IMG/VR virus record: IMGVR_UViG_3300042311_000626 | Coordinates: 1-64,000 of that record | DNA from: a virus | Lineage: Duplodnaviria; Heunggongvirae; Uroviricota; Caudoviricetes | DNA length: 64,000 bases | Reading direction: 5' to 3' (one strand) | Shown: piece after piece, positions 1 through 64,000 of the stretch | Layout: each line of letters opens with the position of its first letter | How positions within the stretch are numbered: the stretch's first letter is position 1 | Program-made: the position numbers and the translations under genes | Notes under the pieces: model-generated | Database searches by the model: none | What the model was told of the DNA's origin: nothing | What the model saw: only the letters and a program-made list of their open reading frames with translations

Positions 1-110
1 ATTAAGAGATTAAGAGAAGAAGGAATGCCTTCCTATCAAATTAAGCATATTAATGATAACTTTGAATTTAAGTTATGGCATTTAAAAGAGGAGATAAAAA
101 ATAAAAAGTA

Positions 111-305
111 ATGGCAGGACTATTTGATATGCTTGATCACGGCATTGCCGCAGAATTAGGAGTTGATGTAGAAACATACATCAAAATAATTGATCATAAA
201 TGTACTGAAGAAGAAGCTAATTTTATTATTCTGACTATAATGGAAGAGGATCAAGGTAATTTAGAGAAAGCAAAAGAAACGTTTAATAAGTATTTGAATG
301 AATAG
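111..305 (+). CDS. hypothetical protein
   Basis: 64-aa ORF with AT-rich codon usage like its neighbours; 8-nt overlap with the thyA start suggests translational coupling. Confidence 0.4.
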   Translation: MAGLFDMLDHGIAAELGVDVETYIKIIDHKCTEEEANFIILTIMEEDQGNLEKAKETFNKYLNE

Positions 306-1350
306 TTTAGATAAACAATACATCGATCTTTTAAAAACAATACTAGAACATGGTGTTGATAAGAAAGATAGAACAGGTACAGGAACAAAATCAATCTTCG
401 GTTATACTATCAGACATAACATGAAGGATGGTTTTCCTTTACTTACAACTAAGAAAATGCCATTCAAAACAATTGTAACTGAACTGTTATGGTTTTTACA
501 AGGCAATACTAACATAAAGTACTTAGTTGATAATAGTTGTCACATCTGGGATGGTGATGCTTTTAAGAACTATGTAAACACATACAAAGGAAACTTTCCA
601 ATGGGTATGGAAGAGTTTATTGAAACTATTAAAACAAATGATGAGTTTGCTGAAAGGTGGGGTAAGTTAGGTCCAATCTATGGTAAGCAATGGAGAGATT
701 GGGGAAGTAAAAAAGAATATGGCCAAGGTGAAAGTATAATGTATGGAGGTCAAGATCAAATCCAAAATCTAATCAACGACCTCAAAACAAATCCAGACTC
801 AAGACGAATGATGGTTAATGCTTGGAATGTTGGAGAATTAGACCAAATGGTTCTTCCACCTTGTCATTATGGATTTCAAGTTTATACAAGAGAGTTGAGT
901 CACGAAGAAAGGTATAATGAATATAATATTAAATTTAAAGATAGATGTACTGCAGATTGTTACACTAAAGAAGATTTTGACAGTAAAGGAATACCAACGA
1001 GAGCAATCTCTTTAATGTGGAATCAACGTTCAGTAGATACATTCTTAGGTTTACCATTCAACATTGCTTCTTATGGATTATTATTGATGATGTTAGCAGA
1101 TGAAGTAAATATGGTTCCTGACCAATTGATTGGTAATTTAGGAGATGTTCATTTGTATTCAAATCATATTGAACAAGCAAAACAACAAATAGAAAGAGAG
1201 CCAATGAAACTTCCAACATTCGATTGTCCTGCTATGAATGAAATTCCTCATACAACATTTGATGAACTGGTATTTAGATTACAACCATGTGATTTTTACA
1301 TGGATGACTACGAATCACATCCAACAATTAAAGCACCTTTAAGCAACTAA
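298..1350 (+). CDS. thyA: thymidylate synthase (ThyA-type, folate-dependent)
   Basis: Motifs DRTGTGT, catalytic Cys in VLPPCH, NQRSVD, FLGLPFNIASY; ~35-aa in-frame insertion after QVYTRE. Confidence 0.92.
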   Translation: MNSLDKQYIDLLKTILEHGVDKKDRTGTGTKSIFGYTIRHNMKDGFPLLTTKKMPFKTIVTELLWFLQGNTNIKYLVDNSCHIWDGDAFKNYVNTYKGNFPMGMEEFIETIKTNDEFAERWGKLGPIYGKQWRDWGSKKEYGQGESIMYGGQDQIQNLINDLKTNPDSRRMMVNAWNVGELDQMVLPPCHYGFQVYTRELSHEERYNEYNIKFKDRCTADCYTKEDFDSKGIPTRAISLMWNQRSVDTFLGLPFNIASYGLLLMMLADEVNMVPDQLIGNLGDVHLYSNHIEQAKQQIEREPMKLPTFDCPAMNEIPHTTFDELVFRLQPCDFYMDDYESHPTIKAPLSN

Positions 1351-1352
1351 AT

Positions 1353-1691
1353 ATGAAATTTTTAATAGGTTTTAGTTTTGGGGTATTAGCCCAAATACTT
1401 ACATTCGTCCAATTACAAGGACAATTCAGATGGGAATGGTTTAAACAACATCCATGGACGGTTTCATTAATGGGTGTTCCATTATCATTCCTGTATATTA
1501 TGTCTGTTAAATACTTAGTTGATTATTTTGGAGGTGAATTATGGCCATCAAGATTGATGGGATTTTCTATAGGAGCTATGGTGTTTAGTTTTATGGCTTA
1601 TTCTTGGTTTAATGAACCATTTACACTTAAAACAGGTGTAAGTTTATTCTTAGCGTTTTGTATAATGATGATTCAATTATTTTGGAAATAG
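1353..1691 (+). CDS. small integral membrane protein
   Basis: 112 aa with 3-4 hydrophobic helices. Confidence 0.5.
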   Translation: MKFLIGFSFGVLAQILTFVQLQGQFRWEWFKQHPWTVSLMGVPLSFLYIMSVKYLVDYFGGELWPSRLMGFSIGAMVFSFMAYSWFNEPFTLKTGVSLFLAFCIMMIQLFWK

Positions 1692-1692
1692 T

Positions 1693-1995
1693 ATGGAAAG
1701 TAAATTAGAAACATGCCATCACTGCGGTGAACAGAAAGAAAATTGCTATCATGGATTTATAGCAATGACAATGCCACATCCTGACTGGGAAGCAAAACTT
1801 GAAAAATGGGGTAGAAAAGATTGGTGGAAAAATTTAGAACGAACAGATCTAACACCAGAACAAATGGAAGAACTAGATCATATCTGCTCTTATGATCAAG
1901 CACTAAACACAGTTGGACGAGGTGTTCAATGTGATGACTGTGGAAGGAAAGAAGCTGAATTATATGAGAAATATTATCCAAGAGTTGAAGAATAG
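1693..1995 (+). CDS. Cys/His-rich zinc-ribbon-like protein
   Basis: CHHCGEQKENCYHG ... CDDCGRKE paired Cys motifs. Confidence 0.45.
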   Translation: MESKLETCHHCGEQKENCYHGFIAMTMPHPDWEAKLEKWGRKDWWKNLERTDLTPEQMEELDHICSYDQALNTVGRGVQCDDCGRKEAELYEKYYPRVEE

Positions 1996-2001
1996 ATTTA
2001 T

Positions 2002-2028
2002 TCATTGTAATTTTACAAAAGATTTAAA
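2002..2028 (+). promoter_or_regulatory. early promoter motif, variant form (..GTAATTTTACAAAAGATTTAAA)
   Basis: Same variant recurs at 2694-2720; 10 nt upstream of ATG 2038. Confidence 0.4.
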
Positions 2029-2037
2029 GCATATAGT

Positions 2038-2130
2038 ATGAAACGAGATTATACAAAAGCAATTGTTTGGATAGGATTAGCTTTAATCACAATTGCTATA
2101 TGGACAACAATTTACAATTTAATATTTTAG
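2038..2130 (+). CDS. small membrane peptide (30 aa)
   Basis: ATG 10 nt downstream of an early-promoter variant; single TM helix; below ORF-track cutoff. Confidence 0.25.
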   Translation: MKRDYTKAIVWIGLALITIAIWTTIYNLIF

Positions 2131-2134
2131 GATT

Positions 2135-2281
2135 ATGTCGAAGGAAAAAACAACTACAAAGAAACAAAGCAAACCATTTTGGGAATTAGGATTAAACCCA
2201 ATCACAATGTGGGAACCAATTAAAGATAATTACCTTGAAATCCAGAAAAAAACTAAAAAATACGTTAAATCAGAAGAATAA
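2135..2281 (+). CDS. small Lys-rich protein (48 aa)
   Basis: ORF filling the gap to the next gene; stop overlaps next ATG (taATG). Confidence 0.25.
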   Translation: MSKEKTTTKKQSKPFWELGLNPITMWEPIKDNYLEIQKKTKKYVKSEE

Positions 2282-2481
2282 TGAATGATACAGTAAAAGA
2301 CTTATTTGATTTAAAAAATAGACAAATAAGTGAGCTTCAAGAAAAATTATCAATAGCTCAAAACAGAATAACACAGTTAGAGACTTATATATTCGAGTTA
2401 TGTGATAAGGATTGTCCTAAAGAATATAAACACGTAGTTAAACAAGAAGTATTTCAACATTTAAAACAATACAATGGATAG
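2281..2481 (+). CDS. hypothetical coiled-coil protein
   Basis: 66-aa ORF. Confidence 0.4.
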   Translation: MNDTVKDLFDLKNRQISELQEKLSIAQNRITQLETYIFELCDKDCPKEYKHVVKQEVFQHLKQYNG

Positions 2482-2686
2482 TATAGTAAGAAGCGTTATT
2501 GATAAATTTATTCAAAGAGCTGAATTTGGAAAACAAAAGTATGGAACTGATTTAGATCGTACTGATTTAGATTTAGAAGATTATTTACAACATGCATTGG
2601 AAGAACATATGGATGCTATCTTGTATTTGACTAAAGCATTAAAATTAGAAAGAGAAAGAAAAGAGCGAGAAAAGCTTGGTGAATAG
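2474..2686 (+). CDS. hypothetical protein
   Basis: 70-aa ORF, 8-nt overlap with previous. Confidence 0.4.
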   Translation: MDSIVRSVIDKFIQRAEFGKQKYGTDLDRTDLDLEDYLQHALEEHMDAILYLTKALKLERERKEREKLGE

Positions 2687-2693
2687 ATTCTCT

Positions 2694-2720
2694 CATCGTA
2701 ATTTTACAAAAGATTTAAAA
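2694..2720 (+). promoter_or_regulatory. early promoter motif, variant form
   Basis: catCGTAATTTTACAAAAGATTTAAAA, 12 nt before ATG 2732. Confidence 0.4.
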
Positions 2721-2731
2721 AAATAAAGGTT

Positions 2732-3523
2732 ATGCCAATTACAAACGAAAGAAACCCGATGACATTAGCGCAGTTAAATGCCGTATGTCCAAGTGCATTT
2801 ACAAGAGTAGCTGCACCTAATGTATCAACTAATTATACTCATATCCCAACATCACAAGTGATTGAGGATATGATTGAATTAGGATGGACACCAGTAAGTG
2901 CTCAAGAAGTAAAATCAAGAAAATTAGTAGGTTTTCAAAAACACATCATCAGATTTCAAAATCAAAACATTACGATTACTGGAACTAATAATGATAATGT
3001 ATTTCCTGAGTTATTATTAACTAATTCACACGATGGTAAAAATGCATTCCATTTAAGAGTTGGATTGTATAGAACTGTATGTTCTAATGGTCTAGTAGTT
3101 GCTGATGCTGAATTTAGCAATGTTTCAATTCGTCATATGGGTTATACATTTGAAGAATTACGTACAAAAGTTGTAAATTTAATTGAAACTTTACCAAATT
3201 TAGTAAATAAAATCAACCAATTCAGAGATATATCATTATCAGATGAACAAATGATTGAATTTGCAACACAAGCAGCAATGGCTAGATGGAACAATTCAGA
3301 TATTACTGTTAATCCAAATGAATTATTAGTAGCAGAACGTAATTTAGATATGGGTAATGATTTATGGGCTGTGTTTAATAGAGTTCAAGAAAAATTAGTA
3401 AATGGTGGGTTCAATTACAATAACGGTAGAAAAACACGTAAGGTAAGAGCATTAAAGAATTTTACAGCTGACATGCAATTTAATGGGAAATTGTGGGAAT
3501 TAGCAGAGAGTTATTTAAACTAG
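2732..3523 (+). CDS. hypothetical protein (263 aa)
   Basis: ORF preceded by early motif variant and aaaggttATG context. Confidence 0.5.
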   Translation: MPITNERNPMTLAQLNAVCPSAFTRVAAPNVSTNYTHIPTSQVIEDMIELGWTPVSAQEVKSRKLVGFQKHIIRFQNQNITITGTNNDNVFPELLLTNSHDGKNAFHLRVGLYRTVCSNGLVVADAEFSNVSIRHMGYTFEELRTKVVNLIETLPNLVNKINQFRDISLSDEQMIEFATQAAMARWNNSDITVNPNELLVAERNLDMGNDLWAVFNRVQEKLVNGGFNYNNGRKTRKVRALKNFTADMQFNGKLWELAESYLN

Positions 3524-3550
3524 TATATTTATTTTAAAAATTTAGCAACT

Positions 3551-3811
3551 ATGAACATTTACGATCAATTAGCAGACATTCATTCACAATTAACACATGA
3601 TGAAATGTGGTTATCAATCATTGAAGAATACTTTGAAGAATTCGAAGTAGAAAACATGGATGAATTAATCGATAAAACATCAACACAAGAAAATGATGGT
3701 GTTGTGTATCGTCTTATTAGAGAAGGAGAAGATTTATTAGAATTAAAAGATGACGTCGATGATTACTTCTCAGATGATGATGACGATGAAGATTACAATT
3801 ACAATTATTAA
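3551..3811 (+). CDS. acidic hypothetical protein
   Basis: 86 aa with poly-Asp tail DDDDDEDYNYNY. Confidence 0.45.
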   Translation: MNIYDQLADIHSQLTHDEMWLSIIEEYFEEFEVENMDELIDKTSTQENDGVVYRLIREGEDLLELKDDVDDYFSDDDDDEDYNYNY

Positions 3812-3826
3812 TTAAAAACAAAGGTT

Positions 3827-4435
3827 ATGAAATTTACAAGAAAAGCTGCATTTAATTATGTACAGTTGAGAGGATTACAAAAGTATGTAAAAGACACTAA
3901 AGGATTTATAGCTGGAGGGTGCTTTAAAGATTTATTTCTAGGTAAGAAACTTCGAGACGTAGATGTATTCTTCCAAAACGAAGACGACTACAACGAAGCA
4001 GTTCAAATCTATAATCATAAATGTAGTCGTAAAGATAGTAAAATAAAGAAAATTTACACTAACGACAATTGTACTGGGTATAGAAATTCTAAAACAGGAC
4101 TTAACATTGAATTAATTAAATCGATATTTGGAACACCTGAAGAAATTATAACACAATTCGACTTTACAATTGTGCAAGCGGTATACTTCAATCCACAAAC
4201 TGAGGAAGAAACACAATTCATATACCACCCAGACTTCTTCGAACACTTAACATTAAGACGATTAGTAGTTAATCCAGATATGCCTAAAGCAGTAGCTACT
4301 TTAAACAGAGCATTCAAATATGCTGGGTATGGATTTGGGTTATGTAGAGAAAGTAAGATAATATTGACACAAGCTGTTATTGAACGTGGTGTAGTTGAAG
4401 ATATTAATGGTGATCTTTATTTCGGATTTGATTAA
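3827..4435 (+). CDS. Pol-beta-superfamily nucleotidyltransferase, divergent CCA/poly(A)-polymerase head-domain paralog
   Basis: IAGGCFKDLFLGKKLRDVDVFF matches GGxVRDxxLG..DxDxxx; QFDFTIVQA is a degenerate RRDFTxNA motif. Confidence 0.5.
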   Translation: MKFTRKAAFNYVQLRGLQKYVKDTKGFIAGGCFKDLFLGKKLRDVDVFFQNEDDYNEAVQIYNHKCSRKDSKIKKIYTNDNCTGYRNSKTGLNIELIKSIFGTPEEIITQFDFTIVQAVYFNPQTEEETQFIYHPDFFEHLTLRRLVVNPDMPKAVATLNRAFKYAGYGFGLCRESKIILTQAVIERGVVEDINGDLYFGFD

Positions 4436-4460
4436 AAATATTTGGAGGGGCAAAAGCCCC

Positions 4461-4487
4461 TTCGTAATTTTATAGCATAATTAAAAA
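4461..4487 (+). promoter_or_regulatory. early promoter motif TTCGTAATTTTATAGCATAATTAAAAA
   Basis: Near-identical copy; preceded by ggggcaaaagcccc hairpin. Confidence 0.5.
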
Positions 4488-4496
4488 TAATAGGTT

Positions 4497-4793
4497 ATGA
4501 AACAGTTAGAAAAATTAGTAACACCATTAGTAATATTGTTTATATATTATTGGGCTTGTGAAGGTATGACTAAATTAATATGGAATAAAAAAGATAGTGA
4601 ACAATTTAAGGGTATGGTTAAATTCTTAGGTTTATCTTTAATTTTAGGTTCTATATTGTACATATTTGGAACGTATGCTATGTTCGGTCCTGCACCTTCA
4701 CATATGAAAATATGGTATCAATTATTCTTAGGATTTCATTTATTCTATTTAGGTTTTGGAAACTTATTAAATGTCATTTTAAAACGTAACTAA
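4497..4793 (+). CDS. small membrane protein
   Basis: 98 aa, 3 hydrophobic helices; early motif upstream. Confidence 0.45.
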   Translation: MKQLEKLVTPLVILFIYYWACEGMTKLIWNKKDSEQFKGMVKFLGLSLILGSILYIFGTYAMFGPAPSHMKIWYQLFLGFHLFYLGFGNLLNVILKRN

Positions 4794-4927
4794 CATATGT
4801 CACAAGATCTAAACAAAGAACAAATCCAAAAAGAAATTTTAGAATTAAAATTAAAAAAACCTCTTACATCTGAGGACAAAAAACGTATTCAAAAATTACA
4901 ACAATTATTAGATAAAAAATAAAAGTT

Positions 4928-5116
4928 ATGGCAGATTCAAAGTCAAGCAGCAGTGGATTAGGATTAGGAACGGTATTGTTTCTAATATTCATGGTATTAA
5001 AATTAACAAACTACATTGACTGGTCATGGTGGTGGATAACTGCTCCATTATGGATTCCAATTATAATTTTAGGAGTTGTAGGGTTAATAGCAATATTTTA
5101 TATAAAAAAGTTTTAA
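4928..5116 (+). CDS. small membrane protein
   Basis: 62 aa, 2 TM helices, Trp-rich. Confidence 0.4.
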   Translation: MADSKSSSSGLGLGTVLFLIFMVLKLTNYIDWSWWWITAPLWIPIIILGVVGLIAIFYIKKF

Positions 5117-5117
5117 A

Positions 5118-5348
5118 ATGAAAACAGTAATTAAAATTTTAGCAGGGTTAATACTAGCATTTGGGTTAATCCAATTAACCGATTTAGGTTTGTATTTAAT
5201 GAATCGACCTGACAGTTACCTATTCAACTTAGGTATCATAGTATTAGCTATAGTGGGTGTTGCGTTTGCATTCTTAGGATTATATATGATGAAAGTATTA
5301 AAACCTGAAGAAGTAAAAGAAGAAATTAAACAAGAAAAAGAAGAATAG
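5118..5348 (+). CDS. small membrane protein
   Basis: 76 aa, 2 TM helices, charged C-terminus. Confidence 0.4.
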   Translation: MKTVIKILAGLILAFGLIQLTDLGLYLMNRPDSYLFNLGIIVLAIVGVAFAFLGLYMMKVLKPEEVKEEIKQEKEE

Positions 5349-5350
5349 TT

Positions 5351-5740
5351 ATGGTAGTGTTAATTATAATAGCAATTGTAGGTTTAGTAGTTTTAGGTAT
5401 TATTGAAACCGTCACAACATGTGAATTAGGATCTCCAATCTCTGAAAAAGACATCTCAGATTATTTAGATAGAATTGAGAAAGAAAATCTTATAGAGGGA
5501 GTAACTAAAAGATGGAATGATAAGTTTGTTTTGAATGTAAGGGGGTATAGTCATAGACATACAAGTAATCCTAATATCTATCAAACCCAATACTCACTAT
5601 TATTCCCATACCACATCAGTGATGTAGGAGTGATTCCAGTATGGAGTAAATCTTATACAAGACTTAGAACTATATTTAAAGAGAATATCGAAAACTCTTC
5701 ATATAAAACAGATAAAAGAAAAAAATTAGGACTAGATTAA
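5351..5740 (+). CDS. membrane-anchored hypothetical protein
   Basis: N-terminal TM helix; 129 aa. Confidence 0.4.
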   Translation: MVVLIIIAIVGLVVLGIIETVTTCELGSPISEKDISDYLDRIEKENLIEGVTKRWNDKFVLNVRGYSHRHTSNPNIYQTQYSLLFPYHISDVGVIPVWSKSYTRLRTIFKENIENSSYKTDKRKKLGLD

Positions 5741-5782
5741 AACAAAAACACTTAATTATAAATCAAATTTAAAAACCAAGTT

Positions 5783-6610
5783 ATGAACAGAATTTTAGTA
5801 GCATTAGGATTAATCCTAACAATTTTCGCAATTACAATGTCATGTGAAAACATCGACTCAGGAAACATCGGTATCAAAGTAAACAAGTTTGGTACAGGAC
5901 GAGGAGTAAGTGGGGTTACAGAGTGTACCGGAACAGTATTTTACAATCCGATCACAACAAACATTTATGAATTTCCAATCAACATCAGACATAAAGAGTA
6001 CACAGACGAAGGATCGTTTGTAGTAAACTCTAAAGACGGATCAGAATTTCATGTTAGCCCAATTGTCAACTATAGAATTAATCCTGACAAAGCAACACAA
6101 ATCTTTGCAAAATATAGAAAAGACTTAGATGGTATTGAGAATGGATTCTTAAAGACAGCTGTAACAGAAGCATTTAGAATTGTTACAAATAGTTATACTG
6201 CTGATCAATTAATTTCAAGTAGAGAATCTTTTGATAATAAAGTAAAAGCCACATTAAGAAAACAATTAGAACCTGAAGGATTTGTATTAGATCAGTTTAC
6301 AACTAATTTAGAATATCCAACATCATTTAAGAACGCTATTAACGCTAAAAACAATGCCGTACAAAAAGCATTAATGGCTGAAAATAGAGTTAAACAAGCA
6401 GAAGCTGAAGCTAAAATTAAAGTAGCAACCGCTGAAGGAGATGCTCAAGCGACACTTACAAGAGCGAAAGCTGAAGCTGAAGCAAATGCTTTAAAACAAA
6501 GAACATTAACACCTCTATTAATTCAACAACAATGGATTGAAAAATGGAGAGGAAATGTACCTACAACAACGTTAGGTTCAGGTACAAATGTGATGTATGG
6601 TTTAAAATAA
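5783..6610 (+). CDS. SPFH/band-7 (prohibitin/HflK-C-like) domain lipoprotein
   Basis: Signal plus lipobox (ILTIFAITMSC); SPFH-type core followed by Ala/Glu/Lys coiled-coil (AEAEAKIKVATAEGDAQATLTRAKAEAEANALKQ). Confidence 0.75.
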   Translation: MNRILVALGLILTIFAITMSCENIDSGNIGIKVNKFGTGRGVSGVTECTGTVFYNPITTNIYEFPINIRHKEYTDEGSFVVNSKDGSEFHVSPIVNYRINPDKATQIFAKYRKDLDGIENGFLKTAVTEAFRIVTNSYTADQLISSRESFDNKVKATLRKQLEPEGFVLDQFTTNLEYPTSFKNAINAKNNAVQKALMAENRVKQAEAEAKIKVATAEGDAQATLTRAKAEAEANALKQRTLTPLLIQQQWIEKWRGNVPTTTLGSGTNVMYGLK

Positions 6611-6635
6611 AAAATAATAAAAAACATTTGATTAA

Positions 6636-6661
6636 AGGCTTGCTAACGCGAGCCTTTTTTC
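6636..6661 (+). terminator. rho-independent terminator
   Basis: aggcttgctaacgcgagcc hairpin plus T6. Confidence 0.5.
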
Positions 6662-6687
6662 GTATCTTTATAGCATAGTTTAAAAAA
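6659..6687 (+). promoter_or_regulatory. early promoter motif TTCGTATCTTTATAGCATAGTTTAAAAAA
   Basis: Abuts T-run of terminator 6636-6661; 9 nt before ATG 6696. Confidence 0.5.
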
Positions 6688-6695
6688 TAAAGGTT

Positions 6696-7079
6696 ATGGA
6701 TAAACACACATTACTACAGAAGATCAAATCAGGTAATTACAATCAGCAACAGCTACTAAGTTGGGTAGGATGCTTACCAGGGACTTCAGCAAGTAGAAAG
6801 CCTAAGTTTACTAAAGTAGGAGACATTTATATGCATCCTATATTTCAACATCCATATCTTATCTTGGATAAAAGAGATGGATATTACATCTGCGGATTGA
6901 TTACAAGTGAGAGTAGCTGTCCTGAGATATTAGAAGCATGCAGATCCAGGTTCATGGAAGGGTATATTACAAAGACATTATTTACAGCAAGTGAAATCTC
7001 AGGTAGTTTTATAAACAACTACGACAATACAAGACACTTGAAGAAAGTATTAGTTAAATTAAGAGAAACATTAAAATAG
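6696..7079 (+). CDS. MazF/PemK-like (CcdB/MazF-fold) endoribonuclease-toxin-like protein
   Basis: VGDIYMHPIFQHPYLILD...YICGLITSES parallels PemK/MazF GDIWxVxxxP...RPxLVL...xVxPxTS. Confidence 0.4.
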   Translation: MDKHTLLQKIKSGNYNQQQLLSWVGCLPGTSASRKPKFTKVGDIYMHPIFQHPYLILDKRDGYYICGLITSESSCPEILEACRSRFMEGYITKTLFTASEISGSFINNYDNTRHLKKVLVKLRETLK

Positions 7080-7084
7080 AAGTT

Positions 7085-7318
7085 ATGATAGAGAGAATAG
7101 CAACAGCAATTACAGCCATTATTTTTTTAGGATCTTTAGTAGTAGGGCTTATAACAAGTACTATAGATCTAATCTCAGTAGCTCTTACAGGAAATAGTTT
7201 AACAGGAATACCTATAGAGTTCTTTTTACTTTTAATCGTATGTACACCTCCAATAGCATTAATTACAATCTATTCAGGAGTAGTATTAGATAAAATATTT
7301 AACTTAGAAAATAAATAA
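7085..7318 (+). CDS. small membrane protein
   Basis: 77 aa, 2 TM helices; immediately after the MazF-like gene. Confidence 0.4.
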   Translation: MIERIATAITAIIFLGSLVVGLITSTIDLISVALTGNSLTGIPIEFFLLLIVCTPPIALITIYSGVVLDKIFNLENK

Positions 7319-7321
7319 ATT

Positions 7322-8056
7322 ATGCCAAAAATATTTAAAGTAGGAGGATGCGTCAGAGATGGACTCCTAGGAGTAAAAACAAAAGATATCGACTTCACAT
7401 TTGTATTAGATGATCTAAACAAGACAGTTGAAGAAGGATTCAAAGAGATGGAGCAATGGATGATAGATCAAGGATTTACAATCTTCCTATCCGTTCCAGA
7501 GATGTTTACAATCAGAGCTAAATTTCCAAGTGATCATAAATTTGCTAAATTGGATGCAGACTTTGTAATGGCTAGAAAGGAAGTTAGTTATATTGAAGGA
7601 ACAAGACGTCCAATACTAGAATTAGGAACATTGGGAGATGATTTAGTTCGTAGAGACTTTACAGTCAATGCTATGGCTGAAGATGAGGATGGTAATTTAA
7701 TTGATTTGTTTGACGGTATATGGGCTTTAGAAAGTAAGATGCTTCTCACACCTCTTGAACCAACACAAACGTTTCTAGATGATCCTTTAAGAATGATAAG
7801 AGCACTTAGATTTTCAATCACTAAAGGATTTACAATAGCACCTAAGGTTTGGGCAGCGATGTTTATTCCGACTCTAATTGATAAACTACAACAAGTAGTA
7901 AGTGGTGAGAGAATAAGAGAAGAAATTATAAAGATGATGAAAGTAGATACTGTAGCAACTCTACGATTATTAGCTGAAATTGATAAAATAGAACCTAAAT
8001 TCCTAGAAGCTGTATTTAGTGACGGAATGTGGTTAAAACCAACATTTGAACAATAA
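7322..8056 (+). CDS. CCA tRNA nucleotidyltransferase / poly(A) polymerase family protein (head domain, 244 aa)
   Basis: VGGCVRDGLLGVKTKDIDFTF (GGxVRD...DxD) and RRDFTVNAMA signature motifs. Confidence 0.75.
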   Translation: MPKIFKVGGCVRDGLLGVKTKDIDFTFVLDDLNKTVEEGFKEMEQWMIDQGFTIFLSVPEMFTIRAKFPSDHKFAKLDADFVMARKEVSYIEGTRRPILELGTLGDDLVRRDFTVNAMAEDEDGNLIDLFDGIWALESKMLLTPLEPTQTFLDDPLRMIRALRFSITKGFTIAPKVWAAMFIPTLIDKLQQVVSGERIREEIIKMMKVDTVATLRLLAEIDKIEPKFLEAVFSDGMWLKPTFEQ

Positions 8057-8663
8057 AGTTATGATAAATAATATAGAATTGATTAAGCCATTGCTTAATT
8101 TTGAAAATGAAGGTGACTTTTACATGTTATACGTTTTAAAACGTAAAAAAGATCAACCTGAAGGTGAAAGAGATAATCATCAATCAGTAAGAACACTTCG
8201 TTCATATTGTATCAATTCAATTGAACAATTAGAAAAGAAGTATGACGAGATACAATTGTTATGTGAGACATTTAAAGCAAGAGCTTATATTCACGTTCAA
8301 AAACAAAACCATAAAGATGTTTCTCTAAATATGATGGTTGCTTTAGCACAACGTATACAAGACGGAAACCACCAACAACAATCATTATTTGATTCAGTTG
8401 TAGGTCAATTAAAGACTTATGAAAAGAGATGGATTGTTGATATTGATACTCAAGATGTTGAAGAATTAGTTGAGGTTGCTGAATTTATCTATAATCTTAG
8501 ACCAATTGGACATAAAGTTATAACTACAATTCCAACCAAAAACGGGTTTCATCTGATAACCGAACGATTTGATGTTTTATCTTTTAAAAATAGATATTCA
8601 GATATTGACATTCAAAAGAAAAATCCAACACTACTTTATTTACCAAATAGTTTGGATGATTAA
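8046..8663 (+). CDS. hypothetical protein (205 aa)
   Basis: ORF between nucleotidyltransferase and ligase. Confidence 0.45.
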   Translation: MNNKVMINNIELIKPLLNFENEGDFYMLYVLKRKKDQPEGERDNHQSVRTLRSYCINSIEQLEKKYDEIQLLCETFKARAYIHVQKQNHKDVSLNMMVALAQRIQDGNHQQQSLFDSVVGQLKTYEKRWIVDIDTQDVEELVEVAEFIYNLRPIGHKVITTIPTKNGFHLITERFDVLSFKNRYSDIDIQKKNPTLLYLPNSLDD

Positions 8664-8670
8664 ATTACCA

Positions 8671-8697
8671 TTCGTAATTTTATAGCATAATTTAAAA
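8671..8697 (+). promoter_or_regulatory. early promoter motif TTCGTAATTTTATAGCATAATTTAAAA
   Basis: Consensus copy upstream of ligase gene. Confidence 0.5.
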
Positions 8698-8709
8698 CAA
8701 ATAAAAGTT

Positions 8710-9819
8710 ATGACATTACCAATTTTGTACAAACGTTCAAACAGTAAAGAACACATCAATCAATGGCAAATTGAGGTTGAAGGAAACAAATTCAGAACAA
8801 CTACAGGATTTGTAAATATGAAAATGTTTACAGGTGATTGGACCGAATGTACTCCTAAAAATGTAGGTAAAAAGAACGCTACAACAGCGGAAGAACAAGC
8901 ATTGTTCGAAGCACAAGCACTATGGCAAAAACGTAAAGATTTAGGTTATTGGGAAGACATAAATGATTGTGATAAGAAAGTATTCTTTCAACCTATGTTA
9001 GCTCAAGACTATGACAAACGTAAGGATAAAGTACAGTTCCCAATTTTATCACAACCAAAACTAGACGGAGTAAGATGTATAGTTAAATCAGATGGTATGT
9101 GGACACGAACAGGAAAGGAAATTATATCTGCTCCTCACATATTTGAAGGACTAAAACACGTATTTGAAACACAACCTGATTTAGTATTGGATGGTGAATT
9201 ATATACTTCAAATACAGAAGTAGATTTCAACACAATCATATCATGTGTTAGAAAAACAAAACCAACACAAGCCGATTTAGATTTATCTACTCGATATATT
9301 GAGTATTGGATGTATGACATGTATGAAGGTGAAGATTTAATATATGCTTCAAGACGAGGTAAATTGTTAAGTTTATTTCTTACATATGATATATCAATTC
9401 TTTATTATAAAATTGTTGAAACAACTAATGTAATTTCATTTGAACAGATTAATCTAAAATTACAAGAATATATTGAACAAGGTTTTGAAGGTCAAATGTT
9501 AAGAGATCCAAACACACCTTATGAAAATAAACGTTCAAATGGTTTATTAAAACATAAAACATTCTTTGATGAAGAGTTTACAATAATAGATTATTCCGAA
9601 GGTATAGGTAAATTTAGTGGTAAAGTAGCAACATTAAAAGTAAATGTTAGTGGTGTAGAAGTGGATTGTACCATAAATGGAACGATGGAGTATTTAGAAG
9701 AATTATTTCAAATCAAAGACACATTAATTGGTAAACAAGCAACAGTTAAGTATTTTGAAAAAACGGTAGATGGTTCATTAAGATTTCCAAAAGTAATAGC
9801 GATACGAGATTATGAATAA
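8710..9819 (+). CDS. ATP-dependent DNA ligase with ~100-aa N-terminal extension
   Basis: Motif I KLDGVR, motif III LDGELY, motif IV EGQMLR, motif V LLKHK. Confidence 0.8.
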   Translation: MTLPILYKRSNSKEHINQWQIEVEGNKFRTTTGFVNMKMFTGDWTECTPKNVGKKNATTAEEQALFEAQALWQKRKDLGYWEDINDCDKKVFFQPMLAQDYDKRKDKVQFPILSQPKLDGVRCIVKSDGMWTRTGKEIISAPHIFEGLKHVFETQPDLVLDGELYTSNTEVDFNTIISCVRKTKPTQADLDLSTRYIEYWMYDMYEGEDLIYASRRGKLLSLFLTYDISILYYKIVETTNVISFEQINLKLQEYIEQGFEGQMLRDPNTPYENKRSNGLLKHKTFFDEEFTIIDYSEGIGKFSGKVATLKVNVSGVEVDCTINGTMEYLEELFQIKDTLIGKQATVKYFEKTVDGSLRFPKVIAIRDYE

Positions 9820-9879
9820 AAAATTACAAGAAAGCTTGCGGTACACAACATCAATACAAACATACGTATATACAAGAAT

Positions 9880-10068
9880 ATGAAACGATTATTATACAAC
9901 ATAGCATTTTGGATTGGTTATACAATCGTAATTGAAGATACTCTAATGAGTTGGGAAAAGTGGGAGATAAAAAAATACACTCACATTGTGGTATACAAGT
10001 ATTATGGTAGATTTAAACATGACAATAGCATTAAGTTAAGACGTGTGTGGGCGCTTAAAATAAGATAA
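9880..10068 (+). CDS. hypothetical protein
   Basis: 62-aa ORF; CGTATATACAA motif 5 nt upstream. Confidence 0.3.
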   Translation: MKRLLYNIAFWIGYTIVIEDTLMSWEKWEIKKYTHIVVYKYYGRFKHDNSIKLRRVWALKIR

Positions 10069-10070
10069 AC

Positions 10071-10301
10071 ATGACAGTAGCAGAAGTAATAGAAAAACTA
10101 AGCACTATTGAAAATCAAGACGCCTTAGTGATGACAAGAGGATATGAAGGAGGGTATGATGATATGGATTATGATATTATAGAAACAGATATGGTTCTAA
10201 ATGTAAATTCAGAATGGTATTATGGTAAACATGAAAGAGCAGAAAATGTATATCATGAAGATAGGGAAAAATATGAAATAGTAAAAGCAATTATACTTTA
10301 G
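10071..10301 (+). CDS. hypothetical protein
   Basis: 76-aa acidic ORF. Confidence 0.35.
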   Translation: MTVAEVIEKLSTIENQDALVMTRGYEGGYDDMDYDIIETDMVLNVNSEWYYGKHERAENVYHEDREKYEIVKAIIL

Positions 10302-10321
10302 GTTGGCTTATAGGAATTGTA

Positions 10322-10348
10322 TTCGTAATTTTATAGCATAATTTAAAA
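10322..10348 (+). promoter_or_regulatory. early promoter motif (consensus copy)
   Basis: Identical 27-mer to 8671-8697. Confidence 0.5.
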
Positions 10349-10351
10349 CAA

Positions 10352-10567
10352 ATGGTTATGACAAATTTAGACATTATTGAAAAATTTATTCAAAGTGAAA
10401 TTGATAAGAACAATTCATCTAATGAATATATTTTAGCATTAAATGAGTGTGCAACATTAGAGGACTTAATTTATGAAGTTGATATGTGGAAATCACCAAT
10501 TATAATTGAAAAATATGGAAATGTGGAAAATTATATTTTGATGAGTTTAGATAATTTAAAACAATAA
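10352..10567 (+). CDS. hypothetical protein
   Basis: ORF after early motif; second ATG at 10358 fits the conserved ggttATG context better. Confidence 0.35.
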   Translation: MVMTNLDIIEKFIQSEIDKNNSSNEYILALNECATLEDLIYEVDMWKSPIIIEKYGNVENYILMSLDNLKQ

Positions 10568-10572
10568 AGGTT

Positions 10573-10767
10573 ATGGAAGTAAAAATTAACATCCCAGAAG
10601 GAATCATTCGCACATGTACAAAATGTGGTTGGAATGAAGAACAAACAAGAAAGGTATTTGTTGAGTACTTACAAGAGGTTACTAATCATGTATACAATCA
10701 CTTTGAAATAGGTTTTGATAATTGGATAAATGACGAAGATACTCAGGAATTTTTAGATAACTTATAA
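10573..10767 (+). CDS. hypothetical protein
   Basis: 64-aa ORF. Confidence 0.35.
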   Translation: MEVKINIPEGIIRTCTKCGWNEEQTRKVFVEYLQEVTNHVYNHFEIGFDNWINDEDTQEFLDNL

Positions 10768-10772
10768 AACAA

Positions 10773-10994
10773 ATGGTTATGAGAACAAAACGATCAGAAT
10801 TAGTAGAAGGTAAAAAATATTTCATGAATGGTGAAAGAGACGTCATAGGAGTATTTAAAGGTAGAGATGAAGATTTAAACTCAATTTTCTTTGATTGTGG
10901 TGAACAAAACAAATATTTCACTTCATTATATAGAGAAGGTCTTGTAATGTTTTGGAGTGATGATGATTATGAAGGGTTTGTAGAAGTAAAATAA
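10773..10994 (+). CDS. hypothetical protein
   Basis: 73-aa ORF; alternative start 10779. Confidence 0.35.
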   Translation: MVMRTKRSELVEGKKYFMNGERDVIGVFKGRDEDLNSIFFDCGEQNKYFTSLYREGLVMFWSDDDYEGFVEVK

Positions 10995-10999
10995 GCGTT

Positions 11000-11224
11000 A
11001 TGAAAAGATTAGTCACAATACAAGATGGAGTAATAGGAGGGGTGGAGAAAGAGCTTATAGAGAAATTGCTCCCTCAATTAATAGGATCATTTAGACAACG
11101 TAAAGAATACTTTGAATACTATTTTAATGAAACGGAAGTTGAAATCACCTTAGATGATATTGAGCGTTTATCTAAAGAATTTACTATAGAAATAAATTGG
11201 AGTGAATTAGAAATTTTCATTTAA
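11000..11224 (+). CDS. hypothetical protein
   Basis: 74-aa ORF. Confidence 0.35.
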   Translation: MKRLVTIQDGVIGGVEKELIEKLLPQLIGSFRQRKEYFEYYFNETEVEITLDDIERLSKEFTIEINWSELEIFI

Positions 11225-11235
11225 TAATAAAAGTT

Positions 11236-11601
11236 ATGGCAACACCAAGTAGAATAGGAATCGAGAACGAAAACGGATCAATAACATCAATTTACTGTCA
11301 TTGGGATGGTTATACAGAAGGTGTAGGTGCAATGTTAAAAGAGCATTATTTGAGCACTCAAAAAGTAAGAATGCTACTTAATTTAGGTGATATTAGTATT
11401 TTAGGAGAACAGGTAGCAACTATGGATGAACATACTTTTGATAATCCAAAGCAAGGTGTAACAGTGGCTTATCATAGAGACAGAGGTGAGGAAAAGAATG
11501 AGGCGAGAACGGATGTTTCAATTGAACAATTTAAAAATCGTTTAAGTGATTGTTATGGTTATGTTTATACTAAAGGTGGAAATTGGTTAACAGTAAGATA
11601 A
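11236..11601 (+). CDS. hypothetical protein
   Basis: 121-aa ORF. Confidence 0.4.
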   Translation: MATPSRIGIENENGSITSIYCHWDGYTEGVGAMLKEHYLSTQKVRMLLNLGDISILGEQVATMDEHTFDNPKQGVTVAYHRDRGEEKNEARTDVSIEQFKNRLSDCYGYVYTKGGNWLTVR

Positions 11602-11606
11602 GTGAT

Positions 11607-11894
11607 ATGAAACAGACAGCAGTAGAATGGTTAGCGAATGAGCTATATGAAAAATTTGAAATGAAAGGTGATGGTGCTTTGTTTAATGACTTGTTAAATC
11701 AAGCCAATAAAATGTTTGAGCAACAGATTATTGATGCCTTTGATAATGGTGTAGAAGATGATGGAATTATTGATAATGCAGAACAATACTATAATGAAAC
11801 ATTTGGTAAATCAACTCCGTGGTATGATGAAGATAAGACAACAGAAAGAATGAATATAATAGGACAAAATGGAAATAATGGTGAACACTATTAA
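11607..11894 (+). CDS. hypothetical acidic protein
   Basis: ORF in track from a TTG at 11583; first ATG at 11607 (MKQTAVEW...). Confidence 0.35.
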   Translation: MKQTAVEWLANELYEKFEMKGDGALFNDLLNQANKMFEQQIIDAFDNGVEDDGIIDNAEQYYNETFGKSTPWYDEDKTTERMNIIGQNGNNGEHY

Positions 11895-11928
11895 ATCCAA
11901 AGCACCAAATACATAATCCAGCTAAAAT

Positions 11929-11986
11929 AAAACGTACGACGGAAGAAACGAAACGTACGACGGAATAGAATAATAACGTACGGGCG
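11929..11986 (+). repeat. direct repeats AAACGTACGACGG (x2) plus AACGTACGGGCG
   Basis: Exact 13-mer at 11929 and 11951; related copy 11975; further copies at 12732 (direct) and 13243 (inverted). Confidence 0.7.
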
Positions 11987-12347
11987 AAAGGGCGATTACT
12001 AAATAATAGGAGCTGGGTGCTTCGGGTATGAAATATCGCATTTAAACGCATTGTTTTTTTACCACGGCATTATGTGATTATGGGGAGGTAATGCAAAATT
12101 ACGCGTTTTTTTGCGCAAATAATCGCGATTTTTTTGTTGCTTAAAGGAATAGGTGAGGATGGAAAACAAGGGTTAAGGGTGGAAAACATTACAATATTTT
12201 TTTTGTTGCTTAAAGTTTTTGTACTTAACATGTGGAACGAATGGAGATAATGTGTGATGGAGTTTTGTGACAAGGGAAAAGGTCCCGCCATGCCACGCCC
12301 CGTTTCTCCACTTTCGAAACGTATATACAAAACATAACATAACTACT

Positions 12348-12545
12348 ATGCTATATTACATAAACATTTACGTATTCATTGGCGCCATTGTGTCCGTATT
12401 GGCCATATTAATGAATAATTATTTTGTTAAGTACGACGACGGGACTCCTTTAACCAATAAAGACGTCGTTATAATAATTTTTTTCTGGCCAATATTTCTT
12501 TTGTTCTTGTTTTATTACTTTTTTGTTAAAGATTGGGATAACTAA
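12348..12545 (+). CDS. small membrane protein (65 aa)
   Basis: ATG inside track ORF 12267..12545 where AT-rich codon usage resumes; 2 TM helices. Confidence 0.3.
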   Translation: MLYYINIYVFIGAIVSVLAILMNNYFVKYDDGTPLTNKDVVIIIFFWPIFLLFLFYYFFVKDWDN

Positions 12546-12586
12546 GAATTTTTTTGTACATTCATATAAATAAAAAATTTAAAATT

Positions 12587-12733
12587 ATGATTGTACCTTT
12601 TTGGATTCAAGGCTTAGCATTTGGTGTTTATTATGTTCCGGACGACGACGGAGTAGATTACGACGACGAGACACATATGGTCCAATTGGCGTTAGGTTTT
12701 TTTGGTATATCGTTTATGTGGTGGAACGACTAA
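12587..12733 (+). CDS. small membrane protein (48 aa) with acidic loop
   Basis: MIVPFWIQGLAFGVYYVPDDDGVDYDDE...FFGISFMWW; below track cutoff. Confidence 0.25.
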   Translation: MIVPFWIQGLAFGVYYVPDDDGVDYDDETHMVQLALGFFGISFMWWND

Positions 12734-12852
12734 AACGTACGACGACGAAAGTTTTTTGTCTTTTTTTGCGATAATATTTGGTTGCGTGGTTTTTTGTTAT
12801 TAATTTTATGCCAGAGTTAAAAACATAAACATTAACATTAAAAATCAAGGTT

Positions 12853-13185
12853 ATGACGCGTACAGAAGTATTAGCAAAAGTAAAAGAGTTAGGTATCAAA
12901 ACAGAAAGACCAGCTCATCAGATGAAAACAGAAGCATTAGTTGCTTTAATTCACAAAACAGTTGTGATTGAAGATCACAAAGCACGTGGACGTAAAATCA
13001 ATCCAACGAGCGCTAGACAACAAAGATTAGCTACCCGAGCTATGTTGTTAGAAAATGGTCCAATTCAAAAAGGACGTAAACCGAACTTAACCAGTGCCAG
13101 ACAACAAAGATTGGCTGCATGGGAAGCTAGAAAGGCTGCCGGTGAGGTAATAAAACGAGGCCGTCCAGCAATGGTGGTTGCGTAA
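12853..13185 (+). CDS. HeH/Rho-N (SAP-like) domain DNA-binding protein with tandem basic repeats
   Basis: N-terminal LAKVKELGIKT...MKTEALVALI fits the Rho-N/HeH signature; two GRKxNxTSARQQRLA repeats; strong terminator follows. Confidence 0.5.
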   Translation: MTRTEVLAKVKELGIKTERPAHQMKTEALVALIHKTVVIEDHKARGRKINPTSARQQRLATRAMLLENGPIQKGRKPNLTSARQQRLAAWEARKAAGEVIKRGRPAMVVA

Positions 13186-13207
13186 TTTAATTGTTAAACT
13201 AGGAACT

Positions 13208-13237
13208 GACCCGACAGAAATGTCGGGTCTTTTTTTT
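13208..13237 (+). terminator. rho-independent terminator
   Basis: gacccgaca-gaaa-tgtcgggtc 9-bp stem plus T8. Confidence 0.75.
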
Positions 13238-13428
13238 CCTCCGTCGTACGTTTTATTATTTGGGGACAACTATTTCTAATATCCAAGTTGGTTGTTAATT
13301 TTTTTATTCGTACCTTTATGGGGGGGTCCGTTTTTTTTTTATAAAAACGTTACAACATTTTTTGTTTATCATTTGGATATTGGTTTTTTTGTTTGTATAT
13401 TTACGACGTTAATTAAAACAATAGAGTT

Positions 13429-13680
13429 ATGAGAGTACAAATTAAATCCATCTTCGAGCAAATTGCAGAGCAAGTATTTAAAATGACTGATGCAACTAAA
13501 GCTAAAACGTTCATTACTGAATTCGTTAATGAAAAGAATATTAACGACGACGACAAAAGAACGATCCTAAACAACATAGAGAACCTTAAATCGATTGCCC
13601 AGATCCAGAAATACATCTGTAACTCACTTCTTCAGTATGAGGGGCTAGGTGTTGGTGCTAGAAAGGATCCAAATGAGTGA
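13429..13680 (+). CDS. hypothetical protein; 3' end runs into a GC-rich segment
   Basis: 83-aa ORF; last ~15 codons lie in the GC-rich island 13635-13765. Confidence 0.35.
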   Translation: MRVQIKSIFEQIAEQVFKMTDATKAKTFITEFVNEKNINDDDKRTILNNIENLKSIAQIQKYICNSLLQYEGLGVGARKDPNE

Positions 13681-13948
13681 GCTGGATCATCTGGCCCAGT
13701 GGGAGCAGTTCCTCTGGCTTCAGGGGCTCGATCCGGGGCCTGAAATTGGGAACACCATTTCGTTAGTATGTATGTCGGAAGACATTAAACATTATAATTA
13801 TGAAGACTATCCAAGTAACACTTCAAGAGCGATGGGCTGCTTCTAGGCACCAGATCCACAAGACAAAGAAAACATATACCCGTAAGGATAAACACAAAAA
13901 CAAGAGTCGTAAAGACTCTTCATTTGTCTTTGGTTACCAGAATTATGT

Positions 13949-13975
13949 GTCGTAATTTTATAGCATAGTTAAAAA
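13949..13975 (+). promoter_or_regulatory. early promoter motif
   Basis: gtCGTAATTTTATAGCATAGTTAAAAA upstream of ATG 13993. Confidence 0.45.
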
Positions 13976-13992
13976 CATTAAAAATAAAAGTT

Positions 13993-14238
13993 ATGGCTTA
14001 TAGAGAAACATTTAGAATGAATCAAAGAGATTTTGATGAAGAAAATGAAGAAACAATTAATGACATTAGAAGTTATTTAGTTTACAATTACAATCATGTA
14101 AGTTCAGACCAACTATCAGATGGTTTTATTCTGGAGTTTATGTCCAGAGATTACTTAGTAAGGTTGCCGTTTGAGAGAAAGATGGATTGCCTTTATGATC
14201 ACATTTTGGCTCAAGGTTTATGTGATGTAGAAGAATAG
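13993..14238 (+). CDS. hypothetical protein
   Basis: 81-aa ORF between early motif and terminator. Confidence 0.4.
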   Translation: MAYRETFRMNQRDFDEENEETINDIRSYLVYNYNHVSSDQLSDGFILEFMSRDYLVRLPFERKMDCLYDHILAQGLCDVEE

Positions 14239-14241
14239 ATT

Positions 14242-14262
14242 AAGCGCTTAGGCGCTTTTTTT
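14242..14262 (+). terminator. rho-independent terminator
   Basis: aagcgc-ttag-gcgctt plus T7. Confidence 0.5.
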
Positions 14263-14290
14263 GTCTTTCACTAGGATACCTAAAAAATTT

Positions 14291-14318
14291 TTCGTACCTT
14301 TATACCAAATTTAAATTA
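14291..14318 (+). promoter_or_regulatory. early promoter motif, degenerate
   Basis: TTCGTACCTTTATACCAAATTTAAATTA upstream of the GC-rich ORF. Confidence 0.4.
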
Positions 14319-14326
14319 AAAACAAA

Positions 14327-14887
14327 ATGAAAACATTAGTAATACACCCTAACGATCGATCAACTGATTTTCTTAAGCCGATCTATAACGAGCTAGACGA
14401 TGTTACTCTGGTGACTGGCAACTGGACACGTGGGGAAATAATAGAGGGCATCCAGGCACACGATCAAGTAATGATGATGGGACATGGGAGCCCAGGTGGA
14501 TTGTTTGCTATGGGGCAGTTTTGGCCTCAAGACGTCCTTAGTGCCTATATTATAGGGGCTGACATGGTTGAGGCGTTGAGCCAGAAGGACAACAACATTT
14601 TTATCTGGTGTAATGCCGATCAATTTGTTACTAGACACATGCTGAAGGGGTTTTACACTGGGATGTTTATCTCTGAGACGGGCGAGGCTGCTTATTGTGG
14701 ATTGCCTGGTACACCTCAAGACATGGTGGATGAATCGAACCACGGGTTTGTTAAAATACTTGGCGATGCACTTCAGGGCACCAGAGACACTAGTGTTCTA
14801 TTTGAGCAGACTAGCAACACATACAGCCTAATAGCCGACATTAATCCAGTAGCTAAATACAATCATAATAGACTTTATTTAAGATAG
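14327..14887 (+). CDS. hypothetical protein, compositionally foreign
   Basis: 186-aa ORF with clearly higher GC than neighbours; GHGSPGG and hydrophobic-strand-Cys (IFIWCNAD) elements. Confidence 0.5.
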   Translation: MKTLVIHPNDRSTDFLKPIYNELDDVTLVTGNWTRGEIIEGIQAHDQVMMMGHGSPGGLFAMGQFWPQDVLSAYIIGADMVEALSQKDNNIFIWCNADQFVTRHMLKGFYTGMFISETGEAAYCGLPGTPQDMVDESNHGFVKILGDALQGTRDTSVLFEQTSNTYSLIADINPVAKYNHNRLYLR

Positions 14888-14908
14888 ATTTGGTTGCCTA
14901 AAATATTA

Positions 14909-14937
14909 TTCGTACTTTTATATCAAAGTTTAACAAT
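14909..14937 (+). promoter_or_regulatory. early promoter motif, degenerate
   Basis: TTCGTACTTTTATATCAAAGTTTAACAA. Confidence 0.4.
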
Positions 14938-14952
14938 TAAAATATTCTTATT

Positions 14953-15252
14953 ATGAGTGAAAAAATTAACAGCGACTGTTTATTCCGCCTTGAGGCGAAA
15001 GGTGAAGACATTAGTGCTTCAGTTGAAGGTAAAGCTAGAGATATAGCAGAATTACTTGCTAACGCAGCTATAAATTCAGAAGAAATAAACATGGTTTTAA
15101 AATTTGCTATGTTAATGTTGGCTCAACATGAAATGAACCAAGACGAAGACGAAGACGAAGACCGAATCAGCGAAGAAAGATTCCAAGCTGGTAAAGAAGC
15201 TGCTGTTGACTTAGCTCAGGCATTATTCCCTCTTAAAATGGAGGAAGCATAA
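14953..15252 (+). CDS. acidic hypothetical protein
   Basis: 99 aa with QDEDEDEDR run; flanked by motif and terminator. Confidence 0.45.
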   Translation: MSEKINSDCLFRLEAKGEDISASVEGKARDIAELLANAAINSEEINMVLKFAMLMLAQHEMNQDEDEDEDRISEERFQAGKEAAVDLAQALFPLKMEEA

Positions 15253-15287
15253 GATTTCTCATTATTTATTGTTTTTAATTAGTGAAT

Positions 15288-15315
15288 TGACTCATCAGAA
15301 ATGGTGAGTCTTTTC
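15288..15315 (+). terminator. rho-independent terminator
   Basis: tgactcatc-agaaat-ggtgagtc plus TTTT. Confidence 0.5.
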
Positions 15316-15326
15316 TATTTATCATC

Positions 15327-15545
15327 ATGAAAAAGTTTATATTATATTTGATCACATGGGTAGCAGGCAATCTGTCTATTCCATTCTGGATGGTAGGGCA
15401 CGTCCACCTGACAACTAATGTGTATGAGGACATACATGAGATAATTGCCTCATTCGGGATGAACATTATAGTGGCCCTTGGGTTCTGGCTAGAATGGAAA
15501 AACTACGATGCGGCTACTAAGCCAAATAACGATAAAGACAATTAA
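15327..15545 (+). CDS. small membrane protein
   Basis: 72 aa, 2 TM helices. Confidence 0.4.
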   Translation: MKKFILYLITWVAGNLSIPFWMVGHVHLTTNVYEDIHEIIASFGMNIIVALGFWLEWKNYDAATKPNNDKDN

Positions 15546-15571
15546 ATAATACTTGGTTATACGGTTTATAG

Positions 15572-15598
15572 TTTGTAATTTTATAGCATAATTTAAAA
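15572..15598 (+). promoter_or_regulatory. early promoter motif
   Basis: TTTGTAATTTTATAGCATAATTTAAAA, 11 nt before ATG 15610. Confidence 0.5.
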
Positions 15599-15609
15599 CA
15601 ACAAATAAA

Positions 15610-15777
15610 ATGAGCACATTAAAATTTACAGACGGAGAAACATTTGATTTATCAGGTGAATTAAGAGCCGAAGAGCGTTATGATGGATGGTACGTGTTAG
15701 GTGAAAACCGAATGATACCTGTTAACGACGAGTTTGATGCTTTAAACACAATAGATAAACTTAACGCCCTTAAATAA
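15610..15777 (+). CDS. hypothetical protein (55 aa)
   Basis: ORF 11 nt downstream of early motif 15572-15598; below cutoff. Confidence 0.35.
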   Translation: MSTLKFTDGETFDLSGELRAEERYDGWYVLGENRMIPVNDEFDALNTIDKLNALK

Positions 15778-15778
15778 G

Positions 15779-15964
15779 ATGAATAAGTTACTACTTAGAT
15801 ATAAAAATGAAAACAACAAGCAAGTAGACGTTGTAATGGATCCCAGAGAGCTATCCCATATGGAGTTTATTAAGGGGAACAGAACGTTATATAAGGTATA
15901 TGATGCTGAAGATGAGTTTAATGTTGAATTAGAACGTCTAACTAAATTAAGTAACAGTAATTAA
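15779..15964 (+). CDS. hypothetical protein
   Basis: 61-aa ORF. Confidence 0.35.
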   Translation: MNKLLLRYKNENNKQVDVVMDPRELSHMEFIKGNRTLYKVYDAEDEFNVELERLTKLSNSN

Positions 15965-15991
15965 AAGTAGACGTGTATACGCTACTTACCG

Positions 15992-16018
15992 TTCGTAATT
16001 TTATAGCATAGTTTAACA
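15992..16018 (+). promoter_or_regulatory. early promoter motif
   Basis: TTCGTAATTTTATAGCATAGTTTAACA. Confidence 0.5.
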
Positions 16019-16034
16019 ATTAAAAACATATAAA

Positions 16035-16220
16035 ATGAAAACATTAGACATCTTAATTAAAGTATTATTAGTTACCTTAATGTTATTAAGTGTAATACGA
16101 ATGTTCTTCTACCCTAGTACATTAGAACATTTTGCAATGTGTTGGTTCTTGCTTATGGCATCTGGTGTTGGTGCATTAGCTTACTACAAACAAAGCACCA
16201 AATGGAACCTAAACAAATAA
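16035..16220 (+). CDS. small membrane protein
   Basis: 61 aa, 2 TM helices. Confidence 0.35.
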   Translation: MKTLDILIKVLLVTLMLLSVIRMFFYPSTLEHFAMCWFLLMASGVGALAYYKQSTKWNLNK

Positions 16221-16363
16221 AAGCAATGAATACGATAACACAGACGATAGAGCAAGATGGATTCAGCTGGTTCGAATATAATACAGGATCGATCACATTA
16301 ATCGAATTTTCATTGAGTGAGCTAGTAAAGCGTATAGTAGCCATTAACCCGACGCTAAATTAA
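16202..16363 (+). CDS. hypothetical protein (53 aa)
   Basis: First ATG of the hydrophilic part of track ORF 16139..16363; 19-nt overlap in a different frame. Confidence 0.3.
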   Translation: MEPKQIKAMNTITQTIEQDGFSWFEYNTGSITLIEFSLSELVKRIVAINPTLN

Positions 16364-16439
16364 GCATGTACGGTAGATACTAAACAAACAACAACAACTA
16401 ACATGAGGCGGCCAAAAGGTCGCCTTCCTTAATCTAAAT

Positions 16440-16690
16440 GCATGTGTGCGCGCGCGTGACAAAAAAAGCGGGCAGGGCTCTGGCTTCAGGCGGGTCTGGC
16501 GTGTGTGACAAAAAAGAACACTCTCCTTCAATCTATCGATCCGCTAGCGCTGCGCGCGCGGAGCGACAGCGAAGTGGGCCCACGGTAATTGCGGTCCATC
16601 GACGATGCGACAAAAACGCGCCCGAAGGCCCCGGCTTTACAACAAGACAACAAAATTCACCCCGCGCCCCCCGTATATACAAATATATTG
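16440..16690 (+). other. GC-rich non-coding island (~60% GC in a ~31% GC genome)
   Basis: GTGACAAAAAA / GCGACAAAAAC repeats, (CG)n runs, ends in CGTATATACAA; track ORFs here look spurious. Confidence 0.6.
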
Positions 16691-16835
16691 CAAAATCCAT
16701 TATAACCCATTCGATATAAAATCCAAGACCCCGAAATCTCTCTCTTTAACGATCTTTTTCCCACTTCAAAGCGTATATACGAGAGGTTGGAAACAAGAAA
16801 AAACATTCGTATATTTAGACTTAAATTAAAAAGTT

Positions 16836-16979
16836 ATGATAATATACATGGATAAAACCATTGAGTTATTAGGTAAACTAGACCCCAAGGGAACCCAGGC
16901 CTTAATCGACTCAGGTGAAGTTAAATACTTAGAAGAAAAAACTGCTTATTTAGTAATTAAAGATAAAGAAGATGAGTAA
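16836..16979 (+). CDS. hypothetical protein (47 aa)
   Basis: aaaagttATG context; stop overlaps next start. Confidence 0.25.
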   Translation: MIIYMDKTIELLGKLDPKGTQALIDSGEVKYLEEKTAYLVIKDKEDE

Positions 16980-17976
16980 AATTGAAGAATTAAAACAGCA
17001 CAATCCTTATTACGGAAAATCAGCCATCGATATAATGCATTGGCTTTTTGATAAACCCAAATACGTCGAGCTAGCCGTTTCATTGTTTAAAAACGCAGAA
17101 AACGCGCGTACTTACCATAATGATGTTATTGAGATATTAGCAGATTGGGAAATACCTCAGGAAAAAATAGATGCTCTATCTATCTACGAATTACACTTTA
17201 TATACGTTTTCTTAGATTCAGTAGGTAGAGAAAATATTACTAATCTACTTAAATTTGCCGAATATAACGAGCGAAAATTAATTGTTCGAAATGATATTTC
17301 CACGTATAAGAATTTTGATGAATTGGAGAATCAAATAAATCTAGCAGAGATAAAAATAATGGGTAAAGAATTACAATCCCAAACCCAAATCCTACATGAT
17401 ACGGATGAATGGTTGGTTTTAAAACCATTATCATTCGAAGCATCTTTAAAATATGGTGCCTCTACTAAGTGGTGTACCGCCATGAAGAATGACCCCGAGT
17501 ATTTTATTCGTTATTCTAAACGTGGAATTGTGATTTATTGTATAAATCGCTCCACGGGTGAAAAAATAGCCGCATTTAAGAATCTTAATACTGATTATGA
17601 GTATGAAACATCATTCTGGGATGCTAAAGATATTCGTGTAGATTCTATGGATACTAATCTTCCTGAACGTATTTTAATTCTTATACGTAGTGAGTTTACT
17701 AATACTAAATTAACTAATTGGGAATTATTTTCAGATGAATATAAAGCTCAGTATCTTTCAAATACAACTATGACAACAAATACATGGCATGATGAACCAA
17801 ACGTAGCACCAAATCAGGGTGGTTTAGGATTAGCCATTCGTAACGCTATTACGTATGATGAAGACATTAATGTTGAAGAATTAGTAGAAAGGCAAATGGA
17901 AGAACGAGTAGTAGCTTGTAATACTGCTCCACCCCCATTTATGGGTGACATGGTTGAACAAGCTTGGAGAGACTAA
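16972..17976 (+). CDS. hypothetical protein (334 aa)
   Basis: Long ORF first after the GC-rich island; no recognisable motif. Confidence 0.5.
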   Translation: MSKIEELKQHNPYYGKSAIDIMHWLFDKPKYVELAVSLFKNAENARTYHNDVIEILADWEIPQEKIDALSIYELHFIYVFLDSVGRENITNLLKFAEYNERKLIVRNDISTYKNFDELENQINLAEIKIMGKELQSQTQILHDTDEWLVLKPLSFEASLKYGASTKWCTAMKNDPEYFIRYSKRGIVIYCINRSTGEKIAAFKNLNTDYEYETSFWDAKDIRVDSMDTNLPERILILIRSEFTNTKLTNWELFSDEYKAQYLSNTTMTTNTWHDEPNVAPNQGGLGLAIRNAITYDEDINVEELVERQMEERVVACNTAPPPFMGDMVEQAWRD

Positions 17977-17980
17977 TAGT

Positions 17981-18454
17981 ATGGGAGAATTTAAACACAT
18001 AACATTAGACGAAGCTAAATCGGATTATTATCCTAAACCCGAAGGAGTAAATTGTTTTTACTCTGATGCTTATACTTTAACACCTGATCCTAATGATCCA
18101 ACTAATGATTATGTACATTATTGGGTAAAGAATAATAAATTTAATGCTTCCTTATCATTTAACGAAGGATACATTTATATTTTGGAGAATAAAGGTCAAC
18201 CTGGTGTGTTGAAAATTGGATATACGGATAGGACGCCACAGGAGAGAGTCCGAGAGATTAACGGGGCAACAGGTGTTATAACACCTTGGTACATAGTTAA
18301 CGCATTCGCATGTAGAGCGCCTTTACAAATTGAATCTTTGATACATAAGAAACTTAAACCATTTCATGTTAATAAAGAAGGATTTGCTGTAACTATACCC
18401 TATGCTGAGGAAACAATTGCTGGTGTTATTTCCGATAATAATGCAAGTATTTAG
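17981..18454 (+). CDS. T5orf172/MUG113-type GIY-YIG-superfamily domain protein
   Basis: GYIYILENKGQPGVLKIGYTDRTPQERVREIN matches the T5orf172 core (YxYxL...KIGxT...R); ATG at 17981 preferred over track start 17945. Confidence 0.5.
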   Translation: MGEFKHITLDEAKSDYYPKPEGVNCFYSDAYTLTPDPNDPTNDYVHYWVKNNKFNASLSFNEGYIYILENKGQPGVLKIGYTDRTPQERVREINGATGVITPWYIVNAFACRAPLQIESLIHKKLKPFHVNKEGFAVTIPYAEETIAGVISDNNASI

Positions 18455-18494
18455 TAATACTAATATATTTATACCTAAATTAATACAACCACAC

Positions 18495-18758
18495 ATGGCT
18501 GAATATTTATTACAAGACAAAGACAAAGCAGCATTTATTAATAAAATGAATAAAGTATTATCTCAATTACAACCAGGATTGGGTGTGGATAATACTAGTT
18601 TTGTTGATGTACCTGAAAATAAAGATGATGATAAATGCATTTTTGTAACAGGTGATCCTGTAGAGGAGAAAGTGTTAGATCAACTTATTGATCAAAAGAC
18701 TTTTAATTTTAGAGTTAAGAAAATTAGTTTAAAAGAAATATTACAATCAATAAAATAA
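18495..18758 (+). CDS. hypothetical protein
   Basis: MAEYLLQDKDK...; in-frame internal ATG of track ORF 18402..18758. Confidence 0.35.
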   Translation: MAEYLLQDKDKAAFINKMNKVLSQLQPGLGVDNTSFVDVPENKDDDKCIFVTGDPVEEKVLDQLIDQKTFNFRVKKISLKEILQSIK

Positions 18759-18764
18759 ATAACA

Positions 18765-19361
18765 ATGAAAAAACAATTTATTACAGAGGCAGCTCGCCTT
18801 CAAAAACTAGCAGGTATTATCAATGAATCTCAATATAGAGAATTGAGTGAAAACCCCGATTTAAAGAAATATGATGGGCCAACTAAAATTTTTAATGGTA
18901 TACCTCATACATGGTTAGGTAATGGATATTTCCCCTCAGACCAAGGAGGTATAGATGCATTAAAAGCTTCATTTGTACAAAGTGAAAAGGATAAAGTTGA
19001 TAAAATACTTAAACAACAATTAGCAGGTAAAAGAGGAATTAAAGATAACAGTAAAGTAAAATATTTTATAGCTAATCCTAATTATGATCCTGCTCAGGAT
19101 GATTATGATACTGATAATGATGACCATAAATATGAGATTAACATACAAGGTATAGTAGATGCTATAAAAAAATATGCTGCTCAAAACAATTTAAAAATTA
19201 ATCCTGAGAGTTTAGCATATTATATAGAGGGTCTTGAAGGTTTTGGTTATGATTATGGTTCTGGGGATTTTGGAGACTTTGAAAGAATGGGAGGGTATAA
19301 TAGAGAATTAACTCCTATGGAATTATATAGCGAATTTTTGTCTATTACTTATGATCTTTAA
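18765..19361 (+). CDS. hypothetical protein (198 aa)
   Basis: ORF followed by strong terminator. Confidence 0.45.
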   Translation: MKKQFITEAARLQKLAGIINESQYRELSENPDLKKYDGPTKIFNGIPHTWLGNGYFPSDQGGIDALKASFVQSEKDKVDKILKQQLAGKRGIKDNSKVKYFIANPNYDPAQDDYDTDNDDHKYEINIQGIVDAIKKYAAQNNLKINPESLAYYIEGLEGFGYDYGSGDFGDFERMGGYNRELTPMELYSEFLSITYDL

Positions 19362-19393
19362 TCTTAAAAATTAATTAAATCTTAAAAATATGA

Positions 19394-19420
19394 CCCGCCC
19401 CTAAAAAGGCGGGTTTTTTT
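19394..19420 (+). terminator. rho-independent terminator
   Basis: cccgcc-cctaaaaa-ggcggg plus T7. Confidence 0.7.
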
Positions 19421-19507
19421 GTCCTTCACCATCTTATATATATGTATCTATTGATAGCGGTATGAAATGCATTACTTTTAAAGAAAACTTGGCTACCGCC
19501 TTCCCCA

Positions 19508-19540
19508 TTCGTATAATACATTATAACTATAAAATTTAAA
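19508..19540 (+). promoter_or_regulatory. early promoter motif, degenerate
   Basis: TTCGTATAATACATTATAACTATAAAATTTAAA before ATG 19545. Confidence 0.35.
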
Positions 19541-19544
19541 CAAG

Positions 19545-19730
19545 ATGAAATACAAAACACAAGCCCTTAAGAAAATTGAGAAAATTGAGCACAAAGTTGC
19601 TGCTTTAGAAAGTGCTATTAGCCGTAATGAAGACAGAAGTGTTATCGCTGGTGCCTTTAGAGACATGAGAGAAGCTGTAGCAAGTTTAAGAGATACTATC
19701 TCTATTGAAAACGACGAAATGAATTATTAA
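19545..19730 (+). CDS. hypothetical coiled-coil protein
   Basis: 61-aa ORF after a degenerate early motif. Confidence 0.4.
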   Translation: MKYKTQALKKIEKIEHKVAALESAISRNEDRSVIAGAFRDMREAVASLRDTISIENDEMNY

Positions 19731-19731
19731 T

Positions 19732-20013
19732 ATGACAACATTTGTAATTATTTTAATTAGTATCGTCCTTATTTTAGGATATATTTCTTACAATTTATTT
19801 AAAAAAGTTGAACAATTAGAAAGGATAGTAGATTCTCAAGAACAATACATATCTAAATTTTCTAATACAGTAGATTTTACTAATAAACGATTAGGAGAAA
19901 TTGATGAAAAAGGAACATTTCAATCCGATGACGAAATAGGATGGTTTTTTGAGAGTGTAAAGACATTACAGAGTGAATTAGATGATTTTAATTTGAATGG
20001 AGTTAGAAGATAA
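19732..20013 (+). CDS. membrane-anchored hypothetical protein
   Basis: N-terminal TM helix, 93 aa. Confidence 0.4.
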   Translation: MTTFVIILISIVLILGYISYNLFKKVEQLERIVDSQEQYISKFSNTVDFTNKRLGEIDEKGTFQSDDEIGWFFESVKTLQSELDDFNLNGVRR

Positions 20014-20752
20014 TGTAATAACGGTCGAGCTTACCAAGTCTGGTAAGCCCCGTAAACGTAAACCCAAAACATCTCACACATACTTTACTGAAGACACTCA
20101 GAATGCTATTGTAGAATATGTAGCATCTCAGGATCAAAAATTTAGAGATAAAGTTTATCGTGAACGTATTGAGTATGGATTTTTTAAATTGACTCAAAAC
20201 ATCATTCACACTTTTAAATTTTACTATACTGATGGTGAATCTGTTGAAGATGTACAACAAGAAGTAATTGCTTTTTTACTTGAAAAACTTAAATTATACA
20301 AACCTGCTAAAGGTAAGGCATATTCCTATTTTGGAACTATAGCTAAACGTTATTTAATTTTAAAGAATAAGAAAAACTATCAAAAACTTCAAGATAAAGG
20401 AGATTTATTAGAGATTGAAGAAGATAAAACTATACGAGAAGAAATAATAAATGACCATTATGGACAAGACTATAGTGTAAGTGAATTTATGTCTTTATAT
20501 ACTCGTTATGTAGATAAAAATCTTCATAAATTGTTTCCTAAAGAAATAGATGCTAAAACAGCAGATGCCGTAGTTGAATTATTCCGTAAATGTGAATCAT
20601 TGGATATATTTAACAAAAAAGCATTATACATCTATATTCGTGAAATGATAGACGTAGATACTCCTCAAATTACTAAAATTATTAAAAAATTAAAAGTTAT
20701 ATACATTGATTTATATAATAGATATTATGAAGATAATTACATCAATGTGTAA
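19997..20752 (+). CDS. putative late-transcription sigma factor (T4 gp55-like, sigma-70 region-2-like only)
   Basis: ESVEDVQQEVIAFLLEKLKLYKPAKGKAYSYFGTIAKRYLILKNKKN parallels T4 gp55 and sigma region 2; sits just upstream of the late module. Confidence 0.5.
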   Translation: MELEDNVITVELTKSGKPRKRKPKTSHTYFTEDTQNAIVEYVASQDQKFRDKVYRERIEYGFFKLTQNIIHTFKFYYTDGESVEDVQQEVIAFLLEKLKLYKPAKGKAYSYFGTIAKRYLILKNKKNYQKLQDKGDLLEIEEDKTIREEIINDHYGQDYSVSEFMSLYTRYVDKNLHKLFPKEIDAKTADAVVELFRKCESLDIFNKKALYIYIREMIDVDTPQITKIIKKLKVIYIDLYNRYYEDNYINV

Positions 20753-20767
20753 TTTTTGTTAATTTTT

Positions 20768-20776
20768 ATATTTATA
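20768..20776 (+). promoter_or_regulatory. late-type motif ATATTTATA(A)
   Basis: 15 nt upstream of first late gene; recurrent in late intergenic regions. Confidence 0.4.
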
Positions 20777-20791
20777 ATAAAATAAATTTAT

Positions 20792-21148
20792 ATGGATTTT
20801 GATAAAACTATATGGGGTAATAAAAAATTCTCCGATTTGTTAAAAGATATTTATGCCAATTCTAAAGAAAAGGAAAAACAAATCAAAGAATTAATAGGTA
20901 CTCTAAAACCATTTATTACAGATAACCATTCTGCTCTTACTATAGTTCCATTAATTGCAAATTACCTTAACATTAGTGTTAAGAATGATGAGCAACTAAT
21001 TAAATTAGCTAGTATAGTTCAACGTGCTGCTTCTTTAGGTGAAGGAGATAGCATTGGTGGTTTTATATTAAGTGAAGCCGAAAAAGAACAACTATTTTCC
21101 GCCGTAAATGAAATAGGAAATGAAGTAGAAGGACCTTCTAAAGAATAA
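20792..21148 (+). CDS. hypothetical protein (first gene with late-type upstream motif)
   Basis: 118-aa ORF, ATATTTATA 15 nt upstream. Confidence 0.45.
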   Translation: MDFDKTIWGNKKFSDLLKDIYANSKEKEKQIKELIGTLKPFITDNHSALTIVPLIANYLNISVKNDEQLIKLASIVQRAASLGEGDSIGGFILSEAEKEQLFSAVNEIGNEVEGPSKE

Positions 21149-21151
21149 AAC

Positions 21152-22354
21152 ATGACTAGAGTTAGAACAGGATTATCTAATATTACAGCCAATATGGGCT
21201 TTAATAATTATACTGCTCCCCAAGGATACAAAGTAGGGAAAGTATATGCGGTTATATTAGATGAACAAAGTGTTCCTCAACAAGTATGGATTAATAATGG
21301 AGGATGGGCTGGTGTCGGTACTATTTTATATGCTGAATATAGAGAAGATACTGAATTACCATTAGAATCACTAAGTGATTCTCAATTAATTGATTTACCT
21401 ACCGCCTTACCATTATATCCTAACCAAAAATATTTTCCTTTACCTGGAGAAATTGTCATGTTGATGGATTTACCATCGGCACCTTCTCCTATTACTAATA
21501 AAACTGAGGAAAGTTATTACGTAAGTGTTATTAATGCGTGGAATAGTCCCCAATTTAATGGTTTATTTTTAAATGAAGATAAAGACGTATTATATAATTC
21601 ATTCAATCAAAACTCAGATTTTAGAGGATTACAAACATTTGAAGGAGATTATTTATTAGAAGGTAGATTTGGAAATTCTATTCGTTTTGGTAGTACTAAT
21701 AGAGCAGGAAGTCAAGATTTATCTCCATGGTCTACTAATCCTAATGAATTAGAAAACAATCCTATTACATTATTAACTAATCAACATAATTCAAAATTAC
21801 CTAATTCTGATTTATATGTTGAAAATATTAATAAAGATGGTGCGTCTGTTTATTTAACTTCAAATCAATCTATACCTTTAGATACAGGAAATGTAGTATT
21901 AAGTAATATTACTAACCCGATTAATGTTAAAGATTTTACAAACCCGCAAGTAATAATAAATGCTGATCGAACTATTATATCATCTAAATCAGATGAAGTA
22001 TTAATATTTGGTAAGACTGGAGTAGAAGCTTATTCTCAAGGACCTATTTATCTGCAAAGTAACAAAGTAGGGATTGTATTACAAGATAATCAAGTATTTT
22101 TAGGACCATATACTAATAGTAATATTACTCCGCAACCATTAATATTAGGATGTTCATTAAATGTATGGTTATCCGATTTAATATTAACGTTAAGTGATTT
22201 TTCATCCAATCTAGCTAACACAGTATCGCAACCCGAAGGTACCCCATTAATGACTATAAACGATGCTACTATTACTCTTCAAGATAAATTAGAAGTATTA
22301 AATAAAACATTACTTAATGAAAGTTTACTTTCAAAAACTACTAATACAATATAA
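21152..22354 (+). CDS. putative baseplate/tail structural protein
   Basis: 400-aa Asn/Ser/Thr-rich ORF heading the structural block. Confidence 0.4.
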   Translation: MTRVRTGLSNITANMGFNNYTAPQGYKVGKVYAVILDEQSVPQQVWINNGGWAGVGTILYAEYREDTELPLESLSDSQLIDLPTALPLYPNQKYFPLPGEIVMLMDLPSAPSPITNKTEESYYVSVINAWNSPQFNGLFLNEDKDVLYNSFNQNSDFRGLQTFEGDYLLEGRFGNSIRFGSTNRAGSQDLSPWSTNPNELENNPITLLTNQHNSKLPNSDLYVENINKDGASVYLTSNQSIPLDTGNVVLSNITNPINVKDFTNPQVIINADRTIISSKSDEVLIFGKTGVEAYSQGPIYLQSNKVGIVLQDNQVFLGPYTNSNITPQPLILGCSLNVWLSDLILTLSDFSSNLANTVSQPEGTPLMTINDATITLQDKLEVLNKTLLNESLLSKTTNTI

Positions 22355-23658
22355 TGGCTGAAGTTACTAACCAGGATAAAATAAAAGCAGCTAAAAAATC
22401 ACTTGATGAATCTAAAAAATTATATCAAGATGCTGAGAGACAATATGCTAAAGCCGAAGCACTTTATAATAAAGCTAAAGTACAAGCTAATGCTATTAAA
22501 TCTTTAGTACCCTCTGCTCCCTCCCTTAATGTAAGCTCACCAGAAGCTATTGCTGCCTTAGGTACTGCTGCTATAACCGCATTAGCTGCTAATATAACAC
22601 CTGAACAACGAGCAAAAACTATTAATGATAGAAAGGAAGCTCTTAGAAAATTAGAAAGAAAAGCAGAACAAGAATTAGAAAAAGCTAAAGCTGCTATTGC
22701 GGGTGCTCAAAAACGTATTGAAGTACTTCAAGAACAAATTGGAGTATTAACAACACAACGCTCATTAAAAGAAAAAAAAGACAAACAACAAATTAAAGAT
22801 AAAGTTAAAGTAGCAAAAGATACTAAAAAAATAAAAACAAATAAAGCTAAAATTAAAAAAGCCTTAACACAAATAATAAAATCATCAGGACCGGCTGCTA
22901 TTACATTGGTTTTTGGTAGAATACTAAGTAATCAGGTTAATAAATTAGCTCAAACTATTTCTAAATTAAATGAATTAGTAAATAAAACTAATGAAATAAT
23001 TACAAATGCTACAACTAAAGCAGATATAGAAAAAGCAAGAGTAGCTAGAGACGCAGCTTTAGTTTCATTAAGATCTGCTGAGGATCAGGTTAATAATTTT
23101 AATAGAACACTTAGATCTATAAGTACTACTTTAACAATATTGACATTAACAGTATCTGTATTAACAGCTATTCCATACACACCATATCAGATATCACCTA
23201 TTGGTATTAAAACAACAAGAACAATAGCAAAATACGCACCTATAATAATATCTCTTAATATACTATTACAAATTGCAATAGGAACTTTAAATAGATTTAA
23301 ATCAACTATTCAATATGAACGTTCTAGATTACTTCCTTTAAATAAAGTACTAGATGATGCTGCTACTAATGATTTAACTCCTCAAGAAGTAAGAGATTTA
23401 TTAGATGCTTCTGGTACTGGTTTAGATGGTGGTGGTTTAGGTCCTGTACTTGGAGTTGAATATAATGGATTTACATTCTCTATATTAGAAGAAGATGATC
23501 CTAGATTTGTAGTAGCTGGTAATAAACGAAGATATGCTGTTGCCTTAGACAGAAGTGGATTTATAGCTCTACAATCTGAACCGTCCTTTACATTAGATCC
23601 TGAGGTTCTAATTGAGGAATTAAGATTAGAAATTGACAAACGAAGACTTGAAGCTTAA
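22354..23658 (+). CDS. coiled-coil structural protein with hydrophobic segments (tape-measure-like?)
   Basis: Ala/Lys/Glu coiled-coil N-half, TM-like TILTLTVSVLTAIPY and IIISLNILLQIAIG, Gly-rich C-terminal part. Confidence 0.4.
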   Translation: MAEVTNQDKIKAAKKSLDESKKLYQDAERQYAKAEALYNKAKVQANAIKSLVPSAPSLNVSSPEAIAALGTAAITALAANITPEQRAKTINDRKEALRKLERKAEQELEKAKAAIAGAQKRIEVLQEQIGVLTTQRSLKEKKDKQQIKDKVKVAKDTKKIKTNKAKIKKALTQIIKSSGPAAITLVFGRILSNQVNKLAQTISKLNELVNKTNEIITNATTKADIEKARVARDAALVSLRSAEDQVNNFNRTLRSISTTLTILTLTVSVLTAIPYTPYQISPIGIKTTRTIAKYAPIIISLNILLQIAIGTLNRFKSTIQYERSRLLPLNKVLDDAATNDLTPQEVRDLLDASGTGLDGGGLGPVLGVEYNGFTFSILEEDDPRFVVAGNKRRYAVALDRSGFIALQSEPSFTLDPEVLIEELRLEIDKRRLEA

Positions 23659-23669
23659 TATTTATTGAC

Positions 23670-24032
23670 ATGAAAACATTAGAATTAAAAAAATTAATTA
23701 AAGAAGCCGTAAGAGAGGTTTTAAAAGAAGAATTAGCAGAATTAGGTAAACAGAAACTTTCTGAATCTGTTTCGTATGGTTTACCTTATACACCACCACC
23801 TGCATCTAGTAATAATGAAGCGTGGCCTACTATGAATTTTAATACTAGTAACACAAACCCTGCTTTACGAAATAGTTTAATGGAAAAAATGGGTATAGCA
23901 GATGCTATGAAACCAGAACCACCTAAAACATTCGGTGAAAAACAAGCAGTATACTCAGATTTATTATCTCAAGTAGCAGCAGAAATGAGATCAAACCCAG
24001 CTGATTTAAATAATTTTAGAAGTGTACAGTAA
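23670..24032 (+). CDS. hypothetical structural protein
   Basis: 120-aa ORF in baseplate block. Confidence 0.4.
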   Translation: MKTLELKKLIKEAVREVLKEELAELGKQKLSESVSYGLPYTPPPASSNNEAWPTMNFNTSNTNPALRNSLMEKMGIADAMKPEPPKTFGEKQAVYSDLLSQVAAEMRSNPADLNNFRSVQ

Positions 24033-24448
24033 TGGCTTACGTTAGAAGTACTAGAGTTGACCCGAGAGATTTTCAAGTCAATACCGCTATTGGTGTTGGT
24101 TTGCCTTTTAATGCTCCCGGAGTTTTTAATAGTATTTATTCTACAAGGGAGCAAATAAAATTTAATGTAATTAATTTAGTATTAACTTCTAAAGGAGAAA
24201 GAATAGAAAATCCAAACTTTGGTACCACTTTAAGGAGTCAATTATTTGGACAAATGACAGAAGAAACTTTAGATAACGTTAGAGAAGATATAATTAATAG
24301 CGTTGCAACATACATCCCAGAAGTAAACATTCAAAATATTGAATTATTAATAGAACCTAATGAATCTTCTAATACATTACTTGTAAAAATAGCATACATA
24401 ATACTCCTATCAGGAGAAACAGATAATATAACAGTTAACTTTGTATAA
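24032..24448 (+). CDS. baseplate wedge protein, GPW/gp25 family
   Basis: INLVLTSKGERIENPNFGTTLRSQLFGQ matches the gp25 core (IxxLLxTxxGERxxxPxFG). Confidence 0.7.
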   Translation: MAYVRSTRVDPRDFQVNTAIGVGLPFNAPGVFNSIYSTREQIKFNVINLVLTSKGERIENPNFGTTLRSQLFGQMTEETLDNVREDIINSVATYIPEVNIQNIELLIEPNESSNTLLVKIAYIILLSGETDNITVNFV

Positions 24449-26259
24449 TGACAGAGCAAAAAAACATATCTTATTTAAATAAGAATTTCCTTCAGTATAA
24501 AGCATCTCTTATAGAGTTTGCTAAAAATTATTTTCCTAATACTTATACCGATTTTTCAGAAGCGTCACCAGGTACGATGTTTATTGAAATGTCATCATAC
24601 GTTGGAGATGTTTTGTCTTTTTACACAGATACTCAAATACAAGAAAACTTTGTATTAACCGCTAGAGAAAAAGAAAATTTATTAAATATGGCGTATTCAT
24701 TAGGATATCGTCCTAAATCGTCATATGCATCTGTTACTACAATTGATTTTTATCAAAGAATTCCTATAGTAGCAGGACAACCTAATCTAGATTATGCATT
24801 AATAATCCCAGAAAATTTATCTTTAAGATCAGTAAGTACTAATGTTGACTTTTTAACTTTAGATCCTGTTGATTTTTCTAAAACAGAATCAGTTGAAATA
24901 ACATTGTACGATGGTAATAATTACTTATTCAAAAAATCAGTTAGAGCTATATCAGCAACAGTACAAAATCAAACATTTACGTTTGGGGCACCTGTAAAAT
25001 TTACCTCAGTTGAAATAAATGATCCAACCTTCCTTCAAATACTTCAAGCTACAGGAAGTGATGGTAGCCAATGGTATGAAGTACCTTATTTAGCTCAATC
25101 TAACATAATTAATAGAACAACTAATACTGGGCCTTCTTCTAATCAAGTACCTTATCTTTTAAGTTATTTAGAAACACCTAATAGATTTGTATCAAGAATT
25201 AGAACTGATGATGTTGTAGAACTGCAATTTGGTTCGGGTATGTATGTTAATGATAACGATGATATTATCATACCAACACCAGACAATATTCAATTAGGAT
25301 TAGTACCATCAGTTGATACTTCGGATTTAGTTAACAATTATAATCAAGCAGCTGTATTTTACACAAAACAGTACGGTACTGTACCTTCAAATATATCAAT
25401 GAATGTCCAATACCTTTCAGGTGGAGGAGTAACAGCTAATGTACCAGCAAATGATATTACTATTATTAATTCAAACGCTGGAATAAATGCTGTTAACCCA
25501 ATATATAATAACGTATCTTTAGCGACTTTAATCGCAAATAATCCATTACCTGCTGTAGGTGGCAGGAGTGGTGATACTACAGAAGAAATACGTTTAAACA
25601 CGCTAAATGCGTTCTCGGCACAATTAAGAGCTGTAACAAAAGACGATTATATGAATCGTGCTTTAAGTATGCCTTCTGATTTTGGTACCATAGCTAAAGT
25701 ATATGTTGAACAAGCATCTGCTTTATCTGTTAATTCAGGAAATGATCCTTTAATAGATAATAATCCACTTGCACTTTCAATGTATGTGTTAGCATATAAT
25801 TCTACTAAAAAATTAGAAAATGCTACTTTAAATTTAAAAACGAATTTAAAAGAATATATGGAGCCATTTAGAATGGTTACAGATGCTATTACTATTAAAG
25901 ACGCATTCTATATAAATTTAGGATTAAATTTTGATATAACTGTTATTCCTGGTTTAAGTAATAATCAAATACTAACAGATTGTATTACTGCTATTACTAA
26001 CTATTTTGATACAGATAAATGGCAGGTAAATCAACCTATAATCTTATCTAATATTAATTCATTACTGTTACAGATTAAAGGAGTACAATCGGTAGTTAAA
26101 ATAGAATTTACAAATAAATCAGGCGGAAATTATTCTCCATATAGCTATGATGTAGCAGGAGCTATTCAAAATGGAATCTTATACCCTTCATTAGATCCTT
26201 CTATATTTGAAATAAGATATCCTGAATTAGACATTCAAGGTAGAGTTGTAACTTTTTAA
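24448..26259 (+). CDS. baseplate J-like (gp6-like) wedge protein
   Basis: 603-aa ORF directly after gp25-like gene with start/stop overlap, matching gp25-gp6 synteny. Confidence 0.5.
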   Translation: MTEQKNISYLNKNFLQYKASLIEFAKNYFPNTYTDFSEASPGTMFIEMSSYVGDVLSFYTDTQIQENFVLTAREKENLLNMAYSLGYRPKSSYASVTTIDFYQRIPIVAGQPNLDYALIIPENLSLRSVSTNVDFLTLDPVDFSKTESVEITLYDGNNYLFKKSVRAISATVQNQTFTFGAPVKFTSVEINDPTFLQILQATGSDGSQWYEVPYLAQSNIINRTTNTGPSSNQVPYLLSYLETPNRFVSRIRTDDVVELQFGSGMYVNDNDDIIIPTPDNIQLGLVPSVDTSDLVNNYNQAAVFYTKQYGTVPSNISMNVQYLSGGGVTANVPANDITIINSNAGINAVNPIYNNVSLATLIANNPLPAVGGRSGDTTEEIRLNTLNAFSAQLRAVTKDDYMNRALSMPSDFGTIAKVYVEQASALSVNSGNDPLIDNNPLALSMYVLAYNSTKKLENATLNLKTNLKEYMEPFRMVTDAITIKDAFYINLGLNFDITVIPGLSNNQILTDCITAITNYFDTDKWQVNQPIILSNINSLLLQIKGVQSVVKIEFTNKSGGNYSPYSYDVAGAIQNGILYPSLDPSIFEIRYPELDIQGRVVTF

Positions 26260-26266
26260 CAACTTT

Positions 26267-26275
26267 ATATTTATA
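26267..26275 (+). promoter_or_regulatory. late-type motif ATATTTATAA
   Basis: 17 nt upstream of ATG 26293. Confidence 0.4.
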
Positions 26276-26292
26276 ATAAACAAATAACATAG

Positions 26293-27435
26293 ATGGCAGT
26301 TTATAAGATATTCCCTGAGAAGGATACAACAATTTATTCCAAATACCCAGACATGAATACTGGGTTGGATCAGATTCTAGAAATCTCTAATGAAAATTCT
26401 TTATTAGCGGGTTCAACTCCTTATGCTTCTCGTGTATTAATAAAATTTCCTACTGATGAAATAGAGGGAGTATTAAATACAATAGTGTTGCCTACAGTTA
26501 ATACAGAAAGTATAAATTCTTTAACTCCTATAATTTCAACAAATGGCCTCTACTCAGCCTCTTTAAGATTATATTTAGCAGACGCTTCAAATTTACCAGA
26601 CACTTATTCATTAGAATGTTATAGTGTATCTCAATCTTGGGAACAAGGTACAGGACGTTTTTTATATAACCCATATGATACAGAAAATGCAACTTGGAGA
26701 AATAGAGATAATACTAATGAATGGTTAACAGCTAGTTTTTATACTGATACAACAGCATCTTTTCAATCTCAAAATCCAGGTGGAGGTACATGGTGGTTTA
26801 GTTACGCCGGTTCTCAAACATTTGGTATAAATCAAAGTAAAGATATTAATTTAAATGTAACCAATATTACAGATGGTTATAATAGTAATACTTTAATAAA
26901 TGATGGGTTCTTGTTAAAAATGACAAGTAATTATGAACTTACTAATACATCATCATATTCATTAAAATATTTTTCTAGAGATACTCACACAATATATCTA
27001 CCACAATTAGAAATAAAATGGGATGATAGTGTCTATAATACAGGTTCGTTAAATGTTTTAACTAATGAAAACATAGCAATTACATTAGGAAATAATATAG
27101 GTAAATATAATCGAAATGATGTTTATAGATTTAGAGTAAATGCTAGAGATATATACCCTGCTAGACAATTTACAACTGTATCTGTTTATACATTAAATAA
27201 AGCATTACCTTCTAGCTCATATTGGGCTTTACAAGATTTAGATACAGGTGAATATGTTATAGATTTTGATCCAAGTTGCACTAAATTAAGTTGTGATGGA
27301 TCTGGAAATTATTTTGACATGTACATGGCTGGTTTACAACCTGAAAGATATTATAAAATATTAGTAAAATCTTCATTTGAAAATGGTTCAACAGTAGTTT
27401 ATGATAATTCATATATTTTTAAACTTAATAAATAA
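26293..27435 (+). CDS. baseplate/tail structural protein
   Basis: 380-aa Asn/Thr/Ser-rich ORF with late motif upstream. Confidence 0.45.
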   Translation: MAVYKIFPEKDTTIYSKYPDMNTGLDQILEISNENSLLAGSTPYASRVLIKFPTDEIEGVLNTIVLPTVNTESINSLTPIISTNGLYSASLRLYLADASNLPDTYSLECYSVSQSWEQGTGRFLYNPYDTENATWRNRDNTNEWLTASFYTDTTASFQSQNPGGGTWWFSYAGSQTFGINQSKDINLNVTNITDGYNSNTLINDGFLLKMTSNYELTNTSSYSLKYFSRDTHTIYLPQLEIKWDDSVYNTGSLNVLTNENIAITLGNNIGKYNRNDVYRFRVNARDIYPARQFTTVSVYTLNKALPSSSYWALQDLDTGEYVIDFDPSCTKLSCDGSGNYFDMYMAGLQPERYYKILVKSSFENGSTVVYDNSYIFKLNK

Positions 27436-27785
27436 TGGCTGAAGTAATTCCAATTAGAAATTTAGTTTATAACAAAGACACGTTTGCTAAAGTAATTAAT
27501 ACTCAATTTAGTGAACTTAATGCTGTTCCACCAACAACACCTGAAACAACTTTAGAAAATTTTTTTGAATTATATGATGAATTATTTACTGAAATACCTA
27601 GAGAGGGAGATGTAGATTCACATAGATTTATTTTAGAACGTGAAGCAGAGTATTTGGGAGTAAGAATATCAGATGATAATGAAATACAAGCTTTATTACA
27701 AGAAATAACAGATTTAAGACAACAACTGTTGGAGGCCGAAACAACTAATGCTACATTGGAAGCCCAAACAGGTAGAATTGAATAA
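27435..27785 (+). CDS. hypothetical protein (fibre assembly?)
   Basis: 116-aa ORF with coiled-coil C-terminus, just upstream of giant fibre gene. Confidence 0.35.
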   Translation: MAEVIPIRNLVYNKDTFAKVINTQFSELNAVPPTTPETTLENFFELYDELFTEIPREGDVDSHRFILEREAEYLGVRISDDNEIQALLQEITDLRQQLLEAETTNATLEAQTGRIE

Positions 27786-27802
27786 TAAATAATTGATGGT
27801 TA

Positions 27803-30800
27803 ATGGCCGATAATATTAAAATAGTAGGACAAGTTACAGATATTGAGCGTATAAATCGTTATACTGCTCAAGAGGAACAATTACTTAATCCTATCTTAAA
27901 CCAGGAAACCTTTGGTTTACCTCAGGATTATATTGAATACTTTTTATTTGATCAAGGAGGAAACATCCTTAATTCAGATTACAATTATAATTCATATAAA
28001 TTACCATCCAATTCAGCATATTCACAAAGCTTACTTCCTGATATTGAAATAGATCCTATTAAAGATATACAGGATTTAGGATATGAGTCTGGGGAAGTTG
28101 TATCTCGTTATAATTTCTTTAGAAAAATATCAGGTGAACCATTTAGTAATCAATTGTTTATTCAACAAATATCTACAGATAGAACTGAATTACGTGTAGA
28201 TTCTACTGAGTTAACTGATGAAGCCTTAATTGACATAGCTGAAAATTTTGCTACTAAACAGCTTGATGTTCCTTATTATTACTATGTTATTTTAAATTTC
28301 GGTGATAATAATCAAGTAGTAGCTGTAAATATAGTAAGTGAAGTAGATCAAACAGGTAATGTTAGCATATTATTTAAATTATATGAACCATTACCAGCTA
28401 ATATTTCTTTAAAATCAACATTTTGGATTGTAGAAGAAATTGTTAATCCTTATGTGTTTGATCTTAATTTAGATAAGTTAACAACTCCACTTCCTCAACC
28501 TTTTTTAAAAGGACCTAATTTTGATATTGATTTAGAAATTAAAGAAGTAGTACCTACTCCATATAGTAATTTAAATCAGTTAGTAACATCTTTTACAGGC
28601 TCATCTTATCAAGCCGTATTAAATTCATTAACAAATCAAAATGTAAATATAAATGTAGATTATAGTGCATTTAATGAATTTGTTCACTACAGTTCAGCTA
28701 CAAGTAGAGTAAATAATTTTTTAAATAAGATAGGTGAAATTGAAGGATACCAATATGAAATTAGTACTCTTTCACCATTAACATCTAGTAATGCTTCTTT
28801 AGTAAATCAAGTAACAAGAGCAAGTTCTAGTTTAAATACAGTAATAGGTGGTTTTGATGGATTTGAAACTTACTTATACTATACTTCTAGTTCTTTAACT
28901 TCAAGTATAACAACATATGCTTTAGAATCAGGATCATATTTTATTTATAACGTTGCTCCTTATCCAAAATCTAACAGTACAAAACCATACACATTATATG
29001 CTTCATCATCAGTTATAGTTCAATCTTGGTATAACGATACTATTGAAGTAGCTGGTGAGTTTGATTTAACAAATAAAGATATATTAGTTAACACAATACC
29101 ATCATATATAACAGATGATCCAGACAATTATCTACCATATATTGTATTTGTTGAAATGATAGGTCAATATTTTGATAATGTTTGGATTTATATAGATAAA
29201 TTAACAGATGTATGGGATAATAATAACAATCTAAATGAAGGTATATCTCAAGATTTAGTATATGATTGGTTACAATCGTTTGGGATGAAATTATACAATT
29301 CTCAAGGTAACCAAAGTGTATTAGATTATAATGTAGGTGGATTTAGTGGTAGTGTTGATTTTGCTCCTAATTGTGTTAGCTACCGATTTACTAACACCTC
29401 AGGTAATTTTCTATTTCAAACTTATACCTCATGTAATGGAACCCCAGATGCTGTATCCGTACCACCATTTAATGGAACTTCAGAAGTATGCGCTATATCG
29501 GGAAGCTATTTACCATTAACTTCAGGAATTACAGTAACAGATTTAGGACCTTGTTATAATGGGGATTATTCACCATCAAGTAGTTTTTTAAATAATGTAC
29601 CTAGAAAAGATTTAGTACTAGATACTTATAAAAGACTTTATCATAATTTACCTTACTTATTTAAAGGAAAAGGTGCACATGGTGGTTTACAAGGCTTAAT
29701 TACCTTATTTGGTATTACTGGTTCAATTCTTCCTATTAAAGAATATGGTGGGATGAACGACTACCAAGATTTAAAAGGATATACAACAGATAAAATATCA
29801 ATTGGTTCTAATAACATCACAGGAAGTATTTTATCTCCTATAAAACGTTTAGAAACCACTACAACATCATCTAGAGCAATTAAAAGTCAAGATTTACATT
29901 TTATTGATGTATCTTTTTCACCTCAAACACAAATAGATGAGGCTGTATCTGCTTCTATAGCTGCTTCTAACCCATCATGGGTTATAGATGACTATATAGC
30001 ATATCCTCAAGCTTTATATTTAGATAATTATCCTTCTTTATCATACCAAAGAGATTATTGGTTTGGTCAAACATTTACACATCCAAATGAAGGATTCGAC
30101 TATGCTGGGTTTATTAGATTAATTCAATTCTTTGACAATTCATTATTTAAAATGGTTAAAGATTTTACTCCTGCTAGAGGTAATACTTGGACAGGGGTAT
30201 CTATTAAATCACCAGTATTAGAACGCCCTAAAGTACCAGAAGCTAGACCTGTATCCAATGTTCAGATAGATTTAGATGGTGCTATAACGGGTGCTGCTAT
30301 AATCCCTATATATGATCCATATTACGAATATCTATCAGGAGATAAAGTAGCTTACTATAATGGTGAAATTACAGGTTCATTTATTGATACTTACATATAT
30401 TTTGAAGAAAACAATATAAATCCTTATTTAGTCAACAATACAGCAGGAGTAGTACCTCCTGGGTTTATGGGTGGGAATACTGATTTTATATTAGATTATA
30501 ATGCCGTATTTTATGAGAATTTTTTCTATAATTCAAGTTTTAATGCTTTATTTAATAATGTAAGTAAAAGTTTAGAATCTAGCTTTAGAAAAAAATTAAC
30601 TCCTATTATGTCAACTGATAGTTTAGGAAGAGTTTTTACATCATATTCTATTGAAGAACCTGTAGATCTACAAGATTCATATTTAAGCTTACATGCACAT
30701 GTAAATTCAAGATATAATGGAGTTCAATTATTTGGTAGATTTTATAATGTATGGACACCAGGAGATGTAGCATATGGTCAATCTCCAGTTATTACTCATA

Positions 30801-32650
30801 ATACTAAAAAATTAGGATTATTTACAGAAGTTGTAAACAGTATATTACCTTATAAATCAAATGTTAAATTAAAATATCTAGTTAATGAAGTTGGAGGATT
30901 TACTGAATTAAACCAGAGAAACAGAAACTGGCAAGAAGTACAAAACACATTTAAAGCAGGTAATTCATTAAACGTATCTTTATTTAATTCACAACAATAT
31001 TCAAATCAAGCACAAACTAATGGTAATAAAGTTATTTACGAAAGTGGATATTCTTATTTCCCTACTTTTTACATGTTTGGTTTTGAATCTGCAAGTTATG
31101 AATCACAATCTATATTTAATACTGTAGGAGGAGGAAACTCAGCAATTGTTGATAGATTTTTTACTCTATATCCCTCTGGAGGTCTTATAGTATCAGGTGG
31201 AGTAAATCCATCAACCCAATATGTTTCTTCAAGTTATTTAGGAACAGGAAATAAGTATGAAGTCTGGAATATGTTTAGTTTAACGGCTCCTAACTCCAAT
31301 CTAGGATTATATTATAATTTTGGAACTGGTCCGGGTGCTGGAAATGTATTAACTTCTTCATATTATACATTAGCTACAGAAGGGGACTATATGTTCACAT
31401 ACAATTTTAGTATTTTTGTAGAAGGTCCTTTAAACTCAGAATTAACAGCTAGTATGCAATTATGGAAAAGTGGCTCTTCAGGTATAAGTATGTTAACAGA
31501 AAGTACTCAAAGCTTAACAGCTAAAATGAGAACTAATTACTATAATGGAACTTTGTCTTCTTTTGAAGATTTTTCAGGACCGGCCCAATACGTACCAGAT
31601 CCTACTCAAAATAAAACACTATTAAATGGGTATATATTATATTCATATGATGGAATAAACCCAAATCCAATAAGCACGGAGACGTTTTTAGCAGATACTC
31701 TATATTCTGCTTATAATGTTTATGTTTATATTGGTAATGCTCTTGATGACTCCTCTAACAGTGATATTGGTGGTAGTGATATTGATGGTGTTGGTGTTGG
31801 TAATCCTGTACTTATAGATCAAAATAATGTTCCTATTCAAAGCTATTTTGCTGGGACCATTTGGATAAAAGATGGGTCAGGAATACCAGGAAGTCCTACT
31901 ACTCCTAAATATACATTTATATCACGACCATTTTCAGGACCTCAACCTCAAACATTAAACTTTAATAGAAATTTCCTAGTAGAAATTGACCAATTTAATT
32001 ATGTAGTAGGTGATAAAATTGGATTTAGATTTTTTGTAGAATCTAATGTAGGCCCAGTAACAGCTTCTCTTCTTAGAACTAATAATAGCATATTACAGGT
32101 AGTTCCTACTAATGACTCTTTATTAGTGACAACTTCGTCTGTATGTGTTAATCAAGCTGCTAATTCTTTTTATCTATCACCTCAGTTATCCCCTTTCTTT
32201 AGTACTAATTATATATTTAACCCGTTAGATACTTTAATATCTTCATCATATGCTAATTTATATTTAGAATATGGAGATATTTTATATCCATTTGCTTTAC
32301 AAGAAAATGATAAAATTATTGTTCAAGTAATAGATGAAAATGGACCTTTCTTGGAATACACAGTTAGTAATATTATATATAGTGGAAATGGTATTGTTTA
32401 TATACAAACTAAAGAAGATATAAGTGGGTATTTTGAGGATCGTTGTAATAAATTTTTTAAAATTATTTTCTTAAAACGTGTAAATGACGAAACCAATATT
32501 ATAGTTAACCTAATTAAACCAAATGGAAAAACATCTTATGGATTTTCAATCCCTCAAAACATAGCACAAAATGTTTTAAACAATATAGATGTCATAACAG
32601 TTAATACTAAACAACAATTAATTGACGCAGGAATCAATTTAACTCAATAA
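27803..32650 (+). CDS. giant tail fibre / receptor-binding structural protein (1615 aa)
   Basis: Very long Asn/Ser/Thr/Tyr/Gly-rich ORF in baseplate/fibre position. Confidence 0.6.
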   Translation: MADNIKIVGQVTDIERINRYTAQEEQLLNPILNQETFGLPQDYIEYFLFDQGGNILNSDYNYNSYKLPSNSAYSQSLLPDIEIDPIKDIQDLGYESGEVVSRYNFFRKISGEPFSNQLFIQQISTDRTELRVDSTELTDEALIDIAENFATKQLDVPYYYYVILNFGDNNQVVAVNIVSEVDQTGNVSILFKLYEPLPANISLKSTFWIVEEIVNPYVFDLNLDKLTTPLPQPFLKGPNFDIDLEIKEVVPTPYSNLNQLVTSFTGSSYQAVLNSLTNQNVNINVDYSAFNEFVHYSSATSRVNNFLNKIGEIEGYQYEISTLSPLTSSNASLVNQVTRASSSLNTVIGGFDGFETYLYYTSSSLTSSITTYALESGSYFIYNVAPYPKSNSTKPYTLYASSSVIVQSWYNDTIEVAGEFDLTNKDILVNTIPSYITDDPDNYLPYIVFVEMIGQYFDNVWIYIDKLTDVWDNNNNLNEGISQDLVYDWLQSFGMKLYNSQGNQSVLDYNVGGFSGSVDFAPNCVSYRFTNTSGNFLFQTYTSCNGTPDAVSVPPFNGTSEVCAISGSYLPLTSGITVTDLGPCYNGDYSPSSSFLNNVPRKDLVLDTYKRLYHNLPYLFKGKGAHGGLQGLITLFGITGSILPIKEYGGMNDYQDLKGYTTDKISIGSNNITGSILSPIKRLETTTTSSRAIKSQDLHFIDVSFSPQTQIDEAVSASIAASNPSWVIDDYIAYPQALYLDNYPSLSYQRDYWFGQTFTHPNEGFDYAGFIRLIQFFDNSLFKMVKDFTPARGNTWTGVSIKSPVLERPKVPEARPVSNVQIDLDGAITGAAIIPIYDPYYEYLSGDKVAYYNGEITGSFIDTYIYFEENNINPYLVNNTAGVVPPGFMGGNTDFILDYNAVFYENFFYNSSFNALFNNVSKSLESSFRKKLTPIMSTDSLGRVFTSYSIEEPVDLQDSYLSLHAHVNSRYNGVQLFGRFYNVWTPGDVAYGQSPVITHNTKKLGLFTEVVNSILPYKSNVKLKYLVNEVGGFTELNQRNRNWQEVQNTFKAGNSLNVSLFNSQQYSNQAQTNGNKVIYESGYSYFPTFYMFGFESASYESQSIFNTVGGGNSAIVDRFFTLYPSGGLIVSGGVNPSTQYVSSSYLGTGNKYEVWNMFSLTAPNSNLGLYYNFGTGPGAGNVLTSSYYTLATEGDYMFTYNFSIFVEGPLNSELTASMQLWKSGSSGISMLTESTQSLTAKMRTNYYNGTLSSFEDFSGPAQYVPDPTQNKTLLNGYILYSYDGINPNPISTETFLADTLYSAYNVYVYIGNALDDSSNSDIGGSDIDGVGVGNPVLIDQNNVPIQSYFAGTIWIKDGSGIPGSPTTPKYTFISRPFSGPQPQTLNFNRNFLVEIDQFNYVVGDKIGFRFFVESNVGPVTASLLRTNNSILQVVPTNDSLLVTTSSVCVNQAANSFYLSPQLSPFFSTNYIFNPLDTLISSSYANLYLEYGDILYPFALQENDKIIVQVIDENGPFLEYTVSNIIYSGNGIVYIQTKEDISGYFEDRCNKFFKIIFLKRVNDETNIIVNLIKPNGKTSYGFSIPQNIAQNVLNNIDVITVNTKQQLIDAGINLTQ

Positions 32651-32667
32651 AAAAATTAAAATATATA

Positions 32668-32676
32668 ATATTTATA
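32668..32676 (+). promoter_or_regulatory. late-type motif ATATTTATAA
   Basis: 16 nt upstream of ATG 32693. Confidence 0.4.
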
Positions 32677-32692
32677 AACAAATTAATTAATA

Positions 32693-33355
32693 ATGGCTAT
32701 ATTAAACAATAATACAGTAACCGTAGATGCTATTTTAACAGCTAAAGGAAGAGAATTATTAGCTAGAAATGATGGTTCATTTAGAATCACTCAATTCTCT
32801 TTGGCAGACGACGAAGTAGATTATACATTATACAATCCACAACACCCTTCAGGATCAGCTTTTTATGGACAAGCTATTGAAGCTATGCCTGTAATGGAAG
32901 CATTTCCTGATGATACGCAGATAATGATTTACAAATTAGCAACTTTACCTAGAGGTACATCTAAATTACCTGTTATTAATGTTGGTTATAACAGTATATC
33001 ATTGAAACAAGGAGCTACTTTAACAATTACTCCTCAAACATTGAATTACTTAGGTGCTACTAGTACATTTGAAGCTAACGGGTACGCTGTTACAATTGCG
33101 GATGTTAGATTCTTATCTACATTCTCAGCAACGGGTGTTGCTGGTTCTGAAACTACACCAACAGGTATTACATCAACAGTAGGTTCACAATTAAGTCAAA
33201 CTATTATAGGTACTTCGTTTACATTAACTGGTACTACTATTAATACATTATTTGGTTCTGGTTTAAATCAAATCACAACTACAATTACAGTATTAGGTAG
33301 AGATAGTGGAGCTAGAATAACAATACCATTAACAATAACTAAATCAAACTCATAA
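32693..33355 (+). CDS. structural protein (220 aa)
   Basis: Thr/Ser/Gly-rich beta-type composition, late motif upstream. Confidence 0.45.
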   Translation: MAILNNNTVTVDAILTAKGRELLARNDGSFRITQFSLADDEVDYTLYNPQHPSGSAFYGQAIEAMPVMEAFPDDTQIMIYKLATLPRGTSKLPVINVGYNSISLKQGATLTITPQTLNYLGATSTFEANGYAVTIADVRFLSTFSATGVAGSETTPTGITSTVGSQLSQTIIGTSFTLTGTTINTLFGSGLNQITTTITVLGRDSGARITIPLTITKSNS

Positions 33356-33361
33356 TAATAT

Positions 33362-34384
33362 ATGTCATTCGTAAGATACACACCAGAAGATTCTGTAGTA
33401 AGTACTGAGGCTATTGTAAGACCAATGTGGAGTGGTGATGAAAATGTATTATCTACATTTTACACTTCTAGTGCTATTACAAGTCCTTTTTACTTAAATG
33501 TCTACTCCAATTATCCAGGAGCTTTAACTTCTACTACGGAGTCAGTTCAATTAGCTATTCAATATGGTAACAAATATGGAAGTGGTTCTAGTTATATAAA
33601 TAACGGAGTTACAACTGTCTTACCGGATGGTTCATCACTTACAACTTCTAGAGTTGTATATGGTCAATATAGGACATTATTATTAGGGACTGAAAGTGGT
33701 AGTTTTGAGTTTAATAATGACAACCCAAATGGTATTTACATCATAAATGTTGCTAGAAATAGATATAAAGAACACATTCAACCAGGTTCAATGACATTAA
33801 AATTGAAAAATGGATTTAATGAAATTTCTTTAACAGATAATAGTCAAATATCTAGTACAACAAATTATACAACAGCAGGTACTTTATATTATACTTTAAT
33901 TTCAGGTAGTGCAGGTACGGCAGCTACAGCAGCTACTAATGCTTCTGTGTATGGTTACTTATACCCAGATAGTGATATTATTATTTTAAATCCTACAGCT
34001 TTAAGTAAATCTATTGTAGATGGAGGTATATCTTATAATCCTACAGTAAATGCACCTGGAACTAATAACAATATTCAAACAGGAATATATCAGATAATGT
34101 CTGGGAGTTCTTATTTTGCTTTACAATCTGAGGAGAATGTCTCTTCTCATTTGTTCTTTACTAGAGTTAAAAATCAAGACTTTAATTACACTACTAACCC
34201 ATCTATTATTGATGCTAATGGTAATTTAATATATACTACATTAATTAACAATCCTCAAACATACATTACTACTGTAGGTATGTATAATGATCAGAATGAG
34301 TTATTAGCTGTTGCTAAATTAAGTAGACCATTGGTAAAAGATTTTACAAAAGAAGCATTAATTCAAGTAAAATTAGATTACTAA
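33362..34384 (+). CDS. tail fibre-like structural protein (intact copy of a duplicated gene)
   Basis: N-terminal region parallels 34410..37025; C-terminal YITTVGMYNDQNELLAVAKLSRPL nearly identical to the C-terminus of 37813..38163. Confidence 0.5.
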   Translation: MSFVRYTPEDSVVSTEAIVRPMWSGDENVLSTFYTSSAITSPFYLNVYSNYPGALTSTTESVQLAIQYGNKYGSGSSYINNGVTTVLPDGSSLTTSRVVYGQYRTLLLGTESGSFEFNNDNPNGIYIINVARNRYKEHIQPGSMTLKLKNGFNEISLTDNSQISSTTNYTTAGTLYYTLISGSAGTAATAATNASVYGYLYPDSDIIILNPTALSKSIVDGGISYNPTVNAPGTNNNIQTGIYQIMSGSSYFALQSEENVSSHLFFTRVKNQDFNYTTNPSIIDANGNLIYTTLINNPQTYITTVGMYNDQNELLAVAKLSRPLVKDFTKEALIQVKLDY

Positions 34385-34409
34385 TTTAATCAATAACAAA
34401 TGTTAATAA

Positions 34410-37025
34410 ATGGGTTCATTCAAAAAGTTAAAATCTTCGGATGTTATAACAGTACCTGTTGTAGCAAATAAAAGTTGGAACTTTAATTATTGTCCGGTTC
34501 CAACTAATGACCCTTATGTTTCGTATTATAATGGTATAAATTCAACAGATCTATTTAATCCTAATGAGGATTGGATAACTAATGGACATTATGATAGGTT
34601 AACGTATAGACAGATTAACCAATTATTTTACCATGACTTTTCAGGTAGTTTAAATACATCTTCATTAGCATCATCATTATATTATGAATCAGCTAGCAGT
34701 AGTCACCCTACTGCTTCATATTTTAACTATAACAATGACCCTGCTTTTATTTCTAATTTCCCAACAGGAGCAAATGAGGAAATAAAGGTAATACAAATAT
34801 CACCTAAAGCTTACGGAAGTAGATTATTACCTTATACTTTCCAAATGTCATCATCTCAGTATAATTTTTATGATGATGGTAAGGGTAATGTTTATGATAA
34901 CTTTAATAGTAATCCACCAGCTCACGTAGGTAATATTTTTTATGAACAAGGTACAGTAGTAATTACTAGTCAAGATTTTCAAACATTATTTGTATTACCT
35001 CCAGTAGCGTACGATGATAATTACACAATTATACGAAGTGACTACCCTAACCCAGCAACATTCTCATTTAATCCTTTAATAAATGATGATTTAAGGGGTA
35101 ATACATTAGTAAATCAATCTATTACTTTATTTGGAGGGGATATATCATTCTTTAGTACAGGTTCTAGTAACACTGTATCTATGTCTTTCTCTGGTTTAGG
35201 AGTAGGGACATATCAAACTTTTTATACATTTTTAGTTACTGGTTCTTATTGTGCTCCTTTACGTAGTGGTACAGGAAGTATAACAGTAAATGTAACAGAT
35301 CCAGAATGTGAATTTGAAATAGGTATTATAGAAATTTCACCACCAGCACCATCTGTAACACCAACACCAACTATATCTGTTACTCCAACTGTTACACCAA
35401 CAACAACACCAACTATATCTGTTAGTAGAACTCCATCGGCTACACCGTCAGTAAGTCCTACACCAAGTATAAGTGTTAGTAGAACACCATCAGTAACACC
35501 AAGTAGAACACCTAGTATAACACCATCAATAACGCCTTCGATTTCAATTAGTGCAACACCTAGTGTAACACCATCAATTTCAATAAGTGCTACACCAAGT
35601 GTAACTCCAAGTGTAACGCCTTCAATTTCGATAACGCCATCGATTTCGATTAGTGCTACTCCTAGTACAACACCATCGATTACACCTTCGATTTCGATAA
35701 GTGCTACTCCAAGTGTAACACCATCAATTTCGATAAGCGCTACACCAAGTATAACGCCGAGTATAACACCGTCTATTAGTATAACACCTTCAATTTCGAT
35801 AAGTGCAACACCATCTGTTACACCATCTGCTACTCCTAGTATTACGCCTAGTATTAGTATAAGTGCAACACCATCTGTTACACCATCAATTTCTATAAGT
35901 GTTACTCCTAGTATAACGCCATCGATTTCAATTACACCTAGTATATCGATTAGCGCAACACCATCTGTTACTCCTAGTATTTCTATTTCTAATACTCCAA
36001 GTGTAACGCCTAATATATCAAGTACACCATCGATTAGTATTACACCATCTATTAGTATTACACCATCGATTAGTATAAGCAAAACACCTAGTGTTACACC
36101 AAGTGTAACGCCTTCAATTTCGATAACACCATCGATTTCGATTAGTGCTACACCATCTGTTACTCCTAGCATAACACCAAGTATATCGATTAGTGTTACA
36201 CCAAGTATAACACCATCAATATCGGTTAGTAAAACACCTAGTGTAACACCAAGTAGAACACCTTCTACTTCATCACCATCAGTTATTCGCCAAGCAATAA
36301 GTTGTTGTGATTCTAGAAAAGAAGGAATGGTAATACCAGCGGCATTTATAGGAACAGTAGTAACATCAACAACAGATGAATGTTTCTTTATAAACAGTAA
36401 TATTGAACCAGTTGCAACTATAACGTGGAGTGGTGATTTAGGGTTTGAAGATTGTAATGCATGTACAGCATTTAATCCATGCCCTGCTCCACCATCACCA
36501 TCTACTACTCCAAGTATTAGTGTAAGTAGAACACCTAGTGTTACTCCAAGTATAACACCATCGATTAGTATAACGCCATCTATTAGTGTAAGTAGAACAC
36601 CTAGTGCTACTCCAAGTGTAACACCATCAATATCGGTTAGTAAAACACCAAGTGTAACGCCTTCAATTAGTATTAGTAAAACACCAAGTGTAACGCCTTC
36701 AATTAGTATTAGTAAAACACCATCAATTACACCAAGTATAACACCATCAGTATCAGGTATATCATATACATTCTATGCTAATGATTGGACTCCTGGTACA
36801 CCTTGTGGTCCTGCTTATGGTATATGGTTAGGTAGTGACGGTTATTATTATGCTACTGATGATGGTGCCGTTACATTTACATTAATGTATTCTTTAGCAG
36901 AATTTTGGTACCAATATCAATATTATGACCCATTTTTTGGATTTGATGTATATGATGAGTATTCAGTAAATTTTACATCAACAATAATAAACTATGAGGG
37001 ACAATTACCGTTCACATGTTTTTAA
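34410..37025 (+). CDS. structural protein with two long Thr-Pro-Ser tandem-repeat linkers and Cys-rich modules
   Basis: N-domain paralogous to 33362 ORF; ~310 aa of TPSISISATPSV-type repeats, Cys-rich island, second repeat block, aromatic-rich C-terminal domain. Confidence 0.6.
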   Translation: MGSFKKLKSSDVITVPVVANKSWNFNYCPVPTNDPYVSYYNGINSTDLFNPNEDWITNGHYDRLTYRQINQLFYHDFSGSLNTSSLASSLYYESASSSHPTASYFNYNNDPAFISNFPTGANEEIKVIQISPKAYGSRLLPYTFQMSSSQYNFYDDGKGNVYDNFNSNPPAHVGNIFYEQGTVVITSQDFQTLFVLPPVAYDDNYTIIRSDYPNPATFSFNPLINDDLRGNTLVNQSITLFGGDISFFSTGSSNTVSMSFSGLGVGTYQTFYTFLVTGSYCAPLRSGTGSITVNVTDPECEFEIGIIEISPPAPSVTPTPTISVTPTVTPTTTPTISVSRTPSATPSVSPTPSISVSRTPSVTPSRTPSITPSITPSISISATPSVTPSISISATPSVTPSVTPSISITPSISISATPSTTPSITPSISISATPSVTPSISISATPSITPSITPSISITPSISISATPSVTPSATPSITPSISISATPSVTPSISISVTPSITPSISITPSISISATPSVTPSISISNTPSVTPNISSTPSISITPSISITPSISISKTPSVTPSVTPSISITPSISISATPSVTPSITPSISISVTPSITPSISVSKTPSVTPSRTPSTSSPSVIRQAISCCDSRKEGMVIPAAFIGTVVTSTTDECFFINSNIEPVATITWSGDLGFEDCNACTAFNPCPAPPSPSTTPSISVSRTPSVTPSITPSISITPSISVSRTPSATPSVTPSISVSKTPSVTPSISISKTPSVTPSISISKTPSITPSITPSVSGISYTFYANDWTPGTPCGPAYGIWLGSDGYYYATDDGAVTFTLMYSLAEFWYQYQYYDPFFGFDVYDEYSVNFTSTIINYEGQLPFTCF
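35341..36285 (+). repeat. coding tandem repeat array of Thr-Pro-Ser units (first block)
   Basis: Dozens of 18-36-nt units such as acaccatcgatttcgataagtgctacaccaagtgtaacgcct; in-frame within 34410..37025. Confidence 0.85.
36490..36762 (+). repeat. coding Thr-Pro-Ser tandem repeats (second block)
   Basis: [16 protein letters not shown]... units. Confidence 0.8.
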
Positions 37026-37048
37026 AAATATTTAATATAAAATAATTT

Positions 37049-37789
37049 ATGCCAGATTTTCAAATATACTATCAAGAAGGAAATTCACCTGGACCATTTG
37101 ATATTTACTTATCAGGAACTTCAGGATTGCAATTATATGCTTCAGGAGTAACTCAAGCTCAATTGGATGGAGGATATTTTATTACTCTTCCTAGTGGGTT
37201 TACTTCATCGTCTATTGTTGTAGTTAATATGTCATTTGGTTGTGCTACACAAGATATAGTACCGTTTCCAACGCCATCTATATCTATTACACCATCGATT
37301 AGTATAACACCTAGTATAACACCAACTGTTACTGTAACACCAACTAGAACTGTAACTCCTAGTCCAACTATTAGTGTAACACCTAGTGTAACACCACCAC
37401 CTAGTAATACACCAAGTGTTACCCCAAGTGTTACCCCAAGTGAAACACCTCTTATTTCATTAACACCAACTCCTTCTATATCAATTAGCAGAACACCATC
37501 AGTTACACCACCCGCATCTAGTTTGTTGTATATAGGTACTCCTTCTGGAGCTTATACTCAAGCTTATTTAGCTTGTAATGCATATCCAGCATTTGCATAC
37601 GCTGCCTATTATGTTAATTCAGTGGGAGGTATAGCACCTGGAAATTATGTATATGGAGATGCAGCTCTTACAATACCTGTTAATGGATTTGACAGATGGG
37701 TTGCATTATCATATCTAGGAATTGGACCCATAGTAGGTGTAATCCAAATAGGCACTTCAGGACTTATTTTAAATTCTACTATTTGTTAA
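37049..37789 (+). CDS. structural protein with Thr-Pro-Ser repeat linker
   Basis: Same TPSISI(T/S) repeat family between two globular segments. Confidence 0.5.
37270..37515 (+). repeat. coding Thr-Pro-Ser/Val tandem repeats
   Basis: [24 protein letters not shown]... in 37049..37789. Confidence 0.75.
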
Positions 37790-37812
37790 TATAATTATAA
37801 TAAAATAATAAT

Positions 37813-38163
37813 ATGGGATATTCTCCACCGCCACCAAGTTTTAACATTTCGTTTCAAAACGAAGTGATAATCTATGAGCAAAACGTAATATGTCATGTTA
37901 AGGATAATGAATTTAATGCTTCATATAACCCAACATTATTACAAAATAATTTATTTACAGGAAGTACTTTTATATCACAATCATTAAATACACCTTTACC
38001 TGAATTAAAATATTTTGCAACATCTTCATATTTTGAACCTTATGTTACAACTATAGGATTATATAATGAACAAAACGACTTATTAGCTGTTGCTAAATTA
38101 TCTCAAGCATTACCTATATCACAAAATACAGATATGACTTTTGTCATAAAATACGATAAATAA
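37813..38163 (+). CDS. small protein carrying the conserved fibre C-terminal module
   Basis: YVTTIGLYNEQNDLLAVAKLSQAL matches the C-terminus of 33362 ORF. Confidence 0.5.
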   Translation: MGYSPPPPSFNISFQNEVIIYEQNVICHVKDNEFNASYNPTLLQNNLFTGSTFISQSLNTPLPELKYFATSSYFEPYVTTIGLYNEQNDLLAVAKLSQALPISQNTDMTFVIKYDK

Positions 38164-38177
38164 AATAAATTAACGTT

Positions 38178-38609
38178 ATGGAAAATAAATGGTTACACTC
38201 GGAGGAATTTGATCCTCAAGACTACTTTGGATTTGTATATAAAATTACAAATCTTACTAACAGTAAATTCTATATTGGTAAGAAATATTTCTACCATACT
38301 TCCAATGTTAAATTGGGGAAAAAAGAATTAGCAGCACTTCCCGTGACTCGAGGAAGAAAATCGACTACAAAGCAAGTAATTAAGGAAAGTGACTGGAGAT
38401 CTTATTGGGGTTCATCTAAAGAATTACAACAAGATGTTAAAGAATTAGGAACTGAAATGTTTGAATGTATTATTCTAAAACTTTGTAAAGATAAAAAAGA
38501 ATTAACATATTACGAATTACATTATCAGTGCATAAATGAATGCTTACTTAATTATAATTCATATAATGACAATATATTAGGTAAATTCTTCCGCAAAGAC
38601 TTAATTTAA
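38178..38609 (+). CDS. GIY-YIG endonuclease, catalytic domain only (free-standing homing-endonuclease-like)
   Basis: GFVYKITNLTNSKFYIGKK (GIY...YIG), FECIILK and ELHYQCINECLLNYNSYN parallel I-TevI FECSILEE and ELNSKINGYN. Confidence 0.6.
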   Translation: MENKWLHSEEFDPQDYFGFVYKITNLTNSKFYIGKKYFYHTSNVKLGKKELAALPVTRGRKSTTKQVIKESDWRSYWGSSKELQQDVKELGTEMFECIILKLCKDKKELTYYELHYQCINECLLNYNSYNDNILGKFFRKDLI

Positions 38610-38673
38610 ACCCGCTTGGAAAACCCAGAAATCTTTATTACCTTCGCCCTACAGGGTTTGAAAACATAAAAAA

Positions 38674-39633
38674 ATGGAAATAAAAGAAGAGGGAATAAGA
38701 GAAAAAATGGTTCTAACGGTAATAGAATCGGTATTAGGAAGGAGTAAATCTACGGCACGTCGTAATATTGCCGTCCCATGTCCATTTTGCCATCACTCTA
38801 AACCTAAATTAGAAATTCAACTTCACACCAATGAAAAAAAGGAAAATCCTTGGCATTGTTGGGTATGTGGTGAAAAAGGTAAGACACTTATTTCATTATT
38901 TAAAAAAGTAAAGGCACCTTCTCACCGAATTCAAGAATTAAATAATTTAATTAAACCGGGTAGTAAAATGGTAGAAGTTAACCAAACGGTTTCTCTACCT
39001 AAAGAATTTATTTCTTTATATAATGTTGATTCTTTAGATACTATAACGGCTATTGAAGCTAAACACGCTATTAAATTTTTAAAAAAGCGAGGAATTACCG
39101 AAAACGACATTTTAAAATATAATATTGGTTTTTGCCCTAGTGGTCCATATGATCATCGCATTGTAGTACCTTCTCATGATGCTAATGGTGATTTAAATTA
39201 TTTTAGCACTCGAACTTATCGTGATGATGAATCTCAAAAATACAAAAATCCATCTGTAGGAAGAAATATTATTGGTTGGGAATATTATATTAACTGGGAT
39301 GTTCCTTTGATTTTAGTTGAAGGTATATTTGATGCTTTAACCATTAAACGAAATGTTATACCATTATTTGGTAAAGATATTTCTGAAACATTAATGAAGA
39401 AAATAGTTGGTTCTCAAGTACAAAAAATATATATTGCTCTAGATAATGATGCTTTAAAACAAGCCATCAAACATTGTGAAACACTACTTTCTTATGGTAA
39501 GGAAGTATATCTAGTTGAACTAGGAGGTAAAGATGCTAATGAAATAGGATTTGAAAATTTCCTAAATACCATTGAACAAACCCAGCCTCTTAATTTTTCA
39601 ACACTTATAAATAAAAAAATAGAATTGATATGA
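38674..39633 (+). CDS. DnaG-type DNA primase (zinc ribbon + TOPRIM)
   Basis: CPFCHH...WHCWVCGEKGKTLISLFKK CHC2 zinc ribbon; TOPRIM acidic motifs ILVEGIFDALT and IALDNDA. Confidence 0.7.
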   Translation: MEIKEEGIREKMVLTVIESVLGRSKSTARRNIAVPCPFCHHSKPKLEIQLHTNEKKENPWHCWVCGEKGKTLISLFKKVKAPSHRIQELNNLIKPGSKMVEVNQTVSLPKEFISLYNVDSLDTITAIEAKHAIKFLKKRGITENDILKYNIGFCPSGPYDHRIVVPSHDANGDLNYFSTRTYRDDESQKYKNPSVGRNIIGWEYYINWDVPLILVEGIFDALTIKRNVIPLFGKDISETLMKKIVGSQVQKIYIALDNDALKQAIKHCETLLSYGKEVYLVELGGKDANEIGFENFLNTIEQTQPLNFSTLINKKIELI

Positions 39634-40415
39634 TCGACAGAAATGCCAACGTCATAAAAGACGTTAAAATAAAAAGAATCGTTGAGTATAGCGCAGATAA
39701 TAAACAAATTAACGTGTTAGACCAACGTTTTTATAGACGAAATGGAGAATATTACCCATCTGTATCCAGTATTTTAAATTATTTCCCTAAAAACCAATTT
39801 TTTCATTCTTGGTTAAAAGATGTAGGACATAATTCAGACATTATTGCATCTAAAGCAGCAGCCGAAGGTACTCAAGTACACACTGCTATTGATGATTTTT
39901 TAAATGGAGAAGAAATTAATTGGTTAGATGAATGGGGTAATGCTAAATATTCTCTTGACGTTTGGAAAATGATTTTAAAATTTGCTGACTTTTGGAACAC
40001 ACACAAACCAGAATTAGTAGCGACAGAATATCATTTATTTTCAGATGAACATAAATACGCAGGTACAACAGACATTGTATGTCGTTTAAATGAACAATTA
40101 TGGTTATTAGATAATAAAACATCTAATTCATTACATACATCAATGGATTTACAATTAGCATCTTATGCTAAAGCATGGAACGAAACCCATGATGAAAAAA
40201 TTGAGCGAACTGGTATTTTATGGTTAAAAGCAGCCACTCGTGGTGAAGATAAAAGCGGTAAGAAAATACAAGGTAAAGGATGGCAATTAAAAGAGATAGA
40301 CGAAATTGAACGAAATTTTGAAATGTTTCTTAAGATATATGACATTTATACCTTAGAAAACCCTGACGCTAAACCGGCAACGGAAACGTTACCAACAACT
40401 TGTAAGATAGAATAG
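39630..40415 (+). CDS. PD-(D/E)XK-type nuclease (RecB/Cas4/lambda-exonuclease-like)
   Basis: AGTTDIVCR...LWLLDNKTS fits D...(D/E)xK after a hydrophobic strand; co-located with primase. Confidence 0.45.
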   Translation: MIDRNANVIKDVKIKRIVEYSADNKQINVLDQRFYRRNGEYYPSVSSILNYFPKNQFFHSWLKDVGHNSDIIASKAAAEGTQVHTAIDDFLNGEEINWLDEWGNAKYSLDVWKMILKFADFWNTHKPELVATEYHLFSDEHKYAGTTDIVCRLNEQLWLLDNKTSNSLHTSMDLQLASYAKAWNETHDEKIERTGILWLKAATRGEDKSGKKIQGKGWQLKEIDEIERNFEMFLKIYDIYTLENPDAKPATETLPTTCKIE

Positions 40416-40454
40416 TTCCGTAGATATTTATATGTAGCACTTACTACACATTAA

Positions 40455-41456
40455 ATGAAAAAACAAGGACATATTTCGGATCATATGAGTTTACTTAACA
40501 TAGCTAAAAAGCATGGTGTTAAAGATAGTGAACTTAGGTCTGAACTTAAAAAAGGAATAAAAGTAGAACAAGAGCATACTAGTAACATTAAAACCGCTAC
40601 TAGAATTGCTCTTGATCATTTATTTGAAGATCCTAAATATTATACTAAATTAGCTAAAATTAAATTGGAAGAAAATAAATCTTCATTAAATAAAGATCTA
40701 GTTAAAGAATTCATGAGACATGTTATGAGTGAACTTAAATTAGATTCTTTACCTCAAATAAATTTTTCTAATGACTCCCAAGAAGCTATTAATAATAAAT
40801 CATGGGGTGGTTATATGCCTGGTGAACAGTCTATTCAAATTGTAATAGCTAAAAGACACCCGGCTGATATATTTAGAACATTGGCACATGAATTAGTTCA
40901 TTACAAACAAGATATTACTGGACGTTTAAATCCAGGTGATGGTAAAACAGGTAGTGATGTTGAAAATGAAGCAAATTCTAGAGCAGCTATTATTATGCGT
41001 AATTTTGCCCAAGCAAAACCTAGTTTATTTGAACATTTAGTTACTGAATTAGGTGGTGATTTAAGTAAAGCTTTACCATTCGAATACATTGGAGGTAAAT
41101 ACAACGAATATAGATTTAAAACAGAAAACAACGATTATACTGTAGCATTTAAACCAGATGGTGAAAGCACATATGAACGCGTATATCATACAACAAATAG
41201 ACCTTTAGGTACTAATTACGAAGATACTAAAGAAGGAAAACCGTTACAAATTAATGCTACTGTAATGGCTATTACTTTAGATTTTATGAAACGTACTCCT
41301 GATTTTACTATGATTTATATAGTACCTTTAGATAGAAGAAGATTTAATATAGTATCAACATACATAAAAAATAATTTACCTTCTCAATATTCATTTGAAG
41401 CAGAAGCCAATGATGGAGAAGATATAATTGCAATATACAACAAACCTCAGTTATGA
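40455..41456 (+). CDS. hypothetical protein with HExxH zinc-metallopeptidase-like motif
   Basis: LAHELVHYKQD. Confidence 0.4.
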   Translation: MKKQGHISDHMSLLNIAKKHGVKDSELRSELKKGIKVEQEHTSNIKTATRIALDHLFEDPKYYTKLAKIKLEENKSSLNKDLVKEFMRHVMSELKLDSLPQINFSNDSQEAINNKSWGGYMPGEQSIQIVIAKRHPADIFRTLAHELVHYKQDITGRLNPGDGKTGSDVENEANSRAAIIMRNFAQAKPSLFEHLVTELGGDLSKALPFEYIGGKYNEYRFKTENNDYTVAFKPDGESTYERVYHTTNRPLGTNYEDTKEGKPLQINATVMAITLDFMKRTPDFTMIYIVPLDRRRFNIVSTYIKNNLPSQYSFEAEANDGEDIIAIYNKPQL

Positions 41457-42025
41457 AAGAAACACAATTAAAAAAACAATTCTCAGAACGTGATTTAAAA
41501 CGTATAAGAAACATTATACAGAAGAAATACAATGATAAAACTGTAACTTCTGTAGGTTATACTAAAGCAGATGAATTACATGAAGATGGGGATGTGTGGG
41601 AAGAAAATGGGCGTACGTGGACCATTAAAAATGGTATAAAGCGTAATGTAAGAAAAACAGCTTCGTTAGCTATGCCTTTATTATGTCCTAATTGCGGTAC
41701 ACCTATGAATCATCATTTAGATAAAAGAATGTATAACATTCATCAAATGTGTTTACATTGTGTTACTGAAATGGAAAGTGAATTAAAAATGAAGGGCGAA
41801 TACGAAGAGTATGAACGTAATATGATAATGAATAATGCTCGTTATGCTGCTGAAACAGTATCAAATGGATTAGATGATTTTTTAGATGATTTAGTTAATG
41901 GTGCTTATGTTATGGAAGATGGAACTATTCAAAATTGGGTTGGTAATGGATTGGATACTGTTCAATTAAAACAACAAATTTTAGAGAAACTTCAAAAAAT
42001 TAAAGAAGCAACTAAAACAGAATAA
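41453..42025 (+). CDS. zinc-ribbon protein
   Basis: CPNCGTPMNHH...CLHC. Confidence 0.4.
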   Translation: MKETQLKKQFSERDLKRIRNIIQKKYNDKTVTSVGYTKADELHEDGDVWEENGRTWTIKNGIKRNVRKTASLAMPLLCPNCGTPMNHHLDKRMYNIHQMCLHCVTEMESELKMKGEYEEYERNMIMNNARYAAETVSNGLDDFLDDLVNGAYVMEDGTIQNWVGNGLDTVQLKQQILEKLQKIKEATKTE

Positions 42026-42026
42026 A

Positions 42027-42437
42027 ATGATAAAATTATTTAATATTTTAAATGAGGTAGAGTTAAATAAATGCCCTGCTCCAACCCAAAATATAAAACT
42101 TAATCTTGATAATAGACAGAAAGCTATTAATGAATATGGATATGGACCTTTAAATCCAAATGAACCAAACGAAAAATTTTGGCAAGCCAAAATGAATATG
42201 TGGAAGTTAGATTCGGTCGAAGAAGCTAAAAAATCATTATGTGCTAACTGTGCTGCTTTTGATATTACACCTAAAACATTAAACTGCATTGCTACAGGAA
42301 TCGGAAATGATGAAGGATCAGAAGATCCATTTGATGTAATTAAAGCAGGTAAATTAGGGTATTGCAGATTTTTAAAATTTAAATGTGCTGCAGCTCGAAC
42401 ATGTGATGCTTGGGTTGTTGGTGGTCCTTTAACATAA
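42027..42437 (+). CDS. hypothetical Cys-containing protein
   Basis: 136-aa ORF. Confidence 0.4.
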   Translation: MIKLFNILNEVELNKCPAPTQNIKLNLDNRQKAINEYGYGPLNPNEPNEKFWQAKMNMWKLDSVEEAKKSLCANCAAFDITPKTLNCIATGIGNDEGSEDPFDVIKAGKLGYCRFLKFKCAAARTCDAWVVGGPLT

Positions 42438-42446
42438 TAATAAAAT

Positions 42447-43082
42447 ATGAATAATATAACTCCTATTGACGACTGTGGATGTAATGGTCCTAAATTAATG
42501 CTTAACGAAGGTAAAAATAATATTTTACTTTCTGAAGGGCTAAGTTATCACATACAAGAAGGTAGAATGTTAATACATAACATTTATAGACCTTTATCTT
42601 CTAACTACATGGCTCTAGTTAGAGAAACCAGAGCATTATATAATGAAGGATTATTATCCGTAGTAGAAGATGATGCTGAATTATTAGAATCAAATTTAGG
42701 TGAATATGGTATTTATGAAGGTATAAAAGTACCTTTAGATTATCCTATATCACTTGATGAATTGTTAGAACTACATGAATCACAAGAAATAGATGAAGCT
42801 GAATTTAAAGGTAAAAAAGTATCTATTGGGAAACCTAAACGCGGTGGTTCTAAAAAATTCTATGTTTACGTTAAAGACGGAGACAAAGTTAAAAAAGTAT
42901 CATTTGGTGACACTACTGGATTAAAAGCTAAATTAAATAATTCTAAAGCACGTCAAGCATTTGCTAAACGTCATGATTGTGCTAATAAAAAAGATAGAAC
43001 CAAAGCATCATATTGGTCTTGTAGATTACCACGTTATGCTAAAATGCTAGGATTTAAAACAACATTTTCAGGTTATTGGTAA
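42447..43082 (+). CDS. hypothetical protein (211 aa)
   Basis: ORF with basic C-terminal half. Confidence 0.4.
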   Translation: MNNITPIDDCGCNGPKLMLNEGKNNILLSEGLSYHIQEGRMLIHNIYRPLSSNYMALVRETRALYNEGLLSVVEDDAELLESNLGEYGIYEGIKVPLDYPISLDELLELHESQEIDEAEFKGKKVSIGKPKRGGSKKFYVYVKDGDKVKKVSFGDTTGLKAKLNNSKARQAFAKRHDCANKKDRTKASYWSCRLPRYAKMLGFKTTFSGYW

Positions 43083-43345
43083 TGGAACCATATACAAATA
43101 TAGAAACTACAGACGAATATATAATTCGTAAATTTGATGAGAATATAGATCCTGTAGAACTTATGTGGCATATGGATAATGAAGATAGATTAGTAGAAGC
43201 TTTAGAGTCAACTGATTGGCTAGTACAATTAGATGACTCTCTTCCTATATTACTAGATAAACCAATATTTATACCTAAACATGTGTATCACCGTACTATA
43301 AAAGGTACAGGACCTTTACTTGTTAAGATAAAAAAGTATGATTAA
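43076..43345 (+). CDS. hypothetical protein
   Basis: 89-aa ORF. Confidence 0.35.
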   Translation: MVMEPYTNIETTDEYIIRKFDENIDPVELMWHMDNEDRLVEALESTDWLVQLDDSLPILLDKPIFIPKHVYHRTIKGTGPLLVKIKKYD

Positions 43346-43727
43346 ACTCTCCGAAATATTAGAACAAATAATCCAAGAAAAAGAGGACAGATGTAAACGC
43401 ATTGCAGATCGTAAATACGATAAACCATCTGCTTACAAATCTGGTGCTATTGTTAGATGCCGTAAAGGTGATATTTGGAAAGGTGTTAAAGAACAGTTAG
43501 ATCAATTAGACGAAAAACAAAAAGAAACACTTCGCACTTGGTTCAAACGTAAAGGAGCACCAGGTAAAGAAGGAGGTTGGGTTGATTGTAATACATGTCG
43601 AGATGGTAAATGTAAATCATGTGGACGTAAAGCAGGTGAACAACGTTCAAAATACCCATCTTGCAGACCAACGCCAGCTGCTTGTAAGGATAAAGGTAAA
43701 GGTGACTCTTGGGGTAAAACAAAATAA
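43338..43727 (+). CDS. basic Cys-rich (zinc-binding?) protein
   Basis: CNTCRDGKCKSCGRK...SCRPTPAACKDKGKG. Confidence 0.4.
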   Translation: MIKLSEILEQIIQEKEDRCKRIADRKYDKPSAYKSGAIVRCRKGDIWKGVKEQLDQLDEKQKETLRTWFKRKGAPGKEGGWVDCNTCRDGKCKSCGRKAGEQRSKYPSCRPTPAACKDKGKGDSWGKTK

Positions 43728-43739
43728 TTAAATTATAAT

Positions 43740-44225
43740 ATGAAAACATCACAATTAAAAGAAGCTATAAGAAATATAGTTAAATCTAAATTAAATGAAA
43801 TAAATGGTGTAGGGTCGGTTTCTAATAAAGAAGGATCTTTAGACGCTACATTATATAATAACGGAAGTGTTAAACTTGCAATTCACAACCCAGGATTAGG
43901 AGCTATTCCTAATAGAACATTAATATCATCCCCATCTGCTGTTGATATTGATCAATTTACATTTGAGTATGTAAAAAATCAACTAGAAAAAGAGGGAGTA
44001 AGTGGTTATAAAGATGAAGAAATTCAAAACTTAATAGATAGAGTAAATACAACTTTACGCCCTAAACTTACAGAAGGTGAAGAAACATCTGATTATGTTA
44101 AAGCAATGGATATATGGAAACGAGTAAAACAACATTCTAATATGAGTGATGAAGAAAAAGAAACATATAAACAAAAACTTTTACAAGCAGCAAAAAAAGC
44201 AGGTATTGAATTAGATTTAAAATAA
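43740..44225 (+). CDS. hypothetical protein
   Basis: 161-aa ORF. Confidence 0.4.
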   Translation: MKTSQLKEAIRNIVKSKLNEINGVGSVSNKEGSLDATLYNNGSVKLAIHNPGLGAIPNRTLISSPSAVDIDQFTFEYVKNQLEKEGVSGYKDEEIQNLIDRVNTTLRPKLTEGEETSDYVKAMDIWKRVKQHSNMSDEEKETYKQKLLQAAKKAGIELDLK

Positions 44226-44231
44226 TATTGA

Positions 44232-47200
44232 ATGAGACCAATAGATAAATTTATATTACATGTTATTCATAACTGGGAGAATGGGCTGAATGAAGCTTAT
44301 GCTCCTTCTGTTATGACTAAATTAATGGATAAATTTAAAGAGGAAGCAGATGATTTAAATATAGAAATCAATGACGAACAATTAAAAAAATATATTGAAC
44401 GTTTTGATGTTTTAAAAAATTCCCCTAAAATTCCTGAAAAAGATTTATTTAAATATTCATTATCACAACTAATTCGATTAGTTACTTCTTCTAAAGGAGC
44501 AGAAACACCTGAAACAGTAGATATTACTCCTGATGTAGTATATCATAATGATGATGATACTATTATTGTTTATAATGGTTCTAAAGAAGACAATTGTGTC
44601 AATTATGGTCGAGGTGAAAGATGGTGTATTACAAGAGGTTCTTATGGAAACTACAGATACAGTGGGGATAGATCATATCCAACATTCTATTTAGCTCAAA
44701 ATAATAATTTATCAAATAATGATCCTTTAAGCTTTGTTGCTATACAAGTCAGAGACCCCAAAACAACTTCAGAAAACCAAAGATACGTTTATACAAACCG
44801 ATCTAATTCTCCTCATGAATCTCAACCAATGAGTTTTACTCAATTAGAGAGAGAAGTTCCTTGGTTACGTGAAATACCAAACGTTCAACAAGTACTTAAA
44901 TATATACCACTAAATACAGGAGAAAAAGTAACCCAACAATATAAAAATAAACCTATTGGGATTAGAGAATGGATTAAATTACCATTTGAGGTTAAACAAC
45001 AATATTTAGTAGTTAGAAAAGGCAGAAAATTATTTGATGATATTTCAAATGATGAATTTTTATCTAAATATTTATCTAAATTACCTCAACTAGCTGAATT
45101 TATTGCTATTACTCCTGGGATAATAGAAACTGAAGAATTATTAAAACATTTAGAAAGTTTTTCAAATAGTGATAGAAGATCTATTATCGCAAACATGCGA
45201 GACAAAATAGATACATCTGAACTAAAAGCAGATAAATTACCATTTGATGTTAAAAAATTATTAACAACATTAGATAAATGGAAATTAAACAATAATGAAA
45301 GAATATACGTTACTAAAGATGGTAACGCTATTGTTAAATTAGAACTAGGAGATAATATTACAGCGGGTATTTATACTGCTGAAGATGATTATCCTAGTAT
45401 TAAATTAAATAAAAGAACATCAAAATATATAACAGATTATCCTGAATTAGATAAAATACCATTTAGAGATTTAGCTAAATTAGTCTCTGATGAAATAATA
45501 GACCAGACACTTTTAGACCAAACTTTAGAAACAGCTAAAAACAATCCAAATTCTGCTATTATAGTTAAAGATACCGATAATGGACAGATTATTGTTGATT
45601 CAAATTCATTTGCTTCATATAAAATAGAAAATGGTAAGATAAATCAAATACCATTTGATAGTGAAGAAGTACAAGCTATATTTGACGAACAAGACGACAA
45701 TGAATCTTTTCAACAAAATGTAATAAATTTATTTACTTCTCGAGAAAATATACCTTCTCAAATAGATAGAGTAGGTTTAACTTCTATTTTAAAATCAACT
45801 TCAAATGAAAAAAGGATAATTAGTAATACTGATTATTCTAATTATCCCCTAGTTATACTAACAACGGATGAAGAAAATCCATTAATATTTACAACTACTG
45901 CTCTTCCTAATGTTCGAGGAGAAAATCCTTTTTATTCTAAAACAGTATATGGAAAAAAAAGCGATTGGAGAAATGTATCTATCAATGAACGCTTCACCCC
46001 CGAAATGTTAGATGCTTATTTTGCTTATTTAAGAGGATTAAATCAAACATTTACAGATGAAGGTTTAATTAATGCTCTTTCATCATATGGGATGCCAACT
46101 GATCTTAAAAGATCAATATTAACAAACCCAAATTTACCTTTACAAGACACAAACATATATCGTCCTGTAGAATATAATGATACAGTATATTTAATTAATA
46201 CTAGAAACCCCGCTGATAGTAAAAAATTATCTGATACATCAGGTAAACTAATTAAAGCAAATATTAATGCTACTGCTGCTAGACGTTTATTAGGAGCACA
46301 AGCACAACAAGCAGAACCAGAAGCGCCAGCAGCCGCTCAACAAACAGCACCTCAAGCACCAGTAGCACCACAAGATGGGGCTCCTAGGAGAGGAAGACCA
46401 GCTGGTGTAGGGAATACACCTCGTGTTCCACAAGAAAGACAAAGAGGTGATGTAAACATAGCAGATGCTTTTAGTGAAAGAGGTTTAAGAATTGGATTTG
46501 GTAGTCTACCTAGAAATGATTTTAGAAGATTAAATGTTACAGATGCTGTTGCTTTAAACAGAATAGGTGATAGAGGAGCTTCGGCTAGAGATAATTTATT
46601 AACTGGACAAGGTCGAGTTACTAATGTTATTAGTGTAGGACCAAGTAAAATATACTTCATTAGATTAAATAATGATACACGAATAGCATCTATAAACATA
46701 CAACCAGGAAATAGAAATTATGTAGTAGTGGGTGATAGATCATATTCTTTAAATTCACCACGTGAATTAGTAAGTTTCTTACAAAACAGAAATATACTAG
46801 AGACTTTGAGAACATCATTAGTTAAATTACATTTACAAGAAAATCCATATATGATAGAGGAAATGAAAAATTTAAAAAATAAAACACCAATGAAAGAAAC
46901 ATATAGCGCAGAAGAAAGTTTTAAAGATTATTCAAATGACGCTTTAACAGATATGATCATAAACCTTTCAAGATATGAAGGTAATGAAAAAGAAATACAA
47001 GGTGTTAAGGATGAATTAGCAAGACGTAAACAATCTAACAATAAAAACATGAAAATAAATGAGTTTAAATCTCTAGTTAGGGAAGTAATTAAGAAAAAAC
47101 TAGCAGAAAACCAACCAGCACCTTCAAGAGAAACACCTGAACGTGGGACTGAAACTATTCCTGATAGAGGTACTGAAGAAGAGAAAAAACGTCGTAGAAT

Positions 47201-47297
47201 TGGTAACCCAAATGTGGAACCAAGACCTAAAGCGATGAATGAAAATGAGCAAGAAATTATTAAACAAATTGTAGCACGTTTTAAATCTAAAAAATAA
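44232..47297 (+). CDS. large hypothetical protein (1021 aa)
   Basis: Ala/Pro/Gln low-complexity hinge (AQAQQAEPEAPAAAQQTAPQAPVAPQDGAPRRGRPAGVG), RGD tripeptide, basic C-terminus. Confidence 0.5.
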   Translation: MRPIDKFILHVIHNWENGLNEAYAPSVMTKLMDKFKEEADDLNIEINDEQLKKYIERFDVLKNSPKIPEKDLFKYSLSQLIRLVTSSKGAETPETVDITPDVVYHNDDDTIIVYNGSKEDNCVNYGRGERWCITRGSYGNYRYSGDRSYPTFYLAQNNNLSNNDPLSFVAIQVRDPKTTSENQRYVYTNRSNSPHESQPMSFTQLEREVPWLREIPNVQQVLKYIPLNTGEKVTQQYKNKPIGIREWIKLPFEVKQQYLVVRKGRKLFDDISNDEFLSKYLSKLPQLAEFIAITPGIIETEELLKHLESFSNSDRRSIIANMRDKIDTSELKADKLPFDVKKLLTTLDKWKLNNNERIYVTKDGNAIVKLELGDNITAGIYTAEDDYPSIKLNKRTSKYITDYPELDKIPFRDLAKLVSDEIIDQTLLDQTLETAKNNPNSAIIVKDTDNGQIIVDSNSFASYKIENGKINQIPFDSEEVQAIFDEQDDNESFQQNVINLFTSRENIPSQIDRVGLTSILKSTSNEKRIISNTDYSNYPLVILTTDEENPLIFTTTALPNVRGENPFYSKTVYGKKSDWRNVSINERFTPEMLDAYFAYLRGLNQTFTDEGLINALSSYGMPTDLKRSILTNPNLPLQDTNIYRPVEYNDTVYLINTRNPADSKKLSDTSGKLIKANINATAARRLLGAQAQQAEPEAPAAAQQTAPQAPVAPQDGAPRRGRPAGVGNTPRVPQERQRGDVNIADAFSERGLRIGFGSLPRNDFRRLNVTDAVALNRIGDRGASARDNLLTGQGRVTNVISVGPSKIYFIRLNNDTRIASINIQPGNRNYVVVGDRSYSLNSPRELVSFLQNRNILETLRTSLVKLHLQENPYMIEEMKNLKNKTPMKETYSAEESFKDYSNDALTDMIINLSRYEGNEKEIQGVKDELARRKQSNNKNMKINEFKSLVREVIKKKLAENQPAPSRETPERGTETIPDRGTEEEKKRRRIGNPNVEPRPKAMNENEQEIIKQIVARFKSKK

Positions 47298-48307
47298 TGG
47301 CTCATTTATTAGAAATAGAATACGAAAAAATATTCAAACCAGAAACCATGGCTGCCTTAAAAGGTAAGTCAGGTGAATCATTAAGACAAATGTTAGGGGA
47401 TAAAAATCTTCAACAAGCTATAATGCGTTCTTCTGGTTTAGTACCTGAATTAGTTGAAGCTGAAGAGGGATATCGTGATAGTTTAGAATTTTTAGCAGCT
47501 GATATTGTAACACAAGCATATCCTATTATTGATTATGCTAATATTAAAATCGATGCTAAAATAGTTCCTATGAACGACATTCAAATCCCACCACCAAGTG
47601 AGGATGAAGTTCCAGCGGATGAAGCACCACCTGAAGCGCAACAAGCAAAACGTCGTATTATAAACGGTATTACTCAAGGTGCCTCTATTAGAGGTTCATT
47701 TGCATTTTTATTGTTTAGAGATTATCTAGATGCTATTGATGAAGCTTTAGTAGCTAAATATAGTGAAATATTAAAATTATCATTTGGTATCTATGATAGT
47801 GAGGAAGCTATTGCTATGTTATTAGCAATGATTGCTCAAAAACAAAACATCCCTGGAGGTGAAAGCGAAATGGTGTATGATGAAGATGAAGATCAATTCA
47901 TTATTAAAGCTAGAGCTATTTGTTTTCCTATGTTAGTTCATGAAATCGTAAAAGGATTATATGAAATAGTAGGTACTGAAGGATTTGGATCTGATAAAGA
48001 AAAAAATCAAGCAATCGTAGGTGCTGTAGATAAATTAGAAAACGAACCTAGAGATTTTCAATATGGAAAATTCATTTATGATGCAATTTCAGACATATAT
48101 AATGACAGTAATATAAATGATCCACGAGTTAGAGAATTATTATTTACAGAAATATATAGGTTACCTGAAGACGAATTTATTGAATTTATAGAAAATGCTA
48201 TAAACAATGAATTAACAAACGATCAAAAGAAATGGGCTAGTGATTCAATGCGTGATATTGTAGATGACCTTAAAAAAGATGATACTGGATTATCTGATTT
48301 AGATTAA
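47297..48307 (+). CDS. hypothetical protein (336 aa)
   Basis: Stop/start overlap with previous gene. Confidence 0.45.
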   Translation: MAHLLEIEYEKIFKPETMAALKGKSGESLRQMLGDKNLQQAIMRSSGLVPELVEAEEGYRDSLEFLAADIVTQAYPIIDYANIKIDAKIVPMNDIQIPPPSEDEVPADEAPPEAQQAKRRIINGITQGASIRGSFAFLLFRDYLDAIDEALVAKYSEILKLSFGIYDSEEAIAMLLAMIAQKQNIPGGESEMVYDEDEDQFIIKARAICFPMLVHEIVKGLYEIVGTEGFGSDKEKNQAIVGAVDKLENEPRDFQYGKFIYDAISDIYNDSNINDPRVRELLFTEIYRLPEDEFIEFIENAINNELTNDQKKWASDSMRDIVDDLKKDDTGLSDLD

Positions 48308-48315
48308 TATTTATA
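48307..48315 (+). promoter_or_regulatory. late-type motif ATATTTATAA
   Basis: 14 nt upstream of ATG 48330. Confidence 0.35.
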
Positions 48316-48329
48316 ACAAAATAACAATT

Positions 48330-48911
48330 ATGTTTAATTTAGAAAATATACTTAATGAAAGTAAATTCCCTGATTTAACAGGTGATGGTAAAGTAACTAG
48401 AGCAGATATCTTAAAAGGTAGAGGAGTTAAACTTAAAAGTGAAGACTTAGACGTAGGTCATCAAGACGACGAACCAAAAATGCTTAAAAGCGATGTATAT
48501 AGAATAGCTAAAATGGCTTCTATGTTATACAAGCAGTTAGATAACTATGATAAAATAGGAGGAGAAGTAGATTTTCCCCATTGGTGGCAAGCTAAAATCA
48601 TTAAAGCATATGATTATTTACAAAGCGCTTATGGATATCTAGACGGCGAAGAAAAAGTAGCAGCTATTGACTCATTACAAGAAATGAAAGGACCAGAACT
48701 AGTAAATACAATCCGTATGATCGGAGGTATGTTATCTAGAGTAGAACAAACAATGGATTTTGGTGTAGAACAACCTGATGATATTGCTGAAGGTTTAAAT
48801 ACTGTTTTAGGTATATTAACTAATATACAAAGTAAATTAGAAAGTGATAGAAGAGCATACGCTGGACCTGCATCAGACTATCAATTAGAAAATATAATAA
48901 AACGTAAATAA
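48330..48911 (+). CDS. hypothetical protein
   Basis: 193 aa, late-type motif upstream. Confidence 0.45.
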   Translation: MFNLENILNESKFPDLTGDGKVTRADILKGRGVKLKSEDLDVGHQDDEPKMLKSDVYRIAKMASMLYKQLDNYDKIGGEVDFPHWWQAKIIKAYDYLQSAYGYLDGEEKVAAIDSLQEMKGPELVNTIRMIGGMLSRVEQTMDFGVEQPDDIAEGLNTVLGILTNIQSKLESDRRAYAGPASDYQLENIIKRK

Positions 48912-49390
48912 TGGAATTTAATTCAAAACAAGAATTAGAAGATTACGTAAGAGGTAGAGTTCGTCAACTGTTAGGAAAAACAGCAGAAGAAGCATATCAA
49001 GGTGATCCAAATTCACCTATGAATTTAATACTTCAACGTTTTCCTCAATTGAGACAAACATTAGAAAAATTATTAACAATGCAATTTAGATTGTTTGTTG
49101 ATGATATTCAATGGGTTGCTCCAAGACCTACTACATTTAAAGTAATATTACCTAATAAACAGTATTTTAATTTAATTTGGAATACAGAAGACTTTATTGT
49201 TAAAGTAGCCGGTAAAAAATATGACATGCTAACACTTCAAGAAAGAGAAAGAGCAATCAAATCCATATCTGAACTAATACAATACGGTCCTATAAATGCT
49301 AACATGTCACCTGAAGACTTAGCACAACAAAATTTAACACCAGCTAAAGGAGAATCATCAACACCTCCAGTAGAACCGGAAGAATTATAA
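48911..49390 (+). CDS. hypothetical protein
   Basis: 159 aa, followed by strong terminator. Confidence 0.45.
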   Translation: MEFNSKQELEDYVRGRVRQLLGKTAEEAYQGDPNSPMNLILQRFPQLRQTLEKLLTMQFRLFVDDIQWVAPRPTTFKVILPNKQYFNLIWNTEDFIVKVAGKKYDMLTLQERERAIKSISELIQYGPINANMSPEDLAQQNLTPAKGESSTPPVEPEEL

Positions 49391-49398
49391 GAAAATTT

Positions 49399-49420
49399 GG
49401 CTCCCTCAGGGAGCCTTTTT
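49399..49420 (+). terminator. rho-independent terminator
   Basis: ggctccc-tca-gggagcc plus T5. Confidence 0.7.
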
Positions 49421-49450
49421 ACATTTAAACTCTAATTTTATAATTACGTT

Positions 49451-50230
49451 ATGAATAAAAAGAAAAGATTATTTTTCGACATTGAAACAAGTCCAAACAT
49501 TGGCTTTTTCTGGCAATCAGGATACAAATTAAATGTCCCATATACCAATATAATTAAAGAAAGAGCTATTATTTGCATTTGCTATAAATGGGCAGATGAT
49601 GATAAAGTATATTCTTTACATTGGGATAAAAATCAAAACGATAAATCTATGTTAGAAAAATTCATGGTTGTAGCTAACGAAGCTCATGAATTAGTAGGAC
49701 ATAATGGTGATCGATTTGATTTACCTTGGATCAGAACACGTTGTTTATTTCATGGTATACCATGTTTCCCAAACTACACTACACTTGACACTTTAAAACA
49801 TGCAAGATCTAAATTTAGATTTAATAGTAATCGTTTAGATTATATTGCTCAATACTTAGGTGTGGGTGAAAAATCTGAAACAGGTGGTTTTGATTTATGG
49901 AAAAACATCGTTTTAAACAACGATAAAGACGCAATGACAACAATGGTTGATTATTGTAAGAATGACGTTATAATACTTGAAAAAGTATATAATCACATTA
50001 AAAATTATGTACCACATAAAACACATTATGGTGCTTTAGAGACAGGAGAAAAAACATGTTGTCCTGAATGTGGATCAACTGATTTAAGACATTCACAAAC
50101 TCGTTATTCTGCTGCTGGAACTCCACGTATTCAAATGCAATGTAATGATTGTCACAAATATCATACTGTTGCTAGTAGAACATATGATGCAATAATTGCT
50201 AAACAGTTTGAAGGGGAAGAGGAAGAGTAA
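49451..50230 (+). CDS. DnaQ-like (DEDDy) 3'-5' exonuclease with C-terminal zinc ribbon
   Basis: Exo I LFFDIET, Exo II GHNGDRFDLPWI, Exo III YCKNDVIILEKVY; C-terminal CCPECGS...CNDCHK. Confidence 0.65.
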   Translation: MNKKKRLFFDIETSPNIGFFWQSGYKLNVPYTNIIKERAIICICYKWADDDKVYSLHWDKNQNDKSMLEKFMVVANEAHELVGHNGDRFDLPWIRTRCLFHGIPCFPNYTTLDTLKHARSKFRFNSNRLDYIAQYLGVGEKSETGGFDLWKNIVLNNDKDAMTTMVDYCKNDVIILEKVYNHIKNYVPHKTHYGALETGEKTCCPECGSTDLRHSQTRYSAAGTPRIQMQCNDCHKYHTVASRTYDAIIAKQFEGEEEE

Positions 50231-50239
50231 ATATTTATA
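50231..50239 (+). promoter_or_regulatory. late-type motif ATATTTATA
   Basis: 23 nt upstream of ATG 50263; followed by TGTAAATA. Confidence 0.35.
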
Positions 50240-50262
50240 TGTAAATAATTAAACAATAAATA

Positions 50263-50910
50263 ATGGATAATTTTGACTTAAAACGTTTTCTAGTTGAAAA
50301 TAAAATGACTAGAAACTCACAAATACTAAACGAACAACCAGAAGCAGAAGGAATACCAGCTGATGACCCATTAGCTCAAATTCCTGCTGTACCAGCTGAA
50401 ACACCGTCTGAACCATCAGGTGAAATAGATAAAGAAACTGCTAAAGAATTAATATTCGATACTAAAGGTAAATTCTTTACTGTAACATTTATTAAAAAAG
50501 ATGGTAGTGAGCGTGTAATGAATGCTCGTTTAGGTGTTAAAAAATATCTAAAAGGAGGAACATTAGCATATGACCCAGCTGAATTCAATTACATCACAGT
50601 ATATGATATGGGTGCTAAAGGGTATAGAATGGTTAATGCTAATACTATTAAAAACCTTAAAATTGGTAAAAACGAATACATTATTCCTGATGCCATAGCG
50701 GAATCAGATGAACCTGAATTAGATGAAAACGCTAAACCAGAAGATATAGGTAAAGGTACTCGTTTATTTTTTAAAGATGATAAAACTACTTATTACGCTA
50801 AAAACGTAGCTGGTGATAAGAAAAATGTATTTGTAACTAGAGATAATGATGATAGAATTTATAAAAAATCTATAGCTAAAATTATTCAAATCAATAATAA
50901 AAAATTCTAA
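50263..50910 (+). CDS. hypothetical protein (215 aa)
   Basis: Late-type motif upstream, strong terminator downstream. Confidence 0.45.
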   Translation: MDNFDLKRFLVENKMTRNSQILNEQPEAEGIPADDPLAQIPAVPAETPSEPSGEIDKETAKELIFDTKGKFFTVTFIKKDGSERVMNARLGVKKYLKGGTLAYDPAEFNYITVYDMGAKGYRMVNANTIKNLKIGKNEYIIPDAIAESDEPELDENAKPEDIGKGTRLFFKDDKTTYYAKNVAGDKKNVFVTRDNDDRIYKKSIAKIIQINNKKF

Positions 50911-50961
50911 CATACAGACTAGATTCATATCCTAGTCGCTCGTAAGAGATAAATTTTAGAG

Positions 50962-50998
50962 AGATGTGGCCTCAGTTTTTGAGACCACATCTTTTTTT
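50962..50998 (+). terminator. rho-independent terminator
   Basis: agatgtggcctca-gtttt-tgagaccacatct (13-bp stem, 1 mismatch) plus T7. Confidence 0.7.
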
Positions 50999-51026
50999 CG
51001 TATATTTAACAGTTCAAAAGATATAA
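50997..51026 (+). promoter_or_regulatory. early-type promoter motif, degenerate, upstream of FAD oxidoreductase gene
   Basis: TTCGTATATTTAACAGTTCAAAAGATATAAA directly after terminator T-run. Confidence 0.35.
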
Positions 51027-51028
51027 AC

Positions 51029-52354
51029 ATGAGTAAAAAAATAGTAATAGTAGGTGCAGGAGTAGCAGGTATTAATGCTGCTACTAAATTAGTAGACAAT
51101 GGCTATCCTGGTCATTTAATTACAATTATTGATATGGGGAAAGATCCTCATAAAAGATTACCAAGTGAAGTAATGACTGGTATGTTAGGTGCTGGTGGTT
51201 GGTCTGATGGTAAATTAACTTATCATACAGCCATTGGAGGTCAACTTTCTAAATACTGTGGTGAAGATAAAGCAATGGAATTGATGGATCAAGTTATAAC
51301 TAACTTTAAACGTTTCCATCCTAAACCTGAAGAAGTACAATGTTCAAACCCAGATGCTGAACCTGATTTTATTAAACCATATTTTGGTTTAAGATTGTTT
51401 CCTGTATGGCATGTTGGAACTGATTATCTATTAGAAATTGCTAAAAATTGGTATGAATATTTAGTTGATAAGGGTGTTAACTTTATTTGGGAAACTAAAG
51501 TAACGGAAATTGCATTTGTTAACCAAACATTAAAAGCAGACCCAGTAAACGAAATTACATGGGATCATGGAATTATATCATATGATACACTTATCTTTGG
51601 TGTAGGTAAATCGGGTATTGACTTTGGTAAACAACTAGCTGAAAAATATGATCTACCAACTGAACCTAAATCAGTACAAATTGGTGTTAGATTTGAAGCA
51701 CCACAACACCACTTTCAAAACTTAATTGATATTTCATATGACTTTAAATTATATAGAAAATTCGACAATAAAGGAGTATCATTACGTTCATTCTGTACTA
51801 ATAATAATGCTGCTTATGTTGCAGTAGAAGAAACATACGGAAACTATACTTACAATGGTCATGCTAAAAAAGATGAGAAGTATAGAAACGATATGACTAA
51901 CTTTGGTATTATTATGGAGTTAAATGGTATTGAAAATCCATTTGAATGGTCAAGAAATGTTGTATCACAATTACAATCAGTAGATGGTAAAGGTTTATAT
52001 TACTCTCCATCACGTAAAGTATCACTTACATCTGAAGGAGGACACGTAGAAGCACATCAAATATCAGATGCTGATATGATGGATGTTAGAAGAACATTTG
52101 AAGGGTACTTTGATTATATTGAAGATTTTATCGAAGATATGAAAAAAGTATTCCCAACATTAGAAGACAATTGGGGTATTTATATACCTGAAGTAAAATA
52201 TCTATCACCTGAGCCGCTTGTTGATTATACTAACTTAGCCCTGACCAAGTATCCTAACGTACATTTTGTTGGTGATGCACTTTCCGCTAGAGGTATAACA
52301 GTAAGTGGCGCACATGGGATTTATGTATCAGAAGATATTTTGAAATCTAAGTAA
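51029..52354 (+). CDS. FAD/NAD(P)-binding oxidoreductase
   Basis: N-terminal dinucleotide-binding fingerprint KKIVIVGAGVAGINAATKL; start set at in-frame ATG 51029 because track start 50966 lies inside the upstream terminator. Confidence 0.6.
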   Translation: MSKKIVIVGAGVAGINAATKLVDNGYPGHLITIIDMGKDPHKRLPSEVMTGMLGAGGWSDGKLTYHTAIGGQLSKYCGEDKAMELMDQVITNFKRFHPKPEEVQCSNPDAEPDFIKPYFGLRLFPVWHVGTDYLLEIAKNWYEYLVDKGVNFIWETKVTEIAFVNQTLKADPVNEITWDHGIISYDTLIFGVGKSGIDFGKQLAEKYDLPTEPKSVQIGVRFEAPQHHFQNLIDISYDFKLYRKFDNKGVSLRSFCTNNNAAYVAVEETYGNYTYNGHAKKDEKYRNDMTNFGIIMELNGIENPFEWSRNVVSQLQSVDGKGLYYSPSRKVSLTSEGGHVEAHQISDADMMDVRRTFEGYFDYIEDFIEDMKKVFPTLEDNWGIYIPEVKYLSPEPLVDYTNLALTKYPNVHFVGDALSARGITVSGAHGIYVSEDILKSK

Positions 52355-52368
52355 TTTTTTGTATCTTT

Positions 52369-52786
52369 ATGACAAAAGGTGAAAGCAAATTTACACGTGT
52401 TTATGAAGATGAACATGAAAAAGTAACATGGACTTACGATCTAGATTATTACAGCCACGGACCAATATCAGTAGAAATTAAAAGTAAAAACGAACCAACA
52501 AATGGAAAGAAAAATAAAAACACCAGAGGGACAGATAATGTACCTGTCGAAAACGAGAAAGCTAAAAGAGGGCGTAAAAGACAAGAACGCTGATGATGCT
52601 TATAAAGAAGAATGGGTACTACATAATACAGATGGTCCTGCTTTAATTAAACCTGATGGAAAAAAAGAATACTATTTCTGGGGAATTTATCAAGGTAATA
52701 CACCTGAAGTAATTAGAGAATTAAAACGTAACCACACAGGATTACCACCAGCAAAAAACCCATTGTTTAAAAATAGTTTTAGATAA
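52369..52786 (+). pseudogene. two overlapping ORFs (52369..52593 frame 0, 52502..52786 frame +1) that look like one frameshifted gene
   Basis: Both halves repeat a W/Y...DG...Y motif; A-runs 52481-52490 and 52505-52525 lie in the 52475-52593 stretch where both frames are open. Confidence 0.3.
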
Positions 52787-52787
52787 T

Positions 52788-53318
52788 ATGAAAATAGGAT
52801 TAGTAGGTACTGTATCTGTAGGTAAAACTACATTAGTTAATGCTTTAGCAGAATTACCACAATTTAAAGATTATCATTTTGCTACTGAACGTAGTAAGTA
52901 TTTAAGAGATTTAGGTATCCCATTAAATACAGATTCAACATTAAAAGGTCAAACTATATTTTTAGCTGAACGTGTATCTGAATTAATGCATGAAAATTTA
53001 ATTACAGACAGAACAGTTATAGATGTAATGGCGTTTACTCAATGTGCTGAGTCTATACACCCAACTGATAAAAAATCATTTGACGAATATGCTCGTAATT
53101 TTATTAATGAATATGATTATATTTTTTATGTGTCTCCTGAAGGAGTAGAGATAGAAAATAATGGTGTACGAGAAACAAATGCTGAATATAGAAATTTAAT
53201 TGATTATACTATCAGAGCATTAATTGGTGCTTATCCACACAGAATAAAGAATCTTTTCATGATATCAGGCACAACAGAAGAACGTATAAAACAAATACTA
53301 GAAGTGATTCCTACTTAA
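52788..53318 (+). CDS. P-loop NTPase, nucleotide-kinase-like
   Basis: Walker A GTVSVGKTT at N-terminus; 176 aa. Confidence 0.5.
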   Translation: MKIGLVGTVSVGKTTLVNALAELPQFKDYHFATERSKYLRDLGIPLNTDSTLKGQTIFLAERVSELMHENLITDRTVIDVMAFTQCAESIHPTDKKSFDEYARNFINEYDYIFYVSPEGVEIENNGVRETNAEYRNLIDYTIRALIGAYPHRIKNLFMISGTTEERIKQILEVIPT

Positions 53319-53326
53319 TATTTATA
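53318..53326 (+). promoter_or_regulatory. late-type motif ATATTTATA
   Basis: 25 nt upstream of ATG 53352. Confidence 0.3.
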
Positions 53327-53351
53327 TTAAATTAACATTTATATATAAAAT

Positions 53352-53813
53352 ATGAAAGTAAGTGAATTAAAAGAAAATATTCGCGGTATTATACGTAAAA
53401 AAATGGGTGAAGCTGTAATTATTCAACAAACAGGAGCACCTTTAACAGACCCTCAAATAAGCCAGAAAATAAAAACACTAAGAGCAAAAGAAGGAGACCC
53501 AACAATAGGAACAGAAAAAAACGCTGTTAAAGTTATTAGAGAAGAAGATTTTTTAGATGATGACGATAATACAATTATCGAAGATGTAGAAGATGTTGAT
53601 TCATCAGATGGTGGTGATATTGCTAAAATGTATGATGAAATATACGAAATAAACGCCAATGTAGCACCAGGATCTAGATACCAAATTGAAGTAAGAAAAG
53701 ATGGTAATTTTATTATATTGACACAAGACAACGGACAAGAAATAGTAGTAAATCCGGAAGATGTTAGAGATTTAGTTAAAGTTATTCTTAAAATAGACAA
53801 TGAAGGCAACTAA
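53352..53813 (+). CDS. acidic hypothetical protein
   Basis: 153 aa, Asp-rich centre. Confidence 0.4.
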   Translation: MKVSELKENIRGIIRKKMGEAVIIQQTGAPLTDPQISQKIKTLRAKEGDPTIGTEKNAVKVIREEDFLDDDDNTIIEDVEDVDSSDGGDIAKMYDEIYEINANVAPGSRYQIEVRKDGNFIILTQDNGQEIVVNPEDVRDLVKVILKIDNEGN

Positions 53814-54147
53814 ACAAGACATAGTATTAATAATAATTGCTTTGTTATGTTTGTATAATATATTCAATACAAACAGTATTAGAACTGATGTAAAAGGATA
53901 TGAAGATAAAATTGAAGCTCTTCAAACTAAAGTAGACTCAGCACAAGCAGTTAACGAAAAAATTGATGTCAAAATAGACTCAGTAAAAGATAACGTAATT
54001 AATATTACTAAAGAAATTCACCACATAGATAATAACATATCTATACTTAAACAACAAACAGATGAAAAAATTAATAGTGTTGATAGTTTTACTGCTAACG
54101 AGCTTGAGCAGTTTTTCACAAACAGATACGACAAAGGTTCAAATTAA
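53800..54147 (+). CDS. N-terminally membrane-anchored coiled-coil protein (i-spanin-like)
   Basis: TM helix DIVLIIIALLCLYNIF followed by heptad-rich region. Confidence 0.35.
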   Translation: MKATKQDIVLIIIALLCLYNIFNTNSIRTDVKGYEDKIEALQTKVDSAQAVNEKIDVKIDSVKDNVINITKEIHHIDNNISILKQQTDEKINSVDSFTANELEQFFTNRYDKGSN

Positions 54148-54463
54148 AACACCTGTAGCAAAATTAGTTATTAAAGACATTCTTAAAGGAGATGGATGTG
54201 CTCAAGAATTAAAATTTACTCAAGATAAAGTTATTAAGTTAGAAGCAAGAGAAACTCAAAAAGATACTATCATTTCCCTATTAGAGAGTAAAGATAAAAA
54301 CAACCAATTTATTATCAACACTCAGAAAGATCAATTACAACTATCTAAAGAACTTTCAGAACAATTACATAAAGAGTTAAAAGGACAAAGGACTAAAACA
54401 TTTCTATGGAAAGTAGGAACGTTCGCCGGTATACTTACTACCTCATACCTATTGGTAAAATAA
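54062..54463 (+). CDS. signal-peptide protein with C-terminal TM helix, overlapping previous gene out of frame
   Basis: MKKLIVLIVLLLTSLSSFSQ signal; C-terminal TFLWKVGTFAGILTTSYLLVK; 86-nt overlap; terminator follows. Confidence 0.3.
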   Translation: MKKLIVLIVLLLTSLSSFSQTDTTKVQIKTPVAKLVIKDILKGDGCAQELKFTQDKVIKLEARETQKDTIISLLESKDKNNQFIINTQKDQLQLSKELSEQLHKELKGQRTKTFLWKVGTFAGILTTSYLLVK

Positions 54464-54486
54464 CAAACATATAATAAAATATACAA

Positions 54487-54511
54487 GGTCTGACCAACAT
54501 CAGGCCTTTTG
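54487..54511 (+). terminator. rho-independent terminator
   Basis: ggtctga-ccaaca-tcaggcc (G-U wobble) plus TTTT. Confidence 0.45.
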
Positions 54512-54512
54512 T

Positions 54513-54527
54513 ATATTTATATATAAA
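54513..54527 (+). promoter_or_regulatory. late-type motif ATATTTATATATAAATg (contains T4-like TATAAAT)
   Basis: Immediately after terminator, 7-13 nt before terminase ATG. Confidence 0.4.
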
Positions 54528-54534
54528 TGATTAT

Positions 54535-56127
54535 ATGAGTGAACAAAATCAAAATATAAAAGATATAATTAAACAGGAATACATTAAATGTATGACTGAT
54601 CCTGCCCACTTCATGAAGAAGTATTGTATGATTCAACACCCTACAAAAGGTAGAATTCCATTTAATTTATATCCCTTTCAAGATGGTGTATTACACCAAT
54701 TTCAAAAAAACAATTATAGTATAGTTTTAAAATCTAGACAGCTAGGAATCTCAACTTTAGTAGCTGGTTTTTCTTTATGGATGATGATTTTTCATAGAGA
54801 TAAAAATATACTTTGTATCGCTACAAAACAAGAAACTGCTAAAAACATGGTAACTAAAGTACGATTTATGTACGATAATTTACCTTCTTGGTTAAAAGGA
54901 ACCGAAAAACCCTTGGAGAACAACAAGCTCTTACTTAAATTACCAAATGGTTCTCAAGTAAAAGCAACATCAGCAGCAGGCGATGCTGGTCGATCAGAAG
55001 CCGTTTCTTTACTTATAATTGACGAGGCCGCGTTCATTGATAACATACATGAGATATTTGCTTCTGCTCAACAAACATTAGCAACGGGTGGAGGATGTAT
55101 AGCATTATCTACACCTAATGGTACCGGAAACTGGTTTCATCAAACATGGTCTAAATCAGAATTAGGAGCTAATTCATTCGTTCCTATTAAGTTAAAATGG
55201 AATGTGCATCCTGAAAGAGATCAAGACTGGAGAAGTTTACAGGATCAAGATTTAGGAATTAGAATGGCAGCACAAGAATGTGATTGTGATTTTAGCACAT
55301 CTGGAGATACAGTATTTGAACCTGAATTAATTGATTGGATTGAAGCTAATTTAATGGAACCAATTGAAAAACGTAATGTAGATGGTAACTTATGGGTTTG
55401 GGAACAACCAGATTACAATAGAAGTTATTTAGTAACAGCCGACGTTGCTAGAGGAGACGGAAAAGACCATTCTGCATGTCATGTATTTGATTTAGAAACA
55501 GCAACACAAGTAGCTGAATATAAGGGGCAAATAGGAACTCGTGATTTTGGACATTTATTAGTAGGTTTAGCAGCAGAATACAATGATGCTTTACTCGCTA
55601 TAGAGAATGCTAATGTGGGTTGGGATACAGTGCAAACTGCAATTGATAGAGGATATAAAAATTTATATTACTCACCTAAAACAGAAGCATATACATCAGA
55701 TCAATGGTCTAGACGTAATGAAAATCAAGATAGTTTAGTAGCTGGTTTTACAACATCAGTAAAAACACGTCCTTTAATGATTGAAAAATTTAGAGAATAT
55801 ACTAAAGAAAAAGCATGCTTTATTCGTTCTAAAAGAACACTAGAAGAAATGAAAGTATTTATTTGGAAGAATAGTAAAGCACAAGCACAAGAAGGATATA
55901 ATGATGATTTAGTAATGTCTTTTAGTATGGGTCTATATTTAAGAGACACGGCTTTAAGATTTAGAAAATCAAATATAGAATTTGATAGAGCAATAGTAGA
56001 CTCTATATCAGTAGATAGAGGAACGATGAATCCCTACAACGCTAGAGGATATAATAATAATAATAACCCATGGAAAATTCAAATGGAACAAGGAGGTCAC
56101 GAAGACATTACTTGGCTATTAGGATAA
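54535..56127 (+). CDS. terminase large subunit
   Basis: Walker A VLKSRQLGISTL, Walker B LLIIDEAAF, C-terminal RNase-H-like nuclease half; directly upstream of portal. Confidence 0.9.
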   Translation: MSEQNQNIKDIIKQEYIKCMTDPAHFMKKYCMIQHPTKGRIPFNLYPFQDGVLHQFQKNNYSIVLKSRQLGISTLVAGFSLWMMIFHRDKNILCIATKQETAKNMVTKVRFMYDNLPSWLKGTEKPLENNKLLLKLPNGSQVKATSAAGDAGRSEAVSLLIIDEAAFIDNIHEIFASAQQTLATGGGCIALSTPNGTGNWFHQTWSKSELGANSFVPIKLKWNVHPERDQDWRSLQDQDLGIRMAAQECDCDFSTSGDTVFEPELIDWIEANLMEPIEKRNVDGNLWVWEQPDYNRSYLVTADVARGDGKDHSACHVFDLETATQVAEYKGQIGTRDFGHLLVGLAAEYNDALLAIENANVGWDTVQTAIDRGYKNLYYSPKTEAYTSDQWSRRNENQDSLVAGFTTSVKTRPLMIEKFREYTKEKACFIRSKRTLEEMKVFIWKNSKAQAQEGYNDDLVMSFSMGLYLRDTALRFRKSNIEFDRAIVDSISVDRGTMNPYNARGYNNNNNPWKIQMEQGGHEDITWLLG

Positions 56128-56139
56128 ATATTTATACAT

Positions 56140-58002
56140 ATGATAGACACATCTTTATTTGGTAGATTAAAACGATTATTCTCAAACGACGTAATTATTA
56201 GAAACGTTGGTGGGAGTCAAGTTAAAGTAATCGACAGTGACCACATACAATCCTCTGGGGTAGTACAAACAAACATGTACCCTGAACGATACCAACGTAT
56301 CTATACTGGAGGGTTAGGTACTTATGTTGGTAATGCTCCTCACTCTAACTTTACAATATTAAGACCTCAATTATATAATGATTATGAGGTAATGGATGGT
56401 GATCCAATCATAGCATCTGTATTAGATATTGTTGCTGATGAATCTACACTTAAAAATGGTGCTGGAGAAGTATTAGCTATTAAATCACCAGATGAAAATA
56501 TTCAAAGAATACTATATAATTTATTCTATGATGTACTTAATATCGAATTTAACCTTTGGGGTTGGGTTCGTTCAATGTGTAAATATGGTGACTTTTATTT
56601 ACACCTACACATCGCTGAAAAATATGGTGTATATCAAGTAATTCCTCTTAACGTTTATAACGTAATTAGAGAAGAAGGATTAGATCCTAAAAACCCATCT
56701 TATGTTCAATTTAGAGTTGAACCAAATGCTTCATATACTGGTGTATTAGGAGGACTTGATAAAGATGATATGGTATTCCAAAACTATGAAGTTGCTAACT
56801 TTAGATTATTAGGAGATTACAACTTCTTACCATACGGAAGATCATACATTGAACCAGCTCGTAAAATATTTAAACAATTAGCGTTAATGGAAGACGCTAT
56901 GTTAATTCACCGTATATTAAGAGCACCACAACGTAGAGTTTATTATGTGGATACAGGAAATATTCCACCAAATGAAATTCCTGCATACATGGAGAAATTA
57001 AAAGGACAAACACAACGTACTCCTTATGTTGATCCTAAAACTGGTGAATATAATCTTCGTTATAATATGATGACTGTAAATGAAGATTTTTACATTCCTA
57101 CAAAAGGTGGAAACACATCAACTAAAATAGATACTTTACCTGGTCTTGAATATAATGCTATTGAAGACGTTGTTTACTTAAGAGACAAAATGTTAGCTGC
57201 TGTTAAAGTACCTAAAGCATTTATCGGATATGAAGCTGACGTTGAAGGTAAATCTACATTAGCACAACAAGATATTAGATTCGCTCGTACAATTGAACGT
57301 ATTCAACGTATTGTAGTATCTGAATTAACTAAAATAGCATTAGTACATTTGTATTCTCAAGGATATACTGATGAAAACTTAACAAATTTTGAACTTGAAT
57401 TAACTACTCCATCTATCGTTTATGATCAAGAAAGAGTAGCATTAATGAAAGAAAAAGTTGATTTAGCTAGACAAATCCAAGAAACTGGTTTATTCCCTTC
57501 TGACTACATTTATGATTATATCTTCCATATGAGTGAAGACAAATATGATGATATGAGAGATTTAGTTATCGAAGATAAAAAACGAATGTTCAGATTAGCT
57601 CAAATCGAAAACGAAGGTAATGACCCTGTAACAAGTGGAGAATCATATGGAACACCACATGATTTAGCTTCACTATATGGTAAAGGCAGAAACGATATGG
57701 GAGTTCCACCAGCATATGATGAAACTAACCCAGTTGGAAGACCTCAAGAAAAAACATCAGTTTATAATACTCAAAAACGAGTATTAGGAAAAGATCCATT
57801 AGGAAAAGGAGTAGATATATCACCAGATAGCGCAAAAGCACCGGAACCTAAAGGAGGATCACCATTAGCTTTAGAAGCAACTAAATCAATATACTTGCAA
57901 AATAAAAATATGTTAGAAGAAATGGTTAAAAAATCTAATGTGTTTGATAAGGATAATAAAAAGTCTTCATTATTAGATGAATCAAATATTAAAGGCATAT
58001 AA
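56140..58002 (+). CDS. portal protein (gp20-like)
   Basis: 620-aa ORF between terminase and prohead-core/protease genes. Confidence 0.65.
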   Translation: MIDTSLFGRLKRLFSNDVIIRNVGGSQVKVIDSDHIQSSGVVQTNMYPERYQRIYTGGLGTYVGNAPHSNFTILRPQLYNDYEVMDGDPIIASVLDIVADESTLKNGAGEVLAIKSPDENIQRILYNLFYDVLNIEFNLWGWVRSMCKYGDFYLHLHIAEKYGVYQVIPLNVYNVIREEGLDPKNPSYVQFRVEPNASYTGVLGGLDKDDMVFQNYEVANFRLLGDYNFLPYGRSYIEPARKIFKQLALMEDAMLIHRILRAPQRRVYYVDTGNIPPNEIPAYMEKLKGQTQRTPYVDPKTGEYNLRYNMMTVNEDFYIPTKGGNTSTKIDTLPGLEYNAIEDVVYLRDKMLAAVKVPKAFIGYEADVEGKSTLAQQDIRFARTIERIQRIVVSELTKIALVHLYSQGYTDENLTNFELELTTPSIVYDQERVALMKEKVDLARQIQETGLFPSDYIYDYIFHMSEDKYDDMRDLVIEDKKRMFRLAQIENEGNDPVTSGESYGTPHDLASLYGKGRNDMGVPPAYDETNPVGRPQEKTSVYNTQKRVLGKDPLGKGVDISPDSAKAPEPKGGSPLALEATKSIYLQNKNMLEEMVKKSNVFDKDNKKSSLLDESNIKGI

Positions 58003-58009
58003 AAAGTAT

Positions 58010-58018
58010 ATATTTATA
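58010..58018 (+). promoter_or_regulatory. late-type motif ATATTTATAA
   Basis: 17 nt upstream of start 58036. Confidence 0.35.
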
Positions 58019-58035
58019 ACCAGTAAATTAACATC

Positions 58036-58887
58036 GTGAAGCCAAAACATAATAAATATAAAAACACGGGTATATTATTTGAATTGTTAACTAGACAGAT
58101 AACATCGGATATCATGTCTAATAAAGAATCATCTGCTGTTAACATTGTTAAAAAATACTTTTCTAAAGGAGAATTAGTAAAAGAATATAAAATATACCAA
58201 GCATTAACTAAAGCTACTTCATTAAATGAAGCAAAAGCTGAAAGTATCATTTCTTCTACTGTTAAATTAGCTGAACGTTTAAATCGTACTGCTCTTCGTA
58301 AGGAAAAGTATAATTTAATTAAAGAAATTAAACAACATTATGATTTAGAAGAATTTTTTAAAGCTAAAATTCACAACTATAAGGCATATGCTGCTGTTTC
58401 TAATTTATTGGAGGCACAAACTAGTTTAGAATTTATAGATCCTTCATTTATCATTACAAATAAAGTAACTTTACTTGAATTTTTAACTAAACAAGACATA
58501 GATAAAAATAAAGTAGAAGACCAAGTAATAAAAGAATATGCTTCTCAAGATAAAGCAACTCGTGCTTTAATTTCTAAAATAATGATTGAGAAATTTAATG
58601 AGAAATATGCTGATTTACTTCCTGAGCAACGTAGTGTATTAAAAACATACATTAATAATATAACAAATACTGTATCATTACGTGAATTCATTAATCAAGA
58701 GTTAGACCATATTAAAAATTCTTTAACGTCTTTACAATCATTTGTACAAGATAAAAGAACTCAAATCAAATTGACTGAGTTAATATCAATTATTCGACCT
58801 CTAGAAAAAACAGAATCAGCTAAAGATGAAGATATATTAAATATCTTACAGTTTCATGAATTAATCCATGAAATCAAATCAACATGA
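58036..58887 (+). CDS. prohead-associated protein
   Basis: 283-aa Lys/Glu-rich ORF; GTG start per track. Confidence 0.4.
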   Translation: MKPKHNKYKNTGILFELLTRQITSDIMSNKESSAVNIVKKYFSKGELVKEYKIYQALTKATSLNEAKAESIISSTVKLAERLNRTALRKEKYNLIKEIKQHYDLEEFFKAKIHNYKAYAAVSNLLEAQTSLEFIDPSFIITNKVTLLEFLTKQDIDKNKVEDQVIKEYASQDKATRALISKIMIEKFNEKYADLLPEQRSVLKTYINNITNTVSLREFINQELDHIKNSLTSLQSFVQDKRTQIKLTELISIIRPLEKTESAKDEDILNILQFHELIHEIKST

Positions 58888-59444
58888 CACCAGAAGATTT
58901 AAAAAAATTCATAGAAGAAACAGTAAATAAATTAATGTCTGAAGATGGTGTTAGTACAACTGGTGCTGGGGAAGCTTACAACAGTAAATTTTTCCTTAAA
59001 AAACCAGAAAAACTAGAAGGAAAAACACCTACAACAGCTGCAGGAAAAGCTAATATTAGTTCTTATACTAAAGACGGATTTAAAAAAGCCCCAGAAGGAA
59101 TGCCATCTGATTCTAAAGTATACGATTACAAACAATTCCCCGCAGATCCAAAACCTAAAAGATATAAACTTTATAAAGAAGAACAACTTAACGAAATATC
59201 ATACAGACGTTTTAGTGAAAGTGTTAATAAAGTTTCCCCTGAACGTAAAATTACACGTGCTTTAAGTGAAGTTAATAAACGTGTTAAAGAAATAGAACAA
59301 GTCATTGAATATTCTAATCGATTAAAAACTGAAAATGTTATCAAACGTGGTAATTTTTGGGATTCTAAATTAGAACAATTAAATGTGTTATCAGAAAAGT
59401 TAAACCAATTATCTAAAAACATAAAAAAACTATCTAATGGATAA
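58884..59444 (+). CDS. prohead core protein candidate
   Basis: 186-aa Lys/Glu-rich ORF, position analogous to T4 gp67/68. Confidence 0.4.
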   Translation: MTPEDLKKFIEETVNKLMSEDGVSTTGAGEAYNSKFFLKKPEKLEGKTPTTAAGKANISSYTKDGFKKAPEGMPSDSKVYDYKQFPADPKPKRYKLYKEEQLNEISYRRFSESVNKVSPERKITRALSEVNKRVKEIEQVIEYSNRLKTENVIKRGNFWDSKLEQLNVLSEKLNQLSKNIKKLSNG

Positions 59445-59937
59445 CGAGAAAAAAAAGTTAACTAAAGAACAACTTAAAGGAAAATTAGATACTTTAGGTG
59501 AAGAAATAAAATACCGTGTAGCTGAAGCCAAAAAAGGTAATGGTACTGAAGGTGCTCATAAAACTGATATCGCTGAATTAATGAAGGGATATCGTAATAT
59601 GAAAGAAGCATATGATAGATTATTAAGAACTGAACAAGAATCATTACAGTTAGAAGATATTTTATCATCGTTAGCTGAAGAAAAAGAGGAAGATCCTAAA
59701 AAAGCTAAAGAAAGAGATGAATTACAAAAATCTCGTATTGAATCTTTTGGTGAGTTAATTGAACTTGTAACTAAATTGAAACAAGCACTACCTAAAGCTA
59801 AAAAAGAAACAGAAAAATTCTATAAAGATAATCCAAATTCATTCGCTGTTGTTTTCCCTACAGACGAAATAAAAGATACTTTAACGGCTATATTAGAGAA
59901 ATTAACAGGAATTAAAGAAAACCAAGAAGAAGAATAA
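59437..59937 (+). CDS. prohead core protein candidate
   Basis: 166-aa charged coiled-coil ORF. Confidence 0.4.
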   Translation: MDNEKKKLTKEQLKGKLDTLGEEIKYRVAEAKKGNGTEGAHKTDIAELMKGYRNMKEAYDRLLRTEQESLQLEDILSSLAEEKEEDPKKAKERDELQKSRIESFGELIELVTKLKQALPKAKKETEKFYKDNPNSFAVVFPTDEIKDTLTAILEKLTGIKENQEEE

Positions 59938-60707
59938 TGAAAAATATAAGCGGACAATATCAGGACCTATTAGAAGGTAAAATGAACAAAGCTCAATTTT
60001 TGCGTAACGCAAGAATGATGTTTCCTAATTTTGTAACTAATCATAATTCATTTGATGATTCGGTTGCAATTCTAAAACAAAAAGGAATGCTTAATGAAGG
60101 TGATGCTGTAAAAGGAACACCAGATAAAGAACCAACATATGATTCATTAACTCCAGATGATAAAATCAAATATAAAAAAGTTGAGCAATCACCTGAAGTA
60201 GATGAACAAGATGGTATTTATCCTGCTACAACAATAACTGATATTCCTAAGACAAAAACTTATAAAAAAGTTAAAAATACTTCTGACGGTTTAGAACCAA
60301 TTAAAGATAATGACACTAAAAACGAATTAAAAAAAGTTAAAGTCGTTAAAGAAAATATGGCACCTGAAGAAATCGAAACTGCTGAAGTTGAAATTTCTCA
60401 AAACAGATCATCTATTCAAGCAATGGCTGATAAAATGGGTATATCTCAAGAGGAATTATTTAAACTTTTACTAAAAAAATTAGGTGGTTTAGATGAAGCG
60501 CGTTTCAAAAAAGGTACTGACATAGGCAAACCAGGTAAAGGATTTGAAAAAATAGCTAAGGCAGCAGGTAAAGAATATGGTTCAGAAGAAGCAGGAAAAC
60601 GTGTAGCTGGAGCCGTATTAAATAAAGTACTTAAAAAAGAATCAGTTTTAGAACGTTTAGTTAATAAAGTAATGAACGAAACATTATCGAAAAAATCTGC
60701 GAGATAA
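59937..60707 (+). CDS. prohead core/internal protein candidate
   Basis: 256-aa Lys-rich ORF. Confidence 0.4.
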   Translation: MKNISGQYQDLLEGKMNKAQFLRNARMMFPNFVTNHNSFDDSVAILKQKGMLNEGDAVKGTPDKEPTYDSLTPDDKIKYKKVEQSPEVDEQDGIYPATTITDIPKTKTYKKVKNTSDGLEPIKDNDTKNELKKVKVVKENMAPEEIETAEVEISQNRSSIQAMADKMGISQEELFKLLLKKLGGLDEARFKKGTDIGKPGKGFEKIAKAAGKEYGSEEAGKRVAGAVLNKVLKKESVLERLVNKVMNETLSKKSAR

Positions 60708-61342
60708 TGAGCAAAGAACTATTAATAGAACGAGTATCCACCTTTACACTGACCCCGCAGTTACTGCAAGAATCTGCGGTAAAAAACAACGGGCGTTTGA
60801 TTGTTGAGGGAGTAGTACAACGTGCAGATGCTAAAAATGGTAATGGTCGCGTTTATCCTAAAGATACTTTAGAAAGAGAAATTGATAAGTATAAAGCTAC
60901 ATATATTAAAGAAAATAGAGCATTAGGAGAATTAGATCATCCTGAGTCTCCAATTATTAATTTAAAAAATGTATGTCATAACATCTTAGATTTATGGTGG
61001 AATGGTGATGATGTAATGGGTAAAATTGAAATATTACCTACACCATCAGGAAATATATTAAAAGCACTATTGATAGCTGGTATTACTGTTGGTATTTCAT
61101 CTCGTGCTATGGGTTCTGTAAAACAAATCGGAGAAACTGTTGAAGTACAAGACGATTTAGAGTTAGTATGTTGGGATTTTGTTTCAACACCATCAACTCA
61201 AGGTGCATTTATGGAAATTGTAAATGAATCACTTAATCCAAATGCTGTTAAAACAGACAAATACCAAAAAGTAAACGAATTAATAACAGAAATATTATGT
61301 AACAGAGCAGGATTTTGCTCATGTGAATTACCAGGACAATAA
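60707..61342 (+). CDS. prohead core protease (T4 gp21-like)
   Basis: GELDHPES (His region) and GISSRAMGSV (Ser region) parallel gp21 family motifs; position before the scaffold gene. Confidence 0.6.
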   Translation: MSKELLIERVSTFTLTPQLLQESAVKNNGRLIVEGVVQRADAKNGNGRVYPKDTLEREIDKYKATYIKENRALGELDHPESPIINLKNVCHNILDLWWNGDDVMGKIEILPTPSGNILKALLIAGITVGISSRAMGSVKQIGETVEVQDDLELVCWDFVSTPSTQGAFMEIVNESLNPNAVKTDKYQKVNELITEILCNRAGFCSCELPGQ

Positions 61343-61344
61343 TT

Positions 61345-61716
61345 ATGGAAGAATTAGCATCAATTTTATTACACTCACAAACACAAACTCATATATTTCA
61401 TTTAGGAGTAAGTGGACCAGGAGCATACGCTGCTCATAAAGCACTTCAAAAATATTATGAAAGTATCGATGGTGTAGTAGATGGATTAGTAGAAACTTAC
61501 CAAGGTAAATACGGCTTAATCCAATTCAAACCAGTAATCAATTTAGATAATAACTGTGATACTAGAAATATCATAGATTATTTTGATAAATTATGTATGA
61601 TTGTTAAAACATTAAGACAAGCACCTAATTTAGCTGATAGTTATTTACAAAATCAAATAGATGCTGTTGACGAACTTATTTACTCTACTAAATACAAACT
61701 AACTAATTTACAATAA
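61345..61716 (+). CDS. hypothetical protein
   Basis: 123-aa ORF. Confidence 0.4.
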   Translation: MEELASILLHSQTQTHIFHLGVSGPGAYAAHKALQKYYESIDGVVDGLVETYQGKYGLIQFKPVINLDNNCDTRNIIDYFDKLCMIVKTLRQAPNLADSYLQNQIDAVDELIYSTKYKLTNLQ

Positions 61717-61717
61717 T

Positions 61718-61984
61718 ATGGCATCGTATTTTCCATCAGCCGGCCTTCTAATGAATGGTCAATCTATAACAGGTTCATTTTATAAAATGCAAGTAATGGC
61801 TTCAGGTTCTGTAGTAGGAGCATCAGCGGGTGCTGTAGCTCATTTTACAGCTTTAAAAGATGTCAGAGGTAATAATATTACTCCAGCAGGTGGGATGTTT
61901 GTGCCTCCCGGAACTGTAATAGAACTTACAATAACTAGCGCTTCATTAGATGCTACAAGCGCTCCAGTATTATTCTTCTCATAA
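61718..61984 (+). CDS. hypothetical protein
   Basis: 88-aa ORF. Confidence 0.35.
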   Translation: MASYFPSAGLLMNGQSITGSFYKMQVMASGSVVGASAGAVAHFTALKDVRGNNITPAGGMFVPPGTVIELTITSASLDATSAPVLFFS

Positions 61985-62000
61985 ATTAATATATTAAATA

Positions 62001-62147
62001 ATGGCAGCAAAGGCAAAAACCAGTTCCGTTAATAGTTATATAGCGAAACCAAAAAGAAAAAGACCAGGTGTTCATGCAAAAAGTAAAACATCTAAGTTAA
62101 AAAATTCAAAGAATTACAAAAAACTATATACAGGTCAAGGAAATTAA
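62001..62147 (+). CDS. very basic small protein (48 aa)
   Basis: MAAKAKTSSVNSYIAKPKRKRPGVHAKSKTSKLKNSKNYKK...; strong terminator follows; below track cutoff. Confidence 0.3.
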   Translation: MAAKAKTSSVNSYIAKPKRKRPGVHAKSKTSKLKNSKNYKKLYTGQGN

Positions 62148-62152
62148 AAAGA

Positions 62153-62177
62153 ACCGCAACGATGTTGCGGTTTTTTG
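62153..62177 (+). terminator. rho-independent terminator
   Basis: accgcaac-gat-gttgcggt plus T6. Confidence 0.75.
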
Positions 62178-62300
62178 TTTCTTGTACATATTTATGCTTG
62201 ACTAATGAATCATTTCTATATGATTCGTCATTAAACTATAATCCCTATTAAGCTTTTTAATCAATAAGCTTATTTCCAAAACAAAATTTTAGGACAAAAA

Positions 62301-63392
62301 ATGAAAGACACAAAAGCACTTTTAAAAGAGGCTATTGCTGATGCTAAAACTGTACGTGAGACAGCCTTAGCTCAAGCTAAACTTGCTCTTGAAGAAGCGT
62401 TTACTCCACGTTTACAATCTATGTTTCAAACTAAATTACAAGAAGCATATGACGATGAAGAGGAATTAGACGAAATGAAAGACAAGATGGCCAAAGAAAA
62501 CATGATGGATGACATCCCTATGGAAGAAGAGACTCAGGAAGAATTTGCTGATCGCGATAATTCTATAGATGAAATCGACCTTGATGAAATCTTAGCAGAA
62601 TTAGAAAACGAATTAAACGAAGCTAAAGGCGAAGAAGACGAAGAAGAAATCGAAGCTGAAGAAGAAGTTGAAGACGTAGCAGACGATGCTAAAGAAGACG
62701 AAGAGGAAGACAAAGAAGTTAAAGACTTATCTATGGATGAGTTAGAAAGTTTAATTAGAGACATCATTTCACAAGAAACAGGCGATGGCGAAGGCTACGA
62801 AGACGAAATGGCTGTAGATGCTATGGATGACATGGGAGACGCAGAAATGGCAGTTGACGGAGCTGAAGAAGATTTCGATTTAGAAGAAATCTTAGCTGAG
62901 TTAATGGGTGAAAAAGATGATTTAGACGAACGTAAAAAATACGGCGGTAATAAAGGAGATGTTCCTAATGCTAAACGTGGTGATAAAAAAGACACTGCTG
63001 AAGAAGAAGGAGTTGAAGACTACAAAAAGAAAAAAATGGAAGAAGATTTAAAATTAGCTTTAGAAGCTGTTAATACTCTTCGTTCAGAACTTAACGAAGT
63101 TAACTTGTTAAACGCTAAATTATTATACGTTAATAAAATCTTTAAAGCTAAAAACTTAAACGAATCTCAAAAATTAACAGTTATTAAAGCATTTGATAAA
63201 GCAGAATCTGCTAAAGAAGCTAAACTTGTTTACGAATCATTGTCAACAACGTTTAATGCTAGAACAGAAAAACGCCAAATCAAAGAGTCACTAGGATTTG
63301 CATCTAAAGCCGCTGGTGTAGCTGCAAAACCAACAATTGTAGAAAGTAACGAATTTGTTACTAGAATGCAAAAATTAGCAAATATTAAATAA
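62301..63392 (+). CDS. prohead scaffolding protein (gp22-like)
   Basis: 363-aa highly acidic coiled-coil ORF between protease and major capsid gene. Confidence 0.55.
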   Translation: MKDTKALLKEAIADAKTVRETALAQAKLALEEAFTPRLQSMFQTKLQEAYDDEEELDEMKDKMAKENMMDDIPMEEETQEEFADRDNSIDEIDLDEILAELENELNEAKGEEDEEEIEAEEEVEDVADDAKEDEEEDKEVKDLSMDELESLIRDIISQETGDGEGYEDEMAVDAMDDMGDAEMAVDGAEEDFDLEEILAELMGEKDDLDERKKYGGNKGDVPNAKRGDKKDTAEEEGVEDYKKKKMEEDLKLALEAVNTLRSELNEVNLLNAKLLYVNKIFKAKNLNESQKLTVIKAFDKAESAKEAKLVYESLSTTFNARTEKRQIKESLGFASKAAGVAAKPTIVESNEFVTRMQKLANIK

Positions 63393-63415
63393 AAATTTAA
63401 AAATTATTCTTAAAA

Positions 63416-64000
63416 ATGGAAAATTTAAACACTCTTTTAGAAGGAGTAAATCCATGGAAAAGCCAACAAGCAGAAGCTGCAAAAACAGCTAACAAATGGG
63501 CTAAAAGTGGACTTCTTGAAGGATTAACAAGTGATATTGAGAAAAACAATATGGCTGTTATCCTTGAAAACCAAGCAAAACAGTTAGTTGTTGAAACTAA
63601 CGTAACTGCTGGTACAAATTCAATGTTAGGTGGTACAGGTGAAAACTGGGCTGGTATTGCATTACCATTAGTACGTAGAGTATTCGCTGAAATCGTAGCT
63701 AAAGACTTCGTTTCAGTACAACCAATGGCTATGCCTTCTGGTCTTGTATTCTACTTAGACTTTCAATATGGTGATAACAAAAACCCATTCGTAGCTGGAC
63801 AATCACTTTACGGTTCATTAGCTGATGTTCAAGCTACTGACTATGATATTACAAACGTTAACCCAACAGGTGGTCTTTACGGTCAAGGTAGATATGGTTA
63901 CTCTATGAACCAGTTCTCTGCTTCTGTAACAGTAACTACAGCATCTTATGCTACTGCTGCTTCTGATTCATTAGCACCATACGTAAACTACGATTCTCGT
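63416..64000 (+). CDS. major capsid protein, gp23-like (partial; continues past window end)
   Basis: LLEG...ENQAKQ...LVRRVF...VSVQPMAMPSGLVFYLDF parallels T4 gp23 N-terminal region; frame open to position 64000. Confidence 0.8.
   Translation, partial: MENLNTLLEGVNPWKSQQAEAAKTANKWAKSGLLEGLTSDIEKNNMAVILENQAKQLVVETNVTAGTNSMLGGTGENWAGIALPLVRRVFAEIVAKDFVSVQPMAMPSGLVFYLDFQYGDNKNPFVAGQSLYGSLADVQATDYDITNVNPTGGLYGQGRYGYSMNQFSASVTVTTASYATAASDSLAPYVNYDSR

Follow-up and report, generated by a model that had tools for sequence, protein, structure and literature searches.

Candidate protein-binding control regions in the early region of an uncultured T4-like phage

Within a 64-kb stretch of phage DNA (hereafter the window, with 31.2% GC overall), we identify two conserved non-coding regions, islands 1 and 3, that on the evidence of their sequence and conservation may be cis-acting DNA control regions that bind protein where the early region meets a conserved gene module. 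We put the probability of this reading at roughly 0.45, with control of transcription as the most likely role. The main rival to transcription control, an iteron-type replication origin, is less likely. Comparison of related loci shows these non-coding regions to be common to a large family of uncultured T4-like phages, the host of which is probably a member of the Bacteroidota. The 11-bp-spaced repeat array of island 3 is previously undescribed.

Composition and coding content of the three islands

The original prediction had grouped three islands of 50-60% GC as one family of segments lacking a convincing ORF. GC-rich status is limited to island 2 (13630-13770, 53.2%) and island 3 (16440-16690, 57.0%), the latter being the GC maximum of the window, with the top eight 250-nt windows by GC all starting within 16326-16526; island 1 (11895-12340) has only 38.3% GC and reaches at most 48% over any 100-nt stretch. 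The absence of a convincing ORF holds for islands 1 and 3, where no conserved frame was found and candidates lose their start codon or acquire stops in relatives, but not for island 2, which carries a conserved ORF of 57 codons. Island 2 forms the 5' portion, rich in GC, of a small protein-coding gene that is translationally coupled to the upstream gene through the ATGAGTGA overlap. The frame is open and gap-free in the window and in L020, L039 and L036, and is annotated as a 57-aa gene in L039. Its variable columns divide 12/6/16 among the three codon positions, and 1/1/9 where ORF51 overlaps it. The proposed insertion of island 2 into ORF 13429..13680 finds no support in the 532 nt around it, which align with four relatives with zero gaps. 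With island 2 coding and islands 1 and 3 being distinct conserved intergenic regions, the single-family reading falls, while the GC richness of islands 2 and 3 and the reality of the motifs stand. The three islands are three different things, and islands 1 and 3 have putative regulatory boxes in common without overall homology.

A structured non-coding RNA family, also proposed originally, finds no support in the islands. An Rfam search returned no match, minimum free energy z-scores of -0.65, +1.62 and -0.65 (island 1, -0.65) give no excess folding energy, and the consensus fold of the island-3 core over 50 diverse copies reaches -2.2 kcal/mol with zero compensatory pairs. No pairs were predicted in the stretch between boxes P1 and P2 in 38 sequences, and no consensus RNA structure was found for island 1. 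Both candidate control regions are made of linear sequence boxes, not RNA structure. It is very improbable that islands 1 and/or 3 are instead linear-sequence non-coding RNAs, such as a protein sponge carrying repeated GAUAGCG sites or a long unstructured leader. They do lie on the strand of all genes, their short motifs recur, the plus-strand fold is stabler than the minus in 54 of 72 copies (due to G-U pairs), and an unstructured leader would result from the G-poor sequence between P1 and the gene. However, besides the Rfam, covariation and z-score results, a terminator hairpin lies upstream of the array with no promoter visible between the two, and the exact 11-nt spacing of the array equals the DNA helical repeat.

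Layout and conservation of island 3

Island 3 consists, in fixed order, of a terminator hairpin, GC-rich/A7 boxes, an array ending in an 18-mer, and two palindromic GTATATAC boxes, after which the next gene follows (Table 1). The hairpin and the (CG)n runs (16444-16457, 16549-16563) noted originally are present and conserved, and other clades have GC-rich hairpins at the hairpin position, some with a T-run after. The first two A-boxes (16456-16466 and 16505-16514) enclose a hypervariable spacer (16467-16498), and relatives carry two to three A-boxes with unrelated spacers. The window has three occurrences of the box motif GYGACAAAAA where 0.51 would be expected (at least three in 0/100 shuffles), and each of them falls within island 3. 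The 13-mer CTCTGGCTTCAGG, said to link islands 2 and 3, was indeed found at 13712 and, within the hypervariable spacer, at 16478, but it is missing from most relatives. No exact shared word of that length arose in 1000 shuffles of islands 2 and 3, but window-wide BLAST assigns the match E = 0.35-0.97. GTGACAAGGG is present at 12267 but does not belong among the A-boxes, because it has no A-run.

Table 1. Positions of the features discussed, in window coordinates
Feature	Position	Strand	Remarks
Fourth GTATATAC box	9866..9873	.	6 nt before ATG at 9880
Island 1	11895..12347	+	450-nt conserved non-coding region, from gene end 11894 to gene start 12348
Two direct copies of (T/C)(A/G)AAACGTACGACG	11928..11962	+	listed repeats D8, I1, I15
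GC/T7 boxes ACGCGTTTTTTTGCGCAAATAATCGCGATTTTTTTGTTGCTTAAAG	12095..12146	+	reverse complement of island-3 A-box type
C-rich block, then GTATATAC box (12321-12328)	12283..12328	+	19 nt before ATG 12348
65-codon membrane-protein gene served by island 1	12348..12545	+	in-frame ATG inside ORF 12267..12545
57-codon gene	13673..13846	+	5' part is island 2; ATG overlaps stop of ORF 13429..13680 via ATGAGTGA
Terminator-like hairpin closing upstream gene	16405..16427	+	9-bp stem; invariant or G-U/A-U in relatives
Two (CG)n/GTGACAAAAAA(A) A-boxes	16446..16516	+	flank hypervariable spacer
Array of six phased direct-repeat units	16538..16603	+	11-bp periodicity
18-mer AATTGCGGTCCATCGACG, core GCGGTCC	16586..16603	+	near-invariant; 3' end of array
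Third A-box GCGACAAAAA	16607..16616	+	3' of array
P1, palindromic GTATATAC box	16673..16688	.	imperfect inverted repeat GTATAT-ACAA-ATATAT; C-rich block before
G-poor conserved spacer, P1 to P2	16681..16772	+	GC skew -0.31 to -0.41; highly conserved in clade
P2, second GTATATAC box	16773..16780	.	exact box at +110 to +330 in 36/55 loci
Host-type promoter TTGGAA-N-TTCGTATATTTAG	16787..16815	+	serves gene 16836-16979; invariant in clade

The array units read CCGCTAGCG, CTGCGCGCGCG, GAGCGACAGCG, AAGTGGGCCCA, CGGTAATTGCG and GTCCATCGACG, and since they lie 11 bp apart, all fall on the same face of the DNA helix. Across 50 distinct copies, autocorrelation is 0.386 at lag 11 and 0.329 at lag 22 over a background of ~0.25, and in-phase GCG recurs at -38, -27, -16 and +6 in 90-100% of copies. 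The array profile has a single match in the window (16539-16611) and one copy per locus, and the pattern GMKAGCGNNNNGMKMGCG, for which the expected count is 0, has one occurrence in the 64 kb. In the family, the counterpart of the third A-box lies at +19 to +40 and is either GCGCGCACAAAAAAA or a hairpin with an A-run after it.

The 18-mer has exact matches in 49 IMG/VR contigs, and its full invariance in these first 49 loci is by construction, because exact match was how they were collected; ten matches in bacterial genomes do not extend past 18-24 nt. We also sampled 35 loci through a downstream protein, independently of the 18-mer, and found the array in 31, with the core GCGGTCC kept in 30 of the 31. 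The four most distant relatives sampled have no array. Neighbouring proteins are down to 27-61% identity across loci, and the persistence of the core amid such divergence suggests that the putative binding partner of the array evolves slowly, as would be expected of a host factor or of one of the core proteins of the phage. The region is syntenically fixed, behind the upstream gene and before a conserved gene run. Its constant orientation relative to the genes is no independent evidence, because the loci have common ancestry.

This conservation bears on two further explanations. In the first, the islands would be inert insertions of GC-rich DNA, or what is left of a mobile or intron-like element; the conspicuous GC content and the homing-endonuclease-like gene close by speak for it. 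This reading is already contradicted, and we give it almost no weight: the islands occupy the same place in all close and most distant relatives with conservation above the coding flanks, the array is single copy, intron models gave no match, and neither terminal repeats, empty sites nor excision footprints were seen. It is also improbable that the core owes its retention chiefly to being cut by the neighbouring T5orf172 (GIY-YIG-type) homing endonuclease, or to serving as a homology anchor in the exchange of early-gene cassettes. A T5orf172 gene does lie at 17945/17981-18454 (Pfam E = 1e-14). In 43 loci its median distance downstream from the 18-mer is 525 nt, while eight loci with sequence enough to tell lack it, including the close relative L019. 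Variable presence is typical of homing endonuclease genes. Mosaic variant patches also occur, such as CTTTAGAG, common to L034 and L036, and T5orf172 genes have been reported at phage genetic-exchange boundaries (PMC10448857). Nevertheless, the element is unchanged in loci without the gene, a nuclease target would leave unexplained the 66-nt phased array and ~400 nt of ordered boxes, and homing nucleases use sequences that are already conserved rather than being the source of conservation.

Island 1 and the recurrent GTATATAC boxes

The early region (9.8-18.5 kb) is made up of small genes that each have their own copy of a repeated promoter (repeats D1-D4) and a terminator hairpin; island 1 lies within this cassette-like region and island 3 at its end. 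Conservation of both islands in relatives exceeds that of the coding flanks. In island 1, positions ~11985-12215 are mostly ~100% identical to L001/L020, with a handful of substitutions and indels, against 88% in the flanks. Homologs are present in L039, L036, L073 and L064, with weaker ones in L104, L106, L048, L084 and L046. The (T/C)(A/G)AAACGTACGACG repeat has additional copies at 12731-12744 (+) and 13242-13255 (-), and AACGTACGACG (four matches against 0.20 expected) is limited, among the loci fetched, to the close clade of the window. In distant phages, no part of island 1 is better conserved than the block of GC/T7 boxes, which contains TTTTTTTGTTGCTTAAAG (12129-12146), an 18-nt sequence exactly duplicated at 12198-12215. 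The C-rich block with its GTATATAC box is kept in every island-1 homolog. Over 26 nt, this last block is 77% identical to 16755-16780 (repeat D12). What islands 1 and 3 have in common is the C-rich block with the GTATATAC box and the GC/A7 boxes, the latter inverted in island 1. The gene that follows island 1 is annotated as a 65-aa gene in L039.

Exact GTATATAC sites number four in the window, all at 9.8-16.8 kb, and the longer form CGTATATAC occurs at 9865, 12320, 16672 and 16772 against 0.33 expected. Related loci totalling 569 kb contain 132 GTATATAC sites where 21.6 are expected, at recurrent intergenic positions, in some cases just 6-8 nt before a start codon. P1 lies ~87 nt past the start of the 18-mer, 40 of 55 loci have an exact GTATATAC between +60 and +110, and several clades have the perfect form GTATAT-N4-ATATAC. 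P2 in other clades is 20-35 nt upstream of the next ATG, and homologs of the 9866 site in L020, L039, L046, L081 and L084 are 7-8 nt from theirs. Even distant phages that have no array carry TATATAC(GTA) palindromes between terminator and gene. The box departs from the Bacteroidetes -7 motif TAnnTTTG, and no TTG stands at the expected distance from P2. In the window, the promoter following P2 is of the same type as the repeated promoters D1-D4; in other clades, read by eye, no host-type promoter is evident between P2 and the next ATG.

Possible functions and comparison with known systems

In the mechanism we propose, the hairpin of island 3 would halt transcription arriving from upstream, and a DNA-binding protein would occupy the phased array cooperatively and govern the two GTATATAC boxes, operators or promoters from which transcription of the conserved downstream module would start. 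Island 1 and the 9866 site would use the same box without an array. Operators of one regulator often recur in a genome, and this counts against the array, unique in each genome, as an operator. No gene for a DNA-binding protein was identified beside the array, and the small flanking ORFs have no Pfam or PHROGs match.

Of the original suggestions, replication-origin or partition DNA agrees with the general type of island 3, an 11-bp-phased direct-repeat array that would bind protein. In an iteron-type origin, an initiator would bind the phased repeats, the A-tract boxes would bend the DNA, and the strand-asymmetric stretch at 16.68-16.83 kb with its promoter-like boxes would be unwound or primed. 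The even spacing of direct repeats in a single-copy array, the A7 boxes on either side, the adjoining promoter-like boxes, the G-poor downstream region (31-39% GC), the location at the border of a module, where cumulative GC skew changes slope, and conservation above that of the adjoining proteins are all consistent with this. Nonetheless, no initiator-like gene adjoins island 3, DnaA boxes are absent in and near the islands, GC skew does not change sign, an AT-rich unwinding element is not distinctive because the entire genome is AT-rich, and the array is missing from the four relatives furthest removed. A packaging (pac) site, or a centromere-like site for partition, is highly improbable. 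Phased, genome-unique repeats with A-tracts on either side, and the 11-bp iterons of R1 parC, would suit it, but the large terminase gene (54535-56127) is 38 kb off, no ParM/ParA/ParR-like gene adjoins, the array is single rather than one of two around a promoter, and partition would meet no obvious need in a lytic T4-like phage.

T4-type hyperplastic regions reportedly contain promoter-early stem-loop (PeSL) cassettes (attributed to Arbiol et al. 2010), and the small genes of 9.8-18.5 kb, each with promoter and hairpin, resemble them. In contrast, islands 1 and 3 are far longer (~450 nt) and single-copy, and unlike repeated early promoters they carry GTATATAC boxes and the phased array. T5orf172 (GIY-YIG subfamily) homing endonuclease genes mark exchange boundaries in ICP1-like and T5-like phages (PMC10448857), and the window resembles these in having a variably present T5orf172 gene downstream, at a border of variable and conserved modules. 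This likeness concerns the neighbouring gene, not the islands, and the protein here is short (~160 aa); Zn-finger DNA-binding repeats are described for ICP1.

In the parC/ParR centromere-operator of plasmid R1, 11-bp iterons in two sets of five flank the par promoter and act as operators (PMC2241845), a precedent for the reading we favour. Island 3 is similar in its tandem 11-bp direct repeats beside promoter-like elements, and by analogy this geometry would imply cooperative binding along one helix face. It differs in having one upstream array instead of two flanking ones, in 3' units that are non-identical and nearly invariant across deep divergence, and in its lytic phage context, where no ParM- or ParR-like genes were found. 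The closest parallels in layout include T4 oriE, where short direct repeats at even spacing likewise form a unique cluster in a T4-type phage, syntenically conserved among related phages, with promoter elements adjoining at a boundary of transcription modules; the role of the oriE iterons is itself undefined (PMC3016281), which weakens them as a precedent for an origin. The period is 11 nt here and 12 in T4, the sequences are unrelated, repEA/repEB-like genes were not recognised here, and the likeness is one of sequence layout.

The island 3 element

The main outcome of our analysis concerns island 3 (16440-16690), which by sequence comparison is an undescribed, strongly constrained combination of an 11-bp-phased array and palindromic boxes, common to a large uncultured clade of phages. 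The original prediction had grouped it with islands 1 (11895-12340) and 2 (13630-13770) as one family of structured RNAs, origin or partition DNA, or mobile or intron-like remnants. That finding is real in part: the islands are neither one family nor structured RNA nor a mobile remnant, as island 2 is coding, and islands 1 and 3 are separate non-coding regions that have regulatory boxes in common and no overall homology. The reported composition of 50-60% GC holds for island 2 (53.2%) and island 3 (57.0%, the GC maximum of the whole window); island 1, at 38.3% in a window of 31.2%, is therefore not an island of this kind.

Searched at the nucleotide level with the region, the island 3 core and a family consensus, deposited phage genomes gave no real match, and the element is absent from the cultured relatives among them. 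Relatives were found with the adjacent 334-aa protein (the colinear IMG/VR contig L001 = L020 = L018 = L033, the metagenome contigs L019 and L021 and, from the protein database, L035, L036, L039 and L040) and by a DNA pattern search (L034). Island 3 is 80-92% identical in these relatives at the nucleotide level, compared with 60-83% for the 334-aa protein, and islands 1 and 2 are present as well wherever there is sufficient upstream sequence. Distant relatives of the 334-aa protein (35-43% identity) have no island, and their GC-rich windows are coding.

The most conserved part of the element is an 18-mer, AATTGCGGTCCATCGACG, with exact copies in 49 IMG/VR contigs, whose lengths reach 179 kb. 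When loci are oriented on it, all genes lie on the same strand and the same gene families follow downstream in every locus, and the loci are therefore homologous positions in related phages. Since these first 49 loci were chosen by exact match to the 18-mer, we drew a second sample through the protein encoded at 19997-20752, 3.4 kb downstream, which has relatives in 288 IMG/VR stretches. The array is present in 31 of the 35 loci having at least 4.5 kb of upstream sequence and is absent from the four most distant; its orientation is invariably that of the genes, and it lies 1.7-5.1 kb 5' of the marker-protein gene. The 18-mer itself varies in this sample (for example GGCCGCGGTCCCTACGCG), and its core GCGGTCC is kept in 30 of the 31 loci. 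Because proteins encoded beside the element share only 27-61% identity when the window is compared with other clades, the constraint on this core is unusually strong, and together with the exact copies it indicates a site under very strong constraint. Bacterial and archaeal genomes hold ten matches to the 18-mer, in unrelated taxa and extending over 18-24 nt, against about 17 expected by chance (an estimate from collection size), and a host-derived or attP origin was therefore rejected.

The order of the parts is given in the table. Autocorrelation over 50 distinct array copies peaks at lag 11 (0.386) and lag 22 (0.329), other lags lying near 0.25, and GCG recurs in phase at -38, -27, -16 and +6 in 90-100% of them. 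An array profile finds exactly one copy per locus, that of the window at 16539-16611. Variants among the arrays include GATAGCG versus GCTAGCG/GCGCGCG in the units and ATCGACG versus CTACGCG in the cores. None of the open reading frames in island 3 survives comparison: ORF 16438..16719 has lost its ATG in L020, L021 and L035, that of ORF 16605..16829 is CTG or GGC in relatives, and in L020 a stop interrupts the minus-strand ORF 16533..16700. There are also 1-nt indels among relatives between the 18-mer and the first palindromic box, P1. On this comparative evidence island 3 is a family-wide non-coding element.

Several differences among clades lie just downstream. The 47-aa and 334-aa genes (16836-17976) separate the control region from the T5orf172 gene only in the clade of the window; elsewhere, the second box, P2, is in most clades directly followed by a gene of about 60 aa (MKKYIQDS..LTKEAF..LTLEE..), and in L036 an insertion of two additional genes (77 and 111 aa) comes after the island.

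Positions of control elements and neighbouring features in the window, with the parts of island 3 numbered in order
Feature	Position	Remark
Island 3, part 1: terminator hairpin of upstream gene		
Island 3, part 2: two or three GC-rich boxes ending (G)T(G)ACAAAAAA		around a hypervariable spacer
Island 3, part 3: run of 11-nt units	16538-16603	six units; ..CGATAGCG.. in most clades, CCGCTAGCG/CTGCGCGCGCG/GAGCGACAGCG in the window
Island 3, part 4: GCTCCCAYGCC, then 18-mer	16586-16603 (18-mer)	
Island 3, part 5: further GC box, then A-run		
Island 3, part 6: C-rich block and palindrome GTATATAC (P1)	16673-16688 (P1)	about 87 nt after 18-mer start
Island 3, part 7: G-poor conserved sequence		about 100 nt
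Island 3, part 8: second GTATATAC (P2)	16773-16780	
Island 3, part 9: next gene		
GTATATAC, exact copies	9866, 12321, 16673, 16773	all within 9.8-16.8 kb
Repeated promoter module TTGG..N..TTCGTAnnTTTATAGCATAGTTTAA	10320-10345, 12797-12830, 13949-13982, 14291-14324, 14909-14942, 15572-15605, 15992-16025, 16787-16815, 18464-18483	
T5orf172 (GIY-YIG-type) gene	17945-18454	probable start 17981; downstream of the element

Islands 1 and 2 and the question of RNA structure

Island 1, too, is a non-coding region that has been conserved. Over most of about 11985-12215 it hardly differs from L001/L020, with flanks 88% identical; its identity is 92% in L039 and 83% in L036, it is recognisable in L073/L064, and in L104, L106, L048, L084 and L046 a profile search places it upstream of the array, at a distance of 3.3-4.7 kb. 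Its conserved blocks are ACGCGTTTTTTTGCGCAAATAA(T)CGCGnTTTTTTTG, which is the reverse complement of the island 3 box type, a duplicated TTTTTTTGTTGCTTAAAG, a C-rich block and a GTATATAC box lying 19 nt 5' of the ATG of a 65-codon membrane-protein gene. The similar ends noted for islands 1 and 3 were correctly described and are also conserved among relatives. The two TTTTTTTGTTGCTTAAAG copies do not form a CRISPR-like mini-array: just 18 nt are common to them, and the second copy is not kept in L073/L064. Island 1 further contains TTGCTTAAA, in which we see what we take to be a resemblance to the T4 MotA box.

A separate motif, AAAACGTACGACG, occurs four times (11928-11962; 12731-12744 on the plus strand; 13242-13255 on the minus strand) against 0.2 expected, and, of the loci compared, only those in the close clade of the window have it. 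A 110-aa gene with its promoter and terminator is enclosed by the perfect 14-bp inverted pair 12731/13242, and a 28-nt pair at 11926/13230, 89% complementary, encloses 1.3 kb including island 1; these repeats may mark the boundary of a cassette or be the site of a regulator. The enclosed gene (12853-13185) encodes a basic protein with two copies of an internal repeat, GRK..SARQQRLA, and no Pfam or PHROG match. Its family, with 28 occurrences in 17 related loci, explains the GC-rich coding stretches of distant relatives (in L002, members at 13009-13270 and 14610-15005).

Island 2, in contrast to its earlier description as an insertion into ORF 13429..13680, has nothing inserted, and the alignment is gap-free over 532 nt. 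A 57-codon frame starts with an ATG at 13673, which overlaps the stop of that ORF (ATGAGTGA), and runs to 13846; the frame is intact in four lineages, with variable columns distributed 12/6/16 over the codon positions. In the stretch shared with the overlapping ORF 13800..13955 (ORF51), which has a stop codon in L036, variable columns fall 1/1/9 in the frame of the 57-codon gene, and gene callers annotate the same 57-aa product in L039. Island 2 is thus protein-coding, and its GC-richness is simply the composition of this gene. A further GC-rich coding island, absent from the original list, is a 186-codon ORF at 14327-14887 (44% GC, locally up to 50%), with about 80% nucleotide identity in L020, L021 and L039 and no family match.

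Every motif on which the grouping of the islands had been based was found where it had been placed. GYGACAAAAA, with three sites in the window, in island 3 only (0.5 expected), and CGTATATAC, with four (0.33 expected), are above chance. The 13-mer common to islands 2 and 3 is also present, and none of 1000 shuffles of both islands shares so long a word, but its window-wide E is 0.35-0.97. It encodes L-W-L-Q-G in island 2 and sits in island 3 in a spacer that is unrelated in most relatives; we treat it as a coincidence, at most a lineage-specific patch.

The proposal that the islands are structured RNAs found no support in Rfam matches, compensatory pairs or excess folding energy. Rfam at the gathering score gave no match in the window and five related loci; at E <= 10 over 11500-17200 there were only chance-level snoRNA and miRNA matches, none of them in the GC-rich core of island 3, and a tRNA scan found nothing. 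The consensus fold of the island 3 core (50 sequences) has -2.16 kcal/mol and ten pairs, none compensatory, that of the P1-P2 stretch (38 sequences) has no pairs, and that of island 1 (six sequences) has a covariation term of -0.1. Compared with shuffles, the minimum free energy of island 3 has z = -0.65 on the plus strand and +1.62 on the minus strand, and that of island 1 has z = -0.65. A hairpin immediately downstream of the 18-mer (CAUCGAC/GUCGAUG versus CCCUAC/GUAGGG), which by eye seemed compensated in some clades, was rejected, as its register differs and 72 copies fold no better than their shuffles do (mean z = -0.34). By these computational measures islands 1 and 3 do not appear to be RNA structures. 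A mobile element, MITE or intron remnant does not fit either: the element is at the same place in all eight close relatives and in 31 of 35 sampled loci, in single copy and with no intron match.

Early promoters and palindromic boxes

The window has 31% GC and essentially all of its genes on the plus strand. Its large terminase shares 58% identity with the Flavobacterium phage vB_FspM_immuto enzyme, and T4-like cyanophage terminases are more remote relatives. At 35000-38000, GC rises to 34-37% with a negative GC skew (-0.10 to -0.25), and a 308-aa minus-strand ORF (35246-36172) is nested in an 871-aa plus-strand ORF (34410-37025).

A nucleotide-metabolism block (thymidylate synthase to DNA ligase) and a conserved block leading to baseplate genes flank the 9.8-18.5 kb region, which is made up of small genes that each come with a terminator hairpin and a repeated promoter, TTGG..N..TTCGTAnnTTTATAG. 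The promoter module stands before nearly every small gene, usually with the hairpin 5' of it. The Bacteroidetes promoter consensus is TTG-N19-TAnnTTTG, with a -7 motif TAnnTTTG and TTG 19-21 nt upstream. The ordinary early promoters of the window (repeats D1-D4; 16787-16815) match it, and because of this fit the host of the phage is likely to belong to the Bacteroidota.

The GTATATAC boxes are of another kind. One-mismatch variants in the window are at chance level, and 569 kb of related loci hold 132 copies against 21.6 expected, 40 of them at P1, 36 at P2 and the remainder at a few recurrent intergenic positions, including one directly after the T5orf172 stop codon and another, homologous to 9866, that precedes a start codon by 6-8 nt. 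P1 frequently takes the form of a 16-bp inverted repeat, GTATAT-N4-ATATAC. By reading, GTATATAC lacks the TTT of the -7 motif and P2 has no TTG at the required distance; the interval from P2 to the next ATG shows no further promoter in the other clades that were read. Given these recurrent sites, the lack of a host-type -7 fit and the lack of another visible promoter, we interpret the boxes as probable promoter or operator elements of a phage-specific class. In array-less, more distant phages, ATATACGTATAT-type palindromes still lie between terminator and gene (L174, 190-340 and 740-800; L177, 550-700 and 1095-1140). Ahead of one such palindrome stands CGTCGATGGA, which matches the 3' half of the 18-mer in reverse complement.

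Possible functions of the array

The anatomy, conservation and syntenic position of the control regions, their single copy and their lack of coding capacity and of RNA structure are observations on which a mechanism can be proposed. The strict 11-nt spacing of the direct repeats equals the helical repeat of DNA and points to a protein arranged along one face of the duplex. It is tempting to hypothesize that such a protein polymerises on the phased array and, once bound, controls the two boxes that would start the conserved downstream module, while island 1 and the site at 9866 may use the same boxes alone. There is precedent in R1 parC, where 11-bp iterons can act as operators around a promoter (PMC2241845). 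A ParR/parC-type centromere-operator as such does not fit, with one array, upstream only, and no Par-like genes among the flanking ORFs by Pfam/PHROG.

Two other classes of site were considered for the array core. A sigma-54 promoter reads TGGCACG-N4-TTGCW, with GG at -24 and GC at -12; the core CCCACG-N4-TTGCG fits in spacing, but the -24 GG is CC in all copies. A DnaA-box reading of the core was also rejected.

The main rival to control by an array-bound protein is an iteron-type replication origin, which would account for tandem, 11-bp-phased direct repeats that are unique, a single copy being found in the window and in each locus. In T4, oriE has repeats of 12 nt at even spacing, which relatives conserve and whose role is still undefined, and oriF and oriG combine a promoter with an unwinding element (PMC3016281). 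However, no DnaA box TTATCCACA (at most one mismatch) occurs between 10.6 and 18.5 kb, and there is no distinct AT-rich unwinding element, the downstream region having 31-39% GC in a 31% GC genome. Pfam/PHROG searches of the flanking ORFs (45, 47, 334 and 169 aa) recognised only T5orf172 and no Rep-like protein, although small unfamiliar proteins could escape them. We regard as unlikely, if worth stating, the bolder proposal that the array and its near-invariant GCGGTCC core serve a large uncultured freshwater T4-like clade as replication origin, or as another essential loading site of a slowly evolving host or core phage protein, with GTATATAC as a new class of phage-specific promoter/operator. 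If true, this phage group would for the first time have an origin and a regulatory code defined by sequence.

Of the related loci, 43 carry the neighbouring T5orf172 gene, and eight with sufficient sequence for a judgement lack it; the close relative L019 has different DNA in its place. The gene resembles a free-standing homing endonuclease gene, placed where a variable module meets a conserved one, in line with homing nucleases described at exchange boundaries (PMC10448857), and is more likely a lodger beside the conserved sequence than the cause of its conservation.

Should control by an array-bound protein hold, these regions would be cis-acting signals common to a very widespread uncultured phage group, as at least about 70 contigs carry the array, with no cultured phage among them. 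The array and boxes offer concrete handles for experiments, the array could aid annotation as a marker of the border between early and conserved modules, and phage-host linking might benefit if a host factor reads the site. Our results also correct the record, in that a GC-rich island of an AT-rich phage genome need be neither a structured RNA nor an insertion. Here the islands lie in a region whose promoter-and-hairpin modules recall the promoter-early stem-loop cassettes of T4-type hyperplastic regions.

Follow-up and report, generated by a model that had tools for sequence, protein, structure and literature searches.

The 64-kb window analysed here, a stretch of 64,000 nucleotides from a phage record, contains a short phased array of direct repeats, with the core AACGTACGACG, and further single copies of the motif. 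The repeats are real and non-random, and on balance they probably form a local cluster of protein-binding sites of the operator or iteron type. More tentatively, the AACGTACGACG repeats may be clustered sites, specific to this lineage, at which one sequence-specific protein binds, other than the 110-aa basic protein encoded at the same locus, and may serve operator-type control. Binding by a protein, and its effect, are what we infer from the layout of the repeats, their statistics and the way they are conserved, as described below. The feature is of an ordinary kind, in an uncharacterised phage lineage.

The phage is an uncultured, AT-rich myovirus (31% GC in the window, with genes essentially all on the + strand). 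The window encodes thymidylate synthase, tRNA nucleotidyltransferase, ATP-dependent DNA ligase, baseplate proteins, a large terminase and a portal protein, and the baseplate, terminase, portal and ligase genes give it the gene content of the large virulent type. One baseplate protein (24448-26259) showed 43% identity to its counterpart in Flavobacterium phage immuto and was the only one to find this phage; among 50,697 phage records neither the locus nor the 110-aa protein found a match by megablast, blastn or tblastn. A sigma-like phage gene is located at 19997-20752; the repeats and the gene of the large terminase are 42 kb apart.

Upstream of many genes in 1-17 kb a promoter box TTGG-N20-(T)CGTAnnTTTA was found with a fixed length of 31 nt. 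The regex scan gave 27 matches on the + strand; some 15, all located from 1985 to 16817, have the fixed 31-nt form and are mostly upstream of + strand genes. Promoters of the Bacteroidota sigma-A type have a TTG at -33, at a matching spacing. The consensus of the -7 box in Bacteroidota is TAnnTTTG (PMC9723704). Since the 31-nt box fits this -33/-7 type, the host is probably a member of the Bacteroidota. A gene-dense region of early type, rich in such promoters and in intrinsic terminators, begins at the repeat locus. The features of the locus are collected in the table.

Table. Features of the repeat locus, in window coordinates
Feature	Position	Strand	Remarks
Conserved spacer before array	11895..11928	+	Starts exactly at the stop codon of the variable upstream gene slot; 100% identity to L017, 94% to L001
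Iteron-like array	11929..11990	+	Two exact AAACGTACGACGG units with purine-rich tail, 21 bp apart; variant AACGTACGGGCG 24 bp on
Motif AAACGTACGACGG, copy 1	11930-11942	+	Exact
Motif AAACGTACGACGG, copy 2	11951-11963	+	Exact
Conserved non-coding core	12041..12240	.	CGCG 12102, GCGC 12113, CGCG 12124, separated by T7 / AAATAAT / T7
C-rich stretch, then invariant box AAACGTATATAC(A/G)A	12283..12333	+	Invariant in 10 loci; just upstream of ORF 12348; candidate promoter
Small membrane-like ORF, 65 aa	12348..12545	+	Array-bearing clade only; weak PHROG matches
Small membrane-like ORF, 48 aa (ORF48)	12587..12733	+	Conserved in both clades
Single motif copy AAAACGTACGACGACGAAAG	12732..12750	+	Begins within the ORF48 stop codon; 32 nt ahead of the promoter 12778 TTG
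Motif AAACGTACGACGG, copy 3	12733-12745	+	One mismatch
Canonical Bacteroidota-type promoter of 110-aa gene (TTGG-N20-TAATTTTA)	12778..12808	+	Regex scan
110-aa basic protein gene	12853..13185	+	HeH/LEM-like N-terminal module, two GRKxNxxSARQQRLA repeats, C-terminal RGRP
Intrinsic terminator	13208..13237	+	Strong; 9-bp stem (13208-13229) with 6 GC pairs, then T8; conserved in all relatives
127-nt indel	13237..13363	.	Inverted motif copy, extra canonical promoter 13288-13318, degenerate direct copy ATAAAAACGTTACAAC
Inverted motif copy (motif AAACGTACGACGG, copy 4)	13241..13253	-	Exact; 34 nt ahead of the promoter 13288 TTG
83-aa four-helix-bundle protein	13429..13680	+	Array-bearing clade only

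When up to two mismatches were allowed, AAACGTACGACGG had four matches in the 64-kb window, all of them inside 11930-13253 (about 1.3 kb); the shuffled expectation is a mean of 0.29, and none of 100 shuffles reached four. TRF called the array at 11925-11982 with a period of 21, 2.7 copies and a score of 77. Both the excess over expectation and the phased array bear out the repeats pointed out in the earlier note. Its positions for the variant AACGTACGGGCG (11975) and for the single copy AAAACGTACGACGACG (12732) hold; its coordinates were one to two bases off in three places, among them 11929, corrected to 11930, and 13243, corrected to 13241. Taken as direct repeats of about 17-22 bp in helical phase, at least three being looked for, the window has two exact units and one variant, at distances of 21 and 24 bp. 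The inverted copy forms a perfect inverted repeat of 17 nt with 11927-11943, and the dispersed copies keep a perfect 11-mer with its purine tail. The motif is found in four places and in both orientations. Each of the two single copies precedes a canonical promoter, that of the 110-aa gene or the extra one at 13288, at a distance of 32 and 34 nt, respectively, from the -33 TTG. No canonical promoter was found between 11895 and 12777, and the array itself has none within 35 nt downstream.

The array starts 35 nt past the stop codon of a variable gene slot; the genes in this slot differ among the window, L001, L017 and L015 (L numbers denote related loci), and conservation begins right at the stop codon. 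The GC content of the array is 41-43%, that of the neighbouring 12050-12150, with three T7/A-T tracts, is 34%, and the GC skew is strongly positive (0.3-0.58) over 11950-12250, the cumulative skew showing no inflection at 12 kb at 1-kb resolution. No DnaA box with up to one mismatch occurs between 10531 and 18583. The array folded no better than shuffled sequences (z -0.35), and Rfam gave nothing at gathering score over the whole window and chance-level matches at the E-value threshold for 11800-13500. The motif, which occurs in both orientations and has no hairpin or RNA signal, appears to act at the DNA level. Two other candidates were rejected, namely a hidden ORF in the array, which has no start codon and whose frame is not kept in L015 and L002, and an ECF-sigma-type reading (AAC-N16/17-CGT), for which the spacing is wrong.

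The composition of the region has to be taken into account. The CpG observed/expected ratio is 1.57 in 11895-13430 and 0.69 for the whole window, and the raised CpG and G+C span 12-18 kb, beyond the repeat locus alone. Of the 23 window copies of ACGACG, 15 lie within 11936-13547, and six of the 11 GACGAC Asp-Asp codon pairs fall in 12435-13549. As ACGACG and GACGAC are regionally abundant, composition or slippage may account for part of the repeat signal.

From some 20 related contigs the corresponding loci were recovered, among which the gene order from the ligase to a 186-aa gene is conserved. In the closest group (the window, L001/L036, L014, L017/18, L028, L030, L033 and L047; the 110-aa protein 81-95% identical on contigs that include its gene) the arrays contain two or three units plus the variant, the 3+1 form being present in L001, L017, L018, L028 and L030; the contig of L014 ends within the array. 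In an intermediate group (L015/16, L019 and L002/L021; 76-85%) the array occupies the same position, with units drifted to AC(A/G)T(A/C)ACGACGR, e.g. ACATCACGACGA. Neither the array nor any motif copy was found in L003-L008 and L022 (67-72%) or in L020 (74%, different neighbourhood). The L003-L006 clade has an 80-aa gene in the corresponding position; a likeness of its 3' end to the array was considered and rejected, being confined to AATAGAATAATAA. Judged from these contigs, the array is lineage-specific and confined to one sub-clade of related metagenomic phages. It is missing in a sister clade that keeps the rest of the region and is therefore dispensable for the conserved functions.

In the parts of the L001 contig that were compared (L001 and L013) the motif occurs at this locus only. 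The tandem-motif scan of reference genomes gave two unrelated matches and no copy in Bacteroidota hosts, and that of metagenomes gave five true relatives, the rest being unrelated repeats; in the viral scan the candidates beyond the L001 contig, three unrelated GC-rich contigs with 12-nt coding repeats, were discarded. The earlier note had also named for checking whether the motifs are targets of restriction or modification; this does not agree with their limitation to one 1.3-kb locus and with the lack of any genome-wide pattern of avoidance or of targets.

The comparison of cores and spacers was made on the seven arrays with recovered sequence (the window, L001, L017, L028, L030, L033 and L047). 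The ACGTACGACG core of units 1-3, 10-11 nt long, showed zero substitutions and one insertion (L047), and the purine-rich inter-core spacers of 10-12 nt were about 60% different between units and varied between genomes, position 12 varying too, a contrast which rests on few substitutions or events among close relatives in a region where fine-scale recombination is evident. Identical cores with diverged spacers would suit a recognised site better than a neutral duplication. Furthermore, the array with its 34-nt spacer is 98-100% identical between the window and L017, the next 50 nt 76% and the DNA of the 110-aa gene 82%. In L015, L019 and L002 the motif copy before the gene shows the same drift as a unit of that genome's own array, and in L019 (ACG)n is found at the pre-gene site.

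The inverted copy belongs to a 127-nt segment which is present in the window and L001 only, with 121-124 of the 127 positions gapped in L015 and L017. In L014, L015/16 and L017/18 the T-run of the terminator is joined directly to the next promoter, and L002/L021 and L019 have a different, GC-rich insert at the site. The repeats had been described as bracketing the 110-aa gene; however, the inverted copy is missing from L014, L015/16 and L017/18, which retain the gene and its terminator, and the bracketing is true of two genomes, the window and L001, and not of the family. The promoter/terminator cassettes are repeated, and the upstream regions match many places in each relative. On the predicted promoters and terminators the region resembles the PeSL cassette regions, since cassettes bound both the 127-nt indel and the variable gene slot.

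The 110-aa protein contains helices at residues 3-13 and 26-41, GRK repeats at 46-60 and 74-88, and RGRP at 102-105; its gene includes two 45-nt internal DNA repeats (12988 and 13072) encoding GRKINPTSARQQRLA and GRKPNLTSARQQRLA. The two basic repeats and the terminator after 12853-13185 are present as previously described. As to the HeH/Rho-N-like module read into the N-terminus, a fold of helix, extended loop and helix over about 40 residues is indeed found, whereas the match to the Rho_N, HeH, SAP and LEM HMMs of Pfam fails, both for the protein (E<=0.1) and for 46 family members (E<=1). The PDB profile search was empty, and Foldseek of the model against the PDB gave nothing significant. 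Pfam AT_hook matched weakly in nine of the 46 family members (best E 0.074), and the protein has one exact RGRP and two GRK variants (46-48 and 74-76). It has 456 metagenomic homologues, all unnamed; the family (>450 metagenomic members, without a Pfam family) combines the HeH/LEM-like module with 2-5 GR(K/P)xNxxSxRQxRL repeats. Most likely, the 110-aa protein is a non-sequence-specific architectural protein, whose HeH/LEM-like module and AT-hook-like GR(K/P) repeats would contact AT-rich DNA.

A pairing of this protein with the repeats as its cognate site, as had been proposed, finds no support in L003-L008, L020 and L022, where zero motif copies accompany the gene and the basic repeats of the protein are nearly invariant. 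Because relatives retain the gene at 67-74% identity without the motif, the protein is uncoupled from it, and a link of the motif repeats to the 110-aa protein is not supported by the sequences compared. The earlier note had itself named beforehand the absence of the repeats from relatives that retain the gene as the outcome that would count against its proposal. As another candidate binder the 83-aa protein was considered and rejected: its AF2 model is good (pTM 0.73) and shows a generic four-helix bundle with no HTH. No recognisable DNA-binding domain was found by Pfam, PHROG and NCBIfam in the ORFs tested within about 3 kb of the array.

Between the array and the first small ORF, an alignment of 10 loci shows the block 12040-12340 to be conserved in both clades. 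The identity over 12041-12240 is 94% to L017 and 80% to L002, equal to or above that of the flanking genes. The CG tetramers are spaced by 11 bp in the window and by 11 and 10 in the other clade, and the pieces invariant in the 10 loci are TTTAAACGCATTG-T7, GGAG, TTGCGCAA, TTTTTTTGTTGCTTAA, AACAAG and AAACGTATATAC. CG-containing palindromes had been noted here as rare in this genome and as part of the repeat region. They are present at the sites given (ACGCGT 12101, TTTGCGCAAA 12110, ATCGCGAT 12122 and TTTCGAAA 12312), but their rarity says little, as any single 8-10-mer is rare; ACGCGT has three copies in the window, by our own estimate roughly what composition predicts. The 17-mer TTTTTTGTTGCTTAAAG has exactly two copies, at 12130 and 12199 of the window. 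Conservation holds for the CG tetramers and TTGCGCAA but not for ACGCGT and ATCGCGAT as palindromes. The palindromes do not belong to the repeat system: the block of CG tetramers and T-tracts is a separate cis element, more widely conserved and older, with unusual candidate promoter boxes. RNAalifold of 10 homologous non-coding regions (-13.6 kcal/mol) gave negligible covariation and no consensus RNA structure, and the phased A/T tracts probably make the DNA intrinsically curved. Boxes like the 3' end of the block (a C-rich stretch and CGTATATACAA) recur at 9865, 16672 and 16772, and the box at 12283..12333 may be a promoter of a second class. Two types of candidate promoter box, TTG-N20-TAnnTTTA and CGTATATAC, are seen in this way.

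As regards the mode of action, the binding site would be an asymmetric stretch of about 18-20 bp, made up of AAAACGTACGACGR and a purine run after it, and the two to four copies of the array, at 21-24 bp, would lie on the same face of the helix, which suits cooperative binding. The putative binder would exert operator-type local control of this early-gene control region, and the DNA between the array and the distal copies might loop. Local transcriptional control, tentative as it is, is favoured over a replication origin because of the promoter geometry, because no initiator gene or DnaA box turned up in the stretches searched and the array is not itself AT-rich, and because the sister clade does without the array. 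An iteron-type origin, which we regard as unlikely, would have an initiator bound to the repeats, melting or R-loop formation in the T-tract/G-rich block, and the other copies as control sites. Its attraction lies in the three to four asymmetric units of about 20 bp phased at 21-24 bp, with conserved cores and diverged spacers, in the further inverted copy near promoters, and in the adjacent highly conserved non-coding block with phased T7 tracts and a positive GC skew of 0.3-0.58. The origins of lambda, P1 and R6K share such an iteron architecture, and in large virulent phages related genomes may differ in their origins. Nevertheless, the ORFs tested in 7.3-20.7 kb gave no match to a Rep, helicase-loader or primase family, the known replication genes are not adjacent, 11-14 kb has no DnaA box, the array at 41-43% GC is not AT-rich, the cumulative skew passes 12 kb without an inflection, and the sister clade has no array. 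Decidedly unlikely is the wider combination in which the array, the distal copies and the T-tract/CG block form an iteron-controlled origin, or another control centre of replication or packaging, whose initiator has no recognisable domain, the 110-aa family being separately a new class of phage architectural DNA-binding protein.

A neutral origin by junctions and slippage is a serious, if rather unlikely, rival. The array would then be a product of slippage or duplication without dedicated function and the dispersed copies recombination scars at module junctions left by PeSL-like shuffling, persisting by hitch-hiking and by the local ACG/GAC-rich composition in a hyperplastic early region rich in promoters and terminators. 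Each copy does stand at a junction (after the variable slot, at the stop codon before a promoter cassette, at the edge of the 127-nt indel), the copy number varies, the array is lineage-specific, the pre-gene site of L019 is (ACG)n, GACGAC codon pairs are locally enriched, and the promoter/terminator cassettes are many times repeated in all relatives, with a PeSL precedent (PMC2839356). What speaks for a recognised site instead is that the cores are identical and the spacers diverged, unexpected for a recent neutral duplication, that a perfect 11-mer is kept in four places and both orientations, and that array and spacer are 98-100% identical to L017 beside 50 nt at 76%. Two further readings are unlikely. 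A packaging signal or genome terminus (pac/cos-like terminase sites or a terminal-repeat boundary) is very improbable: repeated sites in both orientations within about 1.3 kb at the head of the early-gene cluster, and a contig end inside the array of L014, would suit it, but the large terminase gene is 42 kb off, the inverted copy is missing in most relatives, an end within a tandem repeat is expected from assembly, and the other contig-end matches were unrelated coding repeats. The centromere or partition site (parS/parC-like) bound by the 110-aa protein, one of the proposals of the earlier note, is barely conceivable. Phased direct repeats do lie within 1 kb of a gene for a small basic protein of DNA-binding type; against this, no ParA, ParM, TubZ or ParB family was detected by Pfam, PHROG and NCBIfam around the locus or in the first 21 kb, most though not all small ORFs being covered, the gene content is that of a large virulent-type myovirus, L003-L008, L020 and L022 have the gene without the repeats, and the conserved part of the protein is AT-hook-like, the motif CG-rich.

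If the repeats are operators or iterons, they would give a handle on the control of early genes or of replication in a widespread clade of uncultured phages, about 165 kb in size and apparently with Bacteroidota as hosts; we know of no regulatory biology of this phage clade. More reusable than the repeats are two other results, the conserved non-coding block and the protein family, which is unnamed. The block, together with the two promoter classes, may serve annotation better than the repeats, and the abundance of the 110-aa family, with its HeH-like module and AT-hook-like repeats, suggests a phage nucleoid-type protein. None of these results overturns current understanding.

The known systems compared here for iterons and direct-repeat operators are drawn from established knowledge. 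Like the iterons of lambda ori, P1 oriR and the R6K/pPS10 type, the array has three to four asymmetric repeats of about 20 bp spaced by about two helical turns, their core conserved and the spacers variable, and extra inverted copies near a promoter; it differs from them in having no adjacent initiator gene or DnaA box, in not being AT-rich and in being limited to one sub-clade. With the direct-repeat looping operators (AraC I1-I2/O2, the PhoB/OmpR box arrays and the asymmetric P1 C1) it shares asymmetric sites that repeat every 21 bp and, ahead of promoters, single distal copies in either orientation, although no regulator of these families was detected near the locus. The parC/parS centromeres of plasmids and prophages likewise have phased short repeats near the gene of a small DNA-binding protein, but here no NTPase partner was found and site and protein are not co-conserved. 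In T4-type phages, PeSL elements are promoter/stem-loop cassettes (PMC2839356, PMC4122927), and their exchange has been described (PMC2839356). Similarly, the early region is dense in repeated cassettes of terminator and strong promoter that bound indels and gene replacements of close relatives, and motif copies are found at cassette junctions. In contrast to PeSL, AACGTACGACG is neither promoter nor stem-loop and accompanies only two or three of about 15 cassettes, and the promoters are of the Bacteroidota type (TTG-N20-TAnnTTTA), not sigma-70. Finally, compared with the classical AT hook of the HMGA type, each GR(K/P) of the 110-aa family is fused to a conserved helix, SxRQxRL.

Upstream of the iteron-like 21-bp repeat array lies a variable gene slot, present in the window and at the homologous positions of the close relatives L001 and L017 and of the intermediate L015. 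The small gene in the slot differs among these four genomes, and after it sequence identity returns exactly at the stop codon; in the window the slot gene has the ending ...ERMNIIGQNGNNGEHY.

Direct repeats of the motif's 11-mer, AACGTACGACG, also turned up in the database scans in GC-rich sequences that are not related to this locus, namely at contig ends (L010/L025, L011/L049 and L012/L046) and in L023, L026, L031, L032, L041 and L045. Part of this set consists of 12-nt coding repeats (GCAACGxxCGxC) situated where contigs from other phages end; the others are intergenic direct repeats, e.g., in Streptosporangium longisporum. A further observation concerns GACGAC (Asp-Asp) codon pairs, 6 of the window's 11 being within 12435-13549. 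The GAC share of Asp codons is 23% overall and 6 of 7 in ORF48, a 48-aa membrane-like ORF; this is a local bias on ACGACG, either compositional or acting at the DNA level.

A GC-rich island with GCGCGCG runs stands inside the 31% GC genome, with 47 CpG per kb where the background has about 14. The island is kept in L003/L005 of the array-less sister clade (about 49% in translation) and carries a candidate 93-aa ORF. Its predicted folding was not better than that of shuffles (z -0.79), and an Rfam search of the island gave no match. A large structural (tail-fibre-like) gene contains extensive AACACC-rich tandem repeats nested in one another, their periods being 12, 18, 36, 48, 66, 102 and 150 nt; the repeat region shows negative GC skew and is overlapped by a 308-aa antisense ORF.

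Among the other encoded proteins, the first three in the table may indicate nucleotide or DNA modification chemistry. The T5orf172/MUG113 protein is a possible homing-type nuclease that would add to the mosaicism; in the divergent locus L020, too, the 110-aa gene has a homologue of it nearby.

Features of the window and their positions (nt)
Feature	Position	Remark
Thymidylate-synthase-family protein	298-1350	350 aa, longer than typical ThyA
Nucleotidyltransferase-like protein	3827-4435	
tRNA nucleotidyltransferase	7322-8056	
T5orf172/MUG113-domain protein	17945-18454	GIY-YIG-related
Sigma-like protein	19997-20752	251 aa; Sigma70_r2 match (E 1.7e-5), weak ECF-sigma match
Variable gene slot	11583-11894	
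GC-rich island	16438-16690	
Nested repeats	35377-37442	gene 34410-37025 and next gene
31-nt promoter box (examples)	2676, 4442, 6640, 8652, 10303, 12778, 13288, 13373, 13930, 14890, 15553, 16787	scattered over 1985-16817
Second box	9865, 12320, 16672, 16772	

The second box, CGTATATAC(A/G)A, follows a C-rich stretch at three of its four positions, and the copy at 12320 is invariant across 10 loci; it could represent a second promoter class readable by the sigma-like protein.

The predicted 31-nt promoter box, TTGG-N20-(T)CGTAATTTTA, sits 15-45 nt 5' of numerous + strand genes and is frequently followed by TAGCATA(A/G)TTTAAAA. The promoter/terminator cassettes match numerous sites within each related locus; they are composed of 31-nt promoter boxes and terminator hairpins and resemble PeSLs, the promoter/stem-loop cassettes of T4-type phages.

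Follow-up and report, generated by a model that had tools for sequence, protein, structure and literature searches.

Phage-encoded sigma factors are textbook components of T4, SPO1, and phiEco32. Among Bacteroidetes phages they have scarcely been recorded, and a VOG-based survey lists just two such phages with a phage sigma (bioRxiv 10.1101/2021.11.12.468384). The 64,000-nt stretch of viral DNA analyzed here (hereafter the window) probably derives from an uncultured immuto-like myovirus of a Flavobacteria-type Bacteroidetes host, and encodes a 251-aa protein, ORF251, whose family is represented in metagenomes by at least 7,900 clusters (90% identity) and is called "hypothetical protein" by the sources that name it.

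In functional terms, the closest working analog of ORF251 is phiEco32 gp36. Both are phage-encoded, highly diverged sigma-70-family proteins of ~210-250 aa (phiEco32 being an E. coli Kuravirus) with weak scores against ECF-type models, and both go with middle/late promoters, here predicted ones, made of one ~9-bp element near -10 without a -35 box; gp36 reads the single 9-bp element tAATGTAtA (PMC8948821). The two systems nonetheless differ in motif, in host phylum and polymerase, and in transcription start, which lies 6-8 bp downstream of the phiEco32 element and is predicted at ~4 here. No significant sequence relationship links the two proteins (hhalign probability 4%), and gp36 works with a cofactor, gp79, a counterpart of which was not recognized here. 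The T4 gp55 system likewise relies on a single AT-rich -10-type element related to the -10/-7 box of the host, and many of its late promoters also sit immediately 3' of the preceding stop codon. Unlike gp55, ORF251 has a second, HTH-like domain, its putative motif is different, and specific sequence similarity is lacking.

ECF sigma factors (group 4) share with ORF251 its size, the apparent two-domain layout, the region 2 match, and a small putative membrane protein encoded beside it, reminiscent of anti-sigma factors. However, ORF251 falls below all NCBIfam cut-offs, no Sigma70_r4 match was found with Pfam in any of the 21 members of its family, bipartite promoters of the -35 AAC/-10 CGT type are not seen here, and the membrane protein is encoded upstream and overlapping, without an anti-sigma domain signature. 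Finally, primary-sigma promoters of Bacteroidetes (-33 TTTG/-7 TAnnTTTG) place the Flavobacterium -7 box, TAnnTTTG, at -12 to -5 (PMC9723704). The late element described below would occupy the position of this host box, at about -12 to -4, and has a T-rich core in common with it, but has neither the conserved 5' T nor the -33 box, fixes the "nn" positions, and ends in AT(A/T) rather than TG.

A sigma-70-family gene closing a three-gene operon

The features of the sigma locus are as follows.

19392..19415, + strand: intrinsic-terminator-like hairpin followed by a T run, ending the transcription unit that precedes the sigma operon
19489..19517, + strand: promoter-like site of the sigma operon, TTGGCT-17-TATAAT within ...cTTGGctaccgccttccccaTTCGTATAATACA
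19545..19730, + strand: 61-aa helical protein in the ORF map, opening the three-gene sigma operon
19732..20013, + strand: 93-aa protein with a hydrophobic, transmembrane-like N-terminal stretch, conserved partner of the sigma gene
19997..20752, + strand: sigma-70-family protein of 251 aa (ORF251), earlier without annotation
Domains of ORF251, from N to C terminus: a basic tail (KSGKPRKRKPK), the sigma-2 domain at residues ~32-134, a disordered linker at 135-157, and an HTH-like domain at 158-246

ORF251 is a member of the sigma-70 family and a true relative of bacterial sigma factors. Its coordinates, strand, and length are exactly those given in the initial annotation, and the region-2-like segment proposed there falls inside a match of residues 73-121 to Pfam Sigma70_r2 (PF04542; E 1.7e-5, 24.9 bits, gathering cut-off of 24 bits). 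The same model matches 20 of 21 ORF251 relatives, with a best E of 9.8e-8. All NCBIfam matches are weak and fall below their cut-offs, yet every one is a sigma family (sigma70-ECF, sigmaE, SigK); TIGR02937 reaches 17.9 bits (cut-off 42.9), and the remaining ones are weaker. PHROGs yielded only a marginal sigma match (phrog_1740, E 0.32). Sequence searches of the PDB with ORF251 or with its family profile found neither a sigma factor nor gp55, which leaves fold comparison as the informative approach; it bore out the sigma-2 fold of the N-terminal domain, with T4 gp55 as the best structural match.

Residues 158-246 form a second conserved, helical, HTH-like domain, whose structural matches include the phiEco32 sigma (9m7y_F). 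This C-terminal domain resembles a DNA-binding HTH, yet a second promoter element was not seen. The block of residues 106-128 holds 14 of the 60 invariant columns of the protein and is still conserved at 36% overall identity, which parallels the invariance of the DNA motif described below.

The stop of the 93-aa gene overlaps the sigma start by 17 nt, an arrangement that suggests translational coupling of the two genes and that also occurs in Flavobacterium phage immuto (gp119) and in Mel-JY01, whose counterparts of the 93-aa protein share the motif IDExGxFxSDDEVGxFF with it. A Pfam search of the 93-aa protein returned no match, and no known anti-sigma domain; the 61-aa protein gave only a sub-threshold match. 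Sigma operons of relatives begin with MRYKNN/MKYKNN. The promoter-like site of the operon carries the -33-type TTGG of the early class (see below) and no late 9-mer. The window contains no tRNA gene and no Rfam family, and megablast of 20 kb of it against known phages returned no match.

A strand-specific 9-mer preceding virion genes

The initial annotation reported nine copies of the AT-rich 9-mer ATATTTATA and two related forms from the gene after the sigma gene onward. All nine copies are present at the positions reported, together with three overlooked ones at 40424 (intergenic), 18465, and 43265, so that the window carries 12, all on the + (coding) strand. These sites and the variant at 23658 are listed below; several of the genes preceded by the 9-mer have no known function.

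18465..18473, + strand: ATATTTATA, 5' of the sigma gene, within 18402..18758 (longest ORF call)
20768..20776, + strand: ATATTTATA, 15 nt before ATG 20792 of the first baseplate-module gene
23658..23666, + strand: variant ATATTTATT, overlapping the stop codon upstream of it, 3 nt before ATG 23670
26267..26275, + strand: ATATTTATA, after the baseplate wedge gene, 17 nt before ATG 26293
32668..32676, + strand: ATATTTATA, 16 nt before ATG 32693
40424..40432, + strand: ATATTTATA, 22 nt before ATG 40455
43265..43273, + strand: ATATTTATA, inside ORF 43082..43345, 64 nt before ATG 43338
48307..48315, + strand: ATATTTATA, overlapping the stop codon upstream of it, 14 nt before ATG 48330
50231..50239, + strand: ATATTTATA, immediately 3' of the upstream gene's stop, 23 nt before ATG 50263
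53318..53326, + strand: ATATTTATA, overlapping the stop codon upstream of it, 25 nt before ATG 53352
54513..54521, + strand: ATATTTATA, 3' of a hairpin; the ATG of the large terminase gene (54535) follows after 13 nt
56128..56136, + strand: ATATTTATA, immediately 3' of the terminase stop; the ATG of the portal gene (56140) follows after 3 nt
58010..58018, + strand: ATATTTATA, 3' of the portal gene; the next long ORF (58114) follows after 95 nt

The count over both strands of the whole window is unremarkable (12 copies vs 6.9 +/- 2.7 expected); since this number alone is not significant, stratification by strand and spacer was required. Analytical per-strand expectations are ~3.4 copies on the + strand, where 12 occur, and ~3 on the - strand, where there are none. 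Enrichment is pronounced in the late spacers: the 2,119 nt of late-region noncoding DNA contain 10 copies vs 0.2-0.4 expected, a number attained in none of the 2,000 simulations run at each Markov order 0, 1, and 2, and the equally AT-rich noncoding DNA of the early region (2,955 nt) contains none. One-mismatch variants of the 9-mer are without strand bias, both in coding DNA (34 on +, 32 on -) and in spacers (10 on +, 11 on -). The 9-mer is a real, strand-specific, intergenic, and phylogenetically conserved signal preceding virion genes.

Several details of the first description have to be adjusted. The reported distance of 3-25 nt to the ATG is correct for the copies listed there except that at 58010. 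The motif was described as absent from the early cassettes, which is true of the exact 9-mer in spacers; its variant ATATTTATT, however, occurs at 3525. Of the two related forms, 23658 stands, as its ATATTTATT is followed by gacATG and conserved in relatives, whereas 37028 bears only a loose likeness. The copy at 18465, followed after 21 nt by an in-frame ATG (18495, MAEYLL...), is probably intergenic and promoter-positioned, ~1.5 kb before the sigma gene, so the motif does not begin with the gene after it. The copy at 43265 is possibly an internal promoter, or else due to chance.

The complete genome of immuto, the sigma of which (gp118) is 42% identical to ORF251, carries 16 copies of the 9-mer on the + strand vs 1 on the - strand (~4.6 expected per strand). 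The motif precedes its terminase, sheath, tube, hub, and tail spike genes, and the arrangement before the terminase is that found at 54513 in the window. Just 3' of the sigma gene, ATATTTAT is present in 73 of 74 distinct metagenomic relatives and also in immuto; flanking sequences in these sigma-to-next-gene spacers have diverged, and sigma identity ranges from 52 to 84%. Further downstream, relatives hold sites orthologous to 23658 (at +3.5 to +3.7 kb) and 26267 (at +6.2 kb). In Mel-JY01 the motif is partly kept, with TGATATTTATG overlapping the next start and two cATATTTATT spacer sites, and no such motif was found near the 36%-identical homolog gene of megaphage LR756508. Contigs of 150-170 kb (P0013, P0031, P0043) also encode this sigma.

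The motif is not confined to one side of the sigma gene. Relatives carry ATATTTATAcccagca 950 to 1750 nt upstream of the sigma start, their motif density is 0.32 per kb upstream of the gene and 0.34 downstream, and in a group of ~61% identity the motif stands immediately before the sigma operon. A clean early/late boundary at the sigma gene is not borne out, many relatives having the motif before the sigma operon and the genes upstream. Either the sigma controls its own gene, assisted by read-through, or a factor made earlier reads the motif.

Promoter geometry and promoter classes

Distances from motif to ATG are bimodal, with 31 sites at 3-4 nt, 6 at 5-9 nt, and a broad peak at 10-25 nt, and in 79 of 90 nonredundant sites an A lies 4 nt 3' of the motif. 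Taken together, these spacing statistics point to that A as the start of transcription and to some mRNAs being leaderless; the motif would then span about -12 to -4. A fixed start site that permits leaderless mRNAs predicts exactly this bimodality. Leaderless mRNAs are predicted for the gene at ATG 23670 and for the portal gene (56140). No conserved upstream element that could act as a -35/-33 partner of the motif emerged from 24 sites or, subsequently, from 90, and a reasonable model is that the late promoters consist of one element used by a phage sigma. A faint A/T pattern of ~0.3 bit is visible at -17 to -10 of the late motif.

A second class of promoter-like sites has the following members.

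2005..16818, + strand: 16 promoters of the early type, T[CT]GTAnnTTTA(T), in many cases lengthened to TAGCATAaTTTAAAA
50998, 52359, 53093, and 54509, + strand: four further early-type boxes

These early-type boxes number 20 on the + strand vs 3 on the - strand, and TTGG usually stands ~17 nt upstream, which makes them of the Bacteroidetes -33/-7 type. TTG is found in the -33 window at 16 of the 20 early but only 5 of 15 late positions examined (Fisher p = 0.013). Genes for a primase, an exonuclease, a polymerase-exonuclease, and a dehydrogenase are interspersed among late genes, and none of them has the 9-mer; the polymerase-exonuclease gene, the dehydrogenase gene, and the next unit have terminators and early-type boxes (49391-49450, 50998, 52359). 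Promoter class goes with gene function rather than with map position. In the window the late motif is a class separate from the early promoters, although the 9-mer by itself does not divide the two classes cleanly, since the 9-mer and the early -7 box overlap in sequence (GTATATTTA(T) is a legal early box) and some relatives have the exact 9-mer within early-looking promoters. A generic scan of the window for E. coli-type promoters found 48 vs 48.2 expected, no enrichment, and is uninformative here.

A proposed late switch and competing explanations

Co-occurrence and the analogy with phiEco32 suggest that ATATTTATA is most likely a late promoter read by ORF251. We consider it somewhat more likely than not that, overall, the phage sigma replaces the host sigma and reads single-element late promoters. 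Host RNA polymerase with the host primary sigma would transcribe the early genes (1-17 kb plus the replication genes dispersed further on) from promoters of the -33 TTGG/-7 TAnnTTTA type. The host-type promoter at ~19489-19517 would likewise drive the three-gene operon ending in the sigma gene (19997..20752). ORF251 would then displace the host sigma on core polymerase, and its 2.3/2.4-like block (G106...Y128) would recognize the single element ATATTTAT(A/T), at about -12 to -4, with no need of a -35/-33 partner. Transcription would start at the A four bases 3' of the 9-mer. Leaders would measure ~7-22 nt, and several genes, among them that at 23670 and the portal gene (56140), would have leaderless mRNAs. 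Such a switch would be of a familiar phage kind, here in a little-studied and very abundant immuto-like group of Flavobacteria-type hosts.

The sigma family, its putative, near-invariant 8-9-bp late promoter, and the predicted start could guide early/late annotation of many aquatic Flavobacteria phages. Standard genetic tools perform poorly in Bacteroidetes (PMC9723704), and the promoter/sigma pair is a candidate orthogonal expression tool for these bacteria, as well as a testable case of a sigma re-specifying the unusual Bacteroidetes -7 box. A bolder extension, which we hold to be doubtful, is that the sigma and the overlapping 93-aa membrane protein constitute a sigma/anti-sigma-like timing module, in which the membrane partner holds back or localizes the sigma and the sigma, in many relatives, then amplifies itself from its own ATATTTATA promoter and governs a re-specified "-7 box" regulon with several leaderless late genes, among them the portal gene. 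If true, no phage sigma system acting on Bacteroidetes transcription would have been worked out before it, and it would be common to thousands of aquatic phage genomes.

Host sigma-A holoenzyme might instead read the 9-mer as a variant -7 box without -33, perhaps aided by another phage activator, DNA modification, or replication, in which case the regulon of ORF251 would be different or narrower. This explanation is unlikely, though several points speak for it: the 9-mer has TTTATA and its position in common with the early TAnnTTTAT box, a preceding T (present in 5 of 10 spacer sites of the window) makes TATATTTA, which fits TAnnTTTA, relatives use cgtATATTTATA before small early-looking genes and the sigma operon itself, and the 7-deazaguanine DNA-modification genes of immuto-type phages could affect promoter use. 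Yet the conserved T of the host-box "TA" has not been retained (the motif is preceded by C in 36, T in 30, A in 5, and G in 2 sites), the free "nn" positions of that box are invariant in the late motif, and the -33 TTG is largely a property of early sites (16/20 vs 5/15). Moreover, a dedicated, highly conserved sigma gene heading the module would otherwise have no target. The 9-mer could also act in RNA, as a translation-initiation enhancer or processing site rather than a promoter, given that it is strand specific, intergenic, and near start codons and that Bacteroidetes mRNAs have no SD sequences and depend on A/U-rich leaders (PMC6847099). We regard this as highly improbable: instead of a fixed distance to the ATG there are two preferred ones (3-4 or 10-25 nt), certain copies lie 64-95 nt from the next ATG, early spacers lack the 9-mer although their genes also need translation, and 9 nt that stay nearly invariant while protein identity is 52-84% are more what one expects of a protein-DNA site.

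The initial annotation favored a T4-style late switch. In the strict sense, ORF251 would be a gp55 ortholog, consisting of sigma-2 only and needing a gp33-like coactivator and a DNA-loaded sliding clamp that couples late transcription to replication. What endures of that proposal is the sigma-family protein and the conserved single-element signal, AT-rich and without a -35 box as in T4; the gp55 family, the sigma-2-only layout, the partners, the identity of the motif, and the boundary do not, and the strict version is very unlikely. The small helical protein cotranscribed with the sigma (19545..19730) would suit it, and the C terminus ...DLYNRYYEDNYINV (YYEDNYINV) is superficially like the ...LDFLYEAND of gp55, but these residues are in or beside a predicted helix (222-246) instead of a free tail, and ORF251 has a structured second domain absent from gp55. 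The alignment with gp55 put forward earlier recovers its register without significance (hhalign probability 1%, E 0.057 in a single comparison; BLASTP E 0.28, in effect nothing), and the Sigma70_r2 scores (24.9 bits for ORF251, 13.1 for gp55) place ORF251 nearer canonical region 2 than gp55. Counterparts of gp33 or the gp45 clamp, or a clamp loader, are not annotated in the complete immuto genome (annotation only), whose replication genes are of the PolA/DnaB type and which has a primase and a thioredoxin-domain protein. Nor is T4 TATAAATA enriched in the window (18 vs 21.9 expected). The copy before the terminase does read ATATTTATATATAAATG, as first described; the T4 core TATAAAT was nevertheless rejected as the late motif, since this copy arises incidentally where TATAAATG follows ATATTTATA. 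Reverse complements of the 9-mer account for 12 of the 18 TATAAATA occurrences.

The sigma protein ORF251 and its neighborhood

The window (G+C, 28-36%) carries about 97 ORF calls, all but two on the + strand. Small ORFs fill its first ~17 kb, and beyond 20.8 kb lie genes for a baseplate wedge protein, unknown proteins of very large size, the large terminase (start, 54535, +), and the portal (start, 56140, +), with primase, exonuclease, DNA-polymerase exonuclease subunit, and dehydrogenase genes scattered among the late genes (38.6-52.4 kb). No near-identical phage was found in GenBank. Among cultured phages, the protein most similar to ORF251, the 251-aa product of 19997-20752 (+), is that of the 160-kb Flavobacterium phage vB_FspM_immuto (42% identity); those of 'Microcystis' phage Mel-JY01 and of a 484-kb uncultured phage rank next. 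Immuto shares the gene order of the window: small ORFs are followed by a small overlapping ORF, then by the sigma homologue gp118 and the baseplate module.

Sequence comparisons identify ORF251 as a predicted sigma factor. The region 2-like segment noted in the initial annotation was borne out: residues 73-121 reach the gathering score of Pfam Sigma-70 region 2, as do 20 of 21 aligned relatives (best E 9.8e-8), and the 50 PDB matches listed by Foldseek are exclusively sigma-factor entries, with weak E-values. Pfam Sigma-70 region 4 matched none of the 21 aligned relatives, and NCBIfam returned for ORF251 only weak matches to ECF-type sigma models, all under cut-off. In an AlphaFold model (pLDDT 74), residues 32-134 and 158-246 each form a helical domain, with a disordered linker in between. 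The most conserved stretch, G106-Y128 (KAYSYFGTIAKRYLILKNKKNY), which accounts for 14 of the 60 invariant columns and is still conserved at 36% overall identity, corresponds to regions 2.3/2.4. At least 7,937 clusters at 90% identity match the family with E <= 0.001 (7,937 of 8,000 scored candidates). The contigs concerned reach 169 kb, and the source names listed all read 'hypothetical protein'. Phage-encoded sigma factors are a known class, to which ORF251 adds a new, very abundant member that lacked annotation.

Residues 12-26 (20030-20075), in the disordered N terminus, contain a nearly invariant basic TKxGKPRKRKPK; this AT-hook-like stretch might make contact with AT-rich DNA 5' of the promoter element. 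In the 484-kb phage (LR756508.1, 15001-15702), the 36%-identical homologue has an in-frame stop inside the tblastn match and no ATATTTAT motif was found near it; therefore, this copy may be degenerate or differently read.

The sigma gene belongs to a three-gene operon, arranged as follows.

Sigma operon features
19392-19415, +, terminator
19489-19517, +, TTGG-containing promoter-like site
19545, 19732, and 19997, +, starts of the three genes
19732-20013, +, 93-aa protein with a transmembrane-like N-terminal stretch, overlapping the sigma start codon

The 93-aa protein matches no known domain. Immuto (gp119) and Mel-JY01 keep it beside their sigma genes, with the common motif IDExGxFxSDDEVGxFF, and it could be an anti-sigma-like or localizing partner.

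The late motif in the window and in relatives

The 9-mer ATATTTATA occurs 12 times on the + strand of the window and never on the - strand (about 3.4 expected on each). Checked against composition, late spacers (after 20.75 kb) hold 10 copies versus 0.2-0.4 predicted by a Markov model trained on these same spacers; the equally AT-rich early spacers hold none. One-mismatch variants lack strand bias, so it is the exact word that counts; only ATATTTATT (23658 and 3525) is an exception, being interchangeable with the 9-mer in relatives. The initial annotation, whose observation of the ORF and motif as such is confirmed, had the motif begin with the gene after sigma and spare the early cassettes. 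The late-spacer excess holds, but a copy at 18465 (+), 21 nt 5' of an in-frame ATG and probably also promoter-positioned, places the first motif ~1.5 kb upstream of the sigma gene; similarly, absence from early spacers applies to the exact 9-mer but not to the variant at 3525.

The 'coding' copies at 18465-18479 and 43265-43279 share the identical 15-mer ATATTTATACCTAAA; close relatives read ATATTTATAcccagca at the 18465 position. Just 5' of that first copy lies a T5orf172/MUG113 domain protein (17981-18454; Pfam E 9e-15); immuto encodes one, gp123, in the same neighborhood.

The complete immuto genome has 16 copies of the 9-mer on + and 1 on - (about 4.6 expected per strand), directly 5' of gp117 (the gene after sigma), tail spike, terminase, tail sheath, tail tube, baseplate hub, and others. 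Across 80 metagenomic loci (sigma identity, 52-84%), ATATTTAT is present in 73 of 74 distinct spacers 3' of the sigma gene, with flanks that vary freely and a ninth base of A (36), T (36), or G (1); the single exception reads CTATTTAT. Orthologous sites are also kept +3.6 and +6.2 kb from the sigma gene.

Promoter geometry and early promoters

No -35-like element was found in 90 non-redundant 9-mer sites downstream of the sigma gene, and 79 of them have an A 4 nt past the 9-mer. Distances to the next ORF-opening ATG are sharply bimodal.

Distance from the 9-mer to the ATG (197 non-redundant sites)
3 nt, 23 sites (many orthologous, from few genes; the count overstates independent events)
4 nt, 8 sites
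5-9 nt, 6 sites in total
10-25 nt, broad peak

This spacing fits a fixed start site at the A 4 nt past the 9-mer, with the ATG either forming the 5' end itself or lying at least ~7 nt beyond. The 9-mer would then cover about -12 to -4, where the host -7 box lies. The 3-nt spacing is kept despite diverging flanks, and the 3-4 nt arrangement recurs at 31 sites in related loci.

ATATTTAT(A/T)-NNN-ATG in the window
23658-23672, +, ATG at 23670
56128-56142, +, ATG at 56140 (portal)

Its recurrence implies leaderless late mRNAs; in Flavobacterium psychrophilum, such mRNAs make up just ~5.5% of transcripts (PMC9723704).

Sixteen early spacers and genes of the window carry T[CT]GTAnnTTTA(T)(AGCATAaTTTAAAA), 20 times on + and 3 on -, usually with TTGG ~17 nt 5' of the box; an upstream TTG accompanies 16/20 early versus 5/15 late sites (p = 0.013). 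Bacteroidetes primary-sigma promoters combine -33 TTTG with -7 TAnnTTTG, the latter at -12 to -5 (PMC9723704), and the early boxes are of this type. Early-type promoters following terminator hairpins also serve the polymerase-exonuclease, dehydrogenase, and next units in the 'late' half (49391-49450, 50998, and 52359, +; pattern and hairpins). Promoter class thus follows gene function, not map position.

Model and comparison with other phage sigma factors

We propose that a host-type promoter yields ORF251, which would redirect host core polymerase to single-element ATATTTAT(A/T) promoters before virion and packaging genes. Co-occurrence, conserved adjacency, and analogy suggest this link, and the single-element motifs are very likely late promoters. 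The model is weakened by relatives, in which the motif is equally frequent upstream and downstream of the sigma gene and, in the ~61%-identity group, lies directly 5' of the sigma operon; some early-looking promoters of that group read cgtATATTTATA, a legal host-type box. Therefore, either the sigma factor controls its own expression, or at least some motif copies can be read by the host sigma or by another factor.

The same logic, a phage sigma redirecting host core polymerase to single-element promoters, operates with T4 gp55 (PMC2988020). The initial annotation had gone further, to a gp55-like sigma and a T4-style late switch; its sigma factor stands and its late promoters very likely do, but the mechanism is unlikely to be T4-style. 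ORF251 shows no gp55-level homology: the family profile, aligned to gp55 with hhalign, recovers the originally proposed register, but at 1% probability, and BLASTP found no match. With just 13 bits for gp55 on Sigma70_r2, ORF251 is the more canonical sigma. Relative to the T4-type system, ORF251 has an extra domain, no evident clamp-binding tail, and a different motif; no sliding clamp is annotated in immuto. The logic of phiEco32 gp36, whose promoters consist of one 9-bp element and no -35 (PMC8948821), is closer. The predicted promoter and start site of the ORF251 system are ready for experimental test.

Elsewhere in the window, a gene-poor, G+C-richer stretch of ~1.5 kb (11895-13430; few short ORF calls of 48-110 aa) contains AAACGTACGACGG repeats (direct at 11925, 11946, and 12728; inverted at 13230-13257), an exact 18-nt repeat, TTTTTTTGTTGCTTAAAG, at 12129 and 12198, and palindromes; it is possibly a replication origin or other cis-acting region. 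Mel-JY01 (PP395634.1; G+C, 32%) has textbook Bacteroidetes promoters, GTTCTTGCAT...TAnnTTTGTA, in its spacers at 1799-12030. These promoters and this G+C appear odd for a cyanobacterial host, and the recorded host may be worth rechecking.
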